From the NCBI GenBank assembly GCA_020632555.1, contig JACKFI010000005.1, positions 19,793 through 83,792 on the forward strand: a DNA stretch of 64,000 nucleotides, in the 5' to 3' direction. Both the position numbers and the translations under genes were made by a program. Below the pieces are notes generated by a model, which worked only from the letters and a program-made list of their open reading frames with translations, was not told where the DNA came from and searched no databases. Source of the DNA: Candidatus Omnitrophota bacterium (GTDB lineage: Bacteria; Omnitrophota; Gorgyraeia; Zapsychrales; JANLHA01). Of the stretch, positions 1-64,000 are shown one piece after another (positions within the stretch are counted from its first letter, which is position 1; every line of letters begins with the position of its first letter).

Positions 1-332
1 TTGATCAGCTTAAAATCACCAACCGGCTTTTCATCTTTGTCACGTTTATTATTATGATTTTCATCCAGCCACGTCTGATAAGCCATATCAATACGACCGT
101 CATGATCATCATCAACAATCATCCAATCGCGCATCGTGTTCTCATTCTGACTCTTGCCGATTTCATTTAATCCGGCATAACACACCCCTTTAATAAAGAA
201 TGGCTTGCCATCCTTAAACAACTGCCAGCCATTTTTTGACATAACGACTTTAACTTTGGCCGCCCAACAACATGGGACAAAACTCGCAATAAAACTTGCC
301 ATTATACAAATAATGAAAAAGTTTTTATTCAT
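1..332 (-). CDS. secreted protein, N-terminal fragment running off the window start; possibly glycoside-hydrolase-like
   Basis: Own minus-strand translation from ATG at 332: MNKNFFIICIMASFIASFVPCCWAAKVKVVMSKNGWQLFKDGKPFFIKGVCYAG... It has a signal-like N-terminus. It is absent from the ORF track because it is truncated by the window edge. Confidence 0.35.
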   Translation of the reverse strand, partial: MNKNFFIICIMASFIASFVPCCWAAKVKVVMSKNGWQLFKDGKPFFIKGVCYAGLNEIGKSQNENTMRDWMIVDDDHDGRIDMAYQTWLDENHNNKRDKDEKPVGDFKLI

Positions 333-456
333 ACCAATCCTCTTTAAAACAATGTAATTATTATGGACGATTGTGAATCGCAACCGGCCCGGAAACAACA
401 TATTGATTTTCGCCCAAACAAATCAGAAAAATCAACCACGATGACCAATCCTTTGC

Positions 457-1146
457 TTACGGAATTTCTAAAATCTTTTTAGCAAAAGGATAAATCGTCT
501 GCGCAAACAACCGCTGGCCTTCAGCGGAAGGATGCATGCCATCACCAGCGACCAAAGAGGAATCAAAACGCATTTGCTGTGAGACAGAATACACATCCAC
601 CAATGCAATCCCTTTTTGACGACAAACTTTGGCAATGATCTTATTAAATTTTGTAATGCCTTTGGCAATGTTCCGTCCCGGTGTAAAAACAGCCCCTTTG
701 GGCGTGGCCGAAAAATCCGGAATATTGACCACCAGAATTTTCTTTGCCGGCAATTCGGATAACATATCATCCAAAAGATCGGTAAAATTTGCACGAAATC
801 GCTCTGCTGTTGAATATTGCAGCCAATCATTGACGCCAATCATCAAGGTCGCAAAAGTTGGTTTAGCCTCGCGATAAACAGCAATCTCCCACTCTTGCGC
901 GTTCTGCGTTGTCCAACCATTACGGCTAGGATTAGCAACTAACTCAATCTTCAAACCATCTGCCTGCAACAGCCCCACCAAAACATTGGGCCACGCTTCT
1001 TGAGAACTAACACCGGTCCCAATCGAATAGGAATCCCCAAGCGCCACATAACGAATTTCTGCATTCGCGGCCACAGGAAAAATAAAAAATAAGAGAATGA
1101 TTAGCAAAAAACTCGAACCTACCCATTTGAAAGGCTTTTTATTCAT
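457..1146 (-). CDS. SGNH/GDSL-family hydrolase (esterase/lipase), secreted
   Basis: Signal peptide. SGNH blocks are present: VALGDSYSIG (block I Ser), GVNDW (block III) and DGMHPS (block V). Confidence 0.8.
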   Translation of the reverse strand: MNKKPFKWVGSSFLLIILLFFIFPVAANAEIRYVALGDSYSIGTGVSSQEAWPNVLVGLLQADGLKIELVANPSRNGWTTQNAQEWEIAVYREAKPTFATLMIGVNDWLQYSTAERFRANFTDLLDDMLSELPAKKILVVNIPDFSATPKGAVFTPGRNIAKGITKFNKIIAKVCRQKGIALVDVYSVSQQMRFDSSLVAGDGMHPSAEGQRLFAQTIYPFAKKILEIP

Positions 1147-1171
1147 AGACGTTCCATTTTAAAAGATTGTT

Positions 1172-2167
1172 TTAATTTTGTCCTGGTAAATTTTCTCTTT
1201 CCGGCAATATCATACGCTCGGCCAAAGTTTTGACAACCAACATTCGTCCCCGCAAACGCAAATGCTCATTAGGATAATACGGACCATCTCCATCTTCTGG
1301 CCAGCTAAAATCTTCACTGGGCAATGACCGCGATAAATCCCAGACTGGCACGTCCACCTCGTCCAAAGCAGAACGAATCACCTGGACATTTTCCTCGATA
1401 CGCAAAACGGAAGATACACCCAAATTTTTCTCAATGGTTTGCCAATCCACTGGCGTAATATAAAAAACCGGTTTAATCCCAGCAGATTTCAATAATTTAG
1501 CACTGCGTACCATCGACTGAACTTTACGATGTTGTTTTGACAAGGAATACATATAGCGAAACCGCAGTTTATTCTTCATCTTCTCTTGTGAATAAACTTG
1601 ATACGAAGCATTATCAAAATCTCTTACCTGACCAATAAGCTGAGAACCATCAAAAACATTGGTTTGTTCATAAGCAAAACGATTAATTCGCGGTTCAAAG
1701 ATTTTAAAAACCGCCAACGGCCGATAAAACTTCATCCAAAATGTATCTTTCATGGCCAGCGTCAATTTCTCTTTTTCAAATTGCCACAATGGCTGCTGAT
1801 CCCACTCCGGCGAAAAACACCGCAAATTGATCGGAATAATAACCACTTTAGGATGATAGCCCTTGCGAATCATATATTCAACATAGGCCTGATAGACATC
1901 CATCTGATACGACGCATGCGTAATTTTTGCAATACGCTCCGTTGGTAAAAGACGCTGCAATAACCCCGGCATACTCTCGCGATTGACATCACTATCAGGA
2001 GCCCAATTGATCGTGCTATCACCAAAATAAACAATATCCGCCTTGAGCTTCATAAAAACATCTAGGATTTTAATTTCATTGGGAATATCTTTAGAAACCG
2101 GCAGCATGATTTGCACCGAAAATATAAAGATTAAGAAGCAACCTAATTTTAAAAAGAAATTTTTCAT
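1172..2167 (-). CDS. AlgJ/PatB/DltD-like SGNH-type partner of the adjacent MBOAT (putative O-acyltransferase)
   Basis: N-terminal TM anchor and a 'YFGDSTI' GDS-type motif. It lies directly downstream of the MBOAT gene. The start is probably MKNFF at 2167, just after the MBOAT stop. Confidence 0.45.
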   Translation of the reverse strand: MKNFFLKLGCFLIFIFSVQIMLPVSKDIPNEIKILDVFMKLKADIVYFGDSTINWAPDSDVNRESMPGLLQRLLPTERIAKITHASYQMDVYQAYVEYMIRKGYHPKVVIIPINLRCFSPEWDQQPLWQFEKEKLTLAMKDTFWMKFYRPLAVFKIFEPRINRFAYEQTNVFDGSQLIGQVRDFDNASYQVYSQEKMKNKLRFRYMYSLSKQHRKVQSMVRSAKLLKSAGIKPVFYITPVDWQTIEKNLGVSSVLRIEENVQVIRSALDEVDVPVWDLSRSLPSEDFSWPEDGDGPYYPNEHLRLRGRMLVVKTLAERMILPERENLPGQN

Positions 2168-2168
2168 T

Positions 2169-3626
2169 TTAAAACTGAAAATAAATAAAAGGAATTGGGA
2201 CAGCAATCCCCCAATTCATAATTAATAAAGCTGCCCCCACATAAATCGCCCAACGCATAAACGCTGGCTTTTGGGCGAGAATCAGCTGGATACTGTCTTT
2301 TTCTTCAACGCAATTAACCCAAAGTAAGAAAATAACCAAAACAACTGATAATAGAAATTCTTTCAACGTTAAACCCAATGCCGCTGGCCCACTAACCCCA
2401 AAGTTTAAACCCTGACCCCAGCCAGAAAAAAGATGCCCAACAATATACCCCGCATCCGCAAGATGATTGGCACGAAAAAATATCCACGCGAAACAAACCA
2501 AAATAAAAGTAACGCCAATTTGCAATAATCGATAGCCGGCTGACAAACGCGAAAACCCTGTCAATTGAACAAACTTTTCCCGGGTTGAAGATGTTGCCCG
2601 CGAAAATAAATAATAAAAACCATGTAATGCCCCCCAAACCAAGAAAGTCCAATTTGCGCCATGCCACAATCCGCTGATAATAAATGTAATCAAAATATTC
2701 AACCGCCATTGCCACCGACTAACCCGATTCCCGCCCAAAGAAAAATACACATAATCCCGAAACCAAGTTGATAAAGAAATATGCCAGCGATGCCAAAAAT
2801 CCGCTATCGAAATTGCCAAATACGGTTGTTTAAAGTTCTTGACCAATTGAAAGCCCATCACCTGTGCGGCACCAATAGCAATATCCGAGTATCCAGAAAA
2901 ATCACAATAGATTTGAAAAGCGAAAAAAACCGTGGCTACAATCAAGCTCATCCCATTATATTCTGACGGATTGGCATAAACCTGATTGACCAAAATGGCC
3001 AAACGATCAGCAATCACCACCTTCTGAAAAAAACCCCACAGCATCAATTTCAATCCATTGCTGACACGCACAACATCAAAGCAATGTTTTTCAAAAAATT
3101 GCGGCATTAAATGTCTGGCGCGTTCAATCGGGCCAGCGACCAATTGCGGGAAAAACATAACGTACAAAGCATAAAACCCCAAATGTCTTTGGGCTTTTTG
3201 TGTGCCGCGATACACATCGATCACGTAGCCCAAACTTTGGAATGTGTGAAAAGATAAACCCAAAGGCAGGATCAATGACAAACTTTTAATCGAATATTGA
3301 TAACCAAAGTGATGAGCTAAAAATGCAGCTGACATATTAAAAAAATCAAAATATTTAAAAATAAAAAGAACCGTGCACGTCGAAACAATACTGGTCACGA
3401 CAATCATTTTGCGTTGCCACCCTTGGGTTTTCTCAATCAACAGCGCGGCTGTATAATCAATCATCACCAAAAGAAACATCACCAAAATATAAATGGGAAT
3501 AAACGCCATATAAAAGCAGCAGCTGGCCAGCAAAAGCCATGCCCACCGCCACTTGTGCGGCATCACGAAATAAATCGAAACCACGACGGGGAAAAACAAC
3601 AAGAACAAGAAAGAATTAAAAGTCAT
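2169..3626 (-). CDS. MBOAT-family membrane-bound O-acyltransferase (AlgI/PatA/DltB-like)
   Basis: Polytopic membrane protein. It has the MBOAT signatures 'HRWHISLSTWFRDYVYFSLGGNR' and 'LWHGANWTF'. Confidence 0.85.
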   Translation of the reverse strand: MTFNSFLFLLFFPVVVSIYFVMPHKWRWAWLLLASCCFYMAFIPIYILVMFLLVMIDYTAALLIEKTQGWQRKMIVVTSIVSTCTVLFIFKYFDFFNMSAAFLAHHFGYQYSIKSLSLILPLGLSFHTFQSLGYVIDVYRGTQKAQRHLGFYALYVMFFPQLVAGPIERARHLMPQFFEKHCFDVVRVSNGLKLMLWGFFQKVVIADRLAILVNQVYANPSEYNGMSLIVATVFFAFQIYCDFSGYSDIAIGAAQVMGFQLVKNFKQPYLAISIADFWHRWHISLSTWFRDYVYFSLGGNRVSRWQWRLNILITFIISGLWHGANWTFLVWGALHGFYYLFSRATSSTREKFVQLTGFSRLSAGYRLLQIGVTFILVCFAWIFFRANHLADAGYIVGHLFSGWGQGLNFGVSGPAALGLTLKEFLLSVVLVIFLLWVNCVEEKDSIQLILAQKPAFMRWAIYVGAALLIMNWGIAVPIPFIYFQF

Positions 3627-3657
3627 GCCACCCTAAAAACATCTGTATAAAACCCAG

Positions 3658-4230
3658 CTATTGTTTAACCTTCCATTCATATAAGCCAGTCGAATTATTT
3701 AAGACCTCAATCGGCGTGCCAGCAGGAGCATCAGACTGCAAACGCTGCGCGTATAACTGCTGAACGGCTTCAACAGAAGTGCCATTCTTTTGAGCCACCG
3801 CCTGATAAATCATCATCCGGTCACGATTCTCAGCATCAACCAAATCTTTCGAAGAAATATCTGCCGTCCGGATCTCCAGCAAACCCAATTTATTTTCACC
3901 AATACCGCCCTTAACCTGCAAAGCCACCAATTGCGTATAGCGATCTTTGCGTCGGAAAGCTGCTGCTTCAATATCAGGGCTTAAACCTTGCGCCGCATAA
4001 GCTTCCGCCACAAAAATATTCAAGAAATTGCGAGACCCTTGCCCTTTTGTATTTTCTGATGACCCGGTGACAATGCTTTCAATATCATCAATGTCATTCT
4101 TAATATGCTGATAAATATCCAAGCGCATGGAGATATCTACCTTAATCGGATCCTTCGGGGCCTGCACACTCACCCGAGCACATCCTAAAATTAACACCAA
4201 TGCCACAATAATTGTTAGTCCTGTTTTCAT
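3658..4230 (-). CDS. YnbE-like lipoprotein fused to a YdbL-like (DUF1318) domain
   Basis: Lipobox LILGC followed by 'ARVSVQAPKDPIKVDISMRLDIYQHI', which resembles YnbE (GCxP.v.v.aPkePI). The C-terminal half, 'GGIGENKLGLLEIR...AENRDRMMIYQAVAQKNGTSVEAVQQLYAQRL...YEWKVK', matches the YdbL/DUF1318 pattern. Confidence 0.65.
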   Translation of the reverse strand: MKTGLTIIVALVLILGCARVSVQAPKDPIKVDISMRLDIYQHIKNDIDDIESIVTGSSENTKGQGSRNFLNIFVAEAYAAQGLSPDIEAAAFRRKDRYTQLVALQVKGGIGENKLGLLEIRTADISSKDLVDAENRDRMMIYQAVAQKNGTSVEAVQQLYAQRLQSDAPAGTPIEVLNNSTGLYEWKVKQ

Positions 4231-4248
4231 AAACCATCCTTTGATAGA

Positions 4249-5361
4249 CTATTGATGAAGTATAATATTAAAATCTCTCTTGCCTTGTTCCCCATCCAAA
4301 TGAACATCAACTGCTAAACCCTGGTCCTGCAAAGACAATTTAGCAGACCCGGTATGATAATAATAATCTTGCACACTTTCAACCAAGCCATCGACAGATG
4401 TCCGATAAGGAATATGGTCAAAGAAACTGACATCCTTGATCATCAACCGCCCTCCAGCATTATCAACCATAAAATCACCATCTAAAATCTCGAGTTTAAC
4501 ACCTTGCCCTTGCAATTGAATATTTCCCTTAGCCTTGCCAATCATCATAAATTTATTATTCAACTCAAAACTCTCAACAAAACGACTAATATCTAAACCC
4601 CTAAATTGTAAACGCGCCTGATACGCCGGGACAACTGTCATACTGATAACAGCATCTCCACTGATGTTCCCGTCAAAAATATTGGCGGACACATCATCAA
4701 GAATCAAACTTTTATTCTCCAAACGGACCAAACTATTGATCTCTGTTACCGCAACTTTATCGTACAAAATCTTAACAGCAGTAAATTCCCCCCGGTTATT
4801 GCTGCGCGTTGCCCACAACAAAACATTTTCAAGATTCAATGCTTGATACTTCAAAGAACTAATATTCAGGTGCAAAGAATTAACTGTCTGCTGTATTAAA
4901 TCCACATCGGTCGAAAACTTACCAACAACTTGCAAGTCCTTAAACCGCACATTCAAGTCGCAATCCAAACATTCGATTCCCGAAAACATAACATTGGAGG
5001 GCTCTTGAGAGATATACATCTGCAGATAACTCACAAAATTCTGATTCGGGCGCTTAATACTGAGCGCCGCTGACTGCACGACGGCTTTAAATCTCTTAGC
5101 TTTTACTCGATCAAAAAAATCAAGGCGCAGCTGAATCTTTTGCGCCTTCAAAGAAAATAATTCTTTTTTCTCAACTTTAACACCCCGCAAACATATCTCA
5201 TTAAAACGTTTAAATTCAATATTCTCGATACCAACCACATCCAAAGAAAATCGCTTTTTTAGCACTTTCTGTGTCAAAAAAAGAACGGCCGGCTTAAAAG
5301 ACATCATCACTCCAGCCGCAAGAATAACACTTATAATGAAAAAGTAAATTCGACGCTTCAT
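4249..5361 (-). CDS. short YdbH-like (AsmA-like, DctA-YdbH domain) membrane-anchored protein
   Basis: N-terminal TM helix. Repetitive beta-rich sequence with 'IFDGNISGDAVISM...LQFRGLDISRFV...GKAKGNIQLQGQG', as in the YdbH C-terminal domain. It is syntenic with YnbE/YdbL as in the E. coli ydbH-ynbE-ydbL operon. Confidence 0.5.
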   Translation of the reverse strand: MKRRIYFFIISVILAAGVMMSFKPAVLFLTQKVLKKRFSLDVVGIENIEFKRFNEICLRGVKVEKKELFSLKAQKIQLRLDFFDRVKAKRFKAVVQSAALSIKRPNQNFVSYLQMYISQEPSNVMFSGIECLDCDLNVRFKDLQVVGKFSTDVDLIQQTVNSLHLNISSLKYQALNLENVLLWATRSNNRGEFTAVKILYDKVAVTEINSLVRLENKSLILDDVSANIFDGNISGDAVISMTVVPAYQARLQFRGLDISRFVESFELNNKFMMIGKAKGNIQLQGQGVKLEILDGDFMVDNAGGRLMIKDVSFFDHIPYRTSVDGLVESVQDYYYHTGSAKLSLQDQGLAVDVHLDGEQGKRDFNIILHQ

Positions 5362-5430
5362 AATATAAATTAAAAATTGACCTTACAATTTTTCTATTAT
5401 AAGCCCACAATGAAACTTTAGAAAAGGAAA

Positions 5431-6699
5431 TTACTTTTTAAAAATACTAAAGAAGGAATGATTAAATCGCGGCTCGATGCCCGGGTAGCATTGCTTAAAA
5501 TACTTTTGACCTGCAGAAGGAATATTTTGCCAGAGAGATTGCTCCTCACAAAGAAATTGACGAACAATATCAACATTCATTTTTAATCCACCATGCATAA
5601 CATCCACCGGTGTCGGTTCAGAGAAAAAGAAACTTTTTAAGCATTTGGAACAATTTTCTTCCGCCGCTATCATGTCCATGTGCAAAGGTAATGCAGGATT
5701 TCCGCGGGCACCCGGATAACTCTTAGCTGAGCCCATAGCCTTAAACATCAAATATTTGTATAACGTCTCATGCTTTGGATGCACGCCAATAATCAGGTCG
5801 GTAACACCAACACTACGAGCATATTCATACATAATTTTGAATAAACGAAAAAGACGCACTTGTTTATCAAGATTTGTTAATGAAAACAGCTTCTTTTTCT
5901 TTTGATCTGGAACAACTGCCAACAAACTCACCTCTGCGAGTTTTCGACCATGACCTCGCAAATGATTGAGTTCATTTTTAAACAAACTGTCCATCGGCAA
6001 ACCACAAGGAGAATCAACAACAACAGAAATAGTCCCAATCAATTGTCCCTTATCTTTCAAAGCAAAAGTCCGCGACTGCGGCAAAAGTGAATAATAATGA
6101 TAATGCATTTGACTCTCATTTGCGGAACAATATTTACGGGCGACATAACCGTTATAAACAATTCGATAACATGCCTTAAGTTCTTCTAGGGATTGAGCTG
6201 GAGCAGCAGTGATACCACGAGTCAATTGTAAACCAATTTTACAAAGTTTATTTGCAATCAAATAAACTAACTTTTCTTTATGCTGAACATTGCGCATACT
6301 TTTAAATGCAACGCCACATTCAACCGTGGTGCGATCTACCGTGTCTCCAGTAGCCGGTTTGACCCAAACGACGACACCTTTAATATCGATAGGACGAGGC
6401 GCATCTGGTAATTTCATCCGCAAATTGATTTCAGTTCCCGGAATCACACCCGGAGGCAAAGCCAAACGAATACCAGTTCCAGAATGATCTACGCTTCGAC
6501 CTAACAACCATTTAGACCAATTGCTTGTCAACCGATACCACACCGGCACACTGATTTCAACACGAGTTGATTGGCGCTGCTCATCAAAAACAGCCTGAGA
6601 AAATCCACCACGAAGATTTTCAATATTGTCTTCCAAAACACCCATGCCACTGGATCGGCTAAATGAAATATAACTCAAGAATTTTTGCAGAATTTTCAT
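5431..6699 (-). CDS. PilZ domain fused to an N-acyl amino acid synthase-like (FeeM/GNAT-like) domain, paralog 1
   Basis: PilZ motifs RQSTR (RxxxR) and DHSGTG (DxSxxG). The C-terminus, 'LAEVSLLAV...LFRLFKIMYEYARSVGVTDLIIGVHPKHETLYKYLMFKAMG..YPGARGNPALPLHMDM', resembles FeeM / PEP-CTERM-associated acyltransferases. Confidence 0.6.
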   Translation of the reverse strand: MKILQKFLSYISFSRSSGMGVLEDNIENLRGGFSQAVFDEQRQSTRVEISVPVWYRLTSNWSKWLLGRSVDHSGTGIRLALPPGVIPGTEINLRMKLPDAPRPIDIKGVVVWVKPATGDTVDRTTVECGVAFKSMRNVQHKEKLVYLIANKLCKIGLQLTRGITAAPAQSLEELKACYRIVYNGYVARKYCSANESQMHYHYYSLLPQSRTFALKDKGQLIGTISVVVDSPCGLPMDSLFKNELNHLRGHGRKLAEVSLLAVVPDQKKKKLFSLTNLDKQVRLFRLFKIMYEYARSVGVTDLIIGVHPKHETLYKYLMFKAMGSAKSYPGARGNPALPLHMDMIAAEENCSKCLKSFFFSEPTPVDVMHGGLKMNVDIVRQFLCEEQSLWQNIPSAGQKYFKQCYPGIEPRFNHSFFSIFKK

Positions 6700-6777
6700 G
6701 TATTACCCTATCAAAATTAAAAGTCCCATTCTTTAGCGTGCCATCACGTAAAAAATAGGACTTTAAGATCTCTCGAC

Positions 6778-6862
6778 CTTTGGCAACTGGCTGCCCTTTG
6801 CTGTGCATGAGGGCCCTATAGCTTTGTGTCCCATCCTTACGAATGGTTTACCTTTTTCCGAC
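6778..6862 (-). promoter_or_regulatory. c-di-GMP-I (GEMM-I)-like riboswitch aptamer, copy 1
   Basis: The minus strand reads AAAAAGGTAAACCATTCGTAAGGATGGGACACAAAGCTATAGGGCCCTCATGCACAGCAAAGGGCAGCCAGTTGCC. It has a GNRA-capped stem, the CAAAGC junction and a 3' GGCA..TGCC helix as in the Vc2 aptamer. It is about 80 nt upstream of the 5431..6699 start. Confidence 0.65.
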
Positions 6863-7011
6863 CGAACACTACGTTACAAAGTATAAACTGCCCCAGCTAA
6901 CAGCACAAGAGCAACACACCCAAAGTATTATTTTGTAAGTCCATGAACTACAACATATTAAAGCTAAGAAAACATAAATTTATCCATTAAAGAAACAAAA
7001 TCGGCAATTTC

Positions 7012-8286
7012 TCACCTTAAAACCCGTTTTCGAAGTTCCCACGAAGCCAAATCACCCGCAGAATAACACTGCTTAAAATATTCTCGCGCCTCAAGAGGCA
7101 TGGTTGACCAAAGCATCTGTTCTTCACAAAGAAATCGGCGAACAATTTCTTTACGCATAACTAACCCACTACTAATTATTTGCAGAGAAGGCCTTTCACT
7201 TATAAAAAAATCCTTCAAAGAATTCGAACATTCTCGCTCACCTTTTACAATATCCAAATGCATCGGTAAGGCTGGATTGCCACGAGCTTCCGGATAACTT
7301 TTGGGTGATCCCAGCGTATTAAACATCAAATATTTGTAAAGCGTTTCATGTTTAGGATGCACGCCAATAACCAAATCGGTAACCCCCGCAATATGCCGCG
7401 CGTATTCATAAACGATTTTAAAAAGCCTAAAAAGCTGAAGCTGTTTTTCAAAATTTGTCAGCGAAAACCTCTTTTTCTTCCGATCATGATGCACCATTGA
7501 CAACAAACTCACTTCCGCTAATTTGCGACCTTCACCACGAAGCCGCTGAATCTCGCGAGGGAAAAGATTGTCCATCGGCAAACCGCATGGCGAATCAACA
7601 ATGACAGAAATTGTCCCCAGCAATTTTTCCTTATCTTTCAAAACAAAAGCACGAGATTCTGGCAAAAAAGAAAAATAGTGATAATACATTTGACTAGGAT
7701 TAGGCGAACAATATCCTCTGGCTAAATAACCTTGATAAACAGTGTGATAACACGCTTTCAGGTCCAATAAAGTCTGTACTGGCGCCGCTGTTAAATGCTG
7801 CGTTGATTTCAAACCCAAATGGCAAAGTTTATTAGCAATCAAATAAACAAGCTTTTGCCGATGGGTATCTTTTTGAATGGTATCAAAAACAACACCACAT
7901 TCGACAACTCTGTGCTGAGCATGCCGATGGGACGTTTGTGCCACCCAAACAACAACGCCCTTCATATTAATCGGATGATCAACTTCCGGCAATTTGATAT
8001 TCATTTCAATGTCCGTGCCTGGGCGCAACGCAGAAAGCAAAACCAGCCGAATTCCACTGCTGGAATAATCTTGGCTGGTCGTAAAATACCATTTCGCCAA
8101 TGGCCCTTTAACACGATAAGCCACAGGAATGCTTAAAGATAAACGCGTCGCCTGACGCATTTCCACAGAGTCCTTAGAAACTGGTTTTAATGCTTCATTC
8201 TTACAATGCTGTTCCAAAACTTGCGCACTTTCAACATGCTTACCATTAATAAAAAACAGGATAAGGCTTCCAATTGATTTAATCAT
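7012..8286 (-). CDS. PilZ domain fused to an N-acyl amino acid synthase-like (FeeM/GNAT-like) domain, paralog 2
   Basis: PilZ motifs RQATR and DYSSSG. The C-terminal domain is collinear with paralog 1, with long identical peptide runs such as GTISV.VDSPCGLPMD and VTDL.IGVHPKHETLYKYLMF. Confidence 0.6.
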   Translation of the reverse strand: MIKSIGSLILFFINGKHVESAQVLEQHCKNEALKPVSKDSVEMRQATRLSLSIPVAYRVKGPLAKWYFTTSQDYSSSGIRLVLLSALRPGTDIEMNIKLPEVDHPINMKGVVVWVAQTSHRHAQHRVVECGVVFDTIQKDTHRQKLVYLIANKLCHLGLKSTQHLTAAPVQTLLDLKACYHTVYQGYLARGYCSPNPSQMYYHYFSFLPESRAFVLKDKEKLLGTISVIVDSPCGLPMDNLFPREIQRLRGEGRKLAEVSLLSMVHHDRKKKRFSLTNFEKQLQLFRLFKIVYEYARHIAGVTDLVIGVHPKHETLYKYLMFNTLGSPKSYPEARGNPALPMHLDIVKGERECSNSLKDFFISERPSLQIISSGLVMRKEIVRRFLCEEQMLWSTMPLEAREYFKQCYSAGDLASWELRKRVLR

Positions 8287-8302
8287 AGCAACACTCCAAA
8301 AT

Positions 8303-8342
8303 AAAAAAACCTATCCTTTAAATTACACACAAAAGATAGGCC
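8303..8342 (-). terminator. intrinsic-terminator-like hairpin between riboswitch copy 2 and its gene (candidate expression platform)
   Basis: The minus strand reads GGCCTATCTTTTGTGTGTAATTTAAAGGATAGGTTTTTTTATTTT. This is a CCTATC/GATAGG stem followed by a T7 run, then the RBS GGAG and the ATG. Confidence 0.5.
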
Positions 8343-8356
8343 CACAGAACATTACT

Positions 8357-8437
8357 TTTCGGCAACTGGCTGCCCCTGCTGTGCATACGGGCCCTATAGC
8401 TTTGTGTCCCACCCTTACGAATGGTTTACCTTTTCTC
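8357..8437 (-). promoter_or_regulatory. c-di-GMP-I (GEMM-I)-like riboswitch aptamer, copy 2
   Basis: The minus strand reads GAAAAGGTAAACCATTCGTAAGGGTGGGACACAAAGCTATAGGGCCCGTATGCACAGCAGGGGCAGCCAGTTGCCGAAAAG. It is nearly identical to copy 1, while the flanking DNA differs. Confidence 0.7.
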
Positions 8438-8536
8438 TATGTTTATTATTTCATTACTCTGAGAGTGTAAAACACCAATGATGAATCGGCAAGAGCAAAG
8501 CTGAAGAATTATTTAAATTAGCAGCAAGAAAAAAAC

Positions 8537-10123
8537 TTAAAACTTATGAATGAGTTCAGTATAGTAACGGCTTTTATTGCGAAAATACCCAAAATCCCCA
8601 GAAGAATCACCTGAAAAAATATCCGCACCAACACAAACCTGCCAACTTTTCATAAAGCTATATTTGACCTTTGGCTGGTAAAGAAAATCCGGCGCATTGA
8701 CGCCATAAATCATTAAAAACTCTGTTTGCAGCTTTCGATTAAGAAAATCACGACTTATCCTTAACGAAAACGCATTATTAAACTTATCCTTATTAATCAT
8801 GCTGTCATTGTAACTAAAAATCGCATCCTGAATAAACTGAGCATTAACATCCAATTTATTAAGGAACGTATAGTCAAGACTTAACAAATATACCAAATGA
8901 TCACTTTGCACAATACCATTCTGATCCACAGGATTAGATACCGGGAAAAAATCATCTGGGATATAAACAAAATCTCCTTTAAAAACAATATCTTTGATTT
9001 CTTTAGAAACTGTTGCGCCATAAGTATCGAGTCTCTTATACTGGGGATCAAAATCATAGCTGCCGCCATTGATCGCACGATACAAAACCGGCGACTGTGT
9101 CCAACTATGCAAATAAAAAGCTCCCATATCAAAACCTTCCCATAAATAATTTAATCTCATCCCTAGCTTGCTGTTTTCAAAACCATCTTTGGGATCTTTA
9201 GCGTCATGATAAGTCACCGGAGCATTGCCGGGCACAGGCAAACTATAAGCAAATTCCGAACCCGTAACACCTAATTTATTAAATTCAATACCTGGCAAAA
9301 CAATAAATTCAGAATGAAAATTGTTCTTTGTATATTCAAGATTTGTTCCCCATTCCGGAATTCGTATGCTATCAAAATCAGGCAAAATAAACTCCCGCAA
9401 ATCTTTAGCATTAACCACATCCGCTACAAAAAGCCCAACAGCCTCTCCCCAAACAATTTGCTGTTTTCCAACTCTAAAATCCCACGGCCCCAAAGAATAA
9501 TCCAAATATGTATCCCTAAGTTCCACTTCAGCTCGCTGATCGGACGTCGCACTGTCAGAATAATAATGGCCAACATCATACGCCGCATCATAATGTGCTC
9601 TGCCACTAATCCGATAGCGCAAGGCTGATGAAAATTCACCACGCGCAGTTAAAATCAATTGATTCTTAATTTTGGTAAACTCTGCTGGACTATAAATATG
9701 ATGAGCAACCTCCGAACGGGTAATCCCTTGAATAACCATCGTCGGCTTGATTAAAACATCTTTATTCGAATGCTCTGTGGCCGGCAATAAACCCAGGACT
9801 TCTGCATCTTCTCTCATCTGCGCCCGTTCAAAACTTTCCAATTTATCCTTAATCTGCTGATCTCGTAAATCCAAAGAGGGTTCACCTTTTTCTTCAGGCA
9901 CAACCTGATCCTTAACGCGTTCAAGACGGTCTAAAACATTATTGATTTCACTATCTCGCGGCTGTTGACTCGAAGATTCTTCAGCCGAAAAAAATTCCAA
10001 TGTTTGGGCAATCACTTGCTCGCGCGGTAAACTGTCAAACGTTTTCACATCCAACTGCGCCCAAGCCGCCGCATTGGACAGAACTATAAAAAGAATAAAA
10101 AGTGTCCAACAATATCGCATCAA
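8537..10123 (-). CDS. outer-membrane beta-barrel protein (DUF1302-like), partner of the LolA-like protein
   Basis: Signal peptide ending AAWAQ. Alternating beta-strand-like sequence rich in Y/G/D. C-terminal aromatic residue (...ELIHKF). It overlaps the upstream LolA-like gene by 4 nt. Confidence 0.55.
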   Translation of the reverse strand: MMRYCWTLFILFIVLSNAAAWAQLDVKTFDSLPREQVIAQTLEFFSAEESSSQQPRDSEINNVLDRLERVKDQVVPEEKGEPSLDLRDQQIKDKLESFERAQMREDAEVLGLLPATEHSNKDVLIKPTMVIQGITRSEVAHHIYSPAEFTKIKNQLILTARGEFSSALRYRISGRAHYDAAYDVGHYYSDSATSDQRAEVELRDTYLDYSLGPWDFRVGKQQIVWGEAVGLFVADVVNAKDLREFILPDFDSIRIPEWGTNLEYTKNNFHSEFIVLPGIEFNKLGVTGSEFAYSLPVPGNAPVTYHDAKDPKDGFENSKLGMRLNYLWEGFDMGAFYLHSWTQSPVLYRAINGGSYDFDPQYKRLDTYGATVSKEIKDIVFKGDFVYIPDDFFPVSNPVDQNGIVQSDHLVYLLSLDYTFLNKLDVNAQFIQDAIFSYNDSMINKDKFNNAFSLRISRDFLNRKLQTEFLMIYGVNAPDFLYQPKVKYSFMKSWQVCVGADIFSGDSSGDFGYFRNKSRYYTELIHKF

Positions 10124-10902
10124 TAAACCATTTTTTTTAAATATTCCCGGGTAAAATATTTGTTCTCGATTCGCCCAACTTCAATCTTGTCATATTCAAT
10201 AACCGAATACTGTCCATCAATAACCGCGTCACTTAAAACCAATCGCGATGGCCGCATCTTGCCCGCCAACATCTTATAATTTTCATATGAACAAATTTTT
10301 AGAAAACGTCCACTGACACCATAAAATTCTGCTTTTAGAGGCCAAAAGTTCTTTTGCTCTACCCAGAGGATAACCTTACCATAAGTAACCTTGCTGCTTT
10401 TAGCCTTTAATTCCAAAACATAATATTTCTTTTCATTACTAGATTCCTCACGCAAAAATTGTCCATCATAATCAGCGAAAAAATTAATCCGCGCGATATC
10501 TCCGTTAGAAATATCTCCCAAAAATCGCTCTTGAGAGGCAACATGCAAAGGCTGGGAAACTTCAGGGAAAAAAAACCAATAATCATTGTCGCGCATCAAA
10601 ATCACCCGACCACGTTCATTAGCCGGCTGCAATGTCCGCACAATGGTTTTTTCGCGACCTTGCATACGAATATCATAAAGAGCTGTTTGTGGCGGATGAT
10701 TGCTTTTAAAACTACTCACTCGAGCTACCAATGAAAAATCTTCATTGGGACTGCGAATTTCATCGATCTTTTGTAGAATTCCACTGGGATTAATATTGGA
10801 ACTAGCTCCAACCATACCGACAAAGAAGAAACTTTGAAAGACAATTGCGAAAAGGACATACCTACCATTTTTCATAATGGACTCCCATCTCAAAAGATTC
10901 AC
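10120..10902 (-). CDS. outer-membrane lipoprotein-sorting (LolA-like fold) protein
   Basis: Signal peptide. Size and motifs ('RVILMRDNDYWFFFPEVSQPL', 'YYVLELKAKSSKVTYGKVILWVEQKNFWPLKAEFY') are typical of the LolA_like family, which is found next to MacB-type ABC transporters. Confidence 0.65.
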   Translation of the reverse strand: MNLLRWESIMKNGRYVLFAIVFQSFFFVGMVGASSNINPSGILQKIDEIRSPNEDFSLVARVSSFKSNHPPQTALYDIRMQGREKTIVRTLQPANERGRVILMRDNDYWFFFPEVSQPLHVASQERFLGDISNGDIARINFFADYDGQFLREESSNEKKYYVLELKAKSSKVTYGKVILWVEQKNFWPLKAEFYGVSGRFLKICSYENYKMLAGKMRPSRLVLSDAVIDGQYSVIEYDKIEVGRIENKYFTREYLKKMVY

Positions 10903-10908
10903 AAACTT

Positions 10909-12177
10909 TTATCTATACCGCAATGCTTCCGTAATCTCAAGACGTGAGGCTTTATAAGCAGGGACCAGCGCCGAAACACCCCCAACAAACACTGATAAAA
11001 AAAATGTTGAAATAACAATCGATGGAACAATCACAGGTGTAGACAACCAGGAAAATGTTGTTCCCGGCGGTGGCGGCATCACAATACCAATAGCCGCAAC
11101 CAAACTAACAATGATTATCCCCATCAAAACACCTATCGCTCCACCAATGCACCCTAAGAGTAGTCCTTCAAAAAGAAAAAGTTTCATCACGCCTCGCCGC
11201 CGTATTCCCAGCGCCATAATCGTGCCAATTTCACTAATTCGTTCCATCACCGACATATTCATCGTATTAAAAATACCCAAAACAACTACAATCCCAATCA
11301 CAATGCGCATCACTAAATAAAACATATTAAATAGCTCTGCTGTCTTATTGTAAAAGTCAGCCATATCTTCCCAACGCCGAAGTTCTAAATTTAGCTTTTT
11401 ATCTCTAATTATCACCTGCAAAGATTTAAAAACCTTATCTGTATCTTCTGTCTGGTGAAGTTTAACCACCAACACTTGCACGGCCTGAGTATCCAGCAAA
11501 CTTTGTGCTGTTTGAAGAGGTAATCGCAAGGAAATGTCATCAAAATCCTTTTGCGTCGTTCGAAATGCACCTTTAACATTAAGATCCAGCGCATTCGTCG
11601 CCCCATGCACCGTACTGGTCAAAAGAGTCACTCGATGATCTACCTGCGCGCGCATAGTCTCGGCTAACCCTCGACCTAAAACAACTTGATAATCATCATC
11701 TCCAACAAGACTTGTCCCAAAAACTGTAACTGGCAACCCCAAATTTTTAGATTTCATAAACTGCCGCAAATCCTGCGTTTCTTCAATGGTAGCTTGTCTT
11801 TCATTTTGCGGTTCAATACCTTGACCGATAAAAGAAATTGTATTGCTCCCCGTGCTCATCAGTCCCTGAAACTGTAATCGCGCACTAACATACTCCACTT
11901 CAGGAAAATCACTGACCAACTCCTTGATTTCTTGATAGTTATCAATCAAATACCGATAAGCCTCAATTCTCCCATGCTCATTAAAACCTCGCCGATAAAT
12001 CTGAATATGACCCGACAGAGATTCAATAAAGCCTTCACGCATTTTCCAAAAAATATCTTGAAAATAACCGCCAATAAAAATCAAAGCCACACAACCAAAA
12101 ACAATTGTCGATAATGTAATAACAGATCGTGCTTTGTGCCGAAAAATATTTCTCAAAGCTATTTTTAATGTCATCAT
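10909..12177 (-). CDS. ABC transporter permease, FtsX/MacB/LolE-type, copy 1
   Basis: N-terminal TM helix, a large periplasmic domain and a C-terminal FtsX 3-TM bundle ending ...AYKASRLEITEALRYR. The likely start is the ATG at 12177, which forms an ATGA overlap with the ATPase stop. Confidence 0.85.
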   Translation of the reverse strand: MMTLKIALRNIFRHKARSVITLSTIVFGCVALIFIGGYFQDIFWKMREGFIESLSGHIQIYRRGFNEHGRIEAYRYLIDNYQEIKELVSDFPEVEYVSARLQFQGLMSTGSNTISFIGQGIEPQNERQATIEETQDLRQFMKSKNLGLPVTVFGTSLVGDDDYQVVLGRGLAETMRAQVDHRVTLLTSTVHGATNALDLNVKGAFRTTQKDFDDISLRLPLQTAQSLLDTQAVQVLVVKLHQTEDTDKVFKSLQVIIRDKKLNLELRRWEDMADFYNKTAELFNMFYLVMRIVIGIVVVLGIFNTMNMSVMERISEIGTIMALGIRRRGVMKLFLFEGLLLGCIGGAIGVLMGIIIVSLVAAIGIVMPPPPGTTFSWLSTPVIVPSIVISTFFLSVFVGGVSALVPAYKASRLEITEALRYR

Positions 12178-12848
12178 GCGGACACAATCTCCCCATCCCA
12201 AATTCGCACCACCCGATCCGCCCGGTCAATCACTTTTTGATCATGCGTTGAAAAAATAAATGTTGTCTTCTTTTGCCGGTTGATCTCTCTCATCAAATCG
12301 ACAATTTCTTCCCCCGTTTTATGATCCAAATTTGCCGTCGGTTCATCAGCCAAAATCAATAAAGGTTCGCGTACTATCGCGCGCGCAATAGCCACTCTCT
12401 GCTGTTGCCCGCCGCTCATTTCCAAAGGCTTATGCTTAGCCAAATGCAACAAACCCATCATGTCTAAGGCCGCCTCTGCTTCTTTTCGACGCTGAGCTGC
12501 AGTCATTTTTTTTAAAAATAAAGCATACTCAACATTTTCCACCGCCGTTAAAACAGGGAATAAATTAAAATTCTGAAAAACAAAACTGATCTTTTCCGCA
12601 CGCAGATCAGATAATTGATCATTGGAAAGGCTGGCTGTTGGAATATTATCAAACAAAACTTCACCAGTGGTTGGTTTGTCGATACAGCCCATAATATTTA
12701 AAAGGGTTGTTTTGCCGCTACCAGATGGACCGGCGAGCGCTAAAAACTCACCAGCAGCAACAGTCAGGTTAACATTCTTTAATGCTTCAACACTAATCGA
12801 GTTAAGCTGATACGTTCGAGATACATTCGAGATTTGAATAAGACTCAT
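12174..12848 (-). CDS. ABC transporter ATP-binding protein (LolD/MacB-type), copy 1
   Basis: Walker A GPSGSGKTT, signature LSGGQQQRVAIARA (here MSGGQQQRVAIARA) and Walker B LILADEPT. Confidence 0.9.
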   Translation of the reverse strand: MSLIQISNVSRTYQLNSISVEALKNVNLTVAAGEFLALAGPSGSGKTTLLNIMGCIDKPTTGEVLFDNIPTASLSNDQLSDLRAEKISFVFQNFNLFPVLTAVENVEYALFLKKMTAAQRRKEAEAALDMMGLLHLAKHKPLEMSGGQQQRVAIARAIVREPLLILADEPTANLDHKTGEEIVDLMREINRQKKTTFIFSTHDQKVIDRADRVVRIWDGEIVSA

Positions 12849-12862
12849 ACATTCCCCATATT

Positions 12863-14131
12863 TTATCGATATCGCAATGCTGTTGTAATCTGCAACCGAG
12901 AAGCTTTATAAGCTGGGAACAAAGCTGAAAATCCACCAACAACAACAGAAAGAACAAATGTTGACGTGACGACAGAAGGAATGATTTTGGGCGTCGACAA
13001 CCAAGAAATACTGGCCCCGGGAGGTGGCGGCATAGTAATCCCCACTGACGATACTAAACTCACAACAATCATTCCCGCGACAACACCCAATAATCCCCCG
13101 ACTGTTCCCAAAACAAGGCCCTCCAAAAGAAACAATTTCATCACGCCGCTGCGCCTAACCCCTAAAGCCATCAATGTCCCGATCTCGCTAATCCGTTCCA
13201 TAACCGCCATATTCAATGTGTTAAAAATTCCCAAAACAACAATAATGCCCGTAACAATACGCATAATCAAATAAAACTTATTAAACATCGCCACGGTTTT
13301 ATTATAAAAGTCTGCCAAGTCTTCCCAACGTCTTAATTCCAAATTCAAATTTTTCTGCTTAATCATAGCCCTCAATGAATTATAAACCTTGTCCGTATCT
13401 TCTGTTTTATTAAGCCACACCACCCATGACCCGACGGACGAAGTATTTAAAAGTTTTTGAGCTGTTTTCAAAGGTAAACGTAAAAACATTTCATCATAAT
13501 CTTTAGCAGAAGTGTAAAAAACACCTTTCACATTCATATCCATAGCATTAGTCGACCCATAAACCGTATTGGTCAATAAAGTAATTGTGGATCCTATCTG
13601 TGCGCCCATCGTTTGTGCCAAACCCTGGCCCAAAATAACCTGCCGCTGATCTTCTTCAACTAGTCCCTGACCAAAACTGATCACAGGAGAACCAGACTTT
13701 GATGTTTTTTTAAAAGCCCGCAAGTCTCTTGTTTCTTGCTGCGGCACCGTTTGTTCATATTGCGGCTCCAAACCTTGCCCCAAAAAAACAATCGTTGTTT
13801 CACCCGTACTAATTAACCCCGAAAAATTAAGTCGTGCGGCAATCGATTTGACCTCCGGGAAAGCTTGAATCTCTGCCTTGATCTGTTGATCATCCTCCAA
13901 AAAATACAAATAGGGGTCAGCTTTTCCGTTTTCATTAAACCCTTTCTTAAAAATCTGAATATGTCCGACTTGTGATCGGATATAACTTTCTCTCAATTGG
14001 GTAAAGATATCTTCAAAATAACCGCCGATAAAAATCAAAGCCACACAACCAAAAACAATCGTCGATAAGGTAATGACAGATCGCGCTTTATGCCGAAAGA
14101 TATTTCGCAAAGCTATTTTTAATGTCATCAT
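12863..14131 (-). CDS. ABC transporter permease, FtsX/MacB/LolE-type, copy 2
   Basis: Same architecture as copy 1. The first ~47 residues are identical to copy 1, while the periplasmic domain has diverged. There is an ATGA overlap with the upstream ATPase. Confidence 0.85.
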   Translation of the reverse strand: MMTLKIALRNIFRHKARSVITLSTIVFGCVALIFIGGYFEDIFTQLRESYIRSQVGHIQIFKKGFNENGKADPYLYFLEDDQQIKAEIQAFPEVKSIAARLNFSGLISTGETTIVFLGQGLEPQYEQTVPQQETRDLRAFKKTSKSGSPVISFGQGLVEEDQRQVILGQGLAQTMGAQIGSTITLLTNTVYGSTNAMDMNVKGVFYTSAKDYDEMFLRLPLKTAQKLLNTSSVGSWVVWLNKTEDTDKVYNSLRAMIKQKNLNLELRRWEDLADFYNKTVAMFNKFYLIMRIVTGIIVVLGIFNTLNMAVMERISEIGTLMALGVRRSGVMKLFLLEGLVLGTVGGLLGVVAGMIVVSLVSSVGITMPPPPGASISWLSTPKIIPSVVTSTFVLSVVVGGFSALFPAYKASRLQITTALRYR

Positions 14132-14802
14132 GCGGACACAATCTCCCCATCCCAAATTCGCACCACCCGATCCGCCCGGTCAATCACTTTTTGATCATGC
14201 GTTGAAAAAATAAATGTCGTCTTATTCTGCCGGTTGCTTGCTTTCATCAAATCAACAATCTCTTCGCCCGTCTTATGATCCAAATTCGCTGTCGGTTCAT
14301 CAGCCAAAATCAATAAAGGTTCACGTACTATCGCGCGCGCAATGGCCACTCTCTGCTGCTGCCCGCCGCTCATCTCTAAAGGTTTGTGCCCAGCCAAATG
14401 CAATAAACCCATCAGGTCCAATGCTGCTTCTGCTTTCTTGCGACGCTGATCTGCAGTCATTTTTTTTAAAAATAAAGCATACTCAACATTTTCCACCGCC
14501 GTTAAAACAGGAAATAAATTGAAATTCTGAAAAACAAAACTAATTTTCTCCGCACGCAGATCAGATAATTGATCACTGGAAAGACTAGCTGTTTGAGTAT
14601 TATCAAAGAGAACTTCACCAGTGGTTGGTTTATCGATACAGCCCATAATATTTAAAAGGGTTGTTTTGCCGCTACCGGATGGGCCTGCCAATGCCAAAAA
14701 CTCACCGGCAGCAACAGCCAAATCGACGTTCTTCAAAGCCGTAACGCTAATAGAATTGAGTTGATACTTACGTGAAACCTTTGAGATTTGAACAAGTGAC
14801 AT
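14128..14802 (-). CDS. ABC transporter ATP-binding protein (LolD/MacB-type), copy 2
   Basis: Same motifs as copy 1. It differs from copy 1 at only a handful of residues. Confidence 0.9.
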   Translation of the reverse strand: MSLVQISKVSRKYQLNSISVTALKNVDLAVAAGEFLALAGPSGSGKTTLLNIMGCIDKPTTGEVLFDNTQTASLSSDQLSDLRAEKISFVFQNFNLFPVLTAVENVEYALFLKKMTADQRRKKAEAALDLMGLLHLAGHKPLEMSGGQQQRVAIARAIVREPLLILADEPTANLDHKTGEEIVDLMKASNRQNKTTFIFSTHDQKVIDRADRVVRIWDGEIVSA

Positions 14803-14885
14803 GAAGTTATATTATGAGCAAAAACAGCAATAGTCAAAGCAGAATCCATTATTATTTTTCTAAGTTGTACTTTCAAATCGATGGG

Positions 14886-15887
14886 TTAGGAAGCATGAAT
14901 ATATTGACCTTTTTTCATTTCCTTGAGCCACATCTCTATAATCTCTGGAAATTGCTGTATCCGGCTGTCGCCAAATTTACAATCTTTCCACATCGGCATA
15001 GAATCCCAATCACTATTGATATAACAAACAGCCTGCGGCTTGAGCATCGCAATAATCCGAAAAAATTTATCATACCATTCCTTTTTGGCCTTGAGGGTAA
15101 CAACTGACATCGGAGCAGACTCAGCAATCATAAAAGGCTTATTTAACAGCTTTGCCCTATCAGAAAAACGTTTGATCTGTTCATACTGCGACGGAGCAAA
15201 TAGCGACACCGCCAACCAATCCACATAATCGCTCCCGGGAAACCATTTCATCACCTGAGCATCACCTGATAAATTAGCCACAGAATGCCAAACAAAAGCG
15301 ACATTGCCAACACCAAGCTCTCTAAACCGATCGACTATTCTTTTAAACGCCAAAATATACTGTTCCGGGTCATAATGATTACCCGCATTGTCAAATTCAT
15401 AACCAATGCGTAAATACACTGGTCGCTTTTGTGCCTGAATCCAATGGGCGAGCTTATCAATATTGCCATCATATATTCCCTGATTAACAGCTTCTAAAGC
15501 ATCAACCATGTAAAGCCCAACTTGCAAAGAACTGTGGGGATATTTTTTGGCAAGATAAGCCCCATACTGCACTCCAGAACCATTATCAAACGGCTGCATT
15601 AAGCCGCTCACATCCATAATCGATGTATAAACCATCACCCCGGCAGGAATCATCCCCGTCGCGGCAACATACTGGGCAATCGTTTCTTTATCCTGACCAA
15701 TCATCAATAAAGTTTTGCCCGCAGGGGGAAGGAATTGACAGGAACTCGACGTCATCTGAGCTGTTTGACAAGATGACAAAAAACCAATGAATATAACAGC
15801 CAACACAATACAACCCAATGTACTGGTGGATATTCTTGGATTTGGAAAATTCATCTTATAATCATGCATCCTTCTTCTCATGCTCAC
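14886..15887 (-). CDS. lipoprotein glycoside hydrolase, clan GH-A (GH26-like)
   Basis: Lipobox-like FLSSC. 'RPVYLRIGYEFDNAGNHY' is a candidate acid/base Glu region. 'WFPGSDYVDWLAVSLF' and 'FMIAESAP' form a candidate nucleophile Glu region. This pattern resembles GH26 mannanase-like enzymes. Confidence 0.5.
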   Translation of the reverse strand: MSMRRRMHDYKMNFPNPRISTSTLGCIVLAVIFIGFLSSCQTAQMTSSSCQFLPPAGKTLLMIGQDKETIAQYVAATGMIPAGVMVYTSIMDVSGLMQPFDNGSGVQYGAYLAKKYPHSSLQVGLYMVDALEAVNQGIYDGNIDKLAHWIQAQKRPVYLRIGYEFDNAGNHYDPEQYILAFKRIVDRFRELGVGNVAFVWHSVANLSGDAQVMKWFPGSDYVDWLAVSLFAPSQYEQIKRFSDRAKLLNKPFMIAESAPMSVVTLKAKKEWYDKFFRIIAMLKPQAVCYINSDWDSMPMWKDCKFGDSRIQQFPEIIEMWLKEMKKGQYIHAS

Positions 15888-15972
15888 CTTAATGTACCGC
15901 TCCGTCGCTTATTTTCCAAAAAAAATAGGTTAACGTGCTTTTATATCTATTTTCAAGTAGTCGAATAAGTAC

Positions 15973-18900
15973 TTATTGATCTTGCATTTCAGCTGCTAAG
16001 TCTATGCGGTCAACTGTCAAAATGATTGGTGCCAATCCATCAAAATCAAAATTCTTCATTCCGCTCGAAATAACAGCAGGAAACAAGTCTTGTTCTAAAC
16101 CAACTTCACGAATCCATGTAACATCCCGCGAAAACGCAATACCACCAACAGCGCTGCTACTTTTGTTATTGTCCCCTGGGAGAGAAACTTGTGGTGTTTT
16201 CTTTACCAAATCCCTCGTCTCTGGCCCAACATCGCCATCTGGCCGAATATTAAAGCGTGATTGAATCCCAACCACCAAATTTTCAAAGTTCTGATCATAA
16301 CTGCCCGACTGATGCGCCCGTTCAACAATCGCTTGAGCATTTTCTTTAAATTGTGGCCCGTATGTCTTGCCAGTCAATGGATTAATCTGATCTGATAACG
16401 CTCCTACCGCATCAATGAGTTGAAAAATCGTCCATGTTGCAAAAACCCTGGCTTTAAATTCTTCAAAAGCTGGACCTTTTGATCCTTTTGTAAGAATATT
16501 AGCATGCACAAACGGAATCGCAGCTTGAGAAACAACTGATGGATTTTGAACCGTTACTGGTTGAGTCATAATAGAAGAATCTGGACCCGCGGTATCATTT
16601 TTGTCATAATTTCCATAAACCGCAACACCTAAAGCAATCACTAACCCAACTATTAAACTTTTAATATTGCGCTTGATAACTTGTTGCCCCTCAACCTCTA
16701 ATTTCGGCAATATTTGTGAGAGTAAACTCGGGGAGATCTGGAACTCCAAACTTTTCTGCCCCCCCAGAGATCGATAAACATCATTGATAATTTTATCAAC
16801 CATGCCGCGACTCAAATCATCAGAATTTGTGGCAACAACCGCTTCTGTCAAGCCACTTTTATCTTCCTGAATTTGAGAATCACCCACGATCCGCGCAATC
16901 ACCTTAACTGTGACAAGCTTGGCTTTATCGACTTCCATGCCTTGCTGAACCAAATTATCCTGCAAAGCTTTAACCATCAAATAATACCGCGAAGTCCCCA
17001 TCATAAACGCCATTGAGATCCAATCCGCCATCAAAGTTTCATGCATAGGACTAGCGTGCAATTGATGGGTTTCTTCATCATATTCGACCGGATGGAAAAA
17101 AGCCTTCGTTGTTTGACCAGATCCGGCTGGAGTTCGCTCAATTAACGCTGCAATTTTATTCACCAAAATCTGACTCATACCATGATCTTCACTGATTTGA
17201 TCTTGAATAGATTGCCGCCACTGCTTAGTATCAAGCTGTGGCAACAATCGCTGATCAAAACTTTCAATCACCAAACCTTTCGTCTCAACGTTTGGATAAT
17301 AAATCTTAAAGATCACTTGAAATAAAGTTGGAAAACGTCCCGTACTGGAATCAATAAAACGAACATGACTCTTTGCTCCATAACCCAATCGATCAATTTC
17401 ATCCTTTATCTGCTCCAATCTTTCTTTAAAATCCTTATCCTTATCCATTCGGTCTTTGACAATACCGGTGATCTGTGCCATAAACTCTTCTTTACTGTCT
17501 ACCTGGTCGAGTAAAGACAAAACGTTTTGTTTAAACCAATCATAATATTCTTGACCAAAACTCGCTCGACTTAAATAAAACATCCCCGCATCTTTATCAT
17601 CTGTGGACTCAAGATTAGAAAGTGTCCTTTGAATCGTGTACCCATAACCCATATCACGAGGCAGATAAATATTGAAATAATCTTGTCCATAAATCGCCTG
17701 CTCCCCCAGAAAAGCCGCTATGACCGTACCAAAATCAGCAAAATACCATCGAGATGTTTTTCCATAACTTTTCAGTTGCTGAAGAATTGCATCAGCCCGT
17801 TCTAGTACAGCTTTTTGTTGTTCATTTAAGTTTTTTCGATTCAATTTTTTACTAAAATACAAATCAGCCTTAATGTTCGCAGAAGTCAACATATTGCGAA
17901 TAAGCTGTCCCGTGGCAACATCCTTCAAAATATTACCCGTACCACCGGTAGCAGCGGACAAATTTCCCTGATCACGAATATAATCCAACAAACCCTTAGC
18001 CATTTGATCAACTCTCAAAAAATATTCCCGAGGCAAATCATCTTGCATTAAAGAACTTGAAGATTTTTCAATAATCTGTTCAATATAAATCGATGAAGCA
18101 GCGCTCAAAGACTCTTGTGCTTTTAAAAAAGAAATCCCCGATGAATTTCTATCCCCACTTCTTAGTTCAAAAACCCCATCCATCCGATACATATCACCAT
18201 TAACTGCAACATCTTCGAAATGATTTGTCTCTCCAAGAATCGTGCTCGAACTGACGTTCGTTAGTTTTACTCCACCAGAAAAATATTGCCGAGGAACCAT
18301 GTCCTGAGTAACCGGGTCAAAATCCTCACGAATATAATTATAAATTCCCTTCTGATAAGCCTGAGCATAACGGTCATAAATTTTATGTTTTATATCCACT
18401 TCAGCAGAATTTAAACCCCTAGTCTTATTTTTCTCTGCATAATTTGCCCCTAAAAATGTATCCTGTAAATGTTTTTTGTACCATTCGGCAAGAATCACGG
18501 AATGATAAATCTGACGTAAAACTGCAAAAGATTCCCCCTCATTAATCTCTTTTTCTAGCTGTGGGATAATAATATCTTTAAACGCATCTTGGGCTATTTT
18601 GCCTGAAACATCGTTTTGAGAAGAACCTGCCTCTTGTTCAAACACTAAATAATCTTCTACTGACAAAACCTTCAAACGACAATTCGCGATCAAAACTTTG
18701 TTCCCCTTTCGATAAATCATCGCTTGCTCTGGCACGATCCAAACACGATTTAAAGTATTGATAGATCCATCAAGAGCTGAGGATATACCAGGGATATTTT
18801 GATAAATCTTTTTCCAAAATTCTTGCCCAATTTTTTCTTCGGGATATATCAAAGAACTTGACAATTGTTTCAATAAATAATCCTGAGCTAAAAGGTCGCG

Positions 18901-19338
18901 CCCCAATTCGGTCTGGCCGAAAGGTTCAGGAGAAATTCTGTCTTTCTCCTCGGGATTAAGATTAACCCACAGATCTTTATCGCGCGTTGTCAGTGCCGTT
19001 AAAAAATATTTGATTAATAACTGCGCTTGGTTTTGAAATTCCTTTCTAGTGAAATCGGTATTGCCGGAATCCAGATAAAAAGTAAAGCGTAATGGCTCCT
19101 CTAATGAAAACTCCAATCCCTTCATAACGAGCGGTTGAAAAATCTTGTCAGAAGAATGTACCATCTGTTGCGGAGCAGGAAGACTTTCAAGGTAGGCCTG
19201 GGATGTATCAGCAGCTACTATTGACGACATCCCAATTTGCCCTATTAAAAAAACAAAAACAATAAGGCTGTTTACACCCTTTAAAAACCAAATTTTATTT
19301 TTTCTTTTATACATATAAAATACATAGTCTAAAATCAA
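15973..19338 (-). CDS. large secreted/membrane-anchored hypothetical protein (1121 aa) with a C-terminal peptidoglycan-binding-like motif
   Basis: Long uninterrupted ORF. N-terminal hydrophobic segment and an internal TM-like segment (LIVGLVIALGVAVYG). 'RPDGDVGPETRDLV' resembles the PG_binding_1 repeat. No other domain was recognised. Confidence 0.5.
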   Translation of the reverse strand: MILDYVFYMYKRKNKIWFLKGVNSLIVFVFLIGQIGMSSIVAADTSQAYLESLPAPQQMVHSSDKIFQPLVMKGLEFSLEEPLRFTFYLDSGNTDFTRKEFQNQAQLLIKYFLTALTTRDKDLWVNLNPEEKDRISPEPFGQTELGRDLLAQDYLLKQLSSSLIYPEEKIGQEFWKKIYQNIPGISSALDGSINTLNRVWIVPEQAMIYRKGNKVLIANCRLKVLSVEDYLVFEQEAGSSQNDVSGKIAQDAFKDIIIPQLEKEINEGESFAVLRQIYHSVILAEWYKKHLQDTFLGANYAEKNKTRGLNSAEVDIKHKIYDRYAQAYQKGIYNYIREDFDPVTQDMVPRQYFSGGVKLTNVSSSTILGETNHFEDVAVNGDMYRMDGVFELRSGDRNSSGISFLKAQESLSAASSIYIEQIIEKSSSSLMQDDLPREYFLRVDQMAKGLLDYIRDQGNLSAATGGTGNILKDVATGQLIRNMLTSANIKADLYFSKKLNRKNLNEQQKAVLERADAILQQLKSYGKTSRWYFADFGTVIAAFLGEQAIYGQDYFNIYLPRDMGYGYTIQRTLSNLESTDDKDAGMFYLSRASFGQEYYDWFKQNVLSLLDQVDSKEEFMAQITGIVKDRMDKDKDFKERLEQIKDEIDRLGYGAKSHVRFIDSSTGRFPTLFQVIFKIYYPNVETKGLVIESFDQRLLPQLDTKQWRQSIQDQISEDHGMSQILVNKIAALIERTPAGSGQTTKAFFHPVEYDEETHQLHASPMHETLMADWISMAFMMGTSRYYLMVKALQDNLVQQGMEVDKAKLVTVKVIARIVGDSQIQEDKSGLTEAVVATNSDDLSRGMVDKIINDVYRSLGGQKSLEFQISPSLLSQILPKLEVEGQQVIKRNIKSLIVGLVIALGVAVYGNYDKNDTAGPDSSIMTQPVTVQNPSVVSQAAIPFVHANILTKGSKGPAFEEFKARVFATWTIFQLIDAVGALSDQINPLTGKTYGPQFKENAQAIVERAHQSGSYDQNFENLVVGIQSRFNIRPDGDVGPETRDLVKKTPQVSLPGDNNKSSSAVGGIAFSRDVTWIREVGLEQDLFPAVISSGMKNFDFDGLAPIILTVDRIDLAAEMQDQ

Positions 19339-19458
19339 GAGGGAACTCTTGAAAGTTGATCTTTAAATCACAAAATTTCTAATTTGAGAACATTGTTCAA
19401 GAAGAATGGATGGTCTGCAACACAGCTAAATATTACCATTTATCAAAGTAAAAGGCAA

Positions 19459-19479
19459 AAAGCATTTTTTGTCCTGTCC
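19459..19479. repeat. 21-bp direct repeat flanking the ISNCY element (left copy)
   Basis: AAAGCATTTTTTGTCCTGTCC is identical to 20899..20919. Confidence 0.85.
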
Positions 19480-20898
19480 AGCCAAATTAAAAATGTCCTA
19501 GTTTAACCAAATTAAAAATGTCCTAATTTTAGAAGTTTCGTAAGCTCCCTTTGAGCTTAAACCCGTTGCGCCAATATGACCCCCTAGGCGGCACATATCG
19601 CGGCAATCTTTTGACCTTTTTGACAACGGCAACCTTAACCTCTGGCTGCGGCCGTTGGTCTATCGGTTTAAACGCTAATGGCTGCTTCCCATACTTGATC
19701 GCCAGCCGGCCATTTAAATACTCAAAAACTACCACCTGCCGAGCCCGCGTTTTATCTGTCACCTGATACAACCGGCGTTCATGCAACACGGTTCGGTCAT
19801 TGCGTAACACATGCCCTGTCTGTACGGACAATATCTCGTCGAGTTTAACGCTCTTATCAATCGGCCGATGCATATCACCCAACAACCGCGCTACTACCCT
19901 AAAGCGCTTATTAAACTTCGGCAAATACGTTTTTAAGAATGCGTTGGCTTCTTCACAACTCTTAATCCCGGCCAACCGCATCTCTTTAACCAACCGGTCT
20001 TGCAATGTCTTAAAAACACGCTCGATGCGTCCCTTGGCCTGCGGACTATGCGCATGAATAACTTCGATCCCAAGTTGCTTGCATGCTCGCTCAAACTGCG
20101 TCAGCTCTTCTTTGTCCTCAAAATCCCAATTCGCATAGCGATATCTTTTCTTAGCATTGCTTTTATACGTCGCATGCTTATCAAGATACAATTGCACCGG
20201 CAATCCATACTTCTGGGCGTAAGACTTTAACCCGCCCATCGCCGGTTTGGTCCCCTCATACTCAAAGAACAACCCATCAAAATTACTCGTTGCGTCGTCG
20301 ATAAATCCCATCAAGACCAACTTCGGTCCTCGGTCTTCCAGCCAAAGATGATGACTCCCGTCCATCTGCACCATTTGCCCAAACCGTTCCTTACGGGCTC
20401 GCCAACTGCGCTCTTTAACTTTTCGACGCTTGCCCTCATGCCATAATCCTTCTGCTATCAGCCACAGCCGCAATGTCTCATCACTAATCTTAATATGATC
20501 TAATTCCCAAAGTTTCTCGCTGGCTAAAAGTGGACCAAATCCCTTGTATCGCTCACGGTACAAACCCAAAATCCTTTCACGTACCGCTTTGGCAACACTA
20601 CGCCGTCCTTTGCATCCTCGCGATCGGTGGATGACTCCGCGTTCTCCTTCCTTGCGTACCCGTCGGACAATCCGCCTAATCTGTCGATCACTTAATTCTA
20701 AGATCTCGGACGCTTCCTGCTGGTTAATACTTTTGTCAAAGACCTTCCCAATAATTTGATAACGCTTTATCTCCTTTGACCTTACCATCATCATGTCCTC
20801 TCTGTGAACCATAACGCCTCCTTTATTGCGTTATGGTAGGTTATCAGATTAGGACATTTTTATTTTGGTCAATTAGGACATTATCATTTTGGGGTTAC
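19480..20898 (-). mobile_element. ISNCY-family (IS1202-group-like) insertion sequence
   Basis: Single transposase ORF. The imperfect terminal inverted repeats each contain two copies of a ~19-bp motif: CCAAATTAAAAATGTCCTA at 19482 and 19507, and its complement at 20850 and 20874. It is bounded by a 21-bp direct repeat. Confidence 0.7.
19529..20812 (-). CDS. ISNCY-family transposase (HTH + integrase-core/rve DDE domain)
   Basis: The N-terminus 'KEIKRYQIIGKVFDKSINQQEASEILELSDRQIRRIVRRVRKEGERGVIHRSRG' is typical of ISNCY transposases. The central region has a DDE-like core. Confidence 0.8.
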   Translation of the reverse strand: MVHREDMMMVRSKEIKRYQIIGKVFDKSINQQEASEILELSDRQIRRIVRRVRKEGERGVIHRSRGCKGRRSVAKAVRERILGLYRERYKGFGPLLASEKLWELDHIKISDETLRLWLIAEGLWHEGKRRKVKERSWRARKERFGQMVQMDGSHHLWLEDRGPKLVLMGFIDDATSNFDGLFFEYEGTKPAMGGLKSYAQKYGLPVQLYLDKHATYKSNAKKRYRYANWDFEDKEELTQFERACKQLGIEVIHAHSPQAKGRIERVFKTLQDRLVKEMRLAGIKSCEEANAFLKTYLPKFNKRFRVVARLLGDMHRPIDKSVKLDEILSVQTGHVLRNDRTVLHERRLYQVTDKTRARQVVVFEYLNGRLAIKYGKQPLAFKPIDQRPQPEVKVAVVKKVKRLPRYVPPRGSYWRNGFKLKGSLRNF

Positions 20899-20919
20899 AA
20901 AGCATTTTTTGTCCTGTCC
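20899..20919. repeat. 21-bp direct repeat flanking the ISNCY element (right copy)
   Basis: AAAGCATTTTTTGTCCTGTCC is identical to 19459..19479. Confidence 0.85.
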
Positions 20920-20999
20920 TGCAGGGAATAATCGACACTATTCCATATTTTTCAATATTCTATTTAAACTGCAGCTTGACTTTCGGGCAAGTAAATTTG

Positions 21000-21666
21000 T
21001 TAACTATGGCCTTTCGCTCTTTGAATCATAAAGTCAATATTTTCATTGGAATTGCGCACAATAATGTTCTTTTGCGAAAAACGTTTTTGCCAAACTCTAA
21101 AAACCTCATCCGCAAAGGCTTGTCCAACACCATTAATTCCGGCAAAATCCAAAACAATCGTTTCAAAAGCGTCCAACCCAACCAATATCCTTCGAGCCTG
21201 TGAACGTGAAACATATTCATGCCCTATCTGAAATAACCGAACAAGAATTTGTGTTTTACAAACTCGAAAGCGTCATTTGAGAAACTCCGAAAAACATCCT
21301 CCAGTTGACGATGAGAAGTCAAAGAAATGGAAAAAAACTTTTATCCCCACAACAGCTGCACAATCAGCAACAATCACATCCTCGATAAAATTATCAAATA
21401 TCAGTTTCTTCGTGTCGCTTTTAATCATTAATCGATCGGCAACCTTCGATGTAAAGAAAAATTCCTTCCCCACTATGCGCTTGGGGAGCGGTCGTTTGTT
21501 TTCCTTTAATTAGCTCTGCCGATCAGTTGGATTATCCCTTCGTCCTTGAGTTCTTGGAAAAACGATGGACATAAACACGACTAAATCCAGTAGCTTTAAC
21601 CATGTCGGTCACAGTCAAACAACCTTGATTCTGTAATCTCTTCAAAGTTGTTTTTGTAACATCCAT
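21000..21666 (-). pseudogene. decayed wHTH + STAS-like (DUF4325) regulator gene, with at least three frameshifts
   Basis: Own translation. MDVTKTTLKRLQNQGCLTVTDMVKATGFSRVYVHRF continues in another frame as FQELKDEGIIQLIGRA, shifting at a T5 run. It then continues as LKENKRPLPKRIVGKEFFFTSKVADRL... (ORF 21273..21473). The DUF4325-like tail IGHEYVSRSQARRILVGLDAFETIVLDFAGINGVGQAFADEVF lies in a third frame. Confidence 0.45.
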
Positions 21667-21815
21667 CTAACCTCTTAACATAACAACTTCAGAGCATATC
21701 AATAAAAAAGGTTTTGAAAAGGTTCTGGAACATTTCCAAAAGTGCCAAGCTCAGTTTCCCAGCTTTAACATATTCGATGGGCACCGTTTGGGCACTAGTT
21801 GTTCCATCCCTACAC

Positions 21816-22685
21816 TTAATCGCTAAATCCAAGCAATTTGTCCCTATTGACTCGATAGAAAAGGCCCAAAGGCCGCATGCTGATAAATAGAGAATAAACA
21901 AAAAGGAATCCCTCTAAAATATATCCCAAAAATGGAACATGTCCTAATATCACTGCTTCCACCCAAGAATTAAAAGAAAATAGAATTAACCAAAAAATAA
22001 CGAGACTCGTATAAGGAACAATCGTGCGAATAATCGAGAAAAAGATATTGATAAGATTCAGTGAATATAGGTTCTCATTTAAAGCGACACTCAGAAAGCA
22101 CATTGGAAAAAAATAGGTGCCTAAAATTATCAGAAGCCAATATATCAAATCATTTTCTTTAACCTGTGTAAAATAAAATAATGCAGGAGCGTAACATAAG
22201 AGTCCCGCGGCAACCAATAATAGACTTGTTCCTATCCAATCTTTCCATAATGTTCCGTCGGGCCATTCAGGCGGTTCGTCACTATAGGGCACTATCGAAG
22301 CCCTCAGGATATTAACCAAACAAGCTGTCGTATAAAAAAATAAAAACGGGCCTAAAAGAAACCCAATGAAAAGCACCCCCATCATCAAGTTCAAAATAGT
22401 AAAAAATACAGTTCCACCGAGCAGGAGATACGGGCCATTTCCTTTAAATGGATATACGAATATTCTTGGTAACTGTTGCCAGAAATTTTCATCGGCAACC
22501 ATGATTTGAGCCTCTTCATCAACTTTAGGGGCAACATCCTCAACACATCTCCCACCACATTCTTTACAAATATAGGCCACGTACGGTCTAAAATGCTTTT
22601 CCTTGATACATCCTCGACAAAAGGCATTTCTGCAACTCTCGCAATGAAATACAGCGTCTTTATTATTATGATTTTTACACCACAT
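21816..22685 (-). CDS. membrane protein with an N-terminal B-box/zinc-ribbon-like Cys cluster
   Basis: The N-terminus 'WCKNHNNKDAVFHCESCRNAFCRGCIKEKH...YICKECGGRC' (CxxH/CxxC pairs) is followed by about 6 predicted TM helices. Confidence 0.45.
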   Translation of the reverse strand: MWCKNHNNKDAVFHCESCRNAFCRGCIKEKHFRPYVAYICKECGGRCVEDVAPKVDEEAQIMVADENFWQQLPRIFVYPFKGNGPYLLLGGTVFFTILNLMMGVLFIGFLLGPFLFFYTTACLVNILRASIVPYSDEPPEWPDGTLWKDWIGTSLLLVAAGLLCYAPALFYFTQVKENDLIYWLLIILGTYFFPMCFLSVALNENLYSLNLINIFFSIIRTIVPYTSLVIFWLILFSFNSWVEAVILGHVPFLGYILEGFLFVYSLFISMRPLGLFYRVNRDKLLGFSD

Positions 22686-22695
22686 ATTGAGAAAT

Positions 22696-23262
22696 TTATT
22701 TGGGGTTTATCAGAAGAATATCGCTAAACTGCTTTTTAATTTTAGGGAGGGTTAAGAAATAAATGGGTAATAAATAACACAGCATCTGCACGAGGACAGT
22801 TTGTATATAGGGCCATTTATTGGACAAAAAAAATTGTGGGTCTATATCGACATATTTTCTCATCATTTCTAGTAGACAGGCATTTCCATTCAAATGAACA
22901 TAGATTTCAATATATGATTTTACAGATTGAAAAATCAAAATAGCTAATAGCATACTGCATGAGTATATGACGAGTAACCGGGCCCAATTTTTAGAACGGA
23001 TAAGAAATATGGCCCCGAGAAGCAGACCAATACTACTCAACGTTGCTTTAATCAGGTCTAAAATAATTCCCAATATCATTTGAATAAAGTAAGGGTGTTT
23101 TAAAACGGTTTCCTGATTATGAGCAAAATAAAAAAATGTTTTAGGGAGACTTTTAAAAAGGAACAGATTCGTCCATAGATGAGCAAGGAATAAAAAGAAA
23201 ACAAATATTCCAATAAAGATAAGGCTACGGCTCCTTTTTATAGTATTGCTTTGTTCTGCCAT
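22696..23262 (-). CDS. hypothetical polytopic membrane protein
   Basis: 188-aa ORF with 4-5 hydrophobic helices. No motif was recognised. Confidence 0.4.
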   Translation of the reverse strand: MAEQSNTIKRSRSLIFIGIFVFFLFLAHLWTNLFLFKSLPKTFFYFAHNQETVLKHPYFIQMILGIILDLIKATLSSIGLLLGAIFLIRSKNWARLLVIYSCSMLLAILIFQSVKSYIEIYVHLNGNACLLEMMRKYVDIDPQFFLSNKWPYIQTVLVQMLCYLLPIYFLTLPKIKKQFSDILLINPK

Positions 23263-23289
23263 AGTTAACAGGCCCTTCCTACATCTAAT

Positions 23290-23469
23290 TTAATTCGGAT
23301 TTTTAACCCATTTCAAATGAGATAAGCGATGCTTGCGAATCAGGTCTTTTGCAGACTTATTGATGGTTTTAGGTTGCAAACCTCGGCGGGCCATTTTATT
23401 TCTTATCTCATGCAAAATCCAAAGCGCTTGGTCTTCATTCTTGTTGTAATCATTTTTATAAGCTGCCAT
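23290..23469 (-). CDS. unannotated 59-aa ORF overlapping the 3' end of the PIN gene; candidate cognate antitoxin/partner
   Basis: Own translation: MAAYKNDYNKNEDQALWILHEIRNKMARRGLQPKTINKSAKDLIRKHRLSHLKWVKNPN. The RBS GGGAGG is 8 nt upstream, inside the PIN gene, and the overlap is 14 nt. It falls just under the 60-aa ORF-track cutoff. Confidence 0.35.
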   Translation of the reverse strand: MAAYKNDYNKNEDQALWILHEIRNKMARRGLQPKTINKSAKDLIRKHRLSHLKWVKNPN

Positions 23470-23935
23470 ATTTTTCGCCTCCCAAATTTTGAATCGTTAT
23501 AATTTCCACCGGCGCAAAACCTTGCCCCAAGTTAATATCATGAATCGCTTTAATCGTTTTTAAATTGACAATATGTTTGAAGTTCCAAGAAACCACGGCA
23601 TCTAATTTGTAATATGTCGCCACCGCCAAATGGATTGAATCATTTATCTCATGCGGGATTGCCTTCTTGCGATATTCTGCGGCAATCTTAACAACAGCAT
23701 TATCTATCTCCAAAACTTGAATGGCATGACAGTCAATCAAATTCAACATCTCATTTTTTATTGCGTCATCGGGATGTGCGCTGATTTCTTCCAAAACAAG
23801 CGTAGAAATAAAAGGAGAAAAACCTTTTAAATCATTCTGACACCATTTTTGCGTCATTAACTGACGCATGGGTTTACGCAAATCAAAATATGCAGATAAA
23901 ATTGATGTATCGAGATAAATTTTAAGTTGAAGCAT
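23456..23935 (-). CDS. PIN-domain ribonuclease (VapC-like toxin)
   Basis: 'IYLDTSIL' provides the first acidic residue. 'LVLEEI', 'INDSIHLAVA' and 'VVSWNFKH' fit the PIN acidic quartet layout. Confidence 0.7.
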   Translation of the reverse strand: MLQLKIYLDTSILSAYFDLRKPMRQLMTQKWCQNDLKGFSPFISTLVLEEISAHPDDAIKNEMLNLIDCHAIQVLEIDNAVVKIAAEYRKKAIPHEINDSIHLAVATYYKLDAVVSWNFKHIVNLKTIKAIHDINLGQGFAPVEIITIQNLGGEKYGSL

Positions 23936-23984
23936 AGCTAAGTATAACCTTTGACCGGAGGAAGGTCAATTTCTTTGCCTTTTA

Positions 23985-25418
23985 GTGGAGTTTCCCCAAA
24001 ATTTTCAAGGTTAACTGTTAACCAAACCCAAATGACAGTTGTTTGCTCTGTGCTATATCAATATTGGGTTCGTGTTCTTCCCACCGCATGTTGAATAATA
24101 ACCGGTAAATTCCATCCGCCACAGCATAATGTTTGAACACTGGCACTTCAAAAAATCGTTTAGAACGTTCAATAATCTTGCGCAATAAAATACTCATTCG
24201 CAATTTCTGCCCTAAACACACACTGACAAAATAAAACACTGCATGCAATAAGGCCACTGTGTTACGAATACTTTGATATCGTCTGACACGGACATCTTCC
24301 AAATGATACTCATGTTTGAGGAATCTAAACGATTCTTCACACTTCCAACGCGTTAGATAAATTTCTAATATCTGTCTAGCGTTCTTATCTACATTACTCA
24401 TTAACAACATCGGCTCACGTCCGAATCCCTTAATCACAATAAGCCGTACTTCAACCCCTTCAATAAAAAGATTTTCTTTTGTCCCTAACTGCACGCGCAC
24501 ATTCTCTTCGCACCCTTCACGGTCAATGCTAATCTGGTAATGCTCCGTATATTGTATGCTTCTAACTAAATTTGGTATTTTGCGCTCATGTCCATATTGA
24601 TCTGTAAAATGCCGGTCTCCGCGCAAACGTATTACAAAACTTTGTTTTAATCTCCCTAATTCCTCGACGAGAATATGCCGATCGCACCCGCGATCCATAG
24701 CCCATATCCCACGACCTTTTGTCTTTGCACTGACCATCCGAATCGCTTTTAGTATCTGCTCATTTTCGCTTTCAAAACCCTCAACCTTATGTGAATATAA
24801 TTCGCTATACAACGGCACCAATGCTTCTTTGTCAACCTGGGCTGCGATCACTTCGCATAACCAATAACCATCTCCAATATCACCTTTTGAACCATCCCAA
24901 ACTTTGGCTAATCCTTCCATCTTTTTTGCAAACGGTTTGTGCACATCCGATAAATCTAAAGCCAATACCGTATCCTCTTTGATCCGCCATTGACTATCTG
25001 CTATCAAAACCGAATTGATCCTCTGCGTTAAATCTTCGGATTTAAGTTGCCGCGATAATCTGTTTTCTGTTTTAATCAATCGGATATCTTCTTTTAAACT
25101 TCGCGCTATATTTGACAACTTGATATCTCGCGCCGCCTGTATACCAAAGAGCACTTGCCCTACAAACTTTTTCTTTCGCTTGTTTAATCCCTTTGTAATC
25201 CGATTGGTATATTGCTCAATTTGCTGTTGTACTTTTTTGCTGTCCGGTATATTATTTTTCATGGGATTCCTTCCTCGTGTTTTGGGGAATCTTTTTCCCC
25301 TTTTTGTTGGCAAACAATACTAACACGATAGGAATCCCGTTTCACTTCCTAAATTACTTTACACATGTATTCTCAATAACTTACGAATTATTCCTCATGA
25401 ATTTTGGGGAAACTCCTG
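23985..25418 (-). mobile_element. IS4-family-like insertion sequence
   Basis: 17-bp terminal inverted repeats: GGAGTTTCCCCAAAATT at 23987-24003 and AATTTTGGGGAAACTCC at 25400-25416. 12-bp direct repeat CTTTGCCTTTTA at 23973-23984 and 25419-25430. Confidence 0.75.
24018..25313 (-). CDS. IS4-family DDE transposase
   Basis: 'YLTRWKCEESFRFLKHEY' matches the Y(2)R(3)E(6)K-type signature region of IS4-like DDE_Tnp_1 transposases. Confidence 0.8.
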   Translation of the reverse strand: MPTKRGKRFPKTRGRNPMKNNIPDSKKVQQQIEQYTNRITKGLNKRKKKFVGQVLFGIQAARDIKLSNIARSLKEDIRLIKTENRLSRQLKSEDLTQRINSVLIADSQWRIKEDTVLALDLSDVHKPFAKKMEGLAKVWDGSKGDIGDGYWLCEVIAAQVDKEALVPLYSELYSHKVEGFESENEQILKAIRMVSAKTKGRGIWAMDRGCDRHILVEELGRLKQSFVIRLRGDRHFTDQYGHERKIPNLVRSIQYTEHYQISIDREGCEENVRVQLGTKENLFIEGVEVRLIVIKGFGREPMLLMSNVDKNARQILEIYLTRWKCEESFRFLKHEYHLEDVRVRRYQSIRNTVALLHAVFYFVSVCLGQKLRMSILLRKIIERSKRFFEVPVFKHYAVADGIYRLLFNMRWEEHEPNIDIAQSKQLSFGFG

Positions 25419-26055
25419 CTTTGCCTTTTATAATCTCCACCCATCAAGGAATTACTAATCTTGGGCATCGTTTGAGCACTAAAAAATAGGCATAGCCTTT
25501 TTCTCATAATCTTCAAATAATCCAGAATTCTCCACAACGCCAGTGACTTTATTGAACGTCATTAAAATCGGGCAACTATAAGTGACAAAAATAGGGTGAT
25601 TCGGGAATGCTATCGGATTGTTCGTCATGGAATTTCTCACATAAGGCCCTTCAGCATAAAATTTATATCCCCAAATTTTCTGATTCACTGTTAAGGGCAA
25701 ATATCCTGCTTTATCAATATACTGTTTCCACAATACTGAGTCGGTTGAGTATCTTTCAAAATCAGTTTCCCATTCAGGGATGCCAAACCATTCTTGAATT
25801 TCCTTCTCAGTTGTCTGACCTTTTTCTATACTTTTAAATAAAATTTTAGCAATTTTATAACGTTCAGATTCTTCCTGCGAAGTAAGCGGCTTTCCCGGCT
25901 GTATCTGACTATTTAATTCTTTCATCCTATCAATGAACTGTTGTTTTGGCTTTCCCAAAATGGCGTCATTCATTTCCTGCTCCAAAACTTTATCTTCATC
26001 AAGCCCGAAGCTTGCTTCATAATGATTGACCTTCCCCAATCTAGTGGACGGTTTA

Positions 26056-26892
26056 TTAAGACAGGAACGCCTGCCTTTCGTACTCTAGGGGGCTCAAATA
26101 ACCCAGCGTTGAATGAGCCCGTTTGCGATTGTAATACATTTCCACGTACTCAAAGATTTTTCTTTTCGCTTCTTCTCGAGTTTTGAACTTCATCCGATGA
26201 ATCAACTCGACTTTGAGCGTATGAAAAAAACTCTCAGCGACGGCATTGTCCCAGCAATCGCCCTTCTTACTCATGCTGCCAACAAACTCATTCTGGATCA
26301 GTATCGCCTTAAAATCATTGCTGGCATACTGACTACCGCGATCAGAATGAAGAATCAACCCTTTGCCGGGGCGGCGACTAAAAATTGCCTGACGCATAGC
26401 TTGTGTCGTTAATGTATCGGCAATCGTTTTATCCATCGCTAAACCAACAATAACACGCGAGTACAGATCAAGTACTGCCGCCAAATATAACCAACCCTCG
26501 AATGTCCAGATATATGTTATATCCGAAACCCAGATAGTATTGGGCTTCTCAACCATGACGTTGCGGTTGAGAATATTTGGCCACACCGGATAATTATGCT
26601 TCGAGTTCGTCGTCACCCGGAACTTACGCTTCTGGATGGCAACAATATCGTTGATACGCATAACTCGAGCAACACGATTCTGTGAACAACGCATATGTTC
26701 TACATTATGCAATTCGTTCCAACTCCGTGGGCTACCGTAATTGCTCTGGTTAGCCACGAACACTCGCCTGATCTCAATGAGCAATGTTTCGTTGTTAATT
26801 CTGTTTTGGCTTTTAGGCCGCCGTTTAAACGCGTAATACCCGCTCCGCGACACTTCCAACGCCCGGCACATCTTCTGGAGCGCAAAGACCAA
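26056..26892 (-). CDS. IS3-family transposase OrfB (integrase core, DDE)
   Basis: 'LEVSRSGYYAFKRR', 'WVSDITYI', 'HSDRGSQYAS' and 'NAVAESFFHTLKVE' are canonical IS3 OrfB motifs. Confidence 0.9.
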   Translation of the reverse strand: MVFALQKMCRALEVSRSGYYAFKRRPKSQNRINNETLLIEIRRVFVANQSNYGSPRSWNELHNVEHMRCSQNRVARVMRINDIVAIQKRKFRVTTNSKHNYPVWPNILNRNVMVEKPNTIWVSDITYIWTFEGWLYLAAVLDLYSRVIVGLAMDKTIADTLTTQAMRQAIFSRRPGKGLILHSDRGSQYASNDFKAILIQNEFVGSMSKKGDCWDNAVAESFFHTLKVELIHRMKFKTREEAKRKIFEYVEMYYNRKRAHSTLGYLSPLEYERQAFLS

Positions 26893-26903
26893 TCGGTTAT
26901 CGT

Positions 26904-27212
26904 CTATGAACCTGAACCGTTCTCGGTCGTTTTTGAAAATATGCCGACTGCTTTTTTTAGGATGTCACGCTCCATCTCAACGTCGCGCAACTGACGTCTA
27001 AGCGCGGCCAGCTCCGTCAAATGACCTTTACCGGGGAAAGCCTTCTCCCCTTGATCGCCAAACTTCTTTTTCCAAAGGTAAAGTTGGTTTTCATTGATCC
27101 CTAAGCTACGAGCAACTTCGGCTGCCTTGTGACCCCCCTCGGTAACCATCTTGACTGCGGAAATTTTAAAATCTCGGTCAAATCGCCGCTTTTTCCCTTG
27201 TTCATTTTGCAT
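26904..27212 (-). CDS. IS3-family transposase OrfA (HTH)
   Basis: 'RRFDRDFKISAVKMV...AEVARSLGINENQLYLWKKKF' is the typical IS3/IS911 OrfA HTH plus leucine zipper. Confidence 0.9.
   Translation of the reverse strand: MQNEQGKKRRFDRDFKISAVKMVTEGGHKAAEVARSLGINENQLYLWKKKFGDQGEKAFPGKGHLTELAALRRQLRDVEMERDILKKAVGIFSKTTENGSGS
26952..26958 (-). promoter_or_regulatory. programmed -1 ribosomal frameshift heptamer A AAA AAA of the IS3 element
   Basis: The minus strand reads CTA AAA AAA GCA near the end of orfA. The -1 frame continues as KSSRHIFKNDRERFRFIDDNRLVFALQ into OrfB. Confidence 0.7.
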
Positions 27213-27436
27213 TGGACACCTCCCGATTTTGAGCTGGTCTTTATACTAAAACCATCTCTTCATTGTGTCCACTTTTTCGGGGGAAGATCAGATCACCCGG
27301 AGAAGAATTTTCAATTAAGATTTCCGAGTAACCAATTCCGACTGCAAGAATACAAAAAAATAAAATGAGTAAACTTAAAATTCTAATCATTCAAATCTCC
27401 TTTTCATTTTCAATGGGCATAGCATAGGTATTAAAA

Positions 27437-27991
27437 TCATATGCAACTGCTAGGGAAAATTGTATTTCCTCCACTAATACCATACGGAAAAAATTGATCT
27501 GTTCCTACCATGCACTTTATAATCCTATCTTTTTCAATCAAAAATCTTTTTTCATCAAGAGGTGGATTATAAATGATATCCTTCGTATGCTTTGACCCAT
27601 CCACTTCCAATAAAACCTGACATGCCTTGAGATAGTCTTGATATGTAAAAAATTGATATGAATTAAGCAAAATTTTGTTTTCTAAAAAAGCTCTTCTATT
27701 ATTAATTTCTTTTTGAGATGGATTTTTATTATTTTTTAATTCTTCTATAACTATTTTGATTTGGTTAAATTCGAATTCAGAGAGTTTTTGTCTTTGGCAA
27801 GGAAACCAAATAAAGTTCAAATCTTGCGTTGCTGTGGCAAAGAGTCTTTCATAATCTTTGTAAAAATATCTATCAATGTAAGGAATGGAATAAAAATCAA
27901 AACCTTCATAGTCAAACCCATCTTTAGGATTATTGTATTCATCTGCACTATAATTATAAAACTTATCATCACTAAACTGTTCTTTATCCAA
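27437..27991 (-). CDS. hypothetical protein
   Basis: 184-aa ORF, acidic and aromatic-rich at the N-terminus. No motif was recognised. Confidence 0.4.
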   Translation of the reverse strand: MDKEQFSDDKFYNYSADEYNNPKDGFDYEGFDFYSIPYIDRYFYKDYERLFATATQDLNFIWFPCQRQKLSEFEFNQIKIVIEELKNNKNPSQKEINNRRAFLENKILLNSYQFFTYQDYLKACQVLLEVDGSKHTKDIIYNPPLDEKRFLIEKDRIIKCMVGTDQFFPYGISGGNTIFPSSCI

Positions 27992-28031
27992 TTACACCTC
28001 CCTCGTTTTGGGCACCGTTTGGGCACTCAAC

Positions 28032-28274
28032 TCAAATCAAATGCCTTTTTAGGAAAGCAAAGCCTGAGCCTTGTTTTAAATAACGTTCGAAGGCATGAGC
28101 TTTCTTTTGATCGTTAAAAGCCACATAGGTCTCTACCCGCCAAGGCAGATATCGTTGCGAATAAGCTACCTGCCCCGCATTGTGTCTTTTCAGCCGCTTT
28201 TCTATATCGGCCGTTATCCCAATATAAATTTTACCCGGGTTATTTTCACTAACCAGAATATAGACAAAGTGCAT
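28032..28274 (-). CDS. GIY-YIG nuclease-family protein (UPF0213-like, 80 aa)
   Basis: 'FVYILVSENNPGKIYIGITADIEKRLKRHN' is the GIY...YIG motif followed by the R..H.N helix. Confidence 0.8.
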   Translation of the reverse strand: MHFVYILVSENNPGKIYIGITADIEKRLKRHNAGQVAYSQRYLPWRVETYVAFNDQKKAHAFERYLKQGSGFAFLKRHLI

Positions 28275-28320
28275 ATTGAATATCTTGTGGGGGTAATTTT
28301 CATAGGGAGAACAATCTGTC

Positions 28321-28569
28321 CTGCTGCGCTCAAATGTTTATATGCTTGAGCTTCGCAGAGACACTCTTCTTCGATAATAGATCATCAGCTCGCTTCTTCG
28401 AAGCTCGAACACGAAAGTATTCGAGCGAAGAAAAAAGGAAGAAAACGACCCATCCTGCTTCGCTCAAGAATTCTGATGCTTGAGCTTCGCAGAGACACTC
28501 TTCTTCGATAATAGATCAACAGCTCGCTTCTTCGAAGCTCGAACACGAAAGTATTTGAGCGAAGAAGAG
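28321..28569. repeat. 134-bp tandem direct repeat (about 1.9 copies) abutting the tmRNA 3' end
   Basis: 28342-28431 is repeated at 28476-28565 with a few substitutions. Each unit contains a 14-bp interrupted hairpin (CTTCTTCGCTCGAA...TTCGAGCTTCGAAGAAG on the minus strand). Confidence 0.85.
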
Positions 28570-28961
28570 TGGAGGTGGGGGGAATCGAACCCCCGTCCTT
28601 AAATCACATCATATAAGCTTCTACATGCATAGTTTGTCTTTGAGTCTCATTCTATCGCAGCCGACAAACAGGCCTAAATAGAACCAGTCTTGAAAAGGTT
28701 CGCTATCGACGTCAAGACGCCATCAACAGCTAGCCCGCTAATGACCTCTATACCGACCCGCGGACGCTACCGGTAAAAGGGCTTAGTGGATTTTATCCGA
28801 CTAAGACTGGCTGCTCTGCACCGTTAGCAATAGCTTCGGCTTGAGCGATCAACGCGTCATTGTTTTCTGCGTTTATTTTTGTGCTAGATTTTTTACGAGG
28901 CCAACTAGCGTCCTCGGCATGCCACCTATACTAGTCATCCAAGTCGAGACCAGTCACCCCC
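28570..28961 (-). ncRNA. ssrA: tmRNA (transfer-messenger RNA)
   Basis: The minus-strand 5' end GGGGGTGACTGGTCTCGACTTGG...GCATGCCGAGG...GGCCTCGTAAAAAA resembles the E. coli tmRNA 5' region. The 3' end GGACGGGGGTTCGATTCCCCCCACCTCCA forms the T-arm and a 7-bp acceptor stem with G3:U70. smpB lies 1.3 kb upstream on the same strand. Confidence 0.85.
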
Positions 28962-29005
28962 TAAGAAAGATCAACTGTGTTGCGCAAAGCGGTTTTCAGT
29001 ATAGC

Positions 29006-29803
29006 CTAAATCGTTTTTTTCTGCAAATATTGCCCCGCAATCAACATGCCCAACAAACACAATAAAACCGAAAAAATCCGCCACGTCGAGAATAGTGATA
29101 TTCCCACACTGGTCATCACCATCACCGCCATAACAAACCGATACGGCAAAAGCGGTGCAATCCCTAATAAAAGCTCCACCCCGATAATGATTTTTGCCAA
29201 ATACGCTAAAATAATACCCTGGACGTTTCCAAACACATGACCTAAGATTTCCCCCAAAGGCGATGAACCACCCTGCTCAATAAAAATTTGTCGAAAGATT
29301 TCCCCACTCCAATATTCCGGCGTCAACTTTCCAACGACGCCTCCCATAAACATGATCGCCACCACACATTGCGCCAAAACTCTCGCCTGCAACTTAAAAG
29401 AATCATCGGTCTCAAACACATGCCGAACAAGCCAGCATAACCACAGCGCGCTCCAAAACGATGTCACAAAAGTCGCATCATTACACGTATTAATATGCAG
29501 GTTCAGCATCGCCGCGCAGACCACCATCAAAACCGCACTAGCCAAAAACCATCGCTGCCACTTTAAAACAACAACCGGAACTATCAACAGAGGTAATAAA
29601 TAAAAAGCTATGGCAACAAACGGATTCATAAATAACGACGGAAAGAAAGCATCAACAACCGGATAAACAACGGTCGTACACAAAAGATACGGCACAAAAA
29701 AACTGGCTTTCAAAAACCAACCCGCCAGCCAAAACAACATCATCACCCGTACAGCTAAAACATTGACTTTAGGATATTCTAAATAGCTTTTAGGGAGTGC
29801 CAT
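29006..29803 (-). CDS. hypothetical polytopic membrane protein
   Basis: 265-aa ORF with about 8 hydrophobic helices. No confident family assignment. Confidence 0.4.
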   Translation of the reverse strand: MALPKSYLEYPKVNVLAVRVMMLFWLAGWFLKASFFVPYLLCTTVVYPVVDAFFPSLFMNPFVAIAFYLLPLLIVPVVVLKWQRWFLASAVLMVVCAAMLNLHINTCNDATFVTSFWSALWLCWLVRHVFETDDSFKLQARVLAQCVVAIMFMGGVVGKLTPEYWSGEIFRQIFIEQGGSSPLGEILGHVFGNVQGIILAYLAKIIIGVELLLGIAPLLPYRFVMAVMVMTSVGISLFSTWRIFSVLLCLLGMLIAGQYLQKKTI

Positions 29804-30281
29804 TCTTCAACCTCAGCTCTGAGCCATTGGATTCCATTTGATAAACCGTGGTCAAAACCACGCCGCGATAATGCGAGCGTAAATACACATAATAATTCTG
29901 CCGACTTTCAACGAAAAATTCTCTAACCTGGGGACTAAACGTAATCATACGCAAAGGAAAATGATTAACTCGACGATAAAGCTGCACCTGGGATTGGTCA
30001 AAAAAAGCTAACTCTAAGGGCTGGGAAACTGGGGTTTGCGTGACAACAATTTCATTACTAAAACTATACATCGATGGAATAAACTGTAGCAGGCCCCATG
30101 CGGCGAAAGATTTTGCCCGCCAATGGAATTTAGCCATGATTAAACGCTGAACATACGGAGAAAACAACAATGCGGACAAAAATATAAAAACCAAGGTGAT
30201 AATGAGAAAAAAGACTTTTGTGTCCCAAGTCTTAGCCTGTCGCAAAGCTTGCAACAATGGCGACTGATATCCCGCTTTCAT
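29790..30281 (-). CDS. hypothetical membrane-anchored protein
   Basis: 163-aa ORF with one N-terminal TM helix. It overlaps the downstream membrane protein gene by 14 nt. Confidence 0.35.
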   Translation of the reverse strand: MKAGYQSPLLQALRQAKTWDTKVFFLIITLVFIFLSALLFSPYVQRLIMAKFHWRAKSFAAWGLLQFIPSMYSFSNEIVVTQTPVSQPLELAFFDQSQVQLYRRVNHFPLRMITFSPQVREFFVESRQNYYVYLRSHYRGVVLTTVYQMESNGSELRLKNGTP

Positions 30282-30307
30282 AAACTCACCCTTTGGCTAA
30301 GAACATT

Positions 30308-30766
30308 TTACCGTCGGCGCGAATTCATCGCACGCTTCAAATCACGATCAATATCGCGCTTCTTTATATCTTCCCTTTTGTCATAAACCTTCTTACCTTT
30401 ACCCAAAGCGATTTCGACTTTCACAAAACCTTTTCGATTAAAATAAATTTTGGTTGGAACAAGAATCAATGCTTTTTCATTAATTAAGGACGCAACTTTT
30501 ATAATTTCTTTTTTATGCAAAAGCAATTTACGTATCCGCGTCGGCTCTTGATTCAAATAACTGGCCTGCATATACGGGTTGATGTGCAAATTGTACAAAT
30601 AGATTTCCTCTTCGTCCACGCGCGCGAAACTGTCGGCAAAGTTGACTTCGCCATTGCGAATGGATTTGACTTCTCCGCCGGTTAACTCGATGCCGCACTC
30701 CCAGTTTTGGGCTAAATGATAGTTGTGATACGCTTTTTTATTGGTTGCGATAACTTTGAACGCCAT
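30308..30766 (-). CDS. smpB: SsrA-binding protein SmpB
   Basis: 'IATNKKAYHNYHL...ECGIELTGGEVKSIR...ANFADSFA...YLYNLHINPY' is the canonical SmpB sequence. Confidence 0.9.
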   Translation of the reverse strand: MAFKVIATNKKAYHNYHLAQNWECGIELTGGEVKSIRNGEVNFADSFARVDEEEIYLYNLHINPYMQASYLNQEPTRIRKLLLHKKEIIKVASLINEKALILVPTKIYFNRKGFVKVEIALGKGKKVYDKREDIKKRDIDRDLKRAMNSRRR

Positions 30767-30767
30767 T

Positions 30768-31739
30768 TTAAAATTGTCCTGTCATTTTCATATAAATCGT
30801 CAAAAAAATGGGAATGGTCACAATGCTAGCCAAATGCGTAATAAACACCCCTTCGCTAACAAAATCCTCTTCAATATTGTAATACCGTTTAATCAAAGAC
30901 AAGGTCACTGCGCTGGGAACCGCCGCCTCGAGAATAATCAAAAATCCAATGAGCCCAGAAACCTTAAACGCCACAATAGCTCCCAAAGCCAATAATGGAA
31001 AAATGATCATCTTGGTTACAATAACCATCGCCATTGGCCCGATGGCAATATGCCGCAAACGAAGACTGGCCAATCCACCGCCAACGGTAAACATCGCAAA
31101 GGTCAACGCACAATTACCCAACATTTCGACTGGTTTGATCACCACTTGCGGCAAATAATGCTGTGCGCCAAATCCAATCAAGGTCATCGTCAAAACTGTT
31201 GTCACCAAAGGCGGATTAAAAATCTTTTTCCAATCCATCTTGATTTTCTGTCCTTGCAGCAATAACCCTACCCCCAGAGACCAAATCAATAAATTCGCGC
31301 CAATGATATAGAGAACAATGTAAATATAAAGTGTATGCGCCGGTTGTCCAGTAAAAAGGGCGGCGACTACCACCAGCGGAATATTGCCACAATTTTGAAA
31401 ACCAACCAAGGCCAAAAATTCATTCTTGCGATGGCCTTTAAAACCAAAACCAATCACATACGCCAAAGCCAGAGCAGCTAAAGCCATACCGGCATACAAA
31501 AGCGGCAATTTCCACCAGTAGGGAAACTCCTGAAAACTAAAATGCTGCATCAATTGCGTAAACGCAAAGCATGGCAATAAAATATTGACCAAAACCGCGG
31601 TCAACTGATCTAAGCCGCGATTGTCTAACATTTTGCCTTTGACCGCGAAATACCCGCAAGCCCCTAAGAGCAGAACCTGCATCGTCGCAGAAAACGTAAT
31701 TTGCAAGGTTTCGAAAAACATTGTGCAGGCATTATACAT
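30768..31739 (-). CDS. AEC-family (auxin efflux carrier-like) transporter
   Basis: About 10 TM helices. The N-terminus, 'LLLGACGYFAVKGKMLDNRGLDQLTAVLVNILLPCFAF', is typical of the Mem_trans/AEC family. Confidence 0.75.
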   Translation of the reverse strand: MYNACTMFFETLQITFSATMQVLLLGACGYFAVKGKMLDNRGLDQLTAVLVNILLPCFAFTQLMQHFSFQEFPYWWKLPLLYAGMALAALALAYVIGFGFKGHRKNEFLALVGFQNCGNIPLVVVAALFTGQPAHTLYIYIVLYIIGANLLIWSLGVGLLLQGQKIKMDWKKIFNPPLVTTVLTMTLIGFGAQHYLPQVVIKPVEMLGNCALTFAMFTVGGGLASLRLRHIAIGPMAMVIVTKMIIFPLLALGAIVAFKVSGLIGFLIILEAAVPSAVTLSLIKRYYNIEEDFVSEGVFITHLASIVTIPIFLTIYMKMTGQF

Positions 31740-31754
31740 GAAGACAATTAAAAA

Positions 31755-31783
31755 TTGACAGTAAAAATCAATACGATTATACT
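31755..31783 (+). promoter_or_regulatory. near-consensus sigma70-type promoter (TTGACA-17 nt-TATACT) facing the repeat region and tRNA-Leu
   Basis: TTGACA at 31755-31760, an exact 17-nt spacer and TATACT at 31778-31783. It is divergent from the AEC transporter gene. Confidence 0.5.
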
Positions 31784-31826
31784 CTCTCTGTTGTCATGAC
31801 GAATAAATGGAGCGAAATAATCCTTA

Positions 31827-31900
31827 GAGGGGTTAGGGGTTGGAGGTTAGGGGTTAAGGGTTAGGGGTTAAGGGTTAGGGATTAGTGGTTAGGGGTTGGT
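31827..31900 (+). repeat. G-rich telomere-like heptamer array (GGGGTTA / GGGTTAA variants, about 10 units)
   Basis: GAGGGGTTAGGGGTTGGAGGTTAGGGGTTAAGGGTTAGGGGTTAAGGGTTAGGGATTAGTGGTTAGGGGTTGG. A related block lies at 62648-62672. Confidence 0.9.
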
Positions 31901-31904
31901 GAAT

Positions 31905-32153
31905 GTCATTGCGAGGAGCGTCAGCGACGAAGCAATCCTTAAAGTATGCAACAAAGTGGCTAGAGATTAGTTGTTAGTTGTGTCTTTGCGAACGAAGTGA
32001 GTCCTTGCTGGACGAGGAGCTGTTCAAATATTCAAGGCGAAGCGTCAACCTTGATGGTTGACGCGAAAGTGCAGAAATTAAAAAACTTCTGCCACAGTGA
32101 AGCAATCCATTAAGATTGCTTCGTCAGTCGCTTCGCTCCTTTCTCGCAATGAC
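31905..32153. repeat. imperfect ~35-40-bp inverted repeat pair enclosing a hairpin-rich ~170-bp segment
   Basis: GTCATTGCGAGGAGCGTCAGCGACGAAGCAATCC (31905-31938) is matched by GATTGCTTCGTCAGTCGCTTCGCTCCTTTCTCGCAATGAC (about 32114-32153). Internal hairpins are GCGTCAACC/GGTTGACGC, GCAGAA/TTCTGC and GAAGCAATC/GATTGCTTC. Confidence 0.8.
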
Positions 32154-32158
32154 ACGGT

Positions 32159-32421
32159 GTTTCGCCGAAGTGCGGCCTCCTTCAAAGTACTGAGGCGAAA
32201 CTTATACATTTTGTTCATTCAGGTTTTGCCGAAGTGCGGCCTCCTTCAAAGTACTGAGGCGAAACTTATACATTTTGTTCATTCAGGTTTTGCCGAAGTG
32301 CGGCCTCCTTCAAAGTACTGCGGCAAAACTCGTACATTTTTGTTCATCTAGGTTTTGCCGAAGTGCGGCCTCCTTCAAAGTACTGCGGCAAAACTCGTAC
32401 ATTTTTGTTCATCTAGGTTTT
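32159..32421 (+). repeat. four tandem 64-65-bp repeats, each starting with the 5' flank and first 9 nt of tRNA-Leu
   Basis: GCCGAAGTG recurs at 32164, 32228, 32292 and 32357, and then again as the tRNA 5' end at 32422. Each unit folds as GTTTYGCC(G)-A-AGTGC...GTACT-G-(C)GGCRAAAC. Confidence 0.9.
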
Positions 32422-32503
32422 GCCGAAGTGGTGAAATTGGTATACACGCTGCGTTCAGGGCGCAGTTCTGCAAGGATTGGGGGTTCGAATCCCCCCTTCG
32501 GCA
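32422..32503 (+). tRNA. tRNA-Leu (anticodon CAG)
   Basis: Manual cloverleaf. Acceptor stem GCCGAAG/CTTCGGC, 3-bp D stem, anticodon stem CTGCG/CGCAG with loop TTCAGGG, 13-nt variable arm, T arm GGGGG-TTCGAAT-CCCCC and discriminator A. CCA is not encoded. Confidence 0.85.
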
Positions 32504-32518
32504 TTAAATTTCCTTAAC

Positions 32519-32870
32519 CATTCAAACTATTCCTTTAGCAAAATTTAATGCCAGTACTGCTTTCCTTCTATTCTCTTCCAGAGAAAGCATGTACGGCACT
32601 GATAACCAATAGAACAATTCAAACAATACCCAAAACTTTAATGCCAGCACTGCTTTCCTTTTATTCCCTTCCAGGAAAAGCATGTACGGCACTGATAACC
32701 AATAGAACAATTCAAACAATACCCAAAACTTTAATGCCAGTACTGCTTTCCTTCTATTCTCTTACAGAGAAAGCACGTACGGCACTGATAACCAATAGAA
32801 CAATTCAAACAATACCCAAAACTTTAATGCCAGTACTGCTTTCTAACAAATTAAGCCTTCTCGAAAGAAA
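32519..32870 (+). repeat. 93-bp tandem repeat array (about 3.2 units) with a conserved hairpin, directly 3' of tRNA-Leu
   Basis: AATGCCAGTACTGC recurs at 32547, 32640, 32733 and 32826, an exact 93-bp period. Each unit has the stem GCCAGTACTGCTTTC / GAAAGCATGTACGGC. A related element lies at 38219-38383. Confidence 0.9.
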
Positions 32871-32936
32871 TCAAGAAGGATCCTGTTTGACAGTTTTCTA
32901 GGCTTATGCTATTTATTAACAAAAGGAGATTATTCT

Positions 32937-33149
32937 ATGACCGCAAAAAATATTGAACGCAGTGCTGTAAAACTTCCCCCCATCAAACGTCTCCGCTTGA
33001 TCGAAATCTTGATCGCCAGTCTGGATAAGCCTGATGCCGCTATCGAACGTACCTGGGCCGCAGAATCCGACAAACGCCTTACCGCCTATAAAAAAGGCTC
33101 GCTTAAAGCCGTTTCCCTTGACAGCGTAAAAAGACGCTTTATCAAATGA
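32937..33149 (+). CDS. putative addiction-module antitoxin (TIGR02574-like component)
   Basis: 'LPPIKRLRLIEILIASLDKPDAAIERTWAAESDKRLTAYKKG' matches the 'addiction module component' family that pairs with ParE/RelE toxins. Its stop overlaps the toxin ATG (ATGA). Confidence 0.7.
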   Translation: MTAKNIERSAVKLPPIKRLRLIEILIASLDKPDAAIERTWAAESDKRLTAYKKGSLKAVSLDSVKRRFIK

Positions 33150-33429
33150 AAATTGTTTTTTACCACAATCCCAGAAAGAGCTAGCCGATGCTGTCGATTT
33201 TTATGAAAAACAGCTCAATGGTCTAGGGAAGATGTTCTCCAAAGAAATTTTCCAAACCATAAACTTGATCAGTTTATATCCACAAGGGTGGCAACGCATC
33301 ACTAAACATACTCGCAAATGCTCATTTCGCAAATTCCCATATATGGTGCTTTATGGGATTATTGATGACGTTATTGTTATTTCCTCCATCGCCCATCAGC
33401 ACCGGCATCCCAATTCTTACATGAACTAA
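33146..33429 (+). pseudogene. RelE/ParE-family toxin gene with a frameshift in a T6 run
   Basis: The ATG at 33146 gives MKIVFYHNPRKS*. One extra T in the run at 33156-33161 would give MKIVFLPQSQKELADAVDFYEKQLNGLGKMFSKEIFQTINLISLYPQGWQRI..., which is continuous with ORF 33232..33429. Confidence 0.65.
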
Positions 33430-33453
33430 ATCGATTAGAGCCAACAAATATTT

Positions 33454-34131
33454 CTAGAAATTCATAAAGAAAATCAAAAAAATACCTCCGGCCACGGCAA
33501 CCAACGACATACAAATTTCATAATGTCGCGAATGTATTTCACTACGGCTTTCTGGTCTGTAAAAATAAATAAATATTCCAAAAGCAATGAGAGCCATCCC
33601 GAATAAATTATGATTTAGCCATTTAAAATACGTGCAAGAGGCTATGAAAAAAATCGCTGCACTATAAGTCAGTGATAAAATTGTCCCACAGCTCGGGGGA
33701 GGATTAACCCCATCATTAACTAAATTCGATGAGACTCGTTCCTTAATCAACTGAGATATCTCGTCCATCTTTTCCATACCAAAAATATTAATAGTTTGAG
33801 CATCATCCTCTATTGTTATAAAAACATTTTTAGTGCGACGGATTGACACCGCTTTTACATCTTTAAATTTTATCTCCTTGGTAATCGACCCGACTGCCTC
33901 TTTGGATTGATAATGAATTTTTTCTTCCGTGATTGTGATTTTTCGACTAGCAAGACTCCGCTTTTGTAATATGAAAATAACGAAAATAAAAGCCAGCACT
34001 ACAACTAATTCGACAGCATTCTTATAATGCCGCCCCAAAAGAATCACCGCAGCCGCAATAATCCCTAAATAATACGGATAAGGGATATCTTCCTTCCCAA
34101 CACGAAAAATCTTTTCTGTAATTTTGCCCAT
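33454..34131 (-). CDS. membrane protein with a central bacterial PH-like domain
   Basis: Two N-terminal and about three C-terminal TM helices flank 'ITITEEKIHYQSKEAVGSITKEIKFKDVKAVSIRRTKNVFITIEDD', a bPH/DUF304-like pattern. Confidence 0.4.
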   Translation of the reverse strand: MGKITEKIFRVGKEDIPYPYYLGIIAAAVILLGRHYKNAVELVVVLAFIFVIFILQKRSLASRKITITEEKIHYQSKEAVGSITKEIKFKDVKAVSIRRTKNVFITIEDDAQTINIFGMEKMDEISQLIKERVSSNLVNDGVNPPPSCGTILSLTYSAAIFFIASCTYFKWLNHNLFGMALIAFGIFIYFYRPESRSEIHSRHYEICMSLVAVAGGIFLIFFMNF

Positions 34132-34304
34132 TATCCCTCCTGCTCTTTATTATCCTTCGATGCGCGGCCGTCCTTTTTAAGGGCTTCCGCTAAAATATAC
34201 TCAATCTGAGCATTGACGCTTCTAAAATTATCGGCTGCCCACTTTTCCAAAACCTCGAAGACAGGCTTATCAACCCTTAAAAGAAATTTCTTTTTTTCAC
34301 TCAT
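34131..34304 (-). CDS. unannotated 57-aa Arc/MetJ-type ribbon-helix-helix protein
   Basis: Own translation: MSEKKKFLLRVDKPVFEVLEKWAADNFRSVNAQIEYILAEALKKDGRASKDNKEQEG. It has the RHH pattern (beta strand FLLRV, then RSxNAxIEyiL). The RBS GAGG is 7 nt upstream. Its stop overlaps the next start (TAATG). Confidence 0.55.
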   Translation of the reverse strand: MSEKKKFLLRVDKPVFEVLEKWAADNFRSVNAQIEYILAEALKKDGRASKDNKEQEG

Positions 34305-34332
34305 AAAAGAGCCTCAAATAATTCTCAAAAAA

Positions 34333-35196
34333 TTACGAATACAAAGTCCCCGTATTCATAACGGGGGTGACCTCATGTTCAGAAACAAGTGCAACCAAAA
34401 GATTATTGGTCATCTGCGCTTTCTTGTCTGAGTCTAAATCAATCAATTTCTTCTGACTCAGCAGTTGAATGGCATGCTCAACCATCCCGACTGCCCCCTC
34501 GACAATTCTTGCCCGTGCCGCAATAATGGCATCTGCTTGCTGACGGCGCAACATAACCTGTGCAATTTCTGGCGCATAAGCTAAATGGCTGATCCGACTT
34601 TCTAAAACCTCAATCCCGGCAATCTCTAAACGAGCTTGAACTTCTTTACGCAGCTCCTCTGAAACCTCGGCCTGATTTCCTCTCAAAGACTCCTTTTTTT
34701 CTTCTGTGGAATCATAAGAATATTGCGAAGCTAAGGCCCGAATGGCTGTCTCACATTGAATCTTGACAAACTCCTGATAATTCTCAACGTCAAAAAGGGC
34801 TTTGGCGCTATCAACAACTCTCCAAACAACAACCGCAGCAATCTCGATGGGGTTACCCTTTAAATCATTCACTTTCAGCGTTTCACTATTTAAATTATGA
34901 ATCCGCAAAGAAACACTTTTTCTTAAAGTTAACGGATTGACCCACCATAATCCTGAGGCACTGACAGTTCCGATATAATTACCAAAAAAAACAAGCACTT
35001 TTGCCTCATTCGGCTGCACAACAATAAGCCCTCCAACAATGCCTAGGAAAATGGCTATACTGAAAATTGTTAATATTGGATTAGCATGCCTATCAAGTAT
35101 GCCTCCTGTAAAAAAGAGGTATCCTATAATCAACAAAATACCTATCATTATGTAACCACTTACTTTCCAAGCATTTACCTCTTTAATCTTTTCCAT
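34333..35196 (-). CDS. SPFH/band-7 (stomatin/flotillin-like) domain protein
   Basis: TM hairpin followed by '[16 protein letters not shown]...LWWVNPL...[23 protein letters not shown]', typical of the SPFH fold. The start was chosen at MEKIK (35196) for its RBS spacing. Confidence 0.8.
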
Positions 35197-35306
35197 AACC
35201 ATTCTCCTTTTTGATTTATGATATCTTGATTTTGGCTTAAAGAGCGCGAACTGATATTTAAATGATATCATAACAATATCGAATTGTCAAGGGTTGCCAC
35301 GAAGAA

Positions 35307-36639
35307 GGTGATGTACACTCAATTGTGTAAATTCGTTTACTAGCGGTAAAAAGGGCGTATCCTTCCAAAAAAGAGACCAATCTTTAAATGGAAAGGAATA
35401 CGCCCATGAAAACCGCTAACTTCACAGGCAATTTTAGACACAGATGGCAATTTGCCAAGCATTTTTTTGCCGAAACAAACACCGCCAATTTTTGGCTAGA
35501 TATAAACAAATTTGCTAAATCCATGACAAAAGAATTTTTTGAAATCTCCCTCGAGGAAGAAATGATCCAATATCAGCAAAGAAAATCTTACCAAAGAACG
35601 CCAAACCGCCTCGATTACCGTAACGGCCATTACCTGCGTAACATGGATACGGCTTTCGGTCCAATTGAAAATATCCAAGTCCCTCGCTGCCGTTCAGGAC
35701 TTTTTAAGCCTTCAATGTTTAACAAATATCAACGTCGTCAAGACTCGGTCAATCAATCGATCATCAACTGCTTTTTGCTGGGCGTTTCGACCCGCAATGT
35801 TAAAGATGTCTTAAAACCTTTACTGGGCATCAACATCTCGGCTTCAACCGTCTCCAACGTAACAAAAGCTGTTGATAAATTAGTCAAAGAATTCCACAAC
35901 CGCCCACTACTTGATGAATATCAATTTATCTTTATCGACGGCATTAATATCTCTGTGCGCTATGGTTCTAAATCCATCAAAAAAACTGTTCTAGCCGCCT
36001 ACGGTATTACGCTTTTCGGCCAGCGCGAGCTTATAGACTTTCGTATCGTCAAATCAGAATCCAAAGACGCCTGCGAATCTTTTTTAAATTATCTTTTTAA
36101 TCGCGGGCTCAAAGGTGAAAATCTCAAGCTGATAATTACCGACGGTGGCAAAGGGCTCATCAGTGCTTTGGCTATCGTTTACCCAGAAGTCAAACATCAG
36201 CGTTGTTGGTTCCACAAACTTCAAAACATTACCAAACTTCTTAAAAAGAAAGATCAAAATGAAGTCGTCAAAGCTTTGCAAAAAATTTACAACGCACAAT
36301 CTAAAGCCATCGCCCTTAAACGCTTCAAGGATTTTAAGTTTTTATGGAATAAAAAATACCCTGATGTCATCAAGTCTCTTGAAAAAGATTTAGAAGAACT
36401 TCTTAATTTTTTAACGATTCCTATCAAAAAAGAATTTCGTAGCTTTATTCGCAAGCGCATTCGCACCACAAATGTTATCGAACGTTCGTTCCGTGAAGTC
36501 AGGCGCCGGACTCGGCCGATGTCCTGTTTTAACAACAATGACAGCCTTCAACGCATCATTTATGCTGTCTTTTATCGTTTAAATACAAACTGGAAGGCCA
36601 AACCCTTAACCCAATTTACACAATTTATTTGACATTACC
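35307..36639 (+). mobile_element. IS256-family insertion sequence
   Basis: The terminal inverted repeats are GGTGATGTACACTCAATTGTGTAAATT (left) and, as the complement of the right end, GGTAATGTCAAATAAATTGTGTAAATT. 9-bp target duplication CACGAAGAA at 35298-35306 and 36640-36648. Confidence 0.8.
35388..36632 (+). CDS. IS256-family (Mutator-type) transposase
   Basis: 'RNGHYLRNMDTAFGPIENIQVPRCR', 'FIDGINISVR', 'IITDGGKGLISAL' and 'QRCWFHKLQNI' are canonical Transposase_mut motifs. Confidence 0.9.
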   Translation: MERNTPMKTANFTGNFRHRWQFAKHFFAETNTANFWLDINKFAKSMTKEFFEISLEEEMIQYQQRKSYQRTPNRLDYRNGHYLRNMDTAFGPIENIQVPRCRSGLFKPSMFNKYQRRQDSVNQSIINCFLLGVSTRNVKDVLKPLLGINISASTVSNVTKAVDKLVKEFHNRPLLDEYQFIFIDGINISVRYGSKSIKKTVLAAYGITLFGQRELIDFRIVKSESKDACESFLNYLFNRGLKGENLKLIITDGGKGLISALAIVYPEVKHQRCWFHKLQNITKLLKKKDQNEVVKALQKIYNAQSKAIALKRFKDFKFLWNKKYPDVIKSLEKDLEELLNFLTIPIKKEFRSFIRKRIRTTNVIERSFREVRRRTRPMSCFNNNDSLQRIIYAVFYRLNTNWKAKPLTQFTQFI

Positions 36640-36650
36640 CACGAAGAAGG

Positions 36651-37025
36651 CTATACAAGTCGTCCTGTTAGCTTTAAGACTAGAACAAGAAATTTATGTC
36701 GCGTCCCCCAATCAGGATATTCGACTAAATCCTTGCCGCAATGACCTGTCGCCTCAAAACCTTTGATTAAATTCTCTGCCAAAAGTTTATCAGTAATTCC
36801 CGCCCGCTCTAATAATTCCGCCATACCGACTCTTACCGACATTTCGATCTTGTTGGCATGATCTCTCGCATAAGTTTCTGAATAGCCTGCAGACCGAGCG
36901 GCCTTATACTGATTCATCCCTCTAAATCTATTGGCGAAATATTTTCGCTGACGAAGAGTGACTTGTAATCGCGGTTGAACCTCGGTTGATAAATTTCCGA
37001 TTTCAAGTGTCGCGCTTCCCGGCAT
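36651..37025 (-). CDS. phage terminase small-subunit-like HTH protein
   Basis: 'LRQRKYFANRFRGMNQYKAARSAGYSETYARDHANKI' resembles the Terminase_2 N-terminal HTH (KqrkFaeeY...Na.qAa..AGYS...A...a..ll). Confidence 0.5.
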   Translation of the reverse strand: MPGSATLEIGNLSTEVQPRLQVTLRQRKYFANRFRGMNQYKAARSAGYSETYARDHANKIEMSVRVGMAELLERAGITDKLLAENLIKGFEATGHCGKDLVEYPDWGTRHKFLVLVLKLTGRLV

Positions 37026-37028
37026 AAA

Positions 37029-37646
37029 TCACCTCCCGTGTTCTGCACACTCCCGTTGCTGTGGCATAGAATTACCTTTTTTCAATAGCTTAGAGACCGT
37101 TGACTTATCACAGCCTACCTCAGAGCCAATTTGACTTAACGATCTTCCTTGGACTCTTAAATCGAATATTTCTTGCACATTGACTTTTTGTGGCCGCCCC
37201 AATTTTACACCCTTTGCTTTTAAGTGAGTGAGTTTCAATTTGGTTCGCTCAGAAATCATATCTCGCTCAAACTGTGAAAAGGCCGCGACAATATGAAACA
37301 TCAACTTGCCGCTCGCCGTGGTTGAATCAAAATCCTTTTCTGAATAGCTAATAAAATCAACGCCATATTCTTTCAACAAGCCCATCGTATTGACCAACTC
37401 TTTCAGGATCCGGCTGAACCGATCTAATTTATAAACAAGAACCGCATCAATCTTACGCCGACGAGCATCTTCCAGTAAGCGTTGATATTGAGGACGGTTT
37501 TGTTTCATGGCACTTTCGCCATCGTCGATATACTCATCAACAACTTGGCAATTTACTTTTCTGCAATACTCACAAAGAACTTCCAACTGTTGCGCAGACG
37601 TTTAATCCTGAGTGCTAACACGTGCGTAAATTCCGATATTTTTCAC
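37029..37646 (-). pseudogene. small serine recombinase (resolvase/invertase) with an in-frame TAA at codon 15
   Basis: RBS AAGGAG plus the GTG at 37646 gives VKNIGIYARVSTQD*TSAQQLEVLCEYC... The stop at 37602-37604 replaces the conserved Gln of the YxRVSTxxQ catalytic motif. The remainder has the resolvase core and a C-terminal HTH. Confidence 0.7.
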
Positions 37647-38010
37647 TTTTCGACTCCTTTTGTTTGTAGGGAACAAAATTTCCCTTGGCGTTAATGCGTC
37701 CGTGAATATTTTTGAAAAACTTGCCATAAGCGCCTCTTACTTTAAAAGACATAATTCACCCCTTGCAGCAGATGCTTTCCTGCTTTTTAATAACTCATCT
37801 AACACCAAGTTGAATTGTAGCCGAGGATCTCCTGCCGTTTAAGGTCGACCACAATCCTTTCTTGGCTATAACTTCCCTCGCACCGCTCAGGATTCTTGAA
37901 CAATCGTAAAACTTGTCTCACCCAAGCACGTTAGTTTCAGCCGTTCGGAAAGGCGACACACGATCCGTCTCGTTCCAAGTTTGATTTATATTCCGCCAAA
38001 CCCAGAGGTC

Positions 38011-38045
38011 AAAAAAGGCGGCAACAAACAAAAACGGCTCCTTAC
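38011..38045 (-). terminator. Rho-independent terminator-like hairpin (minus strand)
   Basis: The minus strand reads CGGCTCC-CTTGTAA-GGAGCCG followed by TTTTTGTTTGTT. No convincing CDS lies upstream of it. Confidence 0.4.
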
Positions 38046-38218
38046 AAGGGAGCCGTGGCAAAAAATTTGGCAAAGAATACCCGATTTTTGCGGATATTCT
38101 GCTAAACTACTCAAATTAACTTGAAGGAACTTATAACGTAGTAGCGTCGAAGAAGTATCTTTTAAGCTTTTGTTGCGGGGGAAGAGACCGCTTCCCCCCT
38201 TCGGCACTTGCTTTCTCT

Positions 38219-38383
38219 AGCTTTCAAAACTATCCTTTAGCAGAAGCAAGTGCCAGTACTGCTTTCCTTTCATTCCCTTCTAGGAAAAGCATGTACGGCA
38301 CTGATAACCAATAGAACAATTCAAACAATACCCAAAACTTTAATGCCAGTATTGCTTTCCAAAAAATTAGGCCTCCTCTAATA
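38219..38383 (+). repeat. second locus of the 93-bp hairpin element (about 1.2 units) with the same 5' and 3' flanks as 32519-32870
   Basis: TTCAAAACTATCCTTTAGCA...GTGCCAGTACTGCTTTCC...GGAAAAGCATGTACGGCACTGATAACCAATAGAACAATTCAAACAATACCCAAAACTTTAATGCCAGTATTGCTTTCC is collinear with the array after tRNA-Leu. Confidence 0.85.
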
Positions 38384-38392
38384 TTTTATCCC

Positions 38393-38421
38393 TTGCCAAG
38401 CTTGGCATTCCCATATAAAAT
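38393..38421 (+). promoter_or_regulatory. candidate sigma70-type promoter for the pyruvate dehydrogenase operon
   Basis: TTGCCA at 38393-38398, a 17-nt spacer and TAAAAT at 38416-38421, about 55 nt upstream of the aceE start. Confidence 0.4.
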
Positions 38422-38476
38422 ACGAACCTTCATTTAAGAATTTGTCTATTTTTACCATATAGAAAGGGTTGATCCT

Positions 38477-41176
38477 ATGGGCGATGGCGTACAAAAGAGT
38501 TCAGCAACAGTAGACGAAATTGAGATCCAAGAATGGCTTACGTCTCTGGATTATGTTTTAAAACATGGCAGCAAAGAACAAGCCCATCGGATTTTACAGC
38601 AATTGCAAATCAAAGCTCAAGAAGCTGGCGTCACCCTTCCCTTTGCGGTCAATACGCCCTATATCAATACCATCGCTCCCGAAAAACAGCCGCCTTACCC
38701 AGGCAATCGCGAAATTGAACGCCGCATCAAAAGCATTATTCGCTGGAACGCGATGGCCATGGTCATCCGCGGCAATCAAGCTGAAAACGGCATCGGCGGT
38801 CATATTTCAACCTTTGCTTCTTCCGCGACTTTACTGGAAGTTGGTTTCAATCATTTTTTCCGCGCACAAACCAAAGACTTTTGCGGCGACTTCGTTTATT
38901 TTCAAGGCCACGGATCTCCGGGAATCTATAGCCGCGCTTTCGTTGAAGGCCGCTTGACAGAAGAACATTTGATCAATTTCCGACGAGAATTAGCTGCCGG
39001 CGGCGGATTATCATCCTATCCTCATCCATGGCTGATGCCAAACTTTTGGCAATTCCCCACGGTTTCCATGGGTTTGGGCCCGATTATGTCGATTTATCAT
39101 GCCCGTTTTAACCGCTATCTTGAAGATCGCGGCCTAAAAGCCAAAGATGATCACAAAATCTGGGTTTTTATCGGCGACGGCGAATGCGATGAGCCAGAAA
39201 CTTTGGGCGCCATCACCATGGCTTCCCGTGAAAAACTGGACAATTTGATTTTTGTCATCAATTGCAACTTGCAACGTTTGGATGGACCAGTTCGCGGCAA
39301 CGGCAAAATGATTCAGGAACTCGAAGCCCTGTTTCGCGGCGCGCAATGGAACGTCATCAAAGTCATTTGGGGCACCGATTGGGATCCAATTTTAGACAAA
39401 GACACCGATGGCCTGCTGACCAAACGTATGGGCGAAGTGGTCGATGGGCAATATCAGAAATATTCCGTCGAAACCGGCGATTATATCCGCAAAGATTTCT
39501 TCGGCACGGATCCTAAACTCTTGGATATGGTCAAACATCTTTCCGATGAATCTTTACAAAAAATGAAACGCGGCGGCCATGATCCCAATAAAGTTTATAC
39601 CGCTTATAAAGCCGCTGTCGATTTCAAGGGCGCGCCGACCGTTATCATTGCCAAAACCATCAAAGGTTATGGCTTGGGCGAAAGCGGCGAAGGTAAAAAT
39701 ATTTCTCATCAGCAGAAAAAACTTAATGCCGAGGAACTTAAAGAATTTCGTTCACGATTCAACATTCCTATTTCTGATGAGGATATTGCCAAAACACCAT
39801 TCTTCCGTCCGGCAGAAGATTCCCAAGAAATGCAATACCTCAAAGAACGCCGGGAAGCCTTGGGTGGATTTATCCCACAACGTCGAACATCATCAACAGC
39901 GATGCAAACGCCTTGCGAAGAACTTTTTGAAGAATTTTATAAAGGCACCGACGGCCGCGAAGTTTCAACCACCATGGCCTATGTGCGCATCTTAACCAAA
40001 CTCTTAAAAGACAGCACCGTGGGCAAACTCATTGTTCCGATTATACCTGACGAAGCTCGCACTTTTGGAATGGAGGCTTTATTCCGTCAATGCGGCATTT
40101 ACTCCCATGTCGGTCAATTGTATGAACCTGTGGATAAAGACAGCTTGCTCTACTACAAAGAAGCCACCGACGGACAAATCCTCGAAGAAGGCATCAATGA
40201 AGCAGGGGCAATGTCCTCCTTTATCGCCGCGGGCACCGCGTATTCAACTCAAGCGGTTAACACCGTTCCTTTTTACACCTACTATTCGATGTTCGGCCCG
40301 CAAAGAATCGGCGACTTGATCTGGGCTGCCGCTGATATGCGCTGCCGCGGATTTCTCGTCGGCGCGACATCCGGCCGCACAACCTTAAATGGAGAGGGCT
40401 TGCAACACCAAGACGGACACAGTCATTTGCTTTTATCCACTGTGCCCAATTGTTTAGCTTATGATCCGGCTTTTGCTTATGAATTGGCTGTCATCATTCG
40501 TCATGGCATTTACCGTATGTATGAAAAACAAGACAGTGTCTTTTACTATCTTTCCGTTGGCAATGAAAACTATCCGATGCCAGCTATGCCTGTGTCGACT
40601 ACTGCCACAGCTGAAAGCATCAAAGAAGGCATTATTAAAGGAATGTATAAATTTAAAGCTTCCGCGAAAAAAGGTTCAACTCTGCGCGCACAATTATTTG
40701 GCAGTGGCGCGATTATGAATCAAGTGCTGGAAGCCCAAAAAGTTCTAGAAGAAAAATACAATGTCGCCACCGATGTCTGGAGCATCACCAGCTATAATGA
40801 AATCCGCCGCGAAGCATTGCACGTCGAGCGCTGGAATACACTCAATCCGCTGGAGCAACCCAAGGTTCCTTACATTACCAGTTTATTAGCCAAAGAAGAT
40901 GGTGTCTTTGTCGCGGCATCCGACTATATGAAAACTTTGCCGGATGCCATTAGCCGCTGGGTTCCCCGCAAATTAGTCACACTGGGAACTGACGGATTTG
41001 GGCGCAGCGAAAGCCGCAAAGCCTTGCGCAATTTCTTTGAAATGGACAGCCGACATATTGTTTACGCGGCCTTAGGCAGTTTATACCGAGAGAAGAAAAT
41101 CAGCGCGGATATTCTCAAAGCCGCTGCTAAAGACATGGGCATCAATCCGGATAAGTTAAATCCCATGATTAGCTAG
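38477..41176 (+). CDS. aceE: pyruvate dehydrogenase E1 component, homodimeric type
   Basis: 899 aa. 'GGHISTFASSATL', 'GDGECDEPE' and 'NCNLQRLDGPVRGN' are typical of AceE. It is followed by the E2 and E3 genes. Confidence 0.9.
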   Translation: MGDGVQKSSATVDEIEIQEWLTSLDYVLKHGSKEQAHRILQQLQIKAQEAGVTLPFAVNTPYINTIAPEKQPPYPGNREIERRIKSIIRWNAMAMVIRGNQAENGIGGHISTFASSATLLEVGFNHFFRAQTKDFCGDFVYFQGHGSPGIYSRAFVEGRLTEEHLINFRRELAAGGGLSSYPHPWLMPNFWQFPTVSMGLGPIMSIYHARFNRYLEDRGLKAKDDHKIWVFIGDGECDEPETLGAITMASREKLDNLIFVINCNLQRLDGPVRGNGKMIQELEALFRGAQWNVIKVIWGTDWDPILDKDTDGLLTKRMGEVVDGQYQKYSVETGDYIRKDFFGTDPKLLDMVKHLSDESLQKMKRGGHDPNKVYTAYKAAVDFKGAPTVIIAKTIKGYGLGESGEGKNISHQQKKLNAEELKEFRSRFNIPISDEDIAKTPFFRPAEDSQEMQYLKERREALGGFIPQRRTSSTAMQTPCEELFEEFYKGTDGREVSTTMAYVRILTKLLKDSTVGKLIVPIIPDEARTFGMEALFRQCGIYSHVGQLYEPVDKDSLLYYKEATDGQILEEGINEAGAMSSFIAAGTAYSTQAVNTVPFYTYYSMFGPQRIGDLIWAAADMRCRGFLVGATSGRTTLNGEGLQHQDGHSHLLLSTVPNCLAYDPAFAYELAVIIRHGIYRMYEKQDSVFYYLSVGNENYPMPAMPVSTTATAESIKEGIIKGMYKFKASAKKGSTLRAQLFGSGAIMNQVLEAQKVLEEKYNVATDVWSITSYNEIRREALHVERWNTLNPLEQPKVPYITSLLAKEDGVFVAASDYMKTLPDAISRWVPRKLVTLGTDGFGRSESRKALRNFFEMDSRHIVYAALGSLYREKKISADILKAAAKDMGINPDKLNPMIS

Positions 41177-41277
41177 ATTCATATGAAGAACGGTTTGATC
41201 GCCTAGTATATTTTAAAAATAATCCGCAGGGAACGGTCGCGACCGCTCCCTACAATAAAATAACAAAGGATCTTTCT

Positions 41278-42594
41278 ATGCTGACTGAATTTAGAATTCC
41301 TGAAGTCGGGGAAAATATCACCTCTGGCACCGCGGTACGAATCAATGTCACCGTCGGTCAAACTGTCAAAAAAGACCAAGCTCTGTTGGAATTAGAAACA
41401 GACAAAGCCACCATCGAAGTCCCTTCTTCAATTGCCGGTGTGATCAAAGAAATTTTGATTACCGAAGGATCGAAGGTCAATGTTGGACAAATTGTTATGA
41501 AAATTGAAGCTGGCGCCAGCGCACCACAAAAAGCAGAAACAAAATCACCAGCGCCAACTGCTCCAAGACCCGCTTCAACCAACACCGTAGCTGCTGCAGC
41601 ACCTGCTGCAACAGCCACCACAACTACTACACCCGTACAAAAAACAATTACGCCGCCACTATCAAAGGTATCTGTCGCCCAGTTACCTTTAACACAAACC
41701 GAAGTTTCAGCAGCACCTTCTGTTCGCCGTTTGGCTCGCGAACTGGGTATCAATATCGGCGAAGTTCCAGGAACTGGTCCCGGCGGACGTATTTCTAAAG
41801 ACGATGTCAAAGCTTATACCAAGCGCTTAATCAGCGCCGCACCATCATTGACAAGCGGATCTGCTGCAGTCATCCCGTTGCCTGATTTTAGCAAATGGGG
41901 CGAAACACAGCGACAACCCATGAACAATATCCGACGTAAAACAGCGGAACATTTGTCTCATGCTTGGAACGCGATTCCTCATGTCACCCAATTTGACAAA
42001 GCCGATATCACCAATTTAGAAAAACTGCGCAAAAAGTTTTCAAAACCTGATCGCAAATTATCTATTACGCCTTTCCTCATGAAGGTCATCGCTGCCGCTT
42101 TAAAGAATTTTCCTCAATTTAATGCCAGCGTGGATATGGCCAGCGGTGAAATCATTTATAAAAAATATTACACTATCGGTGTTGCCGTCGATACTCCCAA
42201 CGGGCTGCTGGTTCCGGTGATCCGTGATGTCGACAAAAAAACCATTCTTGAACTTTCTCAAGAACTCAATACGCTGGCCGAAAAAGCCCGCGACAAAAAA
42301 CTAAGCATTGATGATATGCGCGGTGGAACATTTACCATTTCCAATCTCGGTGGAGTTGGCGGAACAAACTTTTCTCCGATCGTTAATTGGCCAGAAGTAG
42401 CTATTCTCGGCGTGGCTCGTGCCAGCATGGAACCCAAATATGATCAAACCGGTAATTTTTCACCAGCATTTATGCTGCCTTTGTCCCTCTCTTATGATCA
42501 CCGTTTGATTGACGGAGCAGATGGCGCACGATTCTTACGCTGGGTTGCTGATGCGATTGAACAGCCCTTCTTAATGGAATTAGACAGTAAATAA
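41278..42594 (+). CDS. aceF: dihydrolipoyllysine-residue acetyltransferase (E2)
   Basis: Lipoyl domain 'LELETDKATIEVPS', an Ala/Pro-rich linker, the E3-binding 'PSVRRLARELGINI' and the catalytic 'SLSYDHRLIDGADGARFL'. Confidence 0.9.
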   Translation: MLTEFRIPEVGENITSGTAVRINVTVGQTVKKDQALLELETDKATIEVPSSIAGVIKEILITEGSKVNVGQIVMKIEAGASAPQKAETKSPAPTAPRPASTNTVAAAAPAATATTTTTPVQKTITPPLSKVSVAQLPLTQTEVSAAPSVRRLARELGINIGEVPGTGPGGRISKDDVKAYTKRLISAAPSLTSGSAAVIPLPDFSKWGETQRQPMNNIRRKTAEHLSHAWNAIPHVTQFDKADITNLEKLRKKFSKPDRKLSITPFLMKVIAAALKNFPQFNASVDMASGEIIYKKYYTIGVAVDTPNGLLVPVIRDVDKKTILELSQELNTLAEKARDKKLSIDDMRGGTFTISNLGGVGGTNFSPIVNWPEVAILGVARASMEPKYDQTGNFSPAFMLPLSLSYDHRLIDGADGARFLRWVADAIEQPFLMELDSK

Positions 42595-42617
42595 TTTTTT
42601 AAAAAAGGAATTTTTCT

Positions 42618-44039
42618 ATGTCACAAAATGAACACACCCAACTTGTTGTTATCGGCGGCGGACCGGGCGGATATGCGGCCGCTTTTTTAGCCGCAGATTT
42701 AGGCCTTGAAACCACCTTGATTGACCTGGATGTCAATCCCGGCGGCGTCTGTCTGTTCCGTGGCTGCATTCCCTCAAAAGCTCTGTTGCATGTCGCCAAA
42801 GTTCTTTCAGAATCCCGTGAAGCTAAAGAAATCGGTATCGATTTCGGAGAACCTAAAATTCATTTGGACAAAGTACGAGCTTGGAAAAATAAAGTTATCT
42901 CACAGCTGACCGGCGGCTTGGGCCAATTGTGCAAGCAGCGCAAAATCAAATTCATTCAAGGCCGCGCGACTTTTCTCAATTCTGAGACCTTGACTGTTGA
43001 AAAAACCGACGGCAGTTCCATGCAATTATCTTTTGAAAACGCGATTCTCGCAACCGGCTCAATCCCGGTAACATTGCCTTTTGCTCCGGCATCGGCACGC
43101 ATTCTTGACTCTACCACCGCGCTTAACCTTGAAGATATTCCCGAAAAACTACTGGTCTTAGGCGGCGGATATATCGGCTTGGAGCTAGGAACTGTCTATT
43201 GCGAATTAGGCAGTCAGGTTTCCATCGTCGAAATGATGCCCTATCTTTTGCCGGGGGTTGATCGTGACTTGGGTGTCATTCTCGAAAACCGCATGAAGAA
43301 ACACTTTAAAGCAATCAAGGTTGAAACCAAAGTCAGTAAAATGGAAGAAATCAAAGACGGCATTCGGGTCACGTTTCAAAACAAAGCCGGACAAACATCC
43401 AGCGAAGATTACAGCAAAGTGCTGGTCTCTATCGGCCGCAAACCCAATTCTAAGAATCTTGGACTAGAGAATACCAAGGTCACCTTAACCGATCGCGGTT
43501 TTGTGCAAGTCAATGCCCAGCGTCAAACAACTGATCCGAAAATTTATGCGATCGGCGATATTGCTGGAGACCCGATGCTGGCGCATAAAGCATCCCACGA
43601 AGGACGCGTCGCCGCCGAAGCTATTGCCGGACACAAAGTCGCCTTTGAACCGATGGCTATTCCGGCTGTTGTTTTTACCGATCCAGAAATCGCCTGGTGC
43701 GGTATCACCGAACCAGAAGCTTTAGCTCAAGGCAGAGCCATTAAAGTGGTTAAATTTCCGTGGGGCGCTTCAGGACGTGCGGTAACACTTAATCGCACTG
43801 ACGGCATGACCAAGCTGATCATTGATCCTACAACCGAACGGATTTTGGGTGTTTCCATTTGTGGAGTGGGTGCCGGAGAGATGATTGCCGAAGGAGTTTT
43901 GGCGGTGGAAATGGGAACATTGGCCACCGACTTAAAAATGTCCATTCATCCTCACCCGACGCTATCGGAAACCATGATGGAAACGGCAGAAAGCTTCTTT
44001 GGCCAAAGCACACATATTTATAAACCCAAAAAAGTTTAA
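42618..44039 (+). CDS. lpdA: dihydrolipoyl dehydrogenase (E3)
   Basis: FAD motif 'VVIGGGPGGYAAA', redox-active 'GGVCLFRGCIPSK' and a C-terminal 'HPHPTLSE' dimerisation motif. Confidence 0.9.
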   Translation: MSQNEHTQLVVIGGGPGGYAAAFLAADLGLETTLIDLDVNPGGVCLFRGCIPSKALLHVAKVLSESREAKEIGIDFGEPKIHLDKVRAWKNKVISQLTGGLGQLCKQRKIKFIQGRATFLNSETLTVEKTDGSSMQLSFENAILATGSIPVTLPFAPASARILDSTTALNLEDIPEKLLVLGGGYIGLELGTVYCELGSQVSIVEMMPYLLPGVDRDLGVILENRMKKHFKAIKVETKVSKMEEIKDGIRVTFQNKAGQTSSEDYSKVLVSIGRKPNSKNLGLENTKVTLTDRGFVQVNAQRQTTDPKIYAIGDIAGDPMLAHKASHEGRVAAEAIAGHKVAFEPMAIPAVVFTDPEIAWCGITEPEALAQGRAIKVVKFPWGASGRAVTLNRTDGMTKLIIDPTTERILGVSICGVGAGEMIAEGVLAVEMGTLATDLKMSIHPHPTLSETMMETAESFFGQSTHIYKPKKV

Positions 44040-44063
44040 GAACAAAAAACATTGTATTAAATA

Positions 44064-44096
44064 AAAAAGCCAGCATAATCAGCTGGCTTTTTTATT
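44064..44096. terminator. bidirectional Rho-independent terminator after lpdA
   Basis: AAAAAAGCCAGC-ATAATCA-GCTGGCTTTTTTATT. The GC stem is flanked by an A-run and a T-run. It lies between the convergent genes lpdA and 44186..44656. Confidence 0.75.
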
Positions 44097-44185
44097 ACTA
44101 TGATTGTTTATTATTTTATCCCAAATTTTGCATTACAACACAAACGATACGTTGCGCACAAAAAAGTGAAATGCAAAATTCGGGT

Positions 44186-44656
44186 TTAGTTCACATTCTT
44201 TAATACCAACGTAATACGCTCACCAACACGCATATCTTTCTGCGCGGCTTGGCCAGCACTGATTTCCAAAACATAAGACGCCGGCACGTCAGGTCCATAC
44301 GTCGGGCAAGGATCTTTTTCGCACGGAACAGCCGCGTGTTCAATATAAAGTATTTGTCCCGTATAATCGAGCCACAACATATCCAAAGGAATCAGGGTAT
44401 CTTTCATCCAAAACTTACGGACAGTTCGCCCATCCAAAGCAAAAAGCATACCTGCATTCTTGTCCAGATACTCTCGCTCTTGCAATCCTTTTAGCCTTTC
44501 CTTCTCGGAGATAGCTAACTCAATAACATAACACTGCTTTTTATAACAAGCGAGATTCTCTTTTTCCCGAGAACGACATCCTGAACTAAAAAGCAAAATC
44601 GAGAACAAAAGAAACACCGACACAAATCCAGCAGAATATCTTTTAAATTTTATCAT
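44186..44656 (-). CDS. DUF192 domain protein
   Basis: 'ERLKGLQEREYLDKNAGMLFAL...FWMKDTLIPLDMLWLD...YVLEISAG' matches the DUF192 (COG1430) pattern. Confidence 0.7.
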   Translation of the reverse strand: MIKFKRYSAGFVSVFLLFSILLFSSGCRSREKENLACYKKQCYVIELAISEKERLKGLQEREYLDKNAGMLFALDGRTVRKFWMKDTLIPLDMLWLDYTGQILYIEHAAVPCEKDPCPTYGPDVPASYVLEISAGQAAQKDMRVGERITLVLKNVN

Positions 44657-45429
44657 TCGTTGTCACTTCCGATTAAGTTTAAATAATCACGAAAACTCGT
44701 TTCACCAGTTACCGCTTTATTAACAACCGCCATTCGCTCCTTAGGATACGGATGCGTGCGAAAATAATTAACCTGACGCAGTGAAGATTTCTCCTCTTCG
44801 GCCTGTAAAACTTCTAATACCGCCGTCATCTTACTGGGATCAAACCCGGCTTTACGCGTATATTTTACCGCTAATTCATCCGCTTCAAATTCATCTTCGC
44901 GCGAATAAGCAAAATACAGTGTTGTCAAAATCGCATTCACTCCTTGCGCTAACTCGGCATCACCCGAGCCGATACTGGCAATTTGCATCAAAGTATATCC
45001 GTAAGATTTCTGAATACGCTTTAAAGAATGTTTAGCAGTAATATGTCCAATTTCATGTCCCAAAACACCAGCAATTTCATCATCGTCTTTTAATTTATCA
45101 AGCAAACCTTTATAAATATAAACATAACCGCCGGGAATACTAAAAGCATTGACCGTCTCATCATCAATAATCCTAACGGTGAAAACCAAATCTTTGCGAT
45201 CACAAACCTTAACCAAACGGTCAAAGATGGAGCGAACTCTTGTGTTAATGTCTAAATCTGCAACAAATTTTGTTTCTTTTTCAATTTGCGCGGCAACCGC
45301 ATTGCCTAAGTTGATTTCTTTTTCACTGCCATAAAGCAATCGCTCTTCTTTACCAGTCGCCAGATTGTATTCACTGGTGCAACCAGCCAACATAATCAAA
45401 ACAAAAAATAACGAATAAAGTCTCTTCAT
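44653..45429 (-). CDS. M48-family zinc metalloprotease lipoprotein
   Basis: Lipobox LAGC and the zinc motif 'GVLGHEIGHITAKH'. Confidence 0.8.
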   Translation of the reverse strand: MKRLYSLFFVLIMLAGCTSEYNLATGKEERLLYGSEKEINLGNAVAAQIEKETKFVADLDINTRVRSIFDRLVKVCDRKDLVFTVRIIDDETVNAFSIPGGYVYIYKGLLDKLKDDDEIAGVLGHEIGHITAKHSLKRIQKSYGYTLMQIASIGSGDAELAQGVNAILTTLYFAYSREDEFEADELAVKYTRKAGFDPSKMTAVLEVLQAEEEKSSLRQVNYFRTHPYPKERMAVVNKAVTGETSFRDYLNLIGSDNE

Positions 45430-45455
45430 GTCTAACCTAACCTCACCTCAGCAGA

Positions 45456-46034
45456 TTACAATATTGACACACCAAACGTCTTTAACATCACTCGCAATCT
45501 CGGTAAAGGCAAACCAATCACATTGCTGTAACACCCTTCAATACGCCGAATAAAAAGCCCGCCGCGGCCTTCAATATCAAAACCACCAGCCTTATCCAAT
45601 GGATTCGTATGTTTATGATATGCCGCAATCTCTGCGTCTGAAAGTTTTTGCATAAAGAGCTTGGTTTTTTCATAATCCACAATCATCTGCCCCGACGACG
45701 CGTCAATGATCGCAACTCCCGTATAAACCCAATGCGGGCCAGAACACAAAACACGCAAAATTCGTTTCGCATCTGCTAAATCTTTGGGTTTACCAATAAT
45801 CCGTCGATGACCCGCATAAACCAAGGTATCCGCGCCGATCACCAAACCTTCTTTCACACGACTGGCGACATCTTGTGCTTTCAAAACAGCATTATGCTTA
45901 ACCAAACCCGAACAATTGGCGGTAATTTTGTGCAACTCTTCAGCACCGCTGCGCACCACACGAAATTTTACCCCAGCCATAGCCAATAACTTTTTACGCT
46001 GAGCTGAAGCTGACGCCAAAATAATCTTCTGCAT
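45456..46034 (-). CDS. maf: Maf-like nucleoside triphosphate pyrophosphatase
   Basis: 'IILASASAQRKKLL', 'GADTLV' and 'DKAGGFDIEG' are Maf-family motifs. The start is taken at MQKII. Confidence 0.85.
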   Translation of the reverse strand: MQKIILASASAQRKKLLAMAGVKFRVVRSGAEELHKITANCSGLVKHNAVLKAQDVASRVKEGLVIGADTLVYAGHRRIIGKPKDLADAKRILRVLCSGPHWVYTGVAIIDASSGQMIVDYEKTKLFMQKLSDAEIAAYHKHTNPLDKAGGFDIEGRGGLFIRRIEGCYSNVIGLPLPRLRVMLKTFGVSIL

Positions 46035-46123
46035 TAATATTATCCCTAATCTTCCATTCAAAATGATTTTAAATAACCTTTTATGGGACGTTGCGAATAC
46101 GAGCGTGCATGGTTCCCGCCCTC

Positions 46124-46540
46124 TTATTCATCCCAGGCAATGGACTCAGCCGGCGGCATATTCTCTGCAACTTCTCCGCGGGCAATGGGCTGTGATCCAC
46201 CGCCGGAAGAATCATCTTTTTTCTTAGCCAAAAAATGCACATTGTTAGCCGAGATCCGTACACGACTTTGGGTCTTGCCATCTTTTTCCCAACGATCTTG
46301 TTTTAAGCGTCCTTCGACAATAACGCCACTGCCGCGGGTCAAATACTTGGCACAATTTTCACCGACCACACCCCACACTTCCACATCAAAATACGAAACC
46401 TCAGAAACCTTTTCTCCGTTCTTTGTATAAATCCGATTATTAGCAATCGACATGCTGCATACCGATTTGCCTGCTGGCGTATATTTCAATTCAGGATCAC
46501 GCGTCAAATTGCCCATGATATTTACACTATTTAGACTCAT
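46124..46540 (-). CDS. ssb: single-stranded DNA-binding protein
   Basis: 'MSLNSVNIMGNLTRDPELKYTPAGKSVCSMSIA' OB-fold N-terminus, a Gly-rich linker and an acidic C-terminus. Confidence 0.85.
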   Translation of the reverse strand: MSLNSVNIMGNLTRDPELKYTPAGKSVCSMSIANNRIYTKNGEKVSEVSYFDVEVWGVVGENCAKYLTRGSGVIVEGRLKQDRWEKDGKTQSRVRISANNVHFLAKKKDDSSGGGSQPIARGEVAENMPPAESIAWDE

Positions 46541-46555
46541 TGCTATTCCCTTCGT

Positions 46556-47116
46556 TTATGATTTTAAAAATTCTTCAGCTTTAAAAATGGAAATCAATTC
46601 GCAGCCCCGCGCTTTGAGCGCTTCGCGTCCGCCTTCATTGCGATCAATCAGACAAACGCATTTCTTGACCTTAATTCCCATTTTGTCCAGCACATCTAAA
46701 GATTCAATAAAAGCTTTACCCGTCGTGGCCACATCATCAATCAAAATCACAGTGCCTCCGTCAGGAATAATCGGACCTTCGATTTGCTGCTGTTTACCGT
46801 GTGACTTCGGTGCTTTGCGAATAATAAAAGTATTGTACGGCCGGCCAGCTTCAAAAGACAAAACACCCAAAGCTCCGACCAAGGGATCCGCGCCCAAGGT
46901 CGGGCCGCCAATAGCCGCGAATTGATCATTCTTAATCAAATCCAAAATAATCTTCGCGCACAAATAAGCCCCTTCAGCTTTAAGTGTTACCCGCCGAGCA
47001 TCCAGATAATAATCGCTTTCCTTGCCTGATGACAAAATAATCTTTCCTAAGAAAAACGCCTCCTTTTTCAAAATAGCAAATAAGCGTTGTTTGTCCTCTT
47101 GTATACTCTGTGTCAT
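46556..47116 (-). CDS. pyrE: orotate phosphoribosyltransferase
   Basis: PRPP-binding motif 'VILIDDVATTGKA'. The size and the 'LSSGKESDYYLD' N-terminal motif fit PyrE. Confidence 0.85.
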   Translation of the reverse strand: MTQSIQEDKQRLFAILKKEAFFLGKIILSSGKESDYYLDARRVTLKAEGAYLCAKIILDLIKNDQFAAIGGPTLGADPLVGALGVLSFEAGRPYNTFIIRKAPKSHGKQQQIEGPIIPDGGTVILIDDVATTGKAFIESLDVLDKMGIKVKKCVCLIDRNEGGREALKARGCELISIFKAEEFLKS

Positions 47117-47128
47117 ACCAACCCTTTC

Positions 47129-47455
47129 TTAATTAACTTGCTGTTCAATCGCGGGAACATCAAGCTTGCGACGCTGAAGCTCACTTTTAAGTTCATAACG
47201 AAAACGTAATAAATTTTTATACTCCTGATATTCTTTGGGGCTAAACCCGGAGGTTTTGTGAAACATCTCAATCGCTTCAAGTTCAATAACGGCATCAACA
47301 TACAAAGCTGCCAAAGCCGTGTCACTCAACTTAACAATTTCTTGGGTATCCAATACAGTAACCGCGCTGGGATAAGAAAAACCTGTTGAGGGAAATAATC
47401 CACCACTCAATACAGCAGTCATCATCACTAAACCAACCAAATGTCTTTTGAGCAT
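47129..47455 (-). CDS. hypothetical secreted protein
   Basis: 108-aa ORF with a signal peptide. No motif was recognised. Confidence 0.4.
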   Translation of the reverse strand: MLKRHLVGLVMMTAVLSGGLFPSTGFSYPSAVTVLDTQEIVKLSDTALAALYVDAVIELEAIEMFHKTSGFSPKEYQEYKNLLRFRYELKSELQRRKLDVPAIEQQVN

Positions 47456-47590
47456 TGCTTTATCCTTTGTTAATACCAGAAATTCTTATTTCTTAATCAA
47501 ACGCGAGCTATTATACGCATAAAAGTCTTTTGCTTCAAAGAATTTATCCGTAATGGACAAATATGGTACCGTGGTGATAGAATCACAATC

Positions 47591-48349
47591 GTGATTCGAG
47601 ATCTTTTGGCTGGTTTTACTGATCTTGTCTACCCCGCCTGTTGTATTCTCTGCAAAAATCATTTGGGCCCGCTGGAGAAAACACCACAGCTTTGCTTTGC
47701 CTGCCAAAGCAAACTCGAAAAAAACCACCCCCCTTTTTGCCGCCGCTGTTCACGCCCGCTGGAAAACCCTGCCCACCATTTTTGTCGCAATTGCCAAACC
47801 ATGCCTTTGGAATTTAACCAAGCCTGGGGCGTCTTTCTCTATATTGGCACCATGCAAAAGCTGCTGCATCTTTTCAAATATGGCCACAAAACCAGCTTGC
47901 GTCATTTTTTCTTTCATCAAATCAATGTTTTTTCTCAACATTACAACTTAAACATTTCCGCGCATGATTTGATTGTTCCCATTCCTCTCCACTCTACCCG
48001 CCAACGCGAACGAGGTTACAATCAAAGCCTGTTGATCGCGCGCATGCTCAGTGAAGAATTCAACATCCCTTTGATCAATGACAATTTGATCCGTGTCCGC
48101 CACACCCCCAATCAAGCCCGTTTAAGCCAAAAAGAACGCTGGACAAACATAGAGGCCGCATTTAAAATGAATCGTCCCAATACGTTCCGTCACAAAAACA
48201 TTCTCCTCGTCGACGATTTGTACACAACAGGAGCGACGGTTTCGCAAGCGGCTAAAGTTTTAAAAACCGCCCAAGCAAAAACAATAAACGTATTGACCAT
48301 AGCAATCGCGGCCCAAGCCCAAACACAAAATAACAATAAACAGCAATAA
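47591..48349 (+). CDS. comF: ComF-family protein (phosphoribosyltransferase-like)
   Basis: N-terminal Cys-rich zinc-finger region (CxxC pairs) and the C-terminal PRT motif 'ILLVDDLYTTGAT'. Confidence 0.75.
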   Translation: MIRDLLAGFTDLVYPACCILCKNHLGPLEKTPQLCFACQSKLEKNHPPFCRRCSRPLENPAHHFCRNCQTMPLEFNQAWGVFLYIGTMQKLLHLFKYGHKTSLRHFFFHQINVFSQHYNLNISAHDLIVPIPLHSTRQRERGYNQSLLIARMLSEEFNIPLINDNLIRVRHTPNQARLSQKERWTNIEAAFKMNRPNTFRHKNILLVDDLYTTGATVSQAAKVLKTAQAKTINVLTIAIAAQAQTQNNNKQQ

Positions 48350-48362
48350 CACAACTTTTATA

Positions 48363-49460
48363 ATGCGAATCCTTCGCAACTATATTTTAACCGAATGCAT
48401 TCTCCCTTTTTTTCTAGCTTTGGGCGTCTTAACGTCTGTCTTTCTTTTGGGTAATCTTATTCAATTAGCAAATTTGGTCATCAATAAAGGTGTCAGCGCC
48501 GCGATCATCGGGAAAGTTTTTCTTTTGTCCGTGCCAACGCTTTTAGGCTACACCTTACCCCTGGCGTGTTTGGTGGGTATCACTCTGGCCTTTAGCCGCT
48601 TGTCCGCGGACAATGAAATCATCGCCATCCGTGCCAGCGGGATTTATCTCTTAAAACTCTTTGTCCCTTTTTTGACCATCGGCATTATTTTTAGCTTGCT
48701 GCTTTTCATCTTAACTGATCGTGTCATTCCATATTCTTATCACGCGCAACGGGTCGCGCTCAAAACACTGGGAACCAGCAACCCCACCGCGCTTTTAGAA
48801 CCCGGTGTTTTTATTACAGCCTTTGAAAAACAAATTCTTTTTATTCATCGCATTGAAGATAATCGATTCTACAATATTACCATTTATCAACCTCAACCCA
48901 ACGGCAAGCCAACACGAACCATCGTCGCCAAAAGAGGAGAATTTAGTCCTGTGCCGGATCAGGACAAAATCCTTCTTAAACTCATTGACGGCACATCCGA
49001 TGAACCAGACCTGCAAAATCCCAACAATTTCTACAAACTCAATTTTCAGAAATTCTTTATGACTTTGGATTTGTCAACGGACAGTAAAAAGAAAATCACT
49101 AAAAAACCAAAAGGCATGTCTTTAAGAGAGCTCTTGGCGGAACAAAAACAACTGGAAAACCTGTCGATCAAAAAATCTTATTTAAAAACCGAATATTGGC
49201 GCAAAATCACGTGGGCCTTTTCTCCGCTAATTTTTATCGCTTTGGGTTTTCCGGTTTCAATCATCACAAACAAAAGAGACAAACGCGCGAAAAATGTTTT
49301 TATCGTGATCGGCTTGGCGGTAACATACTACCTGATGTCTTTGGGTTGTGAAGCTTTAAGCTTACAGCAAGTCGCCCCCGCGCACCTGATCATGTGGGTT
49401 CCCAATGCTATTGGTTTTTTTGCGGCAATTATTCTCAACATCCGTTTATTAAGGACATAA
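48363..49460 (+). CDS. lptF: LPS export ABC permease LptF (YjgP/YjgQ family)
   Basis: 'ILRNYILTECILPFFLAL' N-terminus, six TM helices and a periplasmic beta-jellyroll-size insert. It is paired with a second family member. Confidence 0.75.
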   Translation: MRILRNYILTECILPFFLALGVLTSVFLLGNLIQLANLVINKGVSAAIIGKVFLLSVPTLLGYTLPLACLVGITLAFSRLSADNEIIAIRASGIYLLKLFVPFLTIGIIFSLLLFILTDRVIPYSYHAQRVALKTLGTSNPTALLEPGVFITAFEKQILFIHRIEDNRFYNITIYQPQPNGKPTRTIVAKRGEFSPVPDQDKILLKLIDGTSDEPDLQNPNNFYKLNFQKFFMTLDLSTDSKKKITKKPKGMSLRELLAEQKQLENLSIKKSYLKTEYWRKITWAFSPLIFIALGFPVSIITNKRDKRAKNVFIVIGLAVTYYLMSLGCEALSLQQVAPAHLIMWVPNAIGFFAAIILNIRLLRT

Positions 49461-49461
49461 C

Positions 49462-50565
49462 ATGCGCATCGTTGACCGCTACATCACTTCTTCCATCGCC
49501 TTTGTTTTTTTGGTCATCACTTTGATGTTTTCACTTTTGTTTATCCTCATCAACACCACCAGCAATCTCGACGAATTTATCGCGCAAAAAGTTTCAATTC
49601 CGATTATTTTGCAATACAATTTGGCCAGTTTGCCAACGATTTTGGTTGAAACATCTCCCATCACTTTCTTAATCGCGGTAATGTTTTGTTATTCAAGCCT
49701 TAATAATCACAATGAAATCATCGCTTTGCGCGCCAGCGGCATGAATTTTTGGCGCATCGCCCGGCCAGCCATTTTTCTGGCCATCTTTATCGCCGGACTT
49801 GTCTTATTTACCAATGAACGCTATGTTCCCCAAGCGCAAATTTACGCGCAGAAAATCCGCGACGAACACATCATCTTAGAAGTTGACCGCATAAAAAAGA
49901 CAATGGCAAAAATCGAATATTTAACCTATTACGGTTTTAAAAACCGCCTTTATTGCATTGATTCTTATGACCCCAACACCTATGAAATGGAAGGCATCAC
50001 CATTCATGAATACAATGAACATATGCAATTACGCGAAAAAACCATGGCCCTCAAAGGCCGCTGGACGGGCATCGCGTGGAAATTTTATAATGTTTATATC
50101 AGCACCATCCTCGACCAAACAAGCGGCGAGGCGGCCATCAAATCTGTCGGCGAAAAACTGATGGACATCAAAGAATCCCCACAGGATTTCTTACGTCAAA
50201 GCTTAAACGTCAATGCGATGAACAGCCGTCAACTCTATCAATACATCAGCCGTTTTTCAAAAAGCGGCGCGCTGAAAGCCATCAATAATTTGCATGTCGA
50301 CTTGCACGCTAAAATGGCCAAACCATTTTCGATTATTGTGATTGTTTTAGCTGGTTTGCCGCTGGCCCTGATGGTCGGTCGACGCAAAGCACAAACATTT
50401 ACCGCTCTTGCCCTTGCTATCGGTTTGGCATTTCTCTATGCAGTCGTTAATTCTGTGGGGATTGCCTTAGGGAAAGGCGGAGTTTTATGGCCAATTGTCG
50501 CCGCCTGGCTGGCACCGGTTCTGTTTACCGGATTAGCCGCATATTTGATTCGAACAAAATTCTAA
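49462..50565 (+). CDS. lptG: LPS export ABC permease LptG (YjgP/YjgQ family)
   Basis: 'RIVDRYITSSIAFVFL' N-terminus. Same architecture as LptF. Its start abuts the lptF stop. Confidence 0.75.
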   Translation: MRIVDRYITSSIAFVFLVITLMFSLLFILINTTSNLDEFIAQKVSIPIILQYNLASLPTILVETSPITFLIAVMFCYSSLNNHNEIIALRASGMNFWRIARPAIFLAIFIAGLVLFTNERYVPQAQIYAQKIRDEHIILEVDRIKKTMAKIEYLTYYGFKNRLYCIDSYDPNTYEMEGITIHEYNEHMQLREKTMALKGRWTGIAWKFYNVYISTILDQTSGEAAIKSVGEKLMDIKESPQDFLRQSLNVNAMNSRQLYQYISRFSKSGALKAINNLHVDLHAKMAKPFSIIVIVLAGLPLALMVGRRKAQTFTALALAIGLAFLYAVVNSVGIALGKGGVLWPIVAAWLAPVLFTGLAAYLIRTKF

Positions 50566-50572
50566 AAAAACG

Positions 50573-51712
50573 CTAAGAATGATACTCACGCTCTAAACGA
50601 TTGCCCAAGTTGCAAACAATTTCATAATTGATCGTGCCAGCAAAAACACCAAGTTCTTCAGCTGATATTTTATTTTTCTTGTCTGCTCCAAGAACGACCG
50701 CAATGTCCCCGGCTTTAACTTTCTTAACAGCCGTCACATCAACCATAATCTGATCCATCGTCACATTGCCCAAAACCGGACAACGCTGATCCGCAATCAA
50801 TACGTACGCTTTATTTGAAAGACTGCGAAAATAGCCGTCGCTATAACCAATAGCCAAGGTAGCGACTTTACGATCTTTCTTAGCAACATAGGTATGCCCG
50901 TAGCTGACCCCGCGCCCCTTTTGTAAAATCTTCACATACAGCACGTGTGTTTTAACACTCATCACGGGTTTTAATTTAATTTTTTTGCGCAACTCTTCCC
51001 GAGGATAAAGTCCGTATAACATCAATCCGGGCCGTGCCATATTCAAAATACCACCTAAACCTCCGCGCAATTTATGTGGAATTGCCAACAAACCCACGCT
51101 GTTAGCCGCGTGAATATAACGAACGCATTGCTTCAAATCACCCAATGCCTCTGTCAGATTCGTCAAATGCTTTAATTGTTGCCGAGTATAATTTGAATCG
51201 CTATCTGCCAAAGGAAAATGTGTAAATACCCCCTCAACAATGAGATTAGGAAAACCACTGACCAAACGAATAAATTCGGCGGCTTCTAAATGCCAAACGC
51301 CCAGCCGTCCCATGCCCGTATCAACCTTAATATGAACTTTAACTTTTTGTCCTCGGTCGCCCGCTTCTTTATTCAAAGCCCGCGCCAATTCCAAGGTGCA
51401 TACCGACGGTGTTAAGCCGCACGTCACAATATCCGCAACAAAGGCCGGCAAAGGACTTTCCAAAAGCAAAATATCATTTTTAAAACCATATCGCCGCAAT
51501 TCCATGCCCTCAACGACATCGGAAACACCAAAAATTTTAGCCCCCAATCGGTCTAAAACATCGGCGACAGCAATCATCCCGTGTCCGTAAGCGTCAGCTT
51601 TAATGACCGGTAGAATTTCGACAGCATTTTTCTTTAAAACTTTAAAATTGTGCCGCAAAGCCGCACAATCAATTTCAACCCACGAAAGAAATGGCTCTGG
51701 AGATTTTTTCAT
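50573..51712 (-). CDS. alr: alanine racemase
   Basis: PLP-lysine motif 'VIKADAYGHG'. The start is taken at the ATG that forms an ATGA overlap with the tsaB stop. Confidence 0.9.
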   Translation of the reverse strand: MKKSPEPFLSWVEIDCAALRHNFKVLKKNAVEILPVIKADAYGHGMIAVADVLDRLGAKIFGVSDVVEGMELRRYGFKNDILLLESPLPAFVADIVTCGLTPSVCTLELARALNKEAGDRGQKVKVHIKVDTGMGRLGVWHLEAAEFIRLVSGFPNLIVEGVFTHFPLADSDSNYTRQQLKHLTNLTEALGDLKQCVRYIHAANSVGLLAIPHKLRGGLGGILNMARPGLMLYGLYPREELRKKIKLKPVMSVKTHVLYVKILQKGRGVSYGHTYVAKKDRKVATLAIGYSDGYFRSLSNKAYVLIADQRCPVLGNVTMDQIMVDVTAVKKVKAGDIAVVLGADKKNKISAEELGVFAGTINYEIVCNLGNRLEREYHS

Positions 51713-52401
51713 CGCTGCACCTGACAATCTTCCGGGTACAAATACAAAGGAACCAATTTATTTAAATCAGCAAACTTTTTCTTTTTCAAAGGCTCTTGCG
51801 CCAAGGCCATCAAATTCTTCGCGCTGGGATATGATTTGGTTGACGCGGCAAAATTTACAATAATTTTCTGATCACTTGCGACAGAATACTTTTCAATATC
51901 TGCCTGATATAAGGCCACCGCGTCACCAACAAAAATTGTTTTGGTCTGTATTCTAGCAAGCAAAGCACTCAAAGGTGTTAATAAATATTCACTTTTTCGT
52001 TTAAGCTTACCCTTCACATTTTCATAAAGACACGCATAAACCAGATTGCGACGCGCATCGCATAAAACACAAATCTGCTGGTCCGTTTGGCCAACATTAA
52101 AAGCAATCGCGTCCAAACTGGTAATACCAATCACCGGTTTGTTCGCCGCAAAAGCCAAACCTTTGACCGTTGCCATACCAACGCGCAAACTGGTAAAAGA
52201 ACCCGGACCCAAACCAATCACCAGCGCATCCAACTTCGCCAGAGTCAATTTAGAATCAGTCAAAATGCGGTCAATCGCCGGAATAATAGAATCAGATAAT
52301 ATTTTATTCAGCACCATCGTTCGACTTTTGACAATCTGTTGACCGTCACCAGTTGCCAAACTAAAGCGCTTAGAAGATGTTTCCAGAGCTAAAACTTTCA
52401 T
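51709..52401 (-). CDS. tsaB: tRNA t6A37 biosynthesis protein TsaB
   Basis: 'KVLALETSS', 'GPGSFTSLRVGMATVKGLA' and the size are typical of TsaB (YeaZ). Confidence 0.85.
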   Translation of the reverse strand: MKVLALETSSKRFSLATGDGQQIVKSRTMVLNKILSDSIIPAIDRILTDSKLTLAKLDALVIGLGPGSFTSLRVGMATVKGLAFAANKPVIGITSLDAIAFNVGQTDQQICVLCDARRNLVYACLYENVKGKLKRKSEYLLTPLSALLARIQTKTIFVGDAVALYQADIEKYSVASDQKIIVNFAASTKSYPSAKNLMALAQEPLKKKKFADLNKLVPLYLYPEDCQVQR

Positions 52402-52862
52402 TTCTGCAATGCTCCCATTAAATCTTGATAACGTTTCCCGTGAGCGGTGAACTTGAGAATACGCTTTTGTTCTCCTTCATCCGACAAATCAATAGCCAAA
52501 TATTCCGGCGGCATCAGAGAACCAAAACGCTCTGACCATTCAATCACCGCAATGCCATTTCCATAAAGAAACTCATCATACCCAATACCGCCAATTTCTT
52601 TAGGGTCCTCCAAACGATAGAAATCAAAATGATACAAAGATACGCGCCCTTCGTACACATTCATAATCACAAAAGTCGGACTATTCACCTTGTTCTCGTC
52701 GATTTTAAGCCCCCGCGCCATTCCTTTCACCAAGGTCGTCTTGCCACTGCCCAAATTGCCCGATAAACAAATAATCTCCCCGCCTTTACACTGAGCAGCT
52801 AAACACTCCCCGAGCATTTGCGTCTGATCAGGAGTATACGTTGTGATCGACAGTGATTTCAT
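52398..52862 (-). CDS. tsaE: tRNA t6A37 biosynthesis ATPase TsaE
   Basis: 'LSGNLGSGKTTLVKG...SPTFVIMNVY....LYHFDFYRL' is canonical YjeE/TsaE. Confidence 0.85.
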   Translation of the reverse strand: MKSLSITTYTPDQTQMLGECLAAQCKGGEIICLSGNLGSGKTTLVKGMARGLKIDENKVNSPTFVIMNVYEGRVSLYHFDFYRLEDPKEIGGIGYDEFLYGNGIAVIEWSERFGSLMPPEYLAIDLSDEGEQKRILKFTAHGKRYQDLMGALQK

Positions 52863-53758
52863 TAAAAATGAGTGAATCCTTGTGCTGGTATCAATCGGAT
52901 GTCGTCATTCTTTTGACGGACATATAATTTGTTTTGATCTTTGATGATCGCGCCAATTCGAAAAAATGATTTATTGTTCTGCTTTAACAGTTTATCTGCT
53001 TGATTAGGCCGCACAGTAAAAAGCAATTCAAAGTCTTCGCCATCATACAGTCCCGCCTTAAGACTCGCGCCACGATGCAAAGGAATTTTCTCTTCATCAA
53101 TGACCGCGCCCACACGGCTCTCTTCTAATAAATGCCCCAAATCCCCAGCCAAACCATCAGAAATATCAATCATTGCCGTCGGGCAAAAATTCTTTAGCAA
53201 ATACTGTGCGTGAGCAATCCGCGGAGTAAATGTCAAATGCCGATCCGACTTGAGAGAACCCCCCAGACAGCCACTAACAAAAATATGATCTCCTACTCGA
53301 GCACCACTGCGAAGAATCGCTCGGCCTTTTGCAACCCTACCTAATAAAGCAATATTAATCACAAAAGTCCGGCTCTTGACAGTGTCACCACCAACAATGC
53401 TCACAGAAAACGCTTTAGCCAAACGATTCAAACCTTGATAAACTTTTCGCACATACGTCGTTGGAGTGTTGGTCGGTAATCCTAAAGAAACAACCGCACA
53501 GGTCGGTGTTCCCCCCATGGCCGCAATATCGCTCAAGTTCCGAGCCAAAGCTTTGCGACCAACAAGATGCGGCAATGTTGATTTTGTAAAATGCGTACCT
53601 TCGACCAAAAGATCTGTCGTCAAAAGCAAATCTTCTCTTGTATTCAAAGGTAAAACCGCCGTATCATCGCCAATACCCGTCTTAACTGCCGAAGAGCAAA
53701 CACAATGCTTGCGCATCCAATCGATCAAAGCCAACTCGCCCGAACACCTAACTTTCAT
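52862..53758 (-). CDS. thiL: thiamine-monophosphate kinase
   Basis: 'GIGDDTAVL', 'LLTTDLLVEGTHF' and 'ALARNLSDIAAMGG' are AIR-synthase-like ThiL motifs. Confidence 0.85.
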   Translation of the reverse strand: MKVRCSGELALIDWMRKHCVCSSAVKTGIGDDTAVLPLNTREDLLLTTDLLVEGTHFTKSTLPHLVGRKALARNLSDIAAMGGTPTCAVVSLGLPTNTPTTYVRKVYQGLNRLAKAFSVSIVGGDTVKSRTFVINIALLGRVAKGRAILRSGARVGDHIFVSGCLGGSLKSDRHLTFTPRIAHAQYLLKNFCPTAMIDISDGLAGDLGHLLEESRVGAVIDEEKIPLHRGASLKAGLYDGEDFELLFTVRPNQADKLLKQNNKSFFRIGAIIKDQNKLYVRQKNDDIRLIPAQGFTHF

Positions 53759-54813
53759 CTAAACGCATCCTTATTCTTAAGAAAGCTGGGCTTTCCCGTC
53801 TTAGGCAGGGGAAGTTTCAATATTCCATTCTCGGTCACAATACCCTCAATCAATGAATGCGGCGTCACGTCAAAAGCAGGGTTAAAAACATTGACTCCTT
53901 TCGGCGCTGTCACCACACCAGCAAACGTTGCAACTTCCTCGCGTTTGCGTTGTTCAATCACAATCCCTTGGCCCGTCGGGGTTTGACAATCAAAAGTCGA
54001 ACGCGGCGCGACAATATAAAATGGAATCCTATGATACTTGGCCAAAACCGCCAAACTGTAAGTTCCAATTTTATTGGCCGCGTCTCCATTGAGCGCGATA
54101 CGGTCCGCGCCAGCAAAAACTCCGTCAATTTTCCCTTGCTGCATCAATGCCCCCGCCATATTGTCACAAATCAGTGTCGTATCAATCTTTGCCCGCAATA
54201 ATTCCCAACACGTCAAACGAGCCCCTTGCAAAAGCGGACGAGTTTCACAACTATAAACTTTAAACGTTTTGCCCGCTTCTTTAGCCGCATAAAAAACACC
54301 CAAGGCCGTTCCATAATCCACCGTTGCCAAAGCCCCAGCATTGCAAACCGTTAAATATGTTCCGCCAGACTTAATCAGTTTCTGACCATTCTTGCCTATT
54401 TGCCGACAAACCCGACGGTCCTCTTGATAAATAGCCAAAGCTTCTCTTTTTAATAAATCTTTCAACTCTCTGACCGAAGCCTGCGGATGTGCAGCCACAA
54501 CCCGCTTCATTTGCGTCAGAACATTAAAAAGGTTCACCGCTGTCGGACGCGATGAACCAATATAATCACACAATTGCAGAAATTCTTTTTCAAACTTTTG
54601 ACGATCAAAACCCTTAAAATTTTTGATCCCCAATAAAACACCAAACCCCGCCGCGACACCCAATGCCGGTGCACCGCGAACCTGCAAAGTCTTAATCGCC
54701 TGCCACAATGTTTTCACGTCACGGCAGATAATATATTTTAAAGTACTCGGAAGCAGCGTTTGATCAATCAGCTTAACCGCACCATTGGACCATGTGAGAG
54801 TTGGAGAATTCAT
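53755..54813 (-). CDS. mtnA: S-methyl-5-thioribose-1-phosphate isomerase (eIF-2B alpha/beta/delta-like)
   Basis: 'VKLIDQTLLP', 'VRGAPALGVAA', 'SRPTAVNL' and 'GADRIALNGDAANKIGTY' are MtnA-family motifs. Confidence 0.8.
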   Translation of the reverse strand: MNSPTLTWSNGAVKLIDQTLLPSTLKYIICRDVKTLWQAIKTLQVRGAPALGVAAGFGVLLGIKNFKGFDRQKFEKEFLQLCDYIGSSRPTAVNLFNVLTQMKRVVAAHPQASVRELKDLLKREALAIYQEDRRVCRQIGKNGQKLIKSGGTYLTVCNAGALATVDYGTALGVFYAAKEAGKTFKVYSCETRPLLQGARLTCWELLRAKIDTTLICDNMAGALMQQGKIDGVFAGADRIALNGDAANKIGTYSLAVLAKYHRIPFYIVAPRSTFDCQTPTGQGIVIEQRKREEVATFAGVVTAPKGVNVFNPAFDVTPHSLIEGIVTENGILKLPLPKTGKPSFLKNKDAFR

Positions 54814-54863
54814 AATTTTATAATTTCTATTTTATGGTGGGTGACGCTTAACCTAATTTCAGT

Positions 54864-55379
54864 TTACAGACTTTCTAGAAGACTATTCATTTTAGGCTCT
54901 ACTGCACGTATTGAATTCAGTGAATCATTGACTGACTCTTTAATCAATTTGCCATTTTCAAATACTAATTCTAGAACTTCCTCCTCATATTGTGCATGCA
55001 AAACACCACTAAACCAAATCGCCTTAATAGGTAATTCTAGATCCGGAAATATTGTGGACAACAATAACTTGCTACTTACATCTTCCGAACATGGCCTGAA
55101 TAAATTCGTTAAATACAAATACCCATTCTCTATATCCCAATATCCCTGATATCCACGCCGACCAGATGTGCAAACATCACCAACTATGGACGAAAAATCT
55201 GGACGAATATTCTTTGCATTGAAATATGATTCCAGCGGCAACTCCTCAATATACAACATCCGAGCATCAGAATAATACAAGATTTCCTTGACTTGCTCTG
55301 TTGCAGATACAGGGGAACTCAAAAACAAAATTACACACACAAGAAAGAATAATATCTTTTTCATAAATCCTCTATACAC
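54864..55379 (-). CDS. hypothetical secreted protein
   Basis: 171-aa ORF with a signal peptide. No motif was recognised. Confidence 0.4.
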   Translation of the reverse strand: MYRGFMKKILFFLVCVILFLSSPVSATEQVKEILYYSDARMLYIEELPLESYFNAKNIRPDFSSIVGDVCTSGRRGYQGYWDIENGYLYLTNLFRPCSEDVSSKLLLSTIFPDLELPIKAIWFSGVLHAQYEEEVLELVFENGKLIKESVNDSLNSIRAVEPKMNSLLESL

Positions 55380-55458
55380 ATCTAATGTTTACAATAAGTT
55401 CATCCAAGAATGATTTCCCTCCCCTTGCAGACTGGGTCAAATAAGGAAGAAAATATAG

Positions 55459-56943
55459 TTATTCTACCCGCGGAAAAAGCGGCTCGCCAATTTTGATCAC
55501 ATCCCCGCTAAATTGCTCTTTAATCTTTTCTGCTGTCGACGGCATAATCGGAGCAATCGCTTGCGCACTAAACTTAAGGACAGCAACAACAATCCCCAGG
55601 AAATTGATCACTTCGTCCTGCTTGCCTTCTTTTTTCAAATTCCAGGGCTTAATCTGTTCAACAAATTTATTGGCTGCCCCTATCAAATCCCAAACTTCTG
55701 CCAAATACAGATTAAACGCCAACTTGCTAATCAAATCACTGGCCTGTCCACCCTGCACAACAAATTTTTCCAAAATCGGACTGTCAATACCCTCTGGCCA
55801 TATTAACGCCGTTCCTTGCGGAATCTTGCCGTCAACATATTTTGAAATCATATTGGCCGTGCGATGAACCAAGTTACCCAAATCATTAGCCAAATCCCCG
55901 TTGAAACGTTTTTCAAAAGAATCCGTCGAAAAGTTTCCGTCACCGCCAAAAGGCACGTCACGCATCAAAAAATAACGAAACGCATCCACACCATATTTCT
56001 CAACCATTTCTATCGGGTCAACAACATTGCCCAAAGACTTAGACATTTTGATCTCGCCCATTTTCCACCAACCGTGCGCGACAATCTGTTTGGGTAAAGC
56101 CAAACCAGCCGCTTTGAGCATAATCGGCCAATAAATCGCGTGTTGACGAATAATGTCTTTGGCCATCATATGAATATCCGCCGGCCAAAACGTATCAAAT
56201 TTAGCTTTGTCATCAACAAAACCAATTGCACTAATATAATTAATTAAAGCATCAAACCAGACATAAGTAACATGCTCTCGATCAAAAGGAACTTCAATCC
56301 CCCAATTCAAACGGGACTTAGGACGGGAAACACACAAATCTGTTAGTTTATTATTCTCCAAAAAACCTACCACTTCGTTATATCTTGTCTGCGGAAAAAC
56401 AAAATCGGGATTCTCTTTCAAGTATTGCAAAAGCCAATCTTGATGTTTGGAAAGTTTAAAGAAATAATTCTTCTCTTTAATAAAATCGACCGCACGGCCG
56501 CAATCTGGACATTTTCCGTCGACTAACTGGGACTCCATCCAAAACATTTCATCCGGAACACAATACCAGCCGCCATACTCCCCCTCATAAATTTCATCCT
56601 TGGCTTTGAGAATTTCCCAAAACTTTTGCACCGCGGCTATGTGGCGCGCATCTGTCGTACGAATAAAATCATCATTGGAAACATTGAGCGTTTGCCATAA
56701 TTCCTTAAACTTAGGCGAAATACAATCGGTGAATTCTTTAGGTGAAAGATTCAATTGCTCAGCGGCTTTTTGAATCTTTTGTCCATGTTCATCCGTGCCG
56801 GTTAAAAAGTAAACATCATGCCCTTGTTCTCGATAAAAACGGGCCAAACAATCTGCCGCAATGGTTGTGTACGCATGCCCAATATGCGGATTAGCATTCA
56901 CATAATAAATCGGTGTTGTAATATAGAATTTATTTTTCATCAT
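55459..56943 (-). CDS. metG: methionine--tRNA ligase (short form)
   Basis: 'TTPIYYVNANPHIGHAYT' (HIGH), the zinc knuckle 'CPDCGR' and 'KMSKSLGN' (KMSKS). The start is taken at MMKNKF. Confidence 0.9.
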   Translation of the reverse strand: MMKNKFYITTPIYYVNANPHIGHAYTTIAADCLARFYREQGHDVYFLTGTDEHGQKIQKAAEQLNLSPKEFTDCISPKFKELWQTLNVSNDDFIRTTDARHIAAVQKFWEILKAKDEIYEGEYGGWYCVPDEMFWMESQLVDGKCPDCGRAVDFIKEKNYFFKLSKHQDWLLQYLKENPDFVFPQTRYNEVVGFLENNKLTDLCVSRPKSRLNWGIEVPFDREHVTYVWFDALINYISAIGFVDDKAKFDTFWPADIHMMAKDIIRQHAIYWPIMLKAAGLALPKQIVAHGWWKMGEIKMSKSLGNVVDPIEMVEKYGVDAFRYFLMRDVPFGGDGNFSTDSFEKRFNGDLANDLGNLVHRTANMISKYVDGKIPQGTALIWPEGIDSPILEKFVVQGGQASDLISKLAFNLYLAEVWDLIGAANKFVEQIKPWNLKKEGKQDEVINFLGIVVAVLKFSAQAIAPIMPSTAEKIKEQFSGDVIKIGEPLFPRVE

Positions 56944-57748
56944 CAGCCCCACTGCTCGCCTTTGCCGGCGCAAAAGAAACCTTGGTCATTTTGCCTTCAC
57001 CCAAATCCACAAACACCAGTTTTTTAAGAATATTCACATCGCGCACGCTGCCCTTTCCTTCGGGCGTAGTAATTTTATCGCCGATCGACGGCAGATTTCT
57101 TGCTAAATCCCGATAAGCCAAATATTCATACGCCATACAACATTTAATCCGGCCACACACGCCAGAAATACGGGTGGGATTTAACGGCAAACCTTGTTCC
57201 TTGGCCATTTTGATCGATAATTGATGAAACCCCTTCAAATACGATGAACAACACAATTCCCGCCCACAGACACCATAACCAGCAATGATTTTGGCCCGAT
57301 CCCGAACGCCGATTTGTTTCAATTCAATGCGCACGCGAAAAATCTTGGCCAAGTCTTTAACCAAACTGCGAAAATCTACCCGGCCTTCGGCGGTGAAAAA
57401 GAAAATCACCTTACTGCAATCAAAGGTGTATTCCGCTTTGACAATTTGCATATCCAGCTTGCGTTCACTAATCTTGCGAATGCACGCATTGACCGCATCC
57501 TGCGCTTTGAGCCGATTGTTTTGCAATTGGTTCTTGTCTCCTTCGGTCAAAACACGAATGATTTTTCCAGCAGCGGCATCTGTCTTACCCGCACAAGCTG
57601 TCGTCGTATCCGTCAAGACATGCCCAAACTCCATCGAACGATCCTGTTCAATAATGACATAGTCCCCGCGATTGCATTCGATGTCATTTTGATCATAAAA
57701 CCCAACCGGACGGTATTCGCCTAACTGCACCTCTATAATCTTGCCCAT
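56930..57748 (-). CDS. PSP1 domain protein (RicT/YaaT-like)
   Basis: PSP1 C-terminal domain with 'CGRELCCSSYL' and 'GVCGRIKCCMAYE' Cys clusters. It shows the conserved synteny holB-ricT-metG. Confidence 0.8.
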   Translation of the reverse strand: MGKIIEVQLGEYRPVGFYDQNDIECNRGDYVIIEQDRSMEFGHVLTDTTTACAGKTDAAAGKIIRVLTEGDKNQLQNNRLKAQDAVNACIRKISERKLDMQIVKAEYTFDCSKVIFFFTAEGRVDFRSLVKDLAKIFRVRIELKQIGVRDRAKIIAGYGVCGRELCCSSYLKGFHQLSIKMAKEQGLPLNPTRISGVCGRIKCCMAYEYLAYRDLARNLPSIGDKITTPEGKGSVRDVNILKKLVFVDLGEGKMTKVSFAPAKASSGADDEK

Positions 57749-58713
57749 ATTTTCTCCCGCAATAGAATGAACGGAATTTTAATATTGAGATTCTCGCCCA
57801 AAAGCGCCAAGGCCCGAACCACTTCCTCAATAATACCGTCGACATTCTCAAATGAATATTTTTTCTCGAGCGTTAATAGCTCATCGTAACGATCAGGGTG
57901 AACCAAATGCTTTTGTCCACCGCCGGATTTGAGAATCAACAAATCCCGAAACCAGGACAAAAGAACTGTTAACGCAACTTGCAATTGCGATTTATCGCTT
58001 AAAATCTTTTTCAAATACGGATCACTGCTTTCTTGCAAAATCAAATTGTCAATCACTTGGTTTTTATACTCAACAAATTTCTTTTCGTACAAATCTTTGG
58101 CTTTGCTAACACTGCCTTGGGAAAACTGCGCCAAACACTGCGCGACAGCTGCATCCAATCTCATCTGCTCCATTAACTGCTGACGCACAGCCGGCACCGA
58201 GCCAGACAAGAATTTGATCAGATGACAGCGCGACACAACCGTCGGCAAATTCTCTTCTGGAACCGACGTGGTCAAAATCATCAAAGTATCTTTAGACGGT
58301 TCCTCAAGTGTTTTTAATAAAGCATTGCTGCTCTCAGCTGTCATGTTCTCGATATCTTTGATAATGCAAATTTTGATCGTGCCTTCAAAGGCGCGCATTT
58401 GCAAACGCGCAATCAATTCGCGAATCTGCGCGATCTTAATGGATTCCGCGTCGCCGCAATCCAAGACATGAATATCCGGATAATTCCCAGAAGATATGCG
58501 CAAACACGCCGAGCATTGTTCGCACGCCTCTGTCTGCTGGCCAGCCGCGACCTGTTGACAATTAAGCAACTTGGCAATACTGAGCGCTGTTTCACTTTTG
58601 CCAATGCCTTGCGGGCCGGCAAATAAATACGCATGCGCCATGCGGCCGGATTTTAATAATCGGCTAAAGCGCGATAAGATATCATGATTAACTATATCTG
58701 TATTTAACATCAT
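57733..58713 (-). CDS. holB: DNA polymerase III subunit delta'
   Basis: 'HAYLFAGPQGIGKSETA', the zinc module 'CEQCSACLRISSGNYPDI' and 'ALLKTLEEP'. Confidence 0.8.
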   Translation of the reverse strand: MMLNTDIVNHDILSRFSRLLKSGRMAHAYLFAGPQGIGKSETALSIAKLLNCQQVAAGQQTEACEQCSACLRISSGNYPDIHVLDCGDAESIKIAQIRELIARLQMRAFEGTIKICIIKDIENMTAESSNALLKTLEEPSKDTLMILTTSVPEENLPTVVSRCHLIKFLSGSVPAVRQQLMEQMRLDAAVAQCLAQFSQGSVSKAKDLYEKKFVEYKNQVIDNLILQESSDPYLKKILSDKSQLQVALTVLLSWFRDLLILKSGGGQKHLVHPDRYDELLTLEKKYSFENVDGIIEEVVRALALLGENLNIKIPFILLREKIWARL

Positions 58714-58893
58714 TAACTCAACTTCCCAACTTTCTTAAACTCCCCCAATCCCCTCTTTAACAAAAGAGGGGAAGACTACTGCTTGACCCTTAATATTTCT
58801 TAACTCATCTTTCATCTCTTTACGTAGAAAGAGGCTCGTCTGCCAAAAGCAGAATTAAGGGGAGTTCTTATTTTAAAAAAGCAGGAGCTGTCC

Positions 58894-59511
58894 CTACTTT
58901 TTTAAAAACTCGTCCACATAATGACGTACGGTTTTGAAGATTTCGTCCTTGCCTTTATTGACTTTGATCACGCGAAAGCGATGCGGCTCTTGTTTGGCGA
59001 GAGCCAAATATCCTTTGCGTACCCGACGGTGATATTGCACAGAGCGCAGTTCAATGCGATCTTTAACTGCATTGGTGCGCGCCAAGCCTTTTTCCGTTTG
59101 AATATCAAACAATAATGTCAAGTCCGGGGCTACGCCTTGGGTGGCAAATGCACCAATCTTTTTGATCGCTGCCACATCTACGCCATTGCCAAACCCTTGA
59201 TAAGCGATGGTCGAATCCAAATACCGGTCACACAAAACAATCTTGCCTTGCATTAAAGCGGGTTTTAAAATTTCTTCAACCATTTGTGCGCGCGACGCCA
59301 TATACAACAATGTTTCACTTTCTTTTGTCATATCGGTATTCTTCACGTCCAGCAAAAGCTTGCGTATCGCTTCACTGATCTTAACGCCGCCGGGCTCACG
59401 CAAAAGCAGAACGGGAATATTTCTTTTTTGCAAATACTCAAATACCATGGCCGCTTGCGTACTCTTTCCCGAACCTTCCGAACCTTCAAAAGAAATAAAT
59501 CGACCTTTCAT
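58894..59511 (-). CDS. tmk: thymidylate kinase
   Basis: P-loop 'FEGSEGSGKST' and 'DRYLDSTIAYQG'. Its start forms an ATGA overlap with the cysS stop. Confidence 0.9.
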   Translation of the reverse strand: MKGRFISFEGSEGSGKSTQAAMVFEYLQKRNIPVLLLREPGGVKISEAIRKLLLDVKNTDMTKESETLLYMASRAQMVEEILKPALMQGKIVLCDRYLDSTIAYQGFGNGVDVAAIKKIGAFATQGVAPDLTLLFDIQTEKGLARTNAVKDRIELRSVQYHRRVRKGYLALAKQEPHRFRVIKVNKGKDEIFKTVRHYVDEFLKK

Positions 59512-60914
59512 GCAAATCTCCACGTCTGTCCGTCTTTGGTGTCCTCAACAATAATTCCTTTGGCCTTTAAAGCATCTCGCAGTTCATCAGCCTTCTTGAA
59601 ATCTTTGTTTTGCCGGGCCAACGTGCGAGCTTGCAAAAGCTGCTCTTCATCAGGAGAAAGCTTTATTTGCGGCTCGCGCAAGAACAATCCCAAAACTTCT
59701 CTGCCTAAACTCTCGATCGTCTCAACGGCCGTATAAACAGTATCGGCAAACTGCGGATTCTCTTGTTGACTCTCAATAAAACGATTAGTTTCGGCCAAAA
59801 AGTTAAACAATGCCGCCAAAGCTTTGGGCGTATTAAAATCATCGTCCATCGCGGCAATAAAATCAGCTTTGTGACGCTCGACAAAATCCACAGAAATCAT
59901 CTTGAGTGTTGAATATTTCTCTAGAATGTGGCTAGCCTTCCAGAACAAAATGTCAAAACGCTCTATTGCTTTATGAGCTTCCAGCATTTTCTCTTGTGTG
60001 AAATCAATAGCGCTGCCGTACGCTGACATCAAAAAGAAAATCTTCACATCATCCACTGGATACTTTTTGAGCGCATCCTCGACGGTAATAAAGTTACCCA
60101 AGGACTTGGCCATTTTCTGTCCGTCAATGGTCAATAAACCATGATGAATCCAATATTTGGCAAATGGTTTTTTGGTATAAGCTTCTGATTGAGCGATTTC
60201 ATTCTCATGATGCGGAAAAATCAAATCCCGGCCGCCAGCATGAATATCCAGTGTTTCACACTGCAAATGTTTAAGGCTCATGCACGAACATTCAATATGC
60301 CAACCCGGCCGACCCGCCCCCCAAGGACTGTCCCAAAATGGTTCGCCTTCTTTTGACTTCTTCCACAACGCAAAATCTAAGGGATCGTGTTTCTTATCCC
60401 CTTTATCAATGCGCACGGCCTCGCGCATATGTTCCACGCTTTGACCAGAAAGCTTGCCATAATCGGGGAATTTGCGAACATTAAAATAAACGTCACCCTG
60501 CGATTCATACGCATAACCATCAGCAATCAAAGTCGAAATATATTTGATCATCTCGGCAATATTCTCGGTGGCGCGCGGCTCAATATCAGCCTTTTCAACA
60601 CCCAAACGATTCATATCGTCATAGTAATCTTTGATGTTTTGCGTCGAAACCTCTTCGCTAGTCTTGCCCAAGTCATTAGCGCGATTGATGATTTTGTCGT
60701 CGATATCAGTGATATTGCGAACAAAATAAACATCATACCCGCGGAATTTCAAATAGCGGCGAATCACATCAAAAATATACAAACTGCGAGCATGCCCCAA
60801 ATGACATTTGTCATAAACGGTCACACCGCAGGAATACATGCGAATGGTTTTGCCAGAGAGTGGTACCAAATCTTCAAGTTTTTTACTTAATGAATTGTAA
60901 ATTTGTATGGACAT
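59508..60914 (-). CDS. cysS: cysteine--tRNA ligase
   Basis: 'CGVTVYDKCHLGHARS' (HIGH region), 'GWHIECS' and 'KMAKSLGN' (KMSKS). Confidence 0.9.
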   Translation of the reverse strand: MSIQIYNSLSKKLEDLVPLSGKTIRMYSCGVTVYDKCHLGHARSLYIFDVIRRYLKFRGYDVYFVRNITDIDDKIINRANDLGKTSEEVSTQNIKDYYDDMNRLGVEKADIEPRATENIAEMIKYISTLIADGYAYESQGDVYFNVRKFPDYGKLSGQSVEHMREAVRIDKGDKKHDPLDFALWKKSKEGEPFWDSPWGAGRPGWHIECSCMSLKHLQCETLDIHAGGRDLIFPHHENEIAQSEAYTKKPFAKYWIHHGLLTIDGQKMAKSLGNFITVEDALKKYPVDDVKIFFLMSAYGSAIDFTQEKMLEAHKAIERFDILFWKASHILEKYSTLKMISVDFVERHKADFIAAMDDDFNTPKALAALFNFLAETNRFIESQQENPQFADTVYTAVETIESLGREVLGLFLREPQIKLSPDEEQLLQARTLARQNKDFKKADELRDALKAKGIIVEDTKDGQTWRFA

Positions 60915-60952
60915 TTAATGCTTTCAGTTTTATTTGAAATTCAAGGTTATAT

Positions 60953-61072
60953 TAAATGGCCTTCCCCCGCGAGTTCCGCAGCCCAGTCGATTACTTATAA
61001 GCCTTTTAAACTTTGAATAAGCGACTGGTGCGAGGACTGTCTGAGCGAGGAAGGTCATTTAACACAACCTTC
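60953..61072 (-). other. highly structured cysE-cysS intergenic element (candidate leader/attenuator or REP-like element)
   Basis: On the minus strand, AAATGACCTTCC pairs with GGAAGGCCATTT about 85 nt away and encloses CCAGTCGCTTAT...ATAAG-TAAT-CGACTGG. An upstream GGAAGGTT can pair instead with GACCTTCC. Confidence 0.3.
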
Positions 61073-61086
61073 CTTTATTTATCAGA

Positions 61087-61812
61087 TTAAATCGTATAAT
61101 CAATGTCGCTGTCCTGCTCCTCTTGGACAGTGCGATGAATGCCCAATTTTTCCTCGGCGGCCTTAAGCCTACGAATAACATCTTTCAAATGCATCATAAT
61201 CGGATCTTGCACATGACCATGATCCATTTCGCTATCAATCTTACGGCCCTCTTGACGAGTAATACGGCCCGGAACGCCGACAACCGTCGTATTGGGTGGA
61301 ACATTTTTTAACACCACCGCATTCGCGCCGATATAGGAATTTGAACCTACCAAAATATTCCCCAACACTTTGGCACCAGTTCCGACGACAATATTGTCCC
61401 CTAAAGTCGGATGGCGTTTGCCGCATTCCTTTCCTGTCCCGCCTAAAGTCACGCCTTGAAACAAAGTCACATTATTACCAATGATGGTTGTTTCGCCAAT
61501 GACTACCCCCATACCATGATCAATAAAAAATCCCTGCCCAATTTGCGCACCGGGATGGATTTCGATACCACTTAAAAAACGAATGGTTTGCGAAATCGCC
61601 CGCGGAACAAAAGGAATCTTTTTCGTCCACAAAAAATGAGCAATGCGATAGCCAATCACCGCGTGCAAACCCGGATACAACAGTAACACTTCCCACTTGT
61701 TCTTGGCCGCCGGGTCGCGATCCTGTGTTGCCTTAACTTCCGACGCAAAAACAAAAGCGACAAAGAAAACCACCGCAATCCAAAATATAATAAAAATCAA
61801 TAATCCCATCAT
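61087..61812 (-). CDS. cysE: serine O-acetyltransferase
   Basis: 'YPGLHAVIGYRIAHFLW', 'GIEIHPGAQIGQGFFIDHGMGVVIGETTIIGNNVTLFQGVTLGG' and the hexapeptide repeats fit CysE. The N-terminus is unusually hydrophobic. Confidence 0.8.
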   Translation of the reverse strand: MMGLLIFIIFWIAVVFFVAFVFASEVKATQDRDPAAKNKWEVLLLYPGLHAVIGYRIAHFLWTKKIPFVPRAISQTIRFLSGIEIHPGAQIGQGFFIDHGMGVVIGETTIIGNNVTLFQGVTLGGTGKECGKRHPTLGDNIVVGTGAKVLGNILVGSNSYIGANAVVLKNVPPNTTVVGVPGRITRQEGRKIDSEMDHGHVQDPIMMHLKDVIRRLKAAEEKLGIHRTVQEEQDSDIDYTI

Positions 61813-61820
61813 AATCTCAC

Positions 61821-62150
61821 CTACCGCCCCTTTCTCGCCGCCACAGCAAATTGCAAGAAATACTTATTCCATACCTCCTGCGTCGATGAATACTCATTCT
61901 TCCCAACAAGAAAATCTACCAGAGCTTCGCGAACTCGCGCCACTTCTCTAAAACGACCCTTGTTCTTGCGATCCATCAGCGTCAGGTCCAATAACTCCAA
62001 AGCCCGTTCAAATGCTTTTTGACTATTAGGCAAATTATTCTTTGCTTTCCAATTCAAAGCTCGACCGACATCACTGCCGACATTAGCCATTTGTTCAACA
62101 AATGTAAAAGTAAACCACCGACCTGAGACTAATCCTTTATGATACATCAC
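61821..62150 (-). CDS. conserved hypothetical helical protein
   Basis: 109-aa ORF overlapping the ispF stop by 4 nt. Its composition is helical. No family could be named with confidence. Confidence 0.4.
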   Translation of the reverse strand: MMYHKGLVSGRWFTFTFVEQMANVGSDVGRALNWKAKNNLPNSQKAFERALELLDLTLMDRKNKGRFREVARVREALVDFLVGKNEYSSTQEVWNKYFLQFAVAARKGR

Positions 62151-62638
62151 GTTTTCTTTCTTCGGCGTTTGCGCAAGAGCACCGTCGCATAAGCGGCTAT
62201 GCCTTCTTTGCGACCCAGCGCGCCCAAGCCTTCAGTGGTGGTGGCTTTGATATTTACGCAGCCTTCATCAATTTGTAAAACTTTGGCAATAGCTGTTTTC
62301 ATCGCCGATTTATAACTATTGATCTTAGGCTCCTGTGCTAAAATCACCGTATCAATATTTTCAATCACATAACCCATTTTGCCGACCAACAAATACACGG
62401 TTTCTAAAAGCTCAATGCTGGCAATATTGTGAAAACGTTGATCAGTATTAGGAAAATGCTCGCCGATATCCCCTTGCCCCAAAGCGCCTAACAGTGCGTC
62501 ACAAATCGCGTGCAACACAACATCCGCATCCGAATGCCCGTCGAGGCCCTTGTCATGAGCAATAGGCACGCCGCCTAAAACAAGCTTGCGCCCTTTGACC
62601 AAACAATGAACATCGTATCCTATGCCGGTTTTGAACAT
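62147..62638 (-). CDS. ispF: 2-C-methyl-D-erythritol 2,4-cyclodiphosphate synthase
   Basis: 'GIGYDVHCL....LVLGGV', 'GHSDADVVLHAICDALLGA' and 'DIGEHFP' are canonical IspF motifs. Confidence 0.9.
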   Translation of the reverse strand: MFKTGIGYDVHCLVKGRKLVLGGVPIAHDKGLDGHSDADVVLHAICDALLGALGQGDIGEHFPNTDQRFHNIASIELLETVYLLVGKMGYVIENIDTVILAQEPKINSYKSAMKTAIAKVLQIDEGCVNIKATTTEGLGALGRKEGIAAYATVLLRKRRRKKT

Positions 62639-62647
62639 ATTTTTAAA

Positions 62648-62720
62648 GGGGTTAGGGGTTAGGGATTAGTGGCTGGTCGCTAATCAACCCCAACATCCAG
62701 CGTCTAACGTCCAACGTCCT
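62648..62720. repeat. second copy of the GGGGTTA-type G-rich element plus a hairpin, inserted between ispD and ispF
   Basis: GGGGTTAGGGGTTAGGGATTAGTGG (also present in 31827-31900) is followed by CTAATCAACCCC, which can pair back. AACGTCC repeats come next. Confidence 0.8.
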
Positions 62721-62745
62721 TATCCTATTATGTGAACCGTAAGAC

Positions 62746-63429
62746 TTAACTCAATAATGCCTCGGCTATTTTCAAATCTTCTGGTGTCGTAATCTTGACA
62801 TTGCGGTATTCGCCTTCAATCATTTTGATCTTAGCCCCATATCGCTCAACAAGAAAAGCATCATCGGTAATCTCAACATCTAATCCCGCCCCTTGCTGAT
62901 GCGCCTGTGTTAAAAGTTCATACGCAAAAACTTGCGGCGTTTGTGCTTCCCAAAGAATCGTCCGATCCAACGTCGCATCAATTTCTTTGGCCTTAGGATC
63001 AATACGCTTGATTGTAGGCTTAAGCGGCACACCAACCACCACTGCCTGTGTGGCATAACACGTTTTAATTGCCTCTTCAATAACTTTCAAGGAAACCAAA
63101 GGCCTAGCTCCGTCGTGAATCAGCACAAAATCGATATTGGGATTCAAGAGCTTCAAACCATTATTCACGGATTCATAGCGGCTTTGACCACCAGCGGTAA
63201 CTTGAATTGATTTCTTAAACGGATATTTCTTAATCACACAGTCGAATTCGGCCACACTTTCCGGCGGAGCGACAACCACAACACCTTCAACCAAATCACA
63301 ACGTTCAAAAACTTCCAAGGAATAAATCAAAACTTCTTTACCCTTGAGCAATAATAAAGGCTTAGGCGTATCTGAGCCAAAACGAGTTCCGGCGCCAGCG
63401 GCAGGAATAATAACATATGTTTTCATCAA
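62746..63429 (-). CDS. ispD: 2-C-methyl-D-erythritol 4-phosphate cytidylyltransferase
   Basis: 'VIIPAAGAGTRFG...PKPLL' and 'LIHDGARP' are IspD motifs. Confidence 0.9.
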   Translation of the reverse strand: MMKTYVIIPAAGAGTRFGSDTPKPLLLLKGKEVLIYSLEVFERCDLVEGVVVVAPPESVAEFDCVIKKYPFKKSIQVTAGGQSRYESVNNGLKLLNPNIDFVLIHDGARPLVSLKVIEEAIKTCYATQAVVVGVPLKPTIKRIDPKAKEIDATLDRTILWEAQTPQVFAYELLTQAHQQGAGLDVEITDDAFLVERYGAKIKMIEGEYRNVKITTPEDLKIAEALLS

Positions 63430-63458
63430 TAATCTCCGTCTCTAAAGCAAAGATCAGT

Positions 63459-64000
63459 TTAAGTGGCTAATTTTGTAAAAATAATCCGACCTCCTTGCGT
63501 CGGCAAAATCGAAGTGACCATCACGCGAACTTTTTTGCCTACCAAAGACCGCCCACCAGCCACCACAATCATCGTCCCATCTTCAGTATAAGCCAATCCC
63601 TGATCGGGCTCTTTGCCTTCTTTGACCAAACGAACATCCATTTCCTCACCAATAAAAATCGACGGCTTAATTGCGTTTAAAAGATCCTGAACATTAATCG
63701 TGACAACACCCTGAATAGCGGCAATGCGACTCAAATTATAATCGGTGGTAAAAATTCGTGCCTCCATAATCTTGGCTAAACGTACCAACTTGGCATCCAC
63801 TTCGGTAATCCCGGAAATATCATCCTCATGAATCCGAACATCTAAAGCGGCATCTTTTTGCATATTGCGCAAAATTTCAACTCCGCGTCGACCACGCTGA
63901 CGTTTGAGCTCATCATTCGAATCAGCCAAATTCTGCAATTCCTGTAAAACAAAACGCGGTACAACCAAGCGGCCGGTAATAAAATTGGTTTTGTAAATAT
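63459..64000 (-). CDS. PIN/TRAM domain protein (YacL-like), with the 5' end outside the window
   Basis: 'VVPRFVLQELQNLADS' and 'TTDYNLSRIAAIQGV' form the C-terminal half of a PIN domain. 'GEEMDVRLVKEGKEPDQGLAYTEDGTMIVVAGG....VGKKVRVMVTSIL' is a TRAM domain. The reading frame stays open to position 64000. Confidence 0.7.
   Translation of the reverse strand, partial: IYKTNFITGRLVVPRFVLQELQNLADSNDELKRQRGRRGVEILRNMQKDAALDVRIHEDDISGITEVDAKLVRLAKIMEARIFTTDYNLSRIAAIQGVVTINVQDLLNAIKPSIFIGEEMDVRLVKEGKEPDQGLAYTEDGTMIVVAGGRSLVGKKVRVMVTSILPTQGGRIIFTKLAT

Follow-up and report, generated by a model that had tools for sequence, protein, structure and literature searches.

Two paralogous genes on the minus strand of an Omnitrophota contig each encode a PilZ domain fused to a FeeM-type N-acyl amino acid synthase, and each is preceded by a class-I c-di-GMP (GEMM-I) aptamer. 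The reading that we consider probable, albeit not certain, is that these genes form two independent units, each consisting of a promoter-like site, a class-I aptamer, an intrinsic terminator, and the PilZ::FeeM gene, in which c-di-GMP switches expression OFF. Both units lie in the 64,000-nucleotide stretch of DNA that was analyzed here (the window).

A cmscan search of the whole window at the Rfam gathering thresholds returned exactly two riboswitch matches, both on the minus strand, where a sequence-only reading of this DNA had claimed two class-I c-di-GMP aptamers and named RF01051 as the family. Copy 2 (8358-8440, minus strand) matched the RF01051 model over its full length with 61.3 bits (gathering score 35; E=1.5e-9), while the best match of copy 1 (6778-6861, minus strand) was RF03167 with 61.7 bits (gathering score 59). 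Both copies have the GNRA-capped stem of that reading, i.e., a P2 with the sequence CCAUUC-GUAA-GGAUGG in copy 1 and CCAUUC-GUAA-GGGUGG in copy 2, and they scored 108.3 and 90.6 bits, respectively, against a covariance model (R1) built in this analysis. They share with RF01051 members such as Vc2 of Vibrio cholerae the fold of two hairpins and a junction, the P2 GNRA loop, and the core GG(N)AAACC...GGGAC(N)CAAA...GCC. All 18 leaders from the window and the homologous loci contain GG(U)AAACC...GGGACACAAA...GCC, giving a G before P2, an A after P2, and the C in GCC, positions that we take to correspond to G20, A47, and C92 of Vc2. In 16 aligned leaders, the P2 and P3 helices have standard pairs in 100% of cells; P3 includes one compensatory pair, with sequence variation in its distal part.

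We considered and rejected copy 1 as a member of the RF03167 "GGC" variant: it has an A rather than a G at the position that defines this variant and, because the A after P2 is kept, its top match to RF03167 is a scoring tie. That the aptamers sense another cyclic dinucleotide, either 3'3'-cGAMP (GEMM-Ib) or the ligand of the GGC variant, is very improbable. This possibility draws on the RF03167 scores, i.e., the top match of copy 1 and the 55.3 bits of copy 2; however, the defining G of RF03167 is replaced by A in both copies and in all 18 homologous leaders, a mismatch that leaves this column empty in the match lines of the copies, and most orthologous aptamers match RF01051 best, with scores of 58-70 bits (those in L002-L006 reach 59-70 bits, for the most part against RF01051). 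Moreover, the G that, on the presumed mapping, is changed to A in cGAMP switches is kept in both copies, as had been proposed in favor of c-di-GMP over cGAMP, and the regulated protein carries PilZ, a c-di-GMP receptor domain. With canonical G, A, and C at the ligand positions, neither copy is thus a GGC variant or cGAMP-type, and we conclude that both are genuine GEMM-I members with c-di-GMP-type ligand positions.

The two aptamer cores are identical at 72 of 78 positions (92%), while the flanks are only 56-58% identical (60/108 in the 100 nt upstream and 46/79 in the stretches from aptamer to ATG), in line with the earlier description of near-identical blocks amid dissimilar intergenic DNA. 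The two coding sequences are 65% identical at the DNA level and the proteins 52%. From the 3' end of the aptamer to the ATG, the distance is 78 nt for copy 1 and 71 nt for copy 2, close to the ~80 nt upstream of 422/424-aa paralogs given previously. By eye, we recognized a promoter-like site in front of each unit, which is weak evidence: TTGCCG-17 nt-TACACT (8464-8492, minus strand) ends ~24 nt upstream of aptamer copy 2, and TTGTGC-17 nt-TATACT (6880-6908, minus strand) has the same position relative to copy 1. A TATACT-like box occurs again upstream of several homologous leaders; the unit 2 site scores below the threshold of a promoter consensus scan. If real, the site in front of unit 1 would make each gene a transcription unit of its own.

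The expression platform of copy 2 (8298-8346, minus strand) is a terminator hairpin, CCUAUCUUU...AAAGGAUAGG, with U7 behind it and UGUGGGCCUAUCUUUUGUGU as its 5' arm (8327-8346), matching the hairpin and T7 tract previously interpreted as a termination platform. In the platform of copy 1 (6713-6780, minus strand), a small GNRA-capped hairpin, AAGGUC-GAGA-GAUCUU (6765-6780), is followed by the long terminator hairpin AAAGUCCUAUUUUUU...AAAGAAUGGGACUUU and UAAUUUU (6713-6764). The description of this platform as a weaker equivalent of the other holds for the U tract (UUUUAAUUUU), which is interrupted and counts against a terminator-based OFF model; the hairpin itself, however, is longer and more stable than that of copy 2. 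Neither hairpin was reported by a simple terminator scan with a loop limit of 3-8 nt, possibly because the loops exceed this limit. Based on folding, a hairpin and a U run are present in each of the 18 cases in which the leader beyond the aptamer is available. Across the leaders, pairing in the terminator helix amounts to 98%, with four pairs changed on both sides, and the hairpin between aptamer and terminator is 83% paired with two compensatory pairs.

The direction of the switch was not addressed in the sequence-only reading, and the anatomy found here points to OFF. In copy 2, the 5' arm of the terminator can alternatively pair with ACACAAAG and GGGCCCGUA of the aptamer (junction and P3 5' strand), and this pairing is present in the nascent-transcript MFE with a gain of -13.0 kcal/mol (shuffled-arm control, -8.6 +/- 2.5 kcal/mol; 0/30 shuffles reach the observed value). 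In copy 1, the 5' arm GUCCUAUUUUU is complementary to AAGGAUGGGAC of the aptamer (duplex, -14.2 kcal/mol), and the anti-terminator is likewise part of the nascent-transcript MFE. Duplexes between the aptamer segment and the terminator 5' arm range from -10 to -22 kcal/mol in 18/18 leaders, and in 14/18 the anti-terminator forms part of the MFE structure when the transcript ends before the terminator 3' arm, with a mean difference to the P2 state of -4.2 kcal/mol. Nascent-transcript folds of 15/18 leaders have the 5' arm base-paired with the aptamer, and the energy gains are larger than with shuffled arms, of which 0-3 in 30 do as well. In the leader alignment, 96% of the cells of the 11-bp anti-terminator helix are paired, with only one pair changed on both sides among leaders that all come from one clade; the helix is backed by conservation and energy, not by covariation. 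The common register of this helix is not used by window copy 2.

From these secondary-structure energetics, we predict that both elements are OFF switches in which c-di-GMP causes termination. During transcription of the leader, the terminator 5' arm (GUCCUAUUCUU) would invade the aptamer and pair with the P2 3' strand and the junction (AAGRAUGGGAC) or, in window copy 2, with the junction and the P3 5' strand instead. At low c-di-GMP, this anti-terminator would allow the RNA polymerase to read through; bound c-di-GMP would lock the aptamer and leave the 5' arm to pair with its 3' arm (AAGAAUAGGAC), which nearly repeats the sequence of the aptamer segment; transcription would then stop ahead of the gene. 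The stable GNRA hairpin P2 is an element that the anti-terminator must displace, and this counts against the OFF model.

In the full-length RNA, aptamer plus terminator is favored by ~3.7 kcal/mol and is the MFE structure in 15/18 leaders even without a ligand term; therefore, read-through depends on folding kinetics. The same result leaves room for termination as the default state, i.e., for ON switches made of the same parts in which c-di-GMP promotes read-through, as in Bc2 of Bacillus thuringiensis. In support of such a mechanism, the small hairpin between aptamer and terminator (AAGGUC-GAGA-GAUCUU) overlaps a possible P1 3' strand, GGUCGA, for which UCGAUC or UCGGUC in the 5' flank is a potential partner, and ligand-dependent P1 formation could rearrange the downstream RNA. 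We nevertheless regard ON switching as unlikely. The terminator does not overlap the aptamer, and the ligand-bound, folded aptamer is thus fully compatible with it; we found no conserved sequence that is released by the bound aptamer and able to disrupt the lower stem of the terminator, and in the upper stem the segment freed by P1, GAUCUUUA, can pair with only ~6 A/U-rich bases. Only one strong competitor of the terminator is conserved, namely the aptamer core, which is the signature of an OFF design. In Clostridioides difficile, all seven functional class-I switches are terminator-type OFF switches, the logic predicted for the window; however, class-I ON switches exist, and the direction varies by species and cannot be extrapolated (PMC6366702). 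In the C. difficile OFF switch Cd1, an intrinsic terminator follows the aptamer, as in the window. Compared with known class-I switches, those in the window differ in host phylum (Omnitrophota), in the regulated gene (a PilZ-fused N-acyl amino acid synthase), in an anti-terminator that uses the P2 3' strand and junction rather than P1 alone, and in the back-to-back arrangement of two units on paralogous genes.

The regulated open reading frames encode proteins of 422 aa (paralog 1; 5431-6699, minus strand) and 424 aa (paralog 2; 7012-8286, minus strand, with a GGAG ribosome-binding site 9 nt before the ATG). Domain, profile, and structure matches agree that, as proposed earlier, a fusion of PilZ with a FeeM-type synthase lies behind each aptamer. 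For paralogs 1 and 2, respectively, PilZ (PF07238; gathering score 22.5) scored 46.5 and 46.3 bits over residues ~40-150, and FeeM (PF21926; gathering score 27) scored 135.7 and 131.9 bits over residues ~176-345; a helical C-terminal extension of 80 aa follows. The previously claimed likeness to FeeM is borne out, while the likeness to PEP-CTERM-associated N-acyl amino acid synthases is not: at E<=1, NCBIfam gave only PRK14852 and the PilZ-like TIGR02266, both far below the cut-offs, and one GlmU match (paralog 2 only, E=0.015). The AF2 model of paralog 1 (pLDDT 78.7, pTM 0.74) aligns in Foldseek to FeeM (2G0B) with a target-normalized TM of 0.82-0.87 and 28-30% identity, and the FeeM profile-to-sequence match has E=3e-23. 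The FeeM segment KLAEV, which we take to hold the catalytic Glu, aligns with E256, which is invariant in the family and in paralog 2 lies in an LAEVS motif. The AEVS motif at E256 is also common to the segment around Glu103 of Nas354, as given by a mutagenesis primer (PMC4897644). Computation thus shows, at the level of the model, a FeeM-fold acyltransferase domain with a putative catalytic Glu.

Both proteins also contain, as judged by sequence, the intact pair of c-di-GMP-binding PilZ motifs noted before, RQSTR and DHSGTG in paralog 1 and RQATR and DYSSSG in paralog 2 (RxxxR and DxSxxG). It could be argued that the RNA elements are genuine but PilZ is a non-binding adaptor of the Xanthomonas type, in which case dual control is illusory and the RNA layer alone senses c-di-GMP. 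RxxxR is lost in two family members (P0039 and P0053), sequence matches to the PilZ part in the PDB are limited to PilZ proteins of type IV fimbriae assembly (E ~1e-3), and the 43 N-terminal residues directly before RxxxR are modeled at pLDDT <50. We consider this quite unlikely because, among 26 family members, at least 90% retain R42, R46, and D71, S73 and G76 do not vary, and both window paralogs have all five residues. Moreover, the motifs are spaced by 24 residues, as is canonical, PilZ reaches twice its gathering score in Pfam, and the PilZ part of the model aligns over 104 columns with BcsA chain 4hg6, which binds c-di-GMP. The PilZ domain of the enzyme itself would read the same messenger posttranslationally.

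The arrangement recurs in relatives. In 13 other loci (among them L002-L006, L010-L013, L062, L063, and L065; L001 is the window's own contig) of related metagenome-assembled genomes, the identified ones being Omnitrophota, we found 16 further aptamers upstream of PilZ-FeeM genes, and no further aptamer elsewhere in the ~290 kb searched; relatives at <=47% identity lack the arrangement. Nor does the fusion stand alone: ~50 representative clusters (50% identity) match its profile over most of its length, and those members that are named come from Candidatus Omnitrophica (Omnitrophota) assemblies.

Downstream of paralog 1, after a 69-nt gap in which no terminator was found, co-oriented genes (457-5361, minus strand) are possibly cotranscribed with it. 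By Pfam, they encode an AsmA/YdbH-like protein (4249-5361), a DUF1318/YdbL-like protein (3658-4230), an MBOAT protein (2169-3626), a 344-aa protein with a weak SGNH-like match (1172-2206), and a GDSL lipase/acylhydrolase (457-1146), all on the minus strand; this order is the same in L001, L010, and L012 and partly so in L062 and L065. The co-oriented upstream genes (8537-14802, minus strand; Pfam) encode a DUF1302 outer-membrane-like protein, a LolA_like/TP_0789-like protein, and two pairs of MacB/FtsX permease and ABC ATPase; this module adjoins PilZ-FeeM genes in L010-L012, L063, and L065 and, even without a riboswitch, in relatives at ~40% identity (L007 and L009). A crude six-frame motif search found no GGDEF motif in the window. 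Judging from FeeM and Nas354, the synthases likely use acyl-ACP to make a long-chain N-acyl amino acid, and the MacB-type ABC, LolA-like, DUF1302, YdbH/AsmA-like, YdbL-like, MBOAT, and GDSL proteins suggest further acylation of the lipid and its delivery to the outer membrane or cell surface.

The sequence-only reading held that no PilZ-N-acyl amino acid synthase fusion had been characterized; this is incorrect. Nas354 and Nas343 from a slaughterhouse biofilm metagenome are such fusions, were characterized as N-acyltyrosine synthases, and have been proposed to be regulated by c-di-GMP via PilZ; in Escherichia coli, Nas354 makes an N-acyltyrosine biosurfactant, and the E103A variant is inactive (Thies et al. 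2016, PMC4897644). They share with the window proteins the catalytic Glu in an (I/L)AEVS motif; however, no riboswitch was reported for them, and both have the synthase N-terminal and PilZ C-terminal (1-200 and 279-394, respectively, in Nas354), whereas PilZ comes first in the window. This reversed order argues that the two types of fusion are probably independent. FeeM is a stand-alone 198-aa enzyme of a biosynthetic cluster, lacking the sensor domain and C-terminal extension of the window proteins. Second-messenger sensors on GNAT-superfamily acyltransferases are also found in NasP, which is activated by cAMP as cited in PMC4897644, and in Rv0998 (4avc), a Foldseek match of the paralog 1 model; these use cAMP and a cNMP-binding domain, while the window proteins would use c-di-GMP and PilZ in addition to an RNA-level sensor.

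BcsA (cellulose) and Alg44 (alginate) have PilZ on or beside a biosynthetic enzyme for a surface or extracellular product and are gated allosterically by c-di-GMP, a design that the window proteins would share. BcsA and Alg44, however, are membrane glycosyltransferase systems activated by c-di-GMP, while the window enzyme is a soluble-type acyltransferase and c-di-GMP is predicted to repress transcription of its gene. If the elements were ON switches, RNA-level induction and PilZ-level activation would act in the same direction at high c-di-GMP. [quoted passage not shown] Altogether, one signal molecule probably controls both the amount and the activity of the enzyme.

Using cmscan on the whole window with the Rfam gathering thresholds, we found four matches; two of them, both on the minus strand, are riboswitch aptamers. 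Copy 1 of the c-di-GMP-I aptamer (6778-6861, minus strand) matches RF03167 (c-di-GMP-I-GGC) with 61.7 bits (gathering score 59), and copy 2 (8358-8440, minus strand) matches RF01051 with 61.3 bits (gathering score 35). The two models belong to the same clan (CL00126), and the RF01051 match of copy 1 is masked by clan competition, with RF03167 as the clan's best match; a permissive rescan of 5300-8700 added only a match of copy 2 to RF03167 (55.3 bits). By score, copy 2 is a member of RF01051, and the orthologous aptamers reach 58-70 bits. The aptamer cores of the two copies are identical in 72 of 78 positions, compared with 60 of 108 in the 100 nt upstream of the two aptamers, 46 of 79 in the stretches from aptamer to ATG, and 65% in the coding sequences. 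These data confirm the observation, made earlier from the sequence only, of two nearly identical blocks in dissimilar surroundings, and the cmscan matches agree with their assignment to the GEMM-I riboswitches. The broader interpretation in the sequence-only reading, i.e., that each riboswitch precedes a gene for a PilZ domain fused to a synthase of N-acyl amino acids (NAS), is supported, with corrections needed concerning the precedent for such fusions and the likeness to PEP-CTERM-associated enzymes.

P2 in these aptamers is the stem CCAUUC-GUAA-GGRUGG, and the GNRA-capped stem that had been proposed is therefore present, with GUAA as its tetraloop. In the alignment of 16 leaders (the RNA from aptamer to ATG), P2 and P3 form standard pairs in 100% of cells and P3 has one compensatory pair (C-G to U-A), while distal P3 varies freely between loci in sequence and length. 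Thus, both the GNRA-capped P2 and P3 are kept as helices, as expected for RF01051. The nucleotides at the ligand positions are the G directly 5' of P2, the A directly 3' of P2, and the GCC at the 3' end, and these G, A, and C are retained in both copies and in 18 of 18 leaders, again as expected for RF01051. We take the G 5' of P2 to be equivalent to G20 of the Vibrio cholerae Vc2 aptamer, with A47 and C92 mapping accordingly and G20 replaced by A in the cGAMP-sensing GEMM-Ib aptamers; this mapping leans on the Vc2 structure and on the Rfam consensus alignment. On this mapping, the earlier claim that the G20 equivalent is retained holds for both copies and extends to all 18 leaders.

The alternative that copy 1 is a GGC variant, as its best match would have it, depends on a single nucleotide. 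The RF03167 consensus differs from that of RF01051 just after P2 (GACGC-G-AA versus GACGC-A-AA). At this position, the window copies read GGGACAC-A-AAG and the homologous leaders all read CACAAA; the G that defines RF03167 is A in both copies, and the corresponding column of the match line is empty. Because the defining G is A in every copy, the variant label is ruled out for copy 1. This label is a scoring tie within one clan; copy 1 exceeds the RF03167 threshold on account of the common core and the modelled outer helix rather than the variant nucleotide. Instead, the retention of the G 5' of P2, the A 3' of P2, and the GCC places the window aptamers in the canonical c-di-GMP type, with c-di-GMP as the predicted ligand. 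Two homologous loci have aptamers with an extra ∼80-90 nt inside P3 that folds as additional hairpins (L010, 5770-5944; L013, 1274-1455); these extended aptamers barely pass RF01051 (36 and 35.3 bits) and look like a branched-P3 variant of GEMM-I.

All 18 leaders contain a hairpin of the form GUCCUAUUCUU...AAGAAUAGGA(C), with a U run behind it, located ∼20-30 nt past the aptamer and 20-40 nt before the ATG. The terminator-type platform that had been described after copy 2, with a weaker equivalent after copy 1, is a general feature of these leaders. In 16 leaders, the terminator helix is 98% paired, with four pairs changed on both sides. The leader terminators are absent from a simple terminator scan of the window, possibly because their loops exceed the 3-8 nt limit of that scan; accordingly, we judged them by folding and by conservation across the 18 leaders. 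The terminator lies apart from the aptamer and can thus form while the aptamer stays folded. The sequence of its 3' arm nearly repeats AAGAAUGGGAC, the part of the aptamer that spans the loop of P2, its 3' strand, and the junction; for this reason, pairing between the 5' arm and the aptamer is possible. The duplex between the aptamer segment and the terminator 5' arm has an energy of −10 to −22 kcal/mol in 18 of 18 leaders, and this anti-terminator helix of 11 bp is paired in 96% of cells, with only one pair changed on both sides. In transcripts ending just before the terminator 3' arm, the anti-terminator is part of the minimum free energy structure in 14 of 18 leaders (15 of 18 if the 5' arm may pair anywhere in the aptamer), and it differs from the P2 state by −4.2 kcal/mol on average. 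In the full-length leader RNA, the aptamer together with the terminator is favored by ∼3.7 kcal/mol. The energy gains of the 5' arm were equalled by only 0-3 of 30 shuffled arms.

In copy 2, the register differs: UGUGGGCCUAUCUUUUGUGU, the arm of this copy, has as its partners ACACAAAG and GGGCCCGUA, which belong to the junction and the 5' strand of P3; despite the other register, the switching logic is the same. We also considered CAAAGCUAUAGGGC paired with the terminator 5' arm as a general anti-terminator. Only window copy 2 uses this pairing as its operative alternative, and it was rejected as the general form because elsewhere the partner of the 5' arm is the 3' strand of P2. Leaders of the copy 1 type have, in addition, a small GNRA-capped hairpin between aptamer and terminator (AAGGUC-GAGA-GAUCUU), which is 83% paired with two compensatory pairs and whose 5' strand overlaps the possible 3' strand of P1. 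The only role that we assign to this hairpin is to shorten the loop closed by the anti-terminator.

An aptamer-compatible terminator and an anti-terminator that uses aptamer nucleotides are the components of an OFF-type platform, in which ligand binding would lead to termination. The opposite arrangement, in which P1 and the small hairpin toggle to turn the gene on, would require a pairing that opens the terminator; a search for such a pairing yielded none that is conserved and could disrupt the lower terminator stem. In Clostridioides difficile, all seven functional class-I switches terminate on ligand binding; however, Bc2 is an ON switch, and a review cautions against carrying direction across species (PMC6366702). 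Provided that the leaders are functional switches, we consider that they probably work in the OFF direction, as indicated by conservation and energetics rather than by covariation. A promoter-like site precedes each aptamer (TTGTGC or TTGCCG, a 17-nt spacer, and TATACT or TACACT); these sites were found by eye and are below the scan threshold.

The two PilZ-FeeM paralogs are encoded on the minus strand at 5431-6699 (paralog 1, 422 aa) and 7012-8286 (paralog 2, 424 aa), and the 3' ends of the aptamers lie 78 and 71 nt, respectively, before the start codons, in agreement with the open reading frames and upstream elements described from the sequence. Based on Pfam, paralogs 1 and 2 match PilZ (PF07238) at residues ∼40-150 with 46.5 and 46.3 bits, i.e., about twice the gathering score of 22.5, and FeeM (PF21926) at residues ∼176-345 with 135.7 and 131.9 bits (gathering score 27). 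Both PilZ ligand motifs that had been read from the sequence, RxxxR and DxSxxG, are present, as R42-QST-R46 and D71-HS-GT-G76 in paralog 1 and as RQATR and DYSSSG in paralog 2. In a 26-member family alignment, R42, R46, and D71 are kept in at least 90% of members, while S73 and G76 are invariant. By score and by the RxxxR and (D/N)xSxxG motifs, these are PilZ domains of the c-di-GMP-binding type, and c-di-GMP binding is predicted.

The putative catalytic residue E256 (in RKLAEVSLLA) is invariant among the 26 family members. The KLAEV of paralog 1 aligns to the KLAEV of FeeM, a stand-alone NAS (PDB 2G0B; profile E=3e-23), and the AEVS motif is common to E256 and the Glu103 segment of Nas354, a characterised NAS-PilZ fusion (read from a mutagenesis primer, PMC4897644). 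An AlphaFold2 model (pLDDT 78.7, pTM 0.74) has four parts, i.e., a beta-rich N-terminal domain (residues 53-133), a linking helix, an alpha/beta domain resembling FeeM, and a helical extension of ∼80 aa. Foldseek aligned the N-terminal domain with BcsA (chain 4hg6) over 104 columns and matched 2G0B with a target-normalised TM of 0.82-0.87, with LasI-type AHL synthases and further GNATs next in line. By its score, its FeeM fold, and its catalytic Glu, the C-terminal domain is that of a FeeM-type NAS, and for both paralogs we predict the corresponding activity, the joining of an acyl group from acyl-ACP to an amino acid. The C terminus had been likened to both FeeM and the PEP-CTERM-associated NAS. 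The first likeness is borne out by PF21926 and 2G0B, whereas the second is not. Among the NCBIfam matches at E≤1, neither paralog has an exosortase-associated NAS model (TIGR03694-type); the matches are to PRK14852 (71-74 bits, cut-off 1337), TIGR02266 (far below its cut-off), and, for paralog 2, one to GlmU (E=0.015). No exosortase was seen among the annotated neighbor genes. We therefore reject the PEP-CTERM-associated identity, which has no NCBIfam support.

A word-indexed protein search identified 70 relatives, of which ∼60 have PilZ and FeeM and all named ones are from Candidatus Omnitrophica assemblies. Omnitrophota are known mainly from metagenome-assembled genomes (MAGs). An exhaustive profile search gave 375 representatives at E≤1e-30; ∼50 match over most of the profile length, and the remaining ones are mostly stand-alone FeeM proteins with an extension (270-300 aa). 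The window's own protein is also present on a Logan contig (run SRR12358676). Among the homologous loci collected for comparison, two aptamers precede two tandem paralogs in each of L002-L006, which are Omnitrophota MAGs, some labelled "uncultured Planctomycetales", and one aptamer is found in each of L010, L011, L012, L013, L062, L063, and L065 (L063 being cut by the contig end). No riboswitch precedes the PilZ-FeeM genes at ≤47% identity (L007, L009, L014-L031, L034, L064), none is found in the distant FeeM-only loci (L032-L061), and our own covariance model detected no aptamer away from these leaders in ∼290 kb. Hence, the association between riboswitch and gene is conserved within one clade. 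Where a single aptamer accompanies tandem paralogs, it always precedes the second gene, which adjoins the YdbH-like gene (L010, L012, L062, L063). A riboswitch on both paralogs is seen only in the sub-clade containing the window and L002-L006. The conserved flanks of the "a" leaders differ from those of the "b" leaders, so the gain of the second leader predates the divergence of these genomes.

Other family members vary in architecture. Among them are a fusion of PilZ, FeeM, and ThiF (680 aa), a 510-aa protein in which FeeM follows two PilZ domains, and a 585-aa double FeeM (proteins P0082, P0077, and P0135). In L007, L008, and L011, the cluster that contains the PilZ-FeeM gene also has a ThiF gene, and ThiF hints at an adenylation step in the pathway. 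The PilZ RxxxR motif is lost in P0039 (locus L009) and P0053; the P0039 locus is without a riboswitch and has a second, FeeM-only gene in divergent orientation, and this branch may have lost control by c-di-GMP at the RNA level as well as at the protein level.

Downstream of paralog 1 (457-5361, minus strand), the window encodes an AsmA/YdbH-like protein, a DUF1318 (YdbL-like) protein, an MBOAT protein, an unknown protein, and a GDSL hydrolase. Upstream of the paralogs (8537-14802, minus strand) are genes for a DUF1302 protein, a LolA-like/TP_0789-like protein, and two pairs of MacB-type permease and ABC ATPase. Both modules recur beside PilZ-FeeM genes elsewhere (L007, L009-L012, L063, L065), and the LolA-like/DUF1302/MacB module accompanies even relatives of ∼40% identity without riboswitch. 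Taken together, the two modules resemble a system dedicated to modifying and exporting lipids. We infer from their recurrence that the acyl amino acid belongs to the envelope or surface lipids and that its further O-acylation and export may follow. A crude motif search found no GGDEF motif in the window, a result that says nothing of the rest of the genome.

Elsewhere in the window, a 1121-aa open reading frame (15973-19338, minus strand) without a Pfam match at E≤0.01 lies between the ABC/MacB module and transposase-like genes and adjoins a weak GH26-like open reading frame (14886-15887). The transposase/integrase-like open reading frames lie within 19529-25313 (minus strand), at 19529-20812 (HTH and rve_3) and 24018-25313 (DDE_Tnp_1), and between these two is an open reading frame (21816-22685) with a match to the B-box-type zinc finger, a mainly eukaryotic domain. 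The window also has a tRNA-Leu gene (anticodon CAG; 32421-32504, plus strand) and a tmRNA gene (28567-28961, minus strand; RF00023, 202.9 bits). Based on ARAGORN, the tmRNA tag has 25 residues (AENNDALIAQAEAIANGAEQPVLVG), is long, and ends in LVG, while such tags usually end in LAA.

The statement in the sequence-only reading that no characterised PilZ-NAS fusion is known is incorrect, as Nas354 and Nas343 precede the proteins described here. These enzymes are from a slaughterhouse biofilm metagenome, N-acyltyrosine production was shown in E. coli, and the E103A mutant is inactive; Thies et al. (2016) modelled an N-terminal NAS and a C-terminal PilZ domain and proposed control by c-di-GMP (PMC4897644). 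The window proteins share with Nas354 and Nas343 the domain pair and the proposed logic. In contrast, Nas354 has the NAS at residues 1-200, an 80-aa linker, and PilZ at 279-394, while the window proteins have PilZ N-terminally and FeeM C-terminally, i.e., they do not have the architecture with NAS first and PilZ last. Based on this opposite domain order, the PilZ-FeeM family is probably a fusion independent of Nas354/Nas343. In a literature search for PilZ and FeeM, Thies et al. (PMC4897644) was the only relevant report found, and a search for riboswitches joined with a synthase of N-acyl amino acids returned no report. While the single elements are of known kinds and represent no new class, the presence on one enzyme gene of two sensors for one messenger, an RNA and a protein domain, including its tandem duplication inside a cluster of putative lipid-transport genes, appears to be unreported.

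We speculate on how the two levels could work together. Upon a rise in c-di-GMP, the riboswitch would stop new synthesis, while PilZ would activate the enzyme already present; these opposite signs would constitute an incoherent feed-forward loop, and the N-acyl amino acid lipid would be made in a pulse. O-acylation of this lipid would fall to the MBOAT and GDSL proteins, and the YdbH/YdbL-like and MacB/LolA-like/DUF1302 systems would carry it to the outer membrane. That opposite-sign two-level control, O-acylation, and transport together make up a new c-di-GMP-dependent pathway for envelope lipid remodelling in uncultured Omnitrophota is a proposal that we regard as unlikely.

Riboswitches for c-di-GMP and PilZ domains are each well known; both on one gene would make for compact two-tier sensing of one messenger, with a slow transcriptional and a fast allosteric tier, and this arrangement is readily tested in vitro. 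It ties c-di-GMP to N-acyl amino acid synthesis. If the OFF direction is true, a surfactant-like lipid would be made in the low-c-di-GMP (motile or dispersing) state, in agreement with the general c-di-GMP paradigm. The physiological role of N-acyl amino acid lipids and biosurfactants is still unclear (PMC4897644), and the conserved lipid-transport neighbors offer a concrete hypothesis for the role of these lipids in Omnitrophota.

Follow-up and report, generated by a model that had tools for sequence, protein, structure and literature searches.

Why should the 5' end of a tRNA gene be repeated several times in the DNA that precedes it? The question is raised by the tRNA-Leu(CAG) locus of the window—i.e. 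the whole stretch of 64,000 nt of Candidatus Omnitrophota DNA analyzed here. Directly upstream of this gene, four head-to-tail units of 64, 64, 65, and 65 bp occupy positions 32159-32416, and every unit starts with a copy of the 5-nt leader and the first 9-10 nt of the tRNA (Table 1). Such an array of 64-65-bp units, copying the tRNA leader and the acceptor 5' strand, had been described in the original prediction, and it is confirmed here by exact repeats, by TRF (period 64 bp, 4.2 copies, 96% matches, score 439), and by a unit-specific 26-mer, of which the window has 4 copies (0.00 expected). The repeat feature is real and conserved, not a chance artefact. Specifically, GCCGAAGTG is found five times, at 32164, 32228, 32292, 32357, and 32422 (intervals of 64, 64, 65, and 65 bp), the last copy being position 1 of the tRNA itself. 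For the longer 15-mer that had been said to recur throughout, the period and the copies hold, but unit 1 reads TGTTTCGCC and not GGTTTTGCC, giving four exact occurrences and one variant with two mismatches. The units follow an AABB pattern: between units 1 and 2 there is a difference of 1 nt, and unit 4 repeats unit 3 exactly. The count of four is that of the window assembly; none of the short-read (Logan) contigs of the same species reaches the 64-bp units, as they end in the repeat-rich leader upstream of the array or in a 93-bp array downstream.

Table 1. Features of the tRNA-Leu(CAG) locus, in positions of the window.
Feature	Positions	Strand	Parts and supporting evidence	Hairpin (kcal/mol)	Covariance model match (bits)
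tRNA-Leu(CAG) promoter (predicted)	31755-31783	+	TTGACA-17-TATACT after an A/T-rich stretch; 11/12 consensus match		
Distal part of the leader (predicted), non-conserved	31784-32158	+	(AGGGGTT)x10 array 31828-31897; MITE-like insert 31904-32154		
Unit 1 (64 bp)	32159-32222	+	5' decoy arm 32159-32173; loop 32174-32186; 3' arm 32187-32201; spacer 32202-32222	-18.8	88.7
Unit 2 (64 bp)	32223-32286	+	5' arm 32223-32237; loop 32238-32250; 3' arm 32251-32265; spacer 32266-32286	-16.7	87.3
Unit 3 (65 bp)	32287-32351	+	5' arm 32287-32301; loop 32302-32314; 3' arm 32315-32329; spacer 32330-32351	-18.2	81.8
Unit 4 (65 bp), identical to unit 3	32352-32416	+	5' arm 32352-32366; loop 32367-32379; 3' arm 32380-32394; spacer 32395-32416		
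Genuine proximal leader GTTTT	32417-32421	+	Sequence copied at the start of each unit		
tRNA-Leu(CAG), without encoded CCA	32422-32503	+	Rfam RF00005 54.9 bits; ARAGORN 32421-32504		

The first step towards an answer is to establish in which part of the locus the units lie. The locus is flanked by tmRNA, smpB, and the gene of an AEC-family transporter, on the minus strand, the transporter being closest to Candidatus Omnitrophota MAGs (74-81% amino-acid identity), and the transporter protein was used to retrieve syntenic loci from relatives. Across 11 related loci, a TTGACA-17-TATACT core is invariant or nearly so. In two relatives that carry no units, L006 and L013, its -10 sits 11 and 22 nt upstream of the tRNA +1, with nothing between. 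Because it directly abuts the tRNA in these genomes, we infer that the corresponding site of the window is the tRNA-Leu promoter, even though the tRNA here is located about 640 bp downstream. The four units are found between this promoter and the tRNA +1, on the same strand, and since the sister lineages without units keep the promoter within 11-22 nt of the tRNA, the units probably lie in a long leader of the tRNA-Leu(CAG) precursor, transcribed through some 640 nt, and are not promoters themselves.

Between 31500 and 33100 no intrinsic terminator-like site is detected on the plus strand, including the interval between promoter and tRNA, and the U-rich stretch of the units begins about 9 nt past the stem, so the hairpins do not have the layout of an intrinsic terminator or attenuator. 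The distal part of the window's leader has no alignable similarity to the L003, L004, L007, and L009 leaders. Insertions (MITE-like elements and the heptamer array) gather upstream of the units, and the interval from the last unit to the tRNA is free of them in every case. Two further tandem arrays share the intergenic region with the 64-bp units. A common origin of these units and the downstream 93-bp units was considered and rejected, as they share only the 8-mer AGTACTGC, which is equaled in 12% of shuffles. Small plus-strand ORFs over the array (84, 80, and 50 aa) were likewise dismissed as repeat artefacts, which would be impossible in relatives with a single unit.

The original prediction had also placed a sigma-70 promoter, TTCAAA-18-TACATT, in each unit, and by this reading an amplified set of promoters would multiply initiation at the tRNA. 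Each hexamer does match the consensus at 4 of 6 positions, at a plausible distance from the gene, but the combined 8/12 falls below the scan threshold and the scan called no promoter in the array. The hexamers are not kept in relatives either: the TTCAAA -35 is gone in L004, and the -10 is without its final T (the -7 T) in L003 and is displaced in L004. By contrast, the far better upstream promoter is present in 11/11 loci and is the sole one in the unit-free relatives. We find this reading barely credible.

The units also do not belong to the classes of element that such a layout might suggest. Rfam, searched at gathering and permissive thresholds, returns only tRNA, and none of the units scores even at E<=10. 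Rfam RF00005 and ARAGORN agree on a single tRNA-Leu(CAG) at 32421/2-32503/4, the genuine gene (32422-32503) being their sole call. The array is not a CRISPR, as the full 64-65-bp unit is repeated, "spacer" included. In tandem sRNA gene arrays of the NsiR1 type, every repeat has its own promoter and terminator, and here neither is detected per unit. Nor do the units behave like dispersed repeats or MITEs, with copies at unrelated loci: a covariance model finds no further copies, either in the rest of the 64-kb window or across 13 other loci, and a scan of JGI metagenome contigs and viral contigs with the hairpin pattern gives 0 matches. When sought as a general motif, the spacer is seen in the array alone. 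A boxA-like antitermination signal in this spacer was tried and rejected; by eye, UGUUCUUU in L004 resembles the boxA consensus, and this is not kept in L003 and L007.

Comparison with relatives indicates where the units come from. Genomes with hairpin units form one clade in a neighbor-joining tree of the transporter, and at the same site all five assembled lineages of this clade, which are related at the level of species, carry the element. A single unit is present in L003 (transporter 80-81% identical to that of the window), L007 (80%), and L009/L010 (79%; here the leader part is gone from the decoy arm), while L004 (79%) has two intact units and a degenerate one, and the window, our reference, has four units between promoter and tRNA. 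Outside the clade, the tRNA is present without the element in L006 (74%), L013 (72%), and L015 (59%), and L011/L012 (72%) have a degenerate copy of the 5' end (GCTCCGAAGTGGTG) immediately after the promoter. In L016, L017, and L020, synteny is lost and there is no tRNA. The leader of L011 contains a strong hairpin (z = -6.2) that covers only positions 8-13 of its degenerate copy; as a second case of a masked duplication, this locus is suggestive only and was set aside.

A more distant relative, L014 (transporter 66% identical), has a truncated tRNA copy. The copy spans tRNA positions -5 to +42, is 46/47 identical to the genome's own tRNA, and is followed by the same spacer (CATTTTGTTCATTTAG) as in the hairpin units, and the intact tRNA begins exactly 64 nt after it. 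It aligns without gaps to the hairpin-type units, although it does not form the hairpin itself (z = +0.6). Because of this shared 64-nt period, spacer, and gap-free alignment, the units of the window belong, on sequence comparison, to a family of partial tRNA-gene duplications that cover the 5' part. Over their 34-nt interiors, the L014 type and the hairpin type have only 3 invariant columns in common, and the arrangement in L014 departs from a clean tandem duplication. The proposal that the units are internally deleted tRNAs fares poorly: neither strand of their interior resembles the tRNA (68% and 35% of shuffles do at least as well), and the L014 copy speaks against internal deletion because it is truncated at its 3' side.

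Direct repeats of a tRNA segment are a hallmark of att sites, and the array could in principle be the scar of a site-specific recombination event, in which an element that targeted the 5' part of the tRNA integrated, regenerated that part, and was later lost. Such repeats are indeed present here, the 46-nt repeat of L014 has the size of an att core, and an integrase gene is located near the tmRNA in L007. However, att repeats of genomic islands duplicate the 3' part of the tRNA and flank a kilobase-scale element with its integrase, whereas the units copy the 5' part, as the original prediction had correctly pointed out, with only 49 nt between repeats (18 nt in L014) and no integrase ORF or remnant of an element beside the array. 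The scan of viral contigs yields no matches, and a scar would leave unexplained both the conserved hairpin and the recurrence of the same 64-nt period in two lineages. We regard this origin as highly improbable. The looser suggestion that the units are remnants of repeated recombination comes close to partial duplication followed by slippage, and in that form it stays a candidate.

Slippage is indeed what best explains the copy number. The units are arranged head to tail, are near-identical within a genome, and number 0, 1, 2(+1), or 4 across relatives, as do VNTR-like repeats. Their copy number may be easily changed because the 15 nt that open each unit recur at the tRNA. These direct repeats, 64 nt apart, could undergo slipped-strand mispairing or recombine unequally, which would shift the number between 0 and 4. 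As slippage would account for both the range of copy numbers and the near-identity of neighboring units, the tandem array itself may be incidental.

Between lineages, identity is 88% in the 5' arm, 86% in the 3' arm, and 72% in the spacer, compared with 49% in the 13-nt loop and 33-52% at four-fold degenerate sites of the adjacent gene; the loop drifts in sequence and is constant in length. Concerted evolution of the decoy arm and the tRNA through gene conversion could look like selection on the 5' arm. It is not the source of the conservation of the 3' arm and spacer, because neither has a counterpart in the tRNA, and these two parts are, to judge from their divergence, under purifying selection in the window's clade. 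This evidence of constraint comes from five lineages, with one or two independent compensatory events.

These figures bear on the view that the units are neutral or slightly deleterious junk—i.e. a tRNA pseudogene fragment amplified by slippage, whose conservation reflects conversion and recent ancestry. Unstable copy number, sister lineages without the element, near-identical units within one genome, and two more tandem arrays in the same intergenic region would all be expected of junk, and the 46/47 match of the L014 copy to its own tRNA suggests conversion or recency. Partial tRNA duplications and pseudo-tRNA fragments produced by tandem duplication or slipped-strand mispairing are well known in organelle genomes, and they resemble the present case in the truncated copy beside an intact gene (L014), the head-to-tail repeats, and the variable copy number. 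Unlike these fragments, that of the window's clade does not appear to be decaying, as its 3' arm and spacer seem to be selected and its hairpin maintained. In addition, the helix is kept by compensatory changes, and the element is kept in 5/5 lineages of the clade although the rest of the leader turns over heavily. Junk is therefore a distinctly unlikely account of the array.

What is being conserved appears to be a structure in RNA. Folded alone, each unit gives a hairpin of 15 positions per arm, composed of 8-9 bp, an internal mismatch, 5 bp, and the 13-nt loop, with a stability of -16.7 to -20.1 kcal/mol (z about -2.7 compared with shuffles). In the alignment, 88.3% of cells in the within-unit register hold standard pairs, against 26-51% in slid controls, so the pairing that had been proposed for the window is kept in related genomes. 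The stepwise change of one pair across the window's units, from C:G to U.G to U:A (columns 5-39), is as had been reported. The outermost pair is swapped from G:C to A:U between lineages, and the genuine leader covaries with the final base of the 3' arms, which is C where the leader has G (the window) and T where it has A (relatives). In every lineage, the plus-strand RNA hairpin is 3.5-9.3 kcal/mol more stable than its minus-strand version owing to invariant G.U pairs, which points to an RNA-level structure on the strand that encodes the tRNA. The units thus combine a conserved secondary structure with a location on the transcribed strand of a putative leader. A further resemblance, that of CGGCA in the 3' arm to the 3' end of the tRNA, had been taken as an echo of that end; it follows from complementarity to GCCG and is no independent evidence.

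The 3' arm, however, has a second partner. It is equally complementary to the next 5' arm downstream, whose place is taken, for the last unit, by the real leader and acceptor 5' strand of the tRNA, and an inverted-repeat search shows both pairings. The alternative register has 87.5% of cells paired, compared with 88.3% within units, and the predicted energies overlap (-16.8 to -19.0 against -16.7 to -18.8 kcal/mol), with -16.8 kcal/mol for the 3' arm of unit 4 and the 5' end of the real tRNA. Covariation was accordingly dropped as an arbiter between the two pairings, as their scores are equal. It is also thin, with one or two independent events, and on sequence comparison it supports the self-contained hairpin and the pairing of 3' arm to tRNA alike. 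As such, the "covarying hairpin" of the original prediction is upheld as a real and conserved hairpin with some compensatory change, without the within-unit register being singled out. For the whole array, the predicted equilibrium fold (-123.3 kcal/mol) is more stable than a modular fold of four hairpins and a cloverleaf (-108.5 kcal/mol), and it captures the 5' strand of the tRNA. If this prediction is correct, masking and the order of folding would matter.

This second pairing opens the possibility that the array is an RNA switch acting in cis. The 3' arm of the last unit would be an "anti-leader" that blocks RNase P, and the upstream decoy arms would compete for it; temperature, transcription speed, or a factor could shift the balance and tune the amount of mature tRNA-Leu(CAG), with more units providing more registers. 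Both the dual complementarity of the 3' arm and the predicted equilibrium fold would suit such a device, and sequestration of the leader is known to block RNase P (PMC7897497, PMC9433436). Between lineages, changes in the tRNA leader are accompanied by changes in the decoy leader and in the 3' arm. In L009, moreover, the 3' arm makes 14 contiguous pairs with the 5' end of the tRNA itself, compared with 10 with the decoy, and the loss of the decoy leader in this lineage, with a 3' arm that still matches the real one, fits a switch better than masking. A mirror-image complementarity is also seen at the 3' end of the tRNA, with two compensatory changes in L003. Against a switch, we find no evident sensor or ligand-binding element, the loop evolves at a neutral rate, a copy number of 0 to 4 among close relatives would be odd for a tuned device, and the order of transcription favors self-contained hairpins. 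We view the switch as possible, although not likely. Rather unlikely, too, is its extension in which the units and the mirror segment 3' of the tRNA form one natural device in cis, with anti-ends competing against the acceptor stem and being titrated by decoys. Equally tentative is the corollary that such a device would gate the access of RNase P, possibly also 3'-end processing, and hence the supply of mature tRNA-Leu(CAG). If true, this would give the leader-sequestering "RNase P riboswitch" its first natural analogue.

A conserved hairpin in a tRNA precursor could also act in trans. Specifically, RNase E or RNase P could free the hairpins from the leader as small RNAs, which would serve as sponges, as decoys for factors that bind the acceptor end of tRNA-Leu, or as anti-Shine-Dalgarno regulators. 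That regulatory RNAs can be cut from tRNA-precursor spacers is an established concept, the units are predicted to be stable hairpins downstream of a strong promoter, and the loop in the window contains CCUCCUU. The E. coli 3'ETS-leuZ sponge, for example, is a functional RNA from the external transcribed spacer of a tRNA, and acts through a conserved single-stranded seed. The units are similar in being a conserved non-tRNA part of a (predicted) tRNA primary transcript, but their exposed loop, the likely seed, is their least conserved part (49%), and CCUCC is missing in L003 and L009. There is also no terminator or defined 3' end, no match to an Rfam family, and the mock RNase P site lies inside the helix. 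Small RNAs released from the leader are thus very unlikely. The burial of the mock cleavage site in a helix, a documented anti-determinant (PMC9433436), likewise argues against the suggestion that the units are processing substrates for RNase P.

The most likely reading, which we hold with about as much doubt as confidence, is that the units are a constrained, self-masking hairpin in the leader of tRNA-Leu(CAG). The element would go back to a partial duplication that took in the 5' portion of the tRNA gene. Within a single Omnitrophota clade, this copy would have come to mimic the leader and acceptor 5' strand as a decoy, with a complementary segment 13 nt further on, so that the two form a stable hairpin, and a U-rich spacer of 20-22 nt would connect the hairpin with the next unit or with the real tRNA. 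Slippage may then have multiplied the unit, as discussed above. One strong promoter about 640 bp upstream would make a precursor that contains all four units, each of which would fold on itself once transcribed. By doing so, it would stop the decoy strand from pairing with the 3' acceptor strand of the tRNA, keep the 3' arm off the genuine leader, cleavage site, and 5' strand of the tRNA, whose sequestration is known to inhibit RNase P (PMC9433436, PMC7897497), and leave the spacer adjacent to the tRNA single-stranded for RNase P. Selection would keep both arms and their match to the tRNA.

Under this masking or insulating role, each arm makes the other necessary, which would explain why the arms are conserved, why the loop is free to change, and why the arms track the tRNA leader. 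Masking accounts for the conserved arms and not for the conserved spacer, which L014 shares without having the hairpin. As the tRNA works without the element in L006, L013, and L015, any benefit of the units would be conditional or compensatory.

Each kind of feature combined here is already known, be it leaders of tRNA precursors with structure, partial duplications of tRNA genes, or repeats that arise by slippage. In the literature searched we found no leader hairpin that is built from an exact copy of a tRNA 5' end, selected across a clade, and able to expand by slippage. In bacterial tRNA precursors, pairing near the cleavage site, either in stem-loops or with the distal leader, is an anti-determinant of RNase P (PMC9433436). 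The units are comparable to those structured leaders in being a stem-loop on the tRNA's strand that could base-pair across the cleavage site, from nucleotide -5 to nucleotide +9. They differ in that one arm is an exact copy of the tRNA 5' end, so that the hairpin is a decoy with its anti-decoy, and in that they are conserved across a clade and amplified. A synthetic RNase P riboswitch has been built from a sequestor hairpin and a theophylline aptamer, with the sequestering leader inhibiting RNase P (PMC7897497). Both systems have competing helices that mask or expose a single-stranded proximal leader, but unlike the engineered riboswitch the units have no evident sensor domain, and any switching by them would be hypothetical.

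For the annotation of Omnitrophota genomes, these findings imply that the array should not be labeled as promoters, tRNA pseudogenes, or att sites, and that it breaks short-read assemblies at the tRNA locus. If either masking or switching is true, the locus would be a natural system in which the structure of a leader and the order of co-transcriptional folding control the access of RNase P. It would also be a case in which the hazard created by a duplication was neutralized by a compensating partner sequence, which thereafter became indispensable.

One intergenic region of 1.1 kb, the tRNA-Leu(CAG) locus, holds three of the four tandem arrays of the 64-kb window. Among these is a second array of 93-bp units, which lies directly 3' of the tRNA and contains an imperfect 15-bp hairpin in every unit (GCCAGTACTGCTTTC / GAAAGCATGTACGGC). 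Its first unit opens with AAATTTAATGCC, the complement at every position of GGCATTAAATTT, which comprises the 3' end of the tRNA and the trailer—a match equalled in score by 0.6% of shuffles—and later units carry AACTTTAATGCC at that position, which is 92% complementary to the same stretch. Among the syntenic loci of relatives, L003 has a single copy, in which two changes are compensatory (GGCACTTAATTT / AAATTAAGTGCC), and L004, L007, and L009 have none. The array and its complementarity to the tRNA 3' end may represent a mirror image of the upstream arrangement, in which each hairpin unit pairs a copy of the tRNA 5' end (decoy) with a complementary arm (anti-decoy).

Scanning with the covariance model built on the hairpin units also recovered a degenerate third unit in L004. 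This unit retains the spacer and a hairpin, while its arms (GGGGCACG/CGTGCCCC) have lost their resemblance to the tRNA 5' end.

Features of the window and of L004
Feature	Position	Strand	Remarks
c-di-GMP-I-type riboswitch aptamers (n = 2)	6778-6861; 8358-8440	-; -	
Small GIY-YIG-like ORF	28032-28274	-	Adjoins tmRNA; putative, guess from sequence
tmRNA	28567-28961	-	
(AGGGGTT)x10 heptamer array	31828-31897		Transcribed strand of tRNA leader
MITE-like insert	31904-32154		Bounded by TGTCATTGCGAG and CTCGCAATGACA, which are inverted repeats of 12 nt without mismatches
93-bp array (3.3 units)	32539-32843		Together with 32500-32552
Unstab_antitox antitoxin gene	32937-33149	+	Pfam match
Transposase-like ORF (414 aa)	35388-36632	+	Putative family, guess from sequence
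Degenerate third hairpin unit	L004 7577-7634	-	Covariance model 23.3 bits, E = 0.017

Elsewhere in the window, the two aptamers lie <1.6 kb apart, with one matching the GGC variant model, and the antitoxin gene, positioned directly after the 93-bp array, has its own TTGACA-like site. The tmRNAs of the window and of L003-L016 encode unusually long tag peptides (23–29 residues) that share an ENDALIA motif near the start and end in ...PVLVG or ...PALV, in contrast to the common ...LAA ending.

Within the leader, the heptamer array is telomere-like and G-rich and has G-quadruplex potential. The MITE-like insert contains the motif CATTGCGAGGAGCG..GACGAAG, and the divergence point between the window and its strain variant, L002, falls inside it. 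A similar MITE-like element is found in the L007 leader (about 3770-3900, minus strand). The leader upstream of the hairpin units is an insertion hot spot.

What the first reader, a model, noticed from the sequence alone, without database searches (positions are those of the whole stretch)
32519..38383. A 5.4-kb island downstream of tRNA-Leu bracketed by direct copies of a 93-bp hairpin element and carrying a dead serine recombinase
The element after the tRNA has 3.2 units at an exact 93-bp period. Each unit has a 14-bp bulged stem, GCCAGTACTGCTTTC/GAAAGCATGTACGGC. It reappears in the same orientation at 38219-38383 as 1.2 units.

Both loci share leader and trailer sequence: TTCAAACTATTCCTTTAGCA... 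at the start and ...AATGCCAGTAYTGCTTTC-AAATTARGCCT at the end.

Between the two copies lie accessory genes only:
- a TA pair with a frameshifted toxin;
- an SPFH-RHH-PH-membrane operon;
- an IS256 element with a 9-bp duplication;
- a terminase-small-subunit-like HTH protein;
- a small serine recombinase whose catalytic-motif Gln codon is TAA.

Direct repeats plus a resolvase-type enzyme suggest an excisable cassette that is now immobilised. Alternatively, the 93-bp element is a variable-copy intergenic repeat that simply occurs on both sides.
Basis: partly seen in the sequence, partly recalled or inferred. Interest (0 to 1): 0.6.

Follow-up and report, generated by a model that had tools for sequence, protein, structure and literature searches.

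The report
Decayed island at tRNA-Leu with trailer repeats
A 5.3-kb piece of foreign DNA, now disabled by three separate mutations, sits in the 3' end of a leucine tRNA gene, and the 93-bp hairpin repeats at both its ends are copies of that tRNA's own downstream "trailer", not the recombinase's recognition sites.

Summary
tRNA-Leu(CAG) is followed by 3.3 exact-period 93-bp hairpin units, and 1.2 more units lie 5.5 kb downstream. All gene calls hold, except that "PH" is unsupported and the terminase call is weak.

Its last 14 nt (TCCCCCCTTCGGCA) recur exactly at 38193-38206, ahead of the second module.

In 13 related Omnitrophota-like loci, tRNA-Leu(CAG) lies 25-320 bp from aceE. So 32863-38192 is an insertion at the tRNA 3' end.

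Hairpins homologous to the unit follow tRNA-Leu in two of these relatives and keep their base pairs through compensatory changes. The unit is absent from 11 other loci that carry the recombinase family. It therefore looks like a tRNA-linked trailer repeat, similar in kind to E. coli TLRs, and not a res/att site.

Intact relatives of the recombinase sit beside tRNA or tmRNA 3' ends. In complete elements, xis and a tyrosine integrase occupy the opposite end. The window copy lacks that integrase, so the serine enzyme was probably an accessory.

Verdict: an ordinary kind of thing, a decayed tRNA island, with an unusual repeat architecture. Interest is moderate to low.

The parts
31755..31783 (+). 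Sigma-70-like promoter (TTGACA-17-TATACT) of tRNA-Leu. It lies about 640 nt upstream of the tRNA here, against 30-110 nt in relatives.
   Evidence: Promoter scan, 11/12 match. The same TTGACA...TATACT is seen just upstream of tRNA-Leu in L003, L006, L008, L031 and L085.
32159..32430 (+). 64-bp tandem array, 4.2 copies. Each unit starts with the tRNA 5' end (GTTTTGCCGAAGTG) and folds as a small acceptor-like hairpin.
   Evidence: TRF, 96% matches. Repeat families D2/D5. Fold -18.2 kcal/mol, z = -3.3.
32421..32504 (+). tRNA-Leu(CAG), with no encoded CCA.
   Evidence: ARAGORN. Rfam RF00005 at 54.9 bits.
32490..32503 (+). Copy 1 of the att-like core TCCCCCCTTCGGCA. It spans the T-stem 3' strand, the acceptor 3' strand and the discriminator base.
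   Evidence: Exact 14-mer repeated at 38193. Only two + strand matches in the window.
32500..32552 (+). Left leader hairpin: GGCATTAAATTT / AAATTTAATGCC, a 12-bp stem that begins with the tRNA's terminal GGCA.
   Evidence: Fold z = -5.65. Covariation across 6 instances.
32549..32843 (+). 93-bp array: three full units and a final 16-nt 5' arm. Each unit is a 50-nt bulged hairpin (TGCC...GGCA) plus a 43-nt invariant linker that resembles the tRNA trailer.
32844..32862 (+). Shared trailer (TAACAAATTAAGCCTTCTC), marking the end of homology with the right module and the left junction of the island.
   Evidence: Pairwise alignment and unit listing.
32937..33149 (+). Antitoxin (Unstab_antitox / TIGR02574).
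   Evidence: Pfam 3.7e-13. NCBIfam 1.7e-9.
33146..33429 (+). ParE-family toxin pseudogene, with a frameshift in a T-run after MKIVF.
   Evidence: Three-frame translations. Pfam ParE_toxin on the distal part.
33454..34131 (-). 225-aa membrane protein of unknown family.
   Evidence: ORF list. No Pfam, NCBIfam, PADLOC or PHROG hit.
34131..34304 (-). Arc-like ribbon-helix-helix protein.
   Evidence: Pfam 8.8e-8. PHROG Arc-like repressor.
34333..35271 (-). SPFH/Band 7 protein.
   Evidence: Pfam 1.7e-24.
35307..36639 (+). IS256-family insertion sequence. The transposase is at 35388-36632. The 9-bp target duplication CACGAAGAA is at 35298-35306 and 36640-36648.
   Evidence: Pfam Transposase_mut 2.3e-93. 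Inverted repeats. Flanks.
36651..37025 (-). 124-aa HTH protein, weakly similar to terminase small subunits. It always follows the recombinase gene in close relatives.
   Evidence: Pfam 9e-4. PHROG 9e-5. Same gene order in L167, L176 and L179.
37029..37646 (-). Small serine recombinase pseudogene (catalytic domain plus C-terminal HTH_38). TAA at 37604-37602 replaces the conserved Gln.
   Evidence: Sequence. Homologs carry Q at this position.
37615..37752 (-). Conserved 45-aa ORF overlapping the recombinase start (motif GRINxKGNFVP).
   Evidence: ORF list. Conserved in L168, L172 and L173 in alignment A2.
37760..38040 (-). Conserved non-coding leader of the recombinase gene and a candidate structured RNA. 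It is preceded by a terminator-like hairpin at 38056-38034 and a CCGCC-N19-GGCGG motif at 38021-37993.
   Evidence: Alignments A2, A4, A5 and A7. Terminator scan. Motif occurs once in the window. No Rfam match.
38193..38206 (+). Copy 2 of the core TCCCCCCTTCGGCA, a remnant tRNA 3' end. It is preceded by an imperfect T-arm-like hairpin GGGGGAAG-agaccg-CTTCCCCC.
38203..38254 (+). Right leader hairpin: GGCACTTGCTT(T)C / GAAGCAAGTGCC. Same architecture as the left one, but the arms differ and compensate each other.
   Evidence: Fold z = -5.0. Covariation.
38251..38378 (+). Right array: one full 93-bp unit, a 16-nt 5' arm and the shared trailer. The conserved aceE promoter (38393-38421) and aceE (38477-41176) follow directly.
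   Evidence: Promoter homology with relatives.

Best explanation
**What the sequence shows**
- Bases 32863-38192 (5,330 bp) are foreign DNA inserted at the 3' end of tRNA-Leu(CAG), between the tRNA and the aceE promoter.
- The repeat that brackets the insertion is a duplicated copy of the tRNA's last 14 nt followed by the tRNA's trailer.
- That trailer consists of a 12-bp leader stem that starts at the tRNA's terminal GGCA, then one or more 93-bp units, then a 19-nt tail.

**What I infer about the 93-bp unit**
- It is a tRNA-linked trailer repeat that belongs to the tRNA-Leu/aceE spacer of this lineage.
- Each unit has a hairpin whose outer base pairs and 3' end copy the tRNA's acceptor end. 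After it comes a linker that copies the tRNA trailer.
- It is most likely co-transcribed with the tRNA as a structured 3' trailer, serving in termination, processing or stability.
- Its copy number probably changes by unequal recombination.
- It is not the recombinase's recognition site.

**What I infer about the island**
- It is the decayed remainder of a two-ended integrative element family found in Omnitrophota-like genomes.
- In that family a small serine recombinase module sits at one end, and xis plus a tyrosine integrase sit at the other.
- The tyrosine integrase, absent from the window island and inferred to have been lost, most likely carried out the integration. The serine enzyme was probably an accessory, resolvase-like function.
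- The trailer module is present twice for one of two reasons. Either the incoming circle carried a captured copy of "tRNA end + trailer", or it recombined through that homology.

**Present state**
- The element has no integrase.
- Its serine recombinase carries a nonsense codon, its ParE toxin is frameshifted, and an IS256 has inserted.
- It can probably be lost only by homologous recombination between the 186-373-bp direct repeats.
For: **Empty site**
- tRNA-Leu(CAG) lies 25-320 bp upstream of aceE in L002, L003, L006, L007, L008, L009, L031, L083, L084, L085, L086, L088 and L089.
- The aceE promoter is conserved. In the window it lies directly after the right module.

**Duplication starts inside the tRNA**
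- The exact 14-mer TCCCCCCTTCGGCA occurs at 32490 and 38193.
- These are the only two + strand copies in the window.
- Island GC is 0.36-0.43, against 0.44-0.50 in the flanks.

**Hairpin homologs in relatives without this island or recombinase**
- L010 has GCC-T-GCACTGATT/AATCAGTGC-GGCA. L002 has GCG-A-GTACTTATT/AATAAGTAC-CGCA.
- Both lie right after the tRNA and keep pairing through compensatory changes.
- Their outer 3 bp track that genome's own acceptor stem.

**Leader stem**
- Six instances show 97% of cells paired, and 7 of 12 pairs change on both sides.
- None of 500 shuffles reach this.

**Unit conservation**
- The unit linker aligns with the tRNA trailer.
- All 9 variable unit positions fall in the hairpin and none in the 43-nt linker, P = 0.0026.

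**No link between the unit and the recombinase**
- blastn-short of the unit and modules against 179 loci (2.49 Mb) hits only the same-genome contig L001.

**Recombinase family context**
- The gene lies 0.5-0.8 kb from a tRNA or tmRNA 3' end, or a remnant of one, in L167, L168, L170, L172, L173, L177, L178 and L179.
- xis and a tyrosine integrase occupy the opposite end in L170, L172, L177 and L179.
- In L170, L172 and L177, tRNA direct repeats of 28-50 nt follow that integrase. In L177, arm-type repeats lie at both junctions.
- L167 is a clean analogue: the same recombinase and terminase-like gene pair, and a 19-bp tRNA-Leu(CAA) repeat beside the recombinase end.

**Decay**
- TAA replaces Gln.
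- ParE is frameshifted.
- IS256 has a 9-bp target duplication.
- tblastn finds no tyrosine-integrase trace anywhere in the window.
Against: - The nearest relatives share only about 80% aceE identity. No close relative or read set was available to show a recent empty site or a circular junction.
- The genome-wide count of the 93-bp unit could not be made. Only 64 kb of this genome is held, and a 24-mer of the unit has no hit in any collection.
- Three elements with only the serine recombinase (window, L167, L173) have short 11-19-bp cores that end at the acceptor 3' strand. In L167 the recombinase is intact, so it could itself be the integrase.
- Its catalytic domain scores best against integrase-type serine recombinases: TP901-1 and CcrB.
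- How the trailer module came to be at both ends is inferred only. The units are as similar between ends (85-90 of 93) as within the left array (86-91 of 93), while the leader arms differ completely. A simple capture model does not predict this.
- Transcription and any RNA role of the hairpins are untested.
Confidence: 0.6

Rival explanations
1. The small serine recombinase is itself the integrase, a "serine-core" integrase. It recombined an attP next to its own gene with the 14-bp 3' end of tRNA-Leu. The nonsense codon is what immobilised the island.
For: - attP-like remnant cores lie 0.5-0.8 kb upstream of the recombinase gene in the window, L167 and L179, with the same geometry.
- L167 has an intact recombinase, clean 19-bp repeats and no other recombinase within its 5.5 kb.
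- The catalytic domain is closest to TP901-1 integrase (2e-21) and to CcrB/XisF.
- The TIGER/Islander authors state that serine-core islands may reveal novel integrases (PMC12424338).
Against: - Complete elements in both orientations also carry xis and a tyrosine integrase.
- In L170, L172 and L177 these come with long tRNA repeats, and in L177 arm-type repeats lie at both junctions.
- In L162 and L165 the recombinase follows a primase-helicase replication module, as a plasmid resolvase would.
- No dimer-type crossover site was recognised at the cores.
Confidence: 0.2
2. One reading: the 93-bp hairpin elements are res-like sites of the resolvase-type enzyme, which excised the cassette by recombination between the two directly repeated copies.
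For: - Direct repeats bracket the island, and the recombinase gene lies about 0.55 kb from the right copy.
Against: - The unit is absent from all other loci holding the recombinase family.
- Homologous hairpins follow tRNA-Leu in relatives that lack this island and recombinase.
- The hairpin arms covary between genomes, which suggests a structural constraint and not a fixed protein-binding sequence.
- The 15-bp arms are separated by about 18 nt, unlike a serine-recombinase dimer site (from my own knowledge of res and hix sites).
- The repeat begins inside the tRNA.
Confidence: 0.06
3. There is no island. The genes between tRNA-Leu and aceE are ancestral, and a variable-copy intergenic repeat happens to lie on both sides.
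For: - The repeat is a tRNA-trailer element with relatives in other genomes.
Against: - Thirteen relatives have tRNA-Leu adjacent to aceE.
- The second copy is preceded by an exact 14-nt copy of the tRNA 3' end.
- The cargo is typical mobile-element content with lower GC.
- The recombinase module is 86% identical to an unrelated contig, L176.
Confidence: 0.03

Closest known systems
E. coli tRNA-linked repeats (TLRs; Egan & Landy 1978; Rudd 1999; reviewed in PMC8144298)
   Same: - One to five tandem units lie immediately downstream of a tRNA (or rRNA) gene.
- Each unit ends in a copy of the 3' end of that gene.
- Function is unknown or only partly known. Three rRNA-linked TLRs are processed sRNAs that bind Hfq and CsrA.
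   Different: - Only 5-6 nt (CGGCA) of the tRNA end is copied here, against 18-19 bp in E. coli.
- The unit is a 50-nt bulged hairpin whose 5' arm also copies the tRNA 5' end.
- A second array carrying tRNA 5' ends lies upstream of the tRNA.
- A different phylum. Sequence similarity to E. coli TLRs was not tested.
Genomic islands integrated at tRNA 3' ends by tyrosine integrases (P4-like islands, Islander/TIGER class)
   Same: - Insertion at the 3' end of a tRNA.
- A direct repeat of the tRNA 3' end at the far junction.
- An empty site in relatives.
- Accessory cargo (toxin-antitoxin pair, SPFH operon, IS) and lower GC.
   Different: - No integrase gene is left.
- The direct repeat extends about 170-360 bp past the tRNA end into a structured trailer repeat.
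"Serine Core" genomic islands of TIGER/Islander (PMC12424338)
   Same: - The island's only recombinase is a ~200-aa resolvase/invertase-like enzyme that lacks the Recombinase domain.
   Different: - Comparative context here suggests a helper or lost tyrosine integrase, one of the options those authors list.
Tn3 / gamma-delta resolvase and Gin/Hin invertases
   Same: - An N-terminal serine catalytic domain plus a C-terminal HTH, about 200 aa.
- A conserved non-coding region lies directly upstream of the gene, where res lies in Tn3 (the Tn3 point is from my own knowledge).
   Different: - No Tn3 transposase or invertible segment is present.
- The gene is consistently beside tRNA or tmRNA junctions.
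- The upstream region behaves like an RNA: it has a variable hairpin with compensatory arms and many G.U pairs.

Membership tests
tRNA-integrated genomic island | Lies at the 3' end of a tRNA gene, with a direct repeat of the tRNA 3' end at the distal junction | tested here: met
   14-nt exact repeat at 32490-32503 and 38193-38206.
tRNA-integrated genomic island | Absent from the same locus in relatives (empty site) | tested here: met
   13 relatives have tRNA-Leu(CAG) 25-320 bp from aceE. The relatives are distant, at about 70-80% aceE identity.
tRNA-integrated genomic island | Encodes a functional integrase | tested here: not met
   Only a serine-core recombinase pseudogene is present. No tyrosine-integrase trace in the window.
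tRNA-integrated genomic island | Excision products (circular junction, restored attB) detectable | not testable with these tools
   No read data. The only contig with the exact aceE is a 5.8-kb Logan contig that breaks inside the repeat.
tRNA-linked repeats (TLR, E. coli sense) | One to five tandem units directly downstream of a tRNA or rRNA gene | tested here: met
   3.3 units start 45 nt after the tRNA. 1.2 units follow the remnant tRNA end.
tRNA-linked repeats (TLR, E. coli sense) | 18-19 bp at the unit's 3' end identical to the 3' end of the upstream gene | tested here: not met
   Only CGGCA (5-6 nt) is shared: unit GTACGGCA against tRNA CTTCGGCA. In L002, 7 nt are shared (CCGCACC).
tRNA-linked repeats (TLR, E. 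coli sense) | Transcribed as part of the tRNA precursor | not testable with these tools
   Same strand as the tRNA, and no promoter or canonical terminator between them in the scan. No expression data.
Small serine recombinase (resolvase/invertase) | N-terminal Resolvase domain with the YxRVSTxxQ motif, a C-terminal HTH, and no Recombinase or zinc-ribbon domains | tested here: met
   Pfam Resolvase 3.1e-42 plus HTH_38, 205 aa. The motif Gln codon is TAA in the window.
Small serine recombinase (resolvase/invertase) | Two copies of its recombination site flank the segment it acts on | tested here: inconclusive
   The conserved CCGCC-N19-GGCGG motif upstream of the gene occurs once in the window. 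The 93-bp unit is not associated with the family elsewhere.
IS256 family | Mutator-type transposase, terminal inverted repeats and an 8-9-bp target duplication | tested here: met
ParDE-like type II toxin-antitoxin pair | Adjacent small antitoxin and ParE-fold toxin genes, both intact | tested here: not met
   The antitoxin is intact. The toxin needs a frameshift in a T-run to be read.

The most novel reading that the evidence does not exclude
The hairpin arrays on both sides of tRNA-Leu may be functional RNAs and not recombination debris. The arrays are the 64-bp units carrying the tRNA 5' end upstream, and the 93-bp units carrying acceptor-like ends downstream.

On this reading they are co-transcribed with the tRNA from the promoter 640 nt upstream. 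tRNA-processing enzymes then cut them out at their acceptor-stem-like ends. The released small hairpin RNAs would act through the invariant 43-nt single-stranded linker as a regulator or sponge. This would be a TLR-type RNA family in an uncultivated phylum.

A related untested possibility concerns the conserved ~250-nt leader upstream of the serine recombinase. It may be a new structured RNA that controls, or works with, that enzyme.
Probability: 0.15. Interest if true: 0.6.

Novelty: new variant of a known kind. Interest (0 to 1): 0.35.

Why it matters
tRNA genes are the classic landing pads for mobile DNA. This locus shows that the repeat bracketing an island can include a long structured stretch of the tRNA's own trailer. 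That stretch can mislead site prediction, and it gives a recombinase-independent route to island loss.

The locus also gives a second example, outside the enterobacteria, of tRNA-linked repeats, whose function has been unclear since 1978. Here there is base-pair covariation and an invariant linker that could be tested.

Finally, it points to a family of two-ended integrative elements in Omnitrophota-like genomes. In these, a small serine recombinase with a conserved RNA-like leader always sits at a tRNA or tmRNA junction. This bears on the open question of what "serine-core" recombinases do in genomic islands.

Tried and rejected
**Searches for the unit elsewhere**
- A 24-mer of the unit was scanned in genome contigs, metagenome contigs and viral contigs. 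A gapped hairpin pattern was scanned in viral contigs. All gave 0 hits, so no genome-wide or cross-genome count was possible.
- The exact-protein look-up of aceE found only a 5.8-kb Logan contig that breaks inside the repeat.

**Library searches with no useful hit**
- Rfam at gathering and E-value thresholds found nothing but the tRNA in 31700-38500.
- PADLOC gave no defence-system hit for the SPFH operon, the recombinase or the HTH protein.
- The recombinase module has no match in phage genomes, and the recombinase has no relative in viral contigs.

**Coding hypothesis for the array**
- 93 = 31 codons, and an ORF at 32548-32901 is open through the array.
- Rejected: I see no ribosome-binding site.
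- By my reading of the units, 2 of the 9 variable positions are synonymous and 7 change the encoded residue.
- The reverse frame is also open.

**Other ideas dropped**
- CsrA-type GGA loops: present in only two of the four units.
- A promoter inside the units: none found by the scan.
- The recombinase leader as a target-matching guide RNA: I saw no segment complementary to the different tRNA cores (alignments).
- The island as a simple deletion derivative of the "tRNA-recombinase...integrase" arrangement. Rejected because the recombinase end abuts the remnant and not the tRNA. L179 shows that a second, mirror arrangement exists.

Full report

Yes. tRNA-Leu(CAG) lies at 32421-32504. Tandem Repeats Finder reports a 93-bp period with 3.3 copies, 93% matches and no indels at 32539-32843. 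A further full unit plus a 16-nt 5' arm lies at 38251-38359.

The 53-nt stretch GGCACTGATAACC...TTTAATGCCAG is identical in all four copies. It occurs nowhere else in the 64 kb, where zero matches are expected by chance. Each unit folds into a bulged hairpin, TGCCAGTACTGCTTTC...GAAAGCATGTACGGCA, at -18.3 kcal/mol with z = -4.5.

The gene calls hold:
- Unstab_antitox antitoxin and a ParE toxin frameshifted in a T-run.
- SPFH and Arc/RHH proteins.
- An IS256-family element with inverted repeats and a 9-bp duplication CACGAAGAA.
- A weak terminase-small-subunit-like HTH protein.
- A 205-aa serine recombinase reading VKNIGIYARVSTQD*TSAQQ. Eight homologs, including one that is 91% identical, have Gln at the stop.
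- The "PH" label for the 225-aa membrane protein is not supported by any library.

**2.

The last 14 nt of the tRNA, TCCCCCCTTCGGCA, recur exactly at 38193-38206. These are the only two + strand copies in the window. An imperfect T-arm-like hairpin precedes the second copy.

The same module follows in both places:
- A 12-bp "leader" stem that starts with the tRNA's terminal GGCA and ends in TGCC.
- One or more 93-bp units.
- A 16-nt 5' arm.
- A shared tail, AAATTARGCCTYCTC.

Homology runs 32490-32862 on the left and 38193-38378 on the right. That leaves 5,330 bp of unique DNA, of which 1,342 bp are the IS and its duplication.

**3. It is an insertion.**

The aceE protein places the genome among Omnitrophota-like MAGs, with a best identity of 80-81%. 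In 13 of these relatives, tRNA-Leu(CAG) lies 25-320 bp upstream of aceE. The aceE promoter (TTGCCA/TTGCAG...TAnAAT) is conserved, and a tmRNA gene lies upstream of tRNA-Leu in several of them. In the window that promoter sits directly after the right module. Island GC is slightly lower than the flanks, 0.36-0.43 against 0.44-0.50.

A repeated tRNA 3' end plus an empty site in relatives is the standard signature of integration into a tRNA gene.

**4. What the 93-bp element is.**

Homologous hairpins lie directly after tRNA-Leu(CAG) in two relatives that have neither this island nor the recombinase:
- L010: GCC-T-GCACTGATT...AATCAGTGC-GGCA.
- L002: GCG-A-GTACTTATT...AATAAGTAC-CGCA(CC).

Both keep the bulge and the loop similarity, and pairing is kept through compensatory changes. 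The outer three base pairs and the 3' end follow each genome's own tRNA acceptor stem: GCC/GGCA in the window and L010, GCG/CGCACC in L002.

The leader stem is found in six instances, each with different but complementary arms: window left, window right, L010, L002, L085 and L007. On hand-extracted arms, 97% of cells pair and 7 of 12 pairs change on both sides. None of 500 shuffles reach these values.

The linker of each unit aligns with the tRNA's own trailer. A unit is therefore a hairpin in the place of the tRNA, followed by the trailer. All nine variable positions among the four units fall in the hairpin, mostly in the loop. None falls in the 43-nt linker (P = 0.0026).

The closest described thing is the tRNA-linked repeats (TLRs) of E. 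coli. These are one to five units downstream of tRNA or rRNA genes, each ending in a copy of that gene's 3' end, with largely unknown function (PMC8144298). The window element works like a TLR but fails the defining 18-19-bp identity, sharing only 5-6 nt. I therefore call it TLR-like and not a member.

I infer, but cannot show, that it is co-transcribed with the tRNA as a structured trailer. It lies on the same strand, and the scan found no promoter or canonical terminator between them.

**5. It is not the recombinase's site.**

blastn-short of the unit and both modules against all 179 fetched loci (2.49 Mb) hits only the same-genome contig. Those loci include 11 that carry close homologs of the recombinase. 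No Rfam family matches.

**6. What the recombinase family does elsewhere.**

The repaired protein has 1,072 relatives at E <= 1e-10, many named as Omnitrophota. In eight independent contexts the gene lies 0.5-0.8 kb from a tRNA or tmRNA 3' end, or from a remnant of one:
- tRNA-Leu(CAA): L168 and L167.
- tRNA-Glu(CTC): L170, L173 and L177.
- tRNA-Phe: L172.
- tmRNA: L178.
- An inverted tRNA-like core: L179.

In L170, L172, L177 and L179 the opposite end of the element carries an HTH_17 (xis-like) gene and a tyrosine integrase. In L170, L172 and L177 a 28-50-nt tRNA repeat follows that integrase. In L177, arm-type repeats (GGGTTACAA) lie at both junctions. So the complete elements are two-ended, and the tyrosine enzyme is the likely integrase.

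L167 is the best analogue of the window. It has the same recombinase and terminase-like pair, and a 19-bp tRNA repeat beside the recombinase end. It has no tyrosine integrase, but its recombinase is intact. L173 shows three successive remnant cores, meaning tandem accretion at one tRNA.

The window has no tyrosine-integrase trace. I therefore read the island as a decayed, integrase-less derivative.

A minority reading, about 0.2, is that the serine enzyme is itself the integrase. Its catalytic domain is closest to TP901-1, CcrB and XisF. The TIGER/Islander authors leave this possibility open for "serine-core" islands (PMC12424338).

**7. Why the trailer module is on both sides.**

This part is inference only. 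There are two options:
- The circular element carried a captured copy of "tRNA end + trailer" from an earlier imprecise excision.
- It integrated by homologous crossover within such a copy.

Units are as similar between the two ends (85-90 of 93) as within the left array (86-91 of 93). The leader arms, by contrast, differ at every position. This suggests later homogenisation of the units or a crossover inside them.

In practice, 186-373 bp of roughly 93%-identical direct repeat would give a recombinase-independent route to deletion of the island.

**8. Verdict.**

The finding is a real but ordinary kind of object: a decaying island in a tRNA gene. Its repeat architecture is unusual and deserves a note, not a headline.

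The more interesting leads are side observations:
- The arrays of acceptor-like hairpins on both sides of the tRNA.
- The conserved RNA-like leader of the serine recombinase.
- The two-ended element family.

Noticed in passing
window 32159-32430 (+): A second tandem array, 64 bp x 4.2 copies at 96% matches, lies directly upstream of tRNA-Leu. Each unit starts with the tRNA's 5' end (GTTTTGCCGAAGTG) and contains CTTC...GGCA, so it folds like a mini acceptor stem (-18.2 kcal/mol, z = -3.3). L085 has a single similar duplication of the tRNA 5' end (19 nt) about 150 nt upstream of its tRNA-Leu.
   Followed up: partly
window 31755-31783 and 31784-32420: The conserved tRNA-Leu promoter (TTGACA-17-TATACT) is about 640 nt upstream of the tRNA, against 30-110 nt in relatives. 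The gap is filled with repeats.
   Followed up: partly
window 31828-31897 (+): A heptamer repeat AGGGGTT x 10, G-rich and telomere-like, so possibly quadruplex-prone. It lies in the tRNA leader on the sense strand.
   Followed up: no
window 31897-31960 / 32091-32155: A long inverted repeat (GTCATTGCGAGGAGCGTCAGCGACGAAGCAATCC... and its complement) lies between the promoter and the 64-bp array. Similar GC-rich palindromes (e.g. CCTGCGAAGC...GCTTCGCAGG) lie upstream of tRNA-Leu in L002, L007, L083 and L085.
   Followed up: no
window 37760-38040 (-); L168, L172, L173, L177, L178 upstream of the recombinase gene: A conserved ~250-nt non-coding leader of the serine recombinase gene has no Rfam match.
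- Stems: CUUUCC/GGGAAG and CUUGGG/CCUGAG (GG to AA with CC to UU in L168).
- A variable hairpin has fully compensatory arms: ACAA/UUGU, AUGGC/GCCAU, GUGA/UCAC, ACAG/CUGU, AUGGG/CCCAU.
- Many G.U pairs lie on the recombinase strand.

This is a candidate new structured RNA, or part of a res-like region.
   Followed up: partly
window 37615-37752 (-): A small ORF (45 aa here) overlaps the recombinase start. Its motif GRINxKGNFVP is conserved in L168, L172 and L173. It has no family hit.
   Followed up: partly
L170, L172, L177, L179 (also L168, L173, L178): A family of integrative elements at tRNA and tmRNA genes has a fixed two-ended layout. One end carries a terminator, the leader RNA, the small ORF, the serine recombinase and a small HTH protein. 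The other end carries HTH_3, HTH_17 (xis-like) and a tyrosine integrase. In L177, arm-type repeats GGGTTACAATTTGGGTTACAAA lie at both junctions.
   Followed up: partly
L173 12173, 13499, 15246: Three successive remnant copies of the tRNA-Glu 3' end (GGGGCTA, with conserved flanks) lie downstream of one tRNA. This is tandem accretion of decayed elements, and a possible route to tRNA-linked repeat arrays.
   Followed up: partly
L007 ~598-650: A remnant tRNA-Leu 3' end (tctctCCTCCGGCA) lies about 130 nt after the functional tRNA. Its T-stem type matches that of L085 and not L007's own tRNA. A perfect 13-bp palindrome starting at GGCA follows it. This looks like the scar of an earlier integration at the same tRNA.
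   Followed up: partly
L176 2208-2237 vs window 36610-36639: The contig carrying the closest recombinase homolog (91% aa identity, a different sample) also ends in the same IS256 terminal repeat (30/30 nt). The insertion position there is different, so the IS is active in related populations.
   Followed up: partly
window 6778-6861 (-) and 8358-8440 (-): Two c-di-GMP-I class riboswitch aptamers lie 1.5 kb apart (Rfam 61.7 and 61.3 bits).
   Followed up: no
window 28569-28961 (-): A tmRNA with a long tag peptide, AENNDALIAQAEAIANGAEQPVLVG, that ends in LVG and not the usual LAA. Relatives have similar long tags ending ...PALV or ...PAIA.
   Followed up: no
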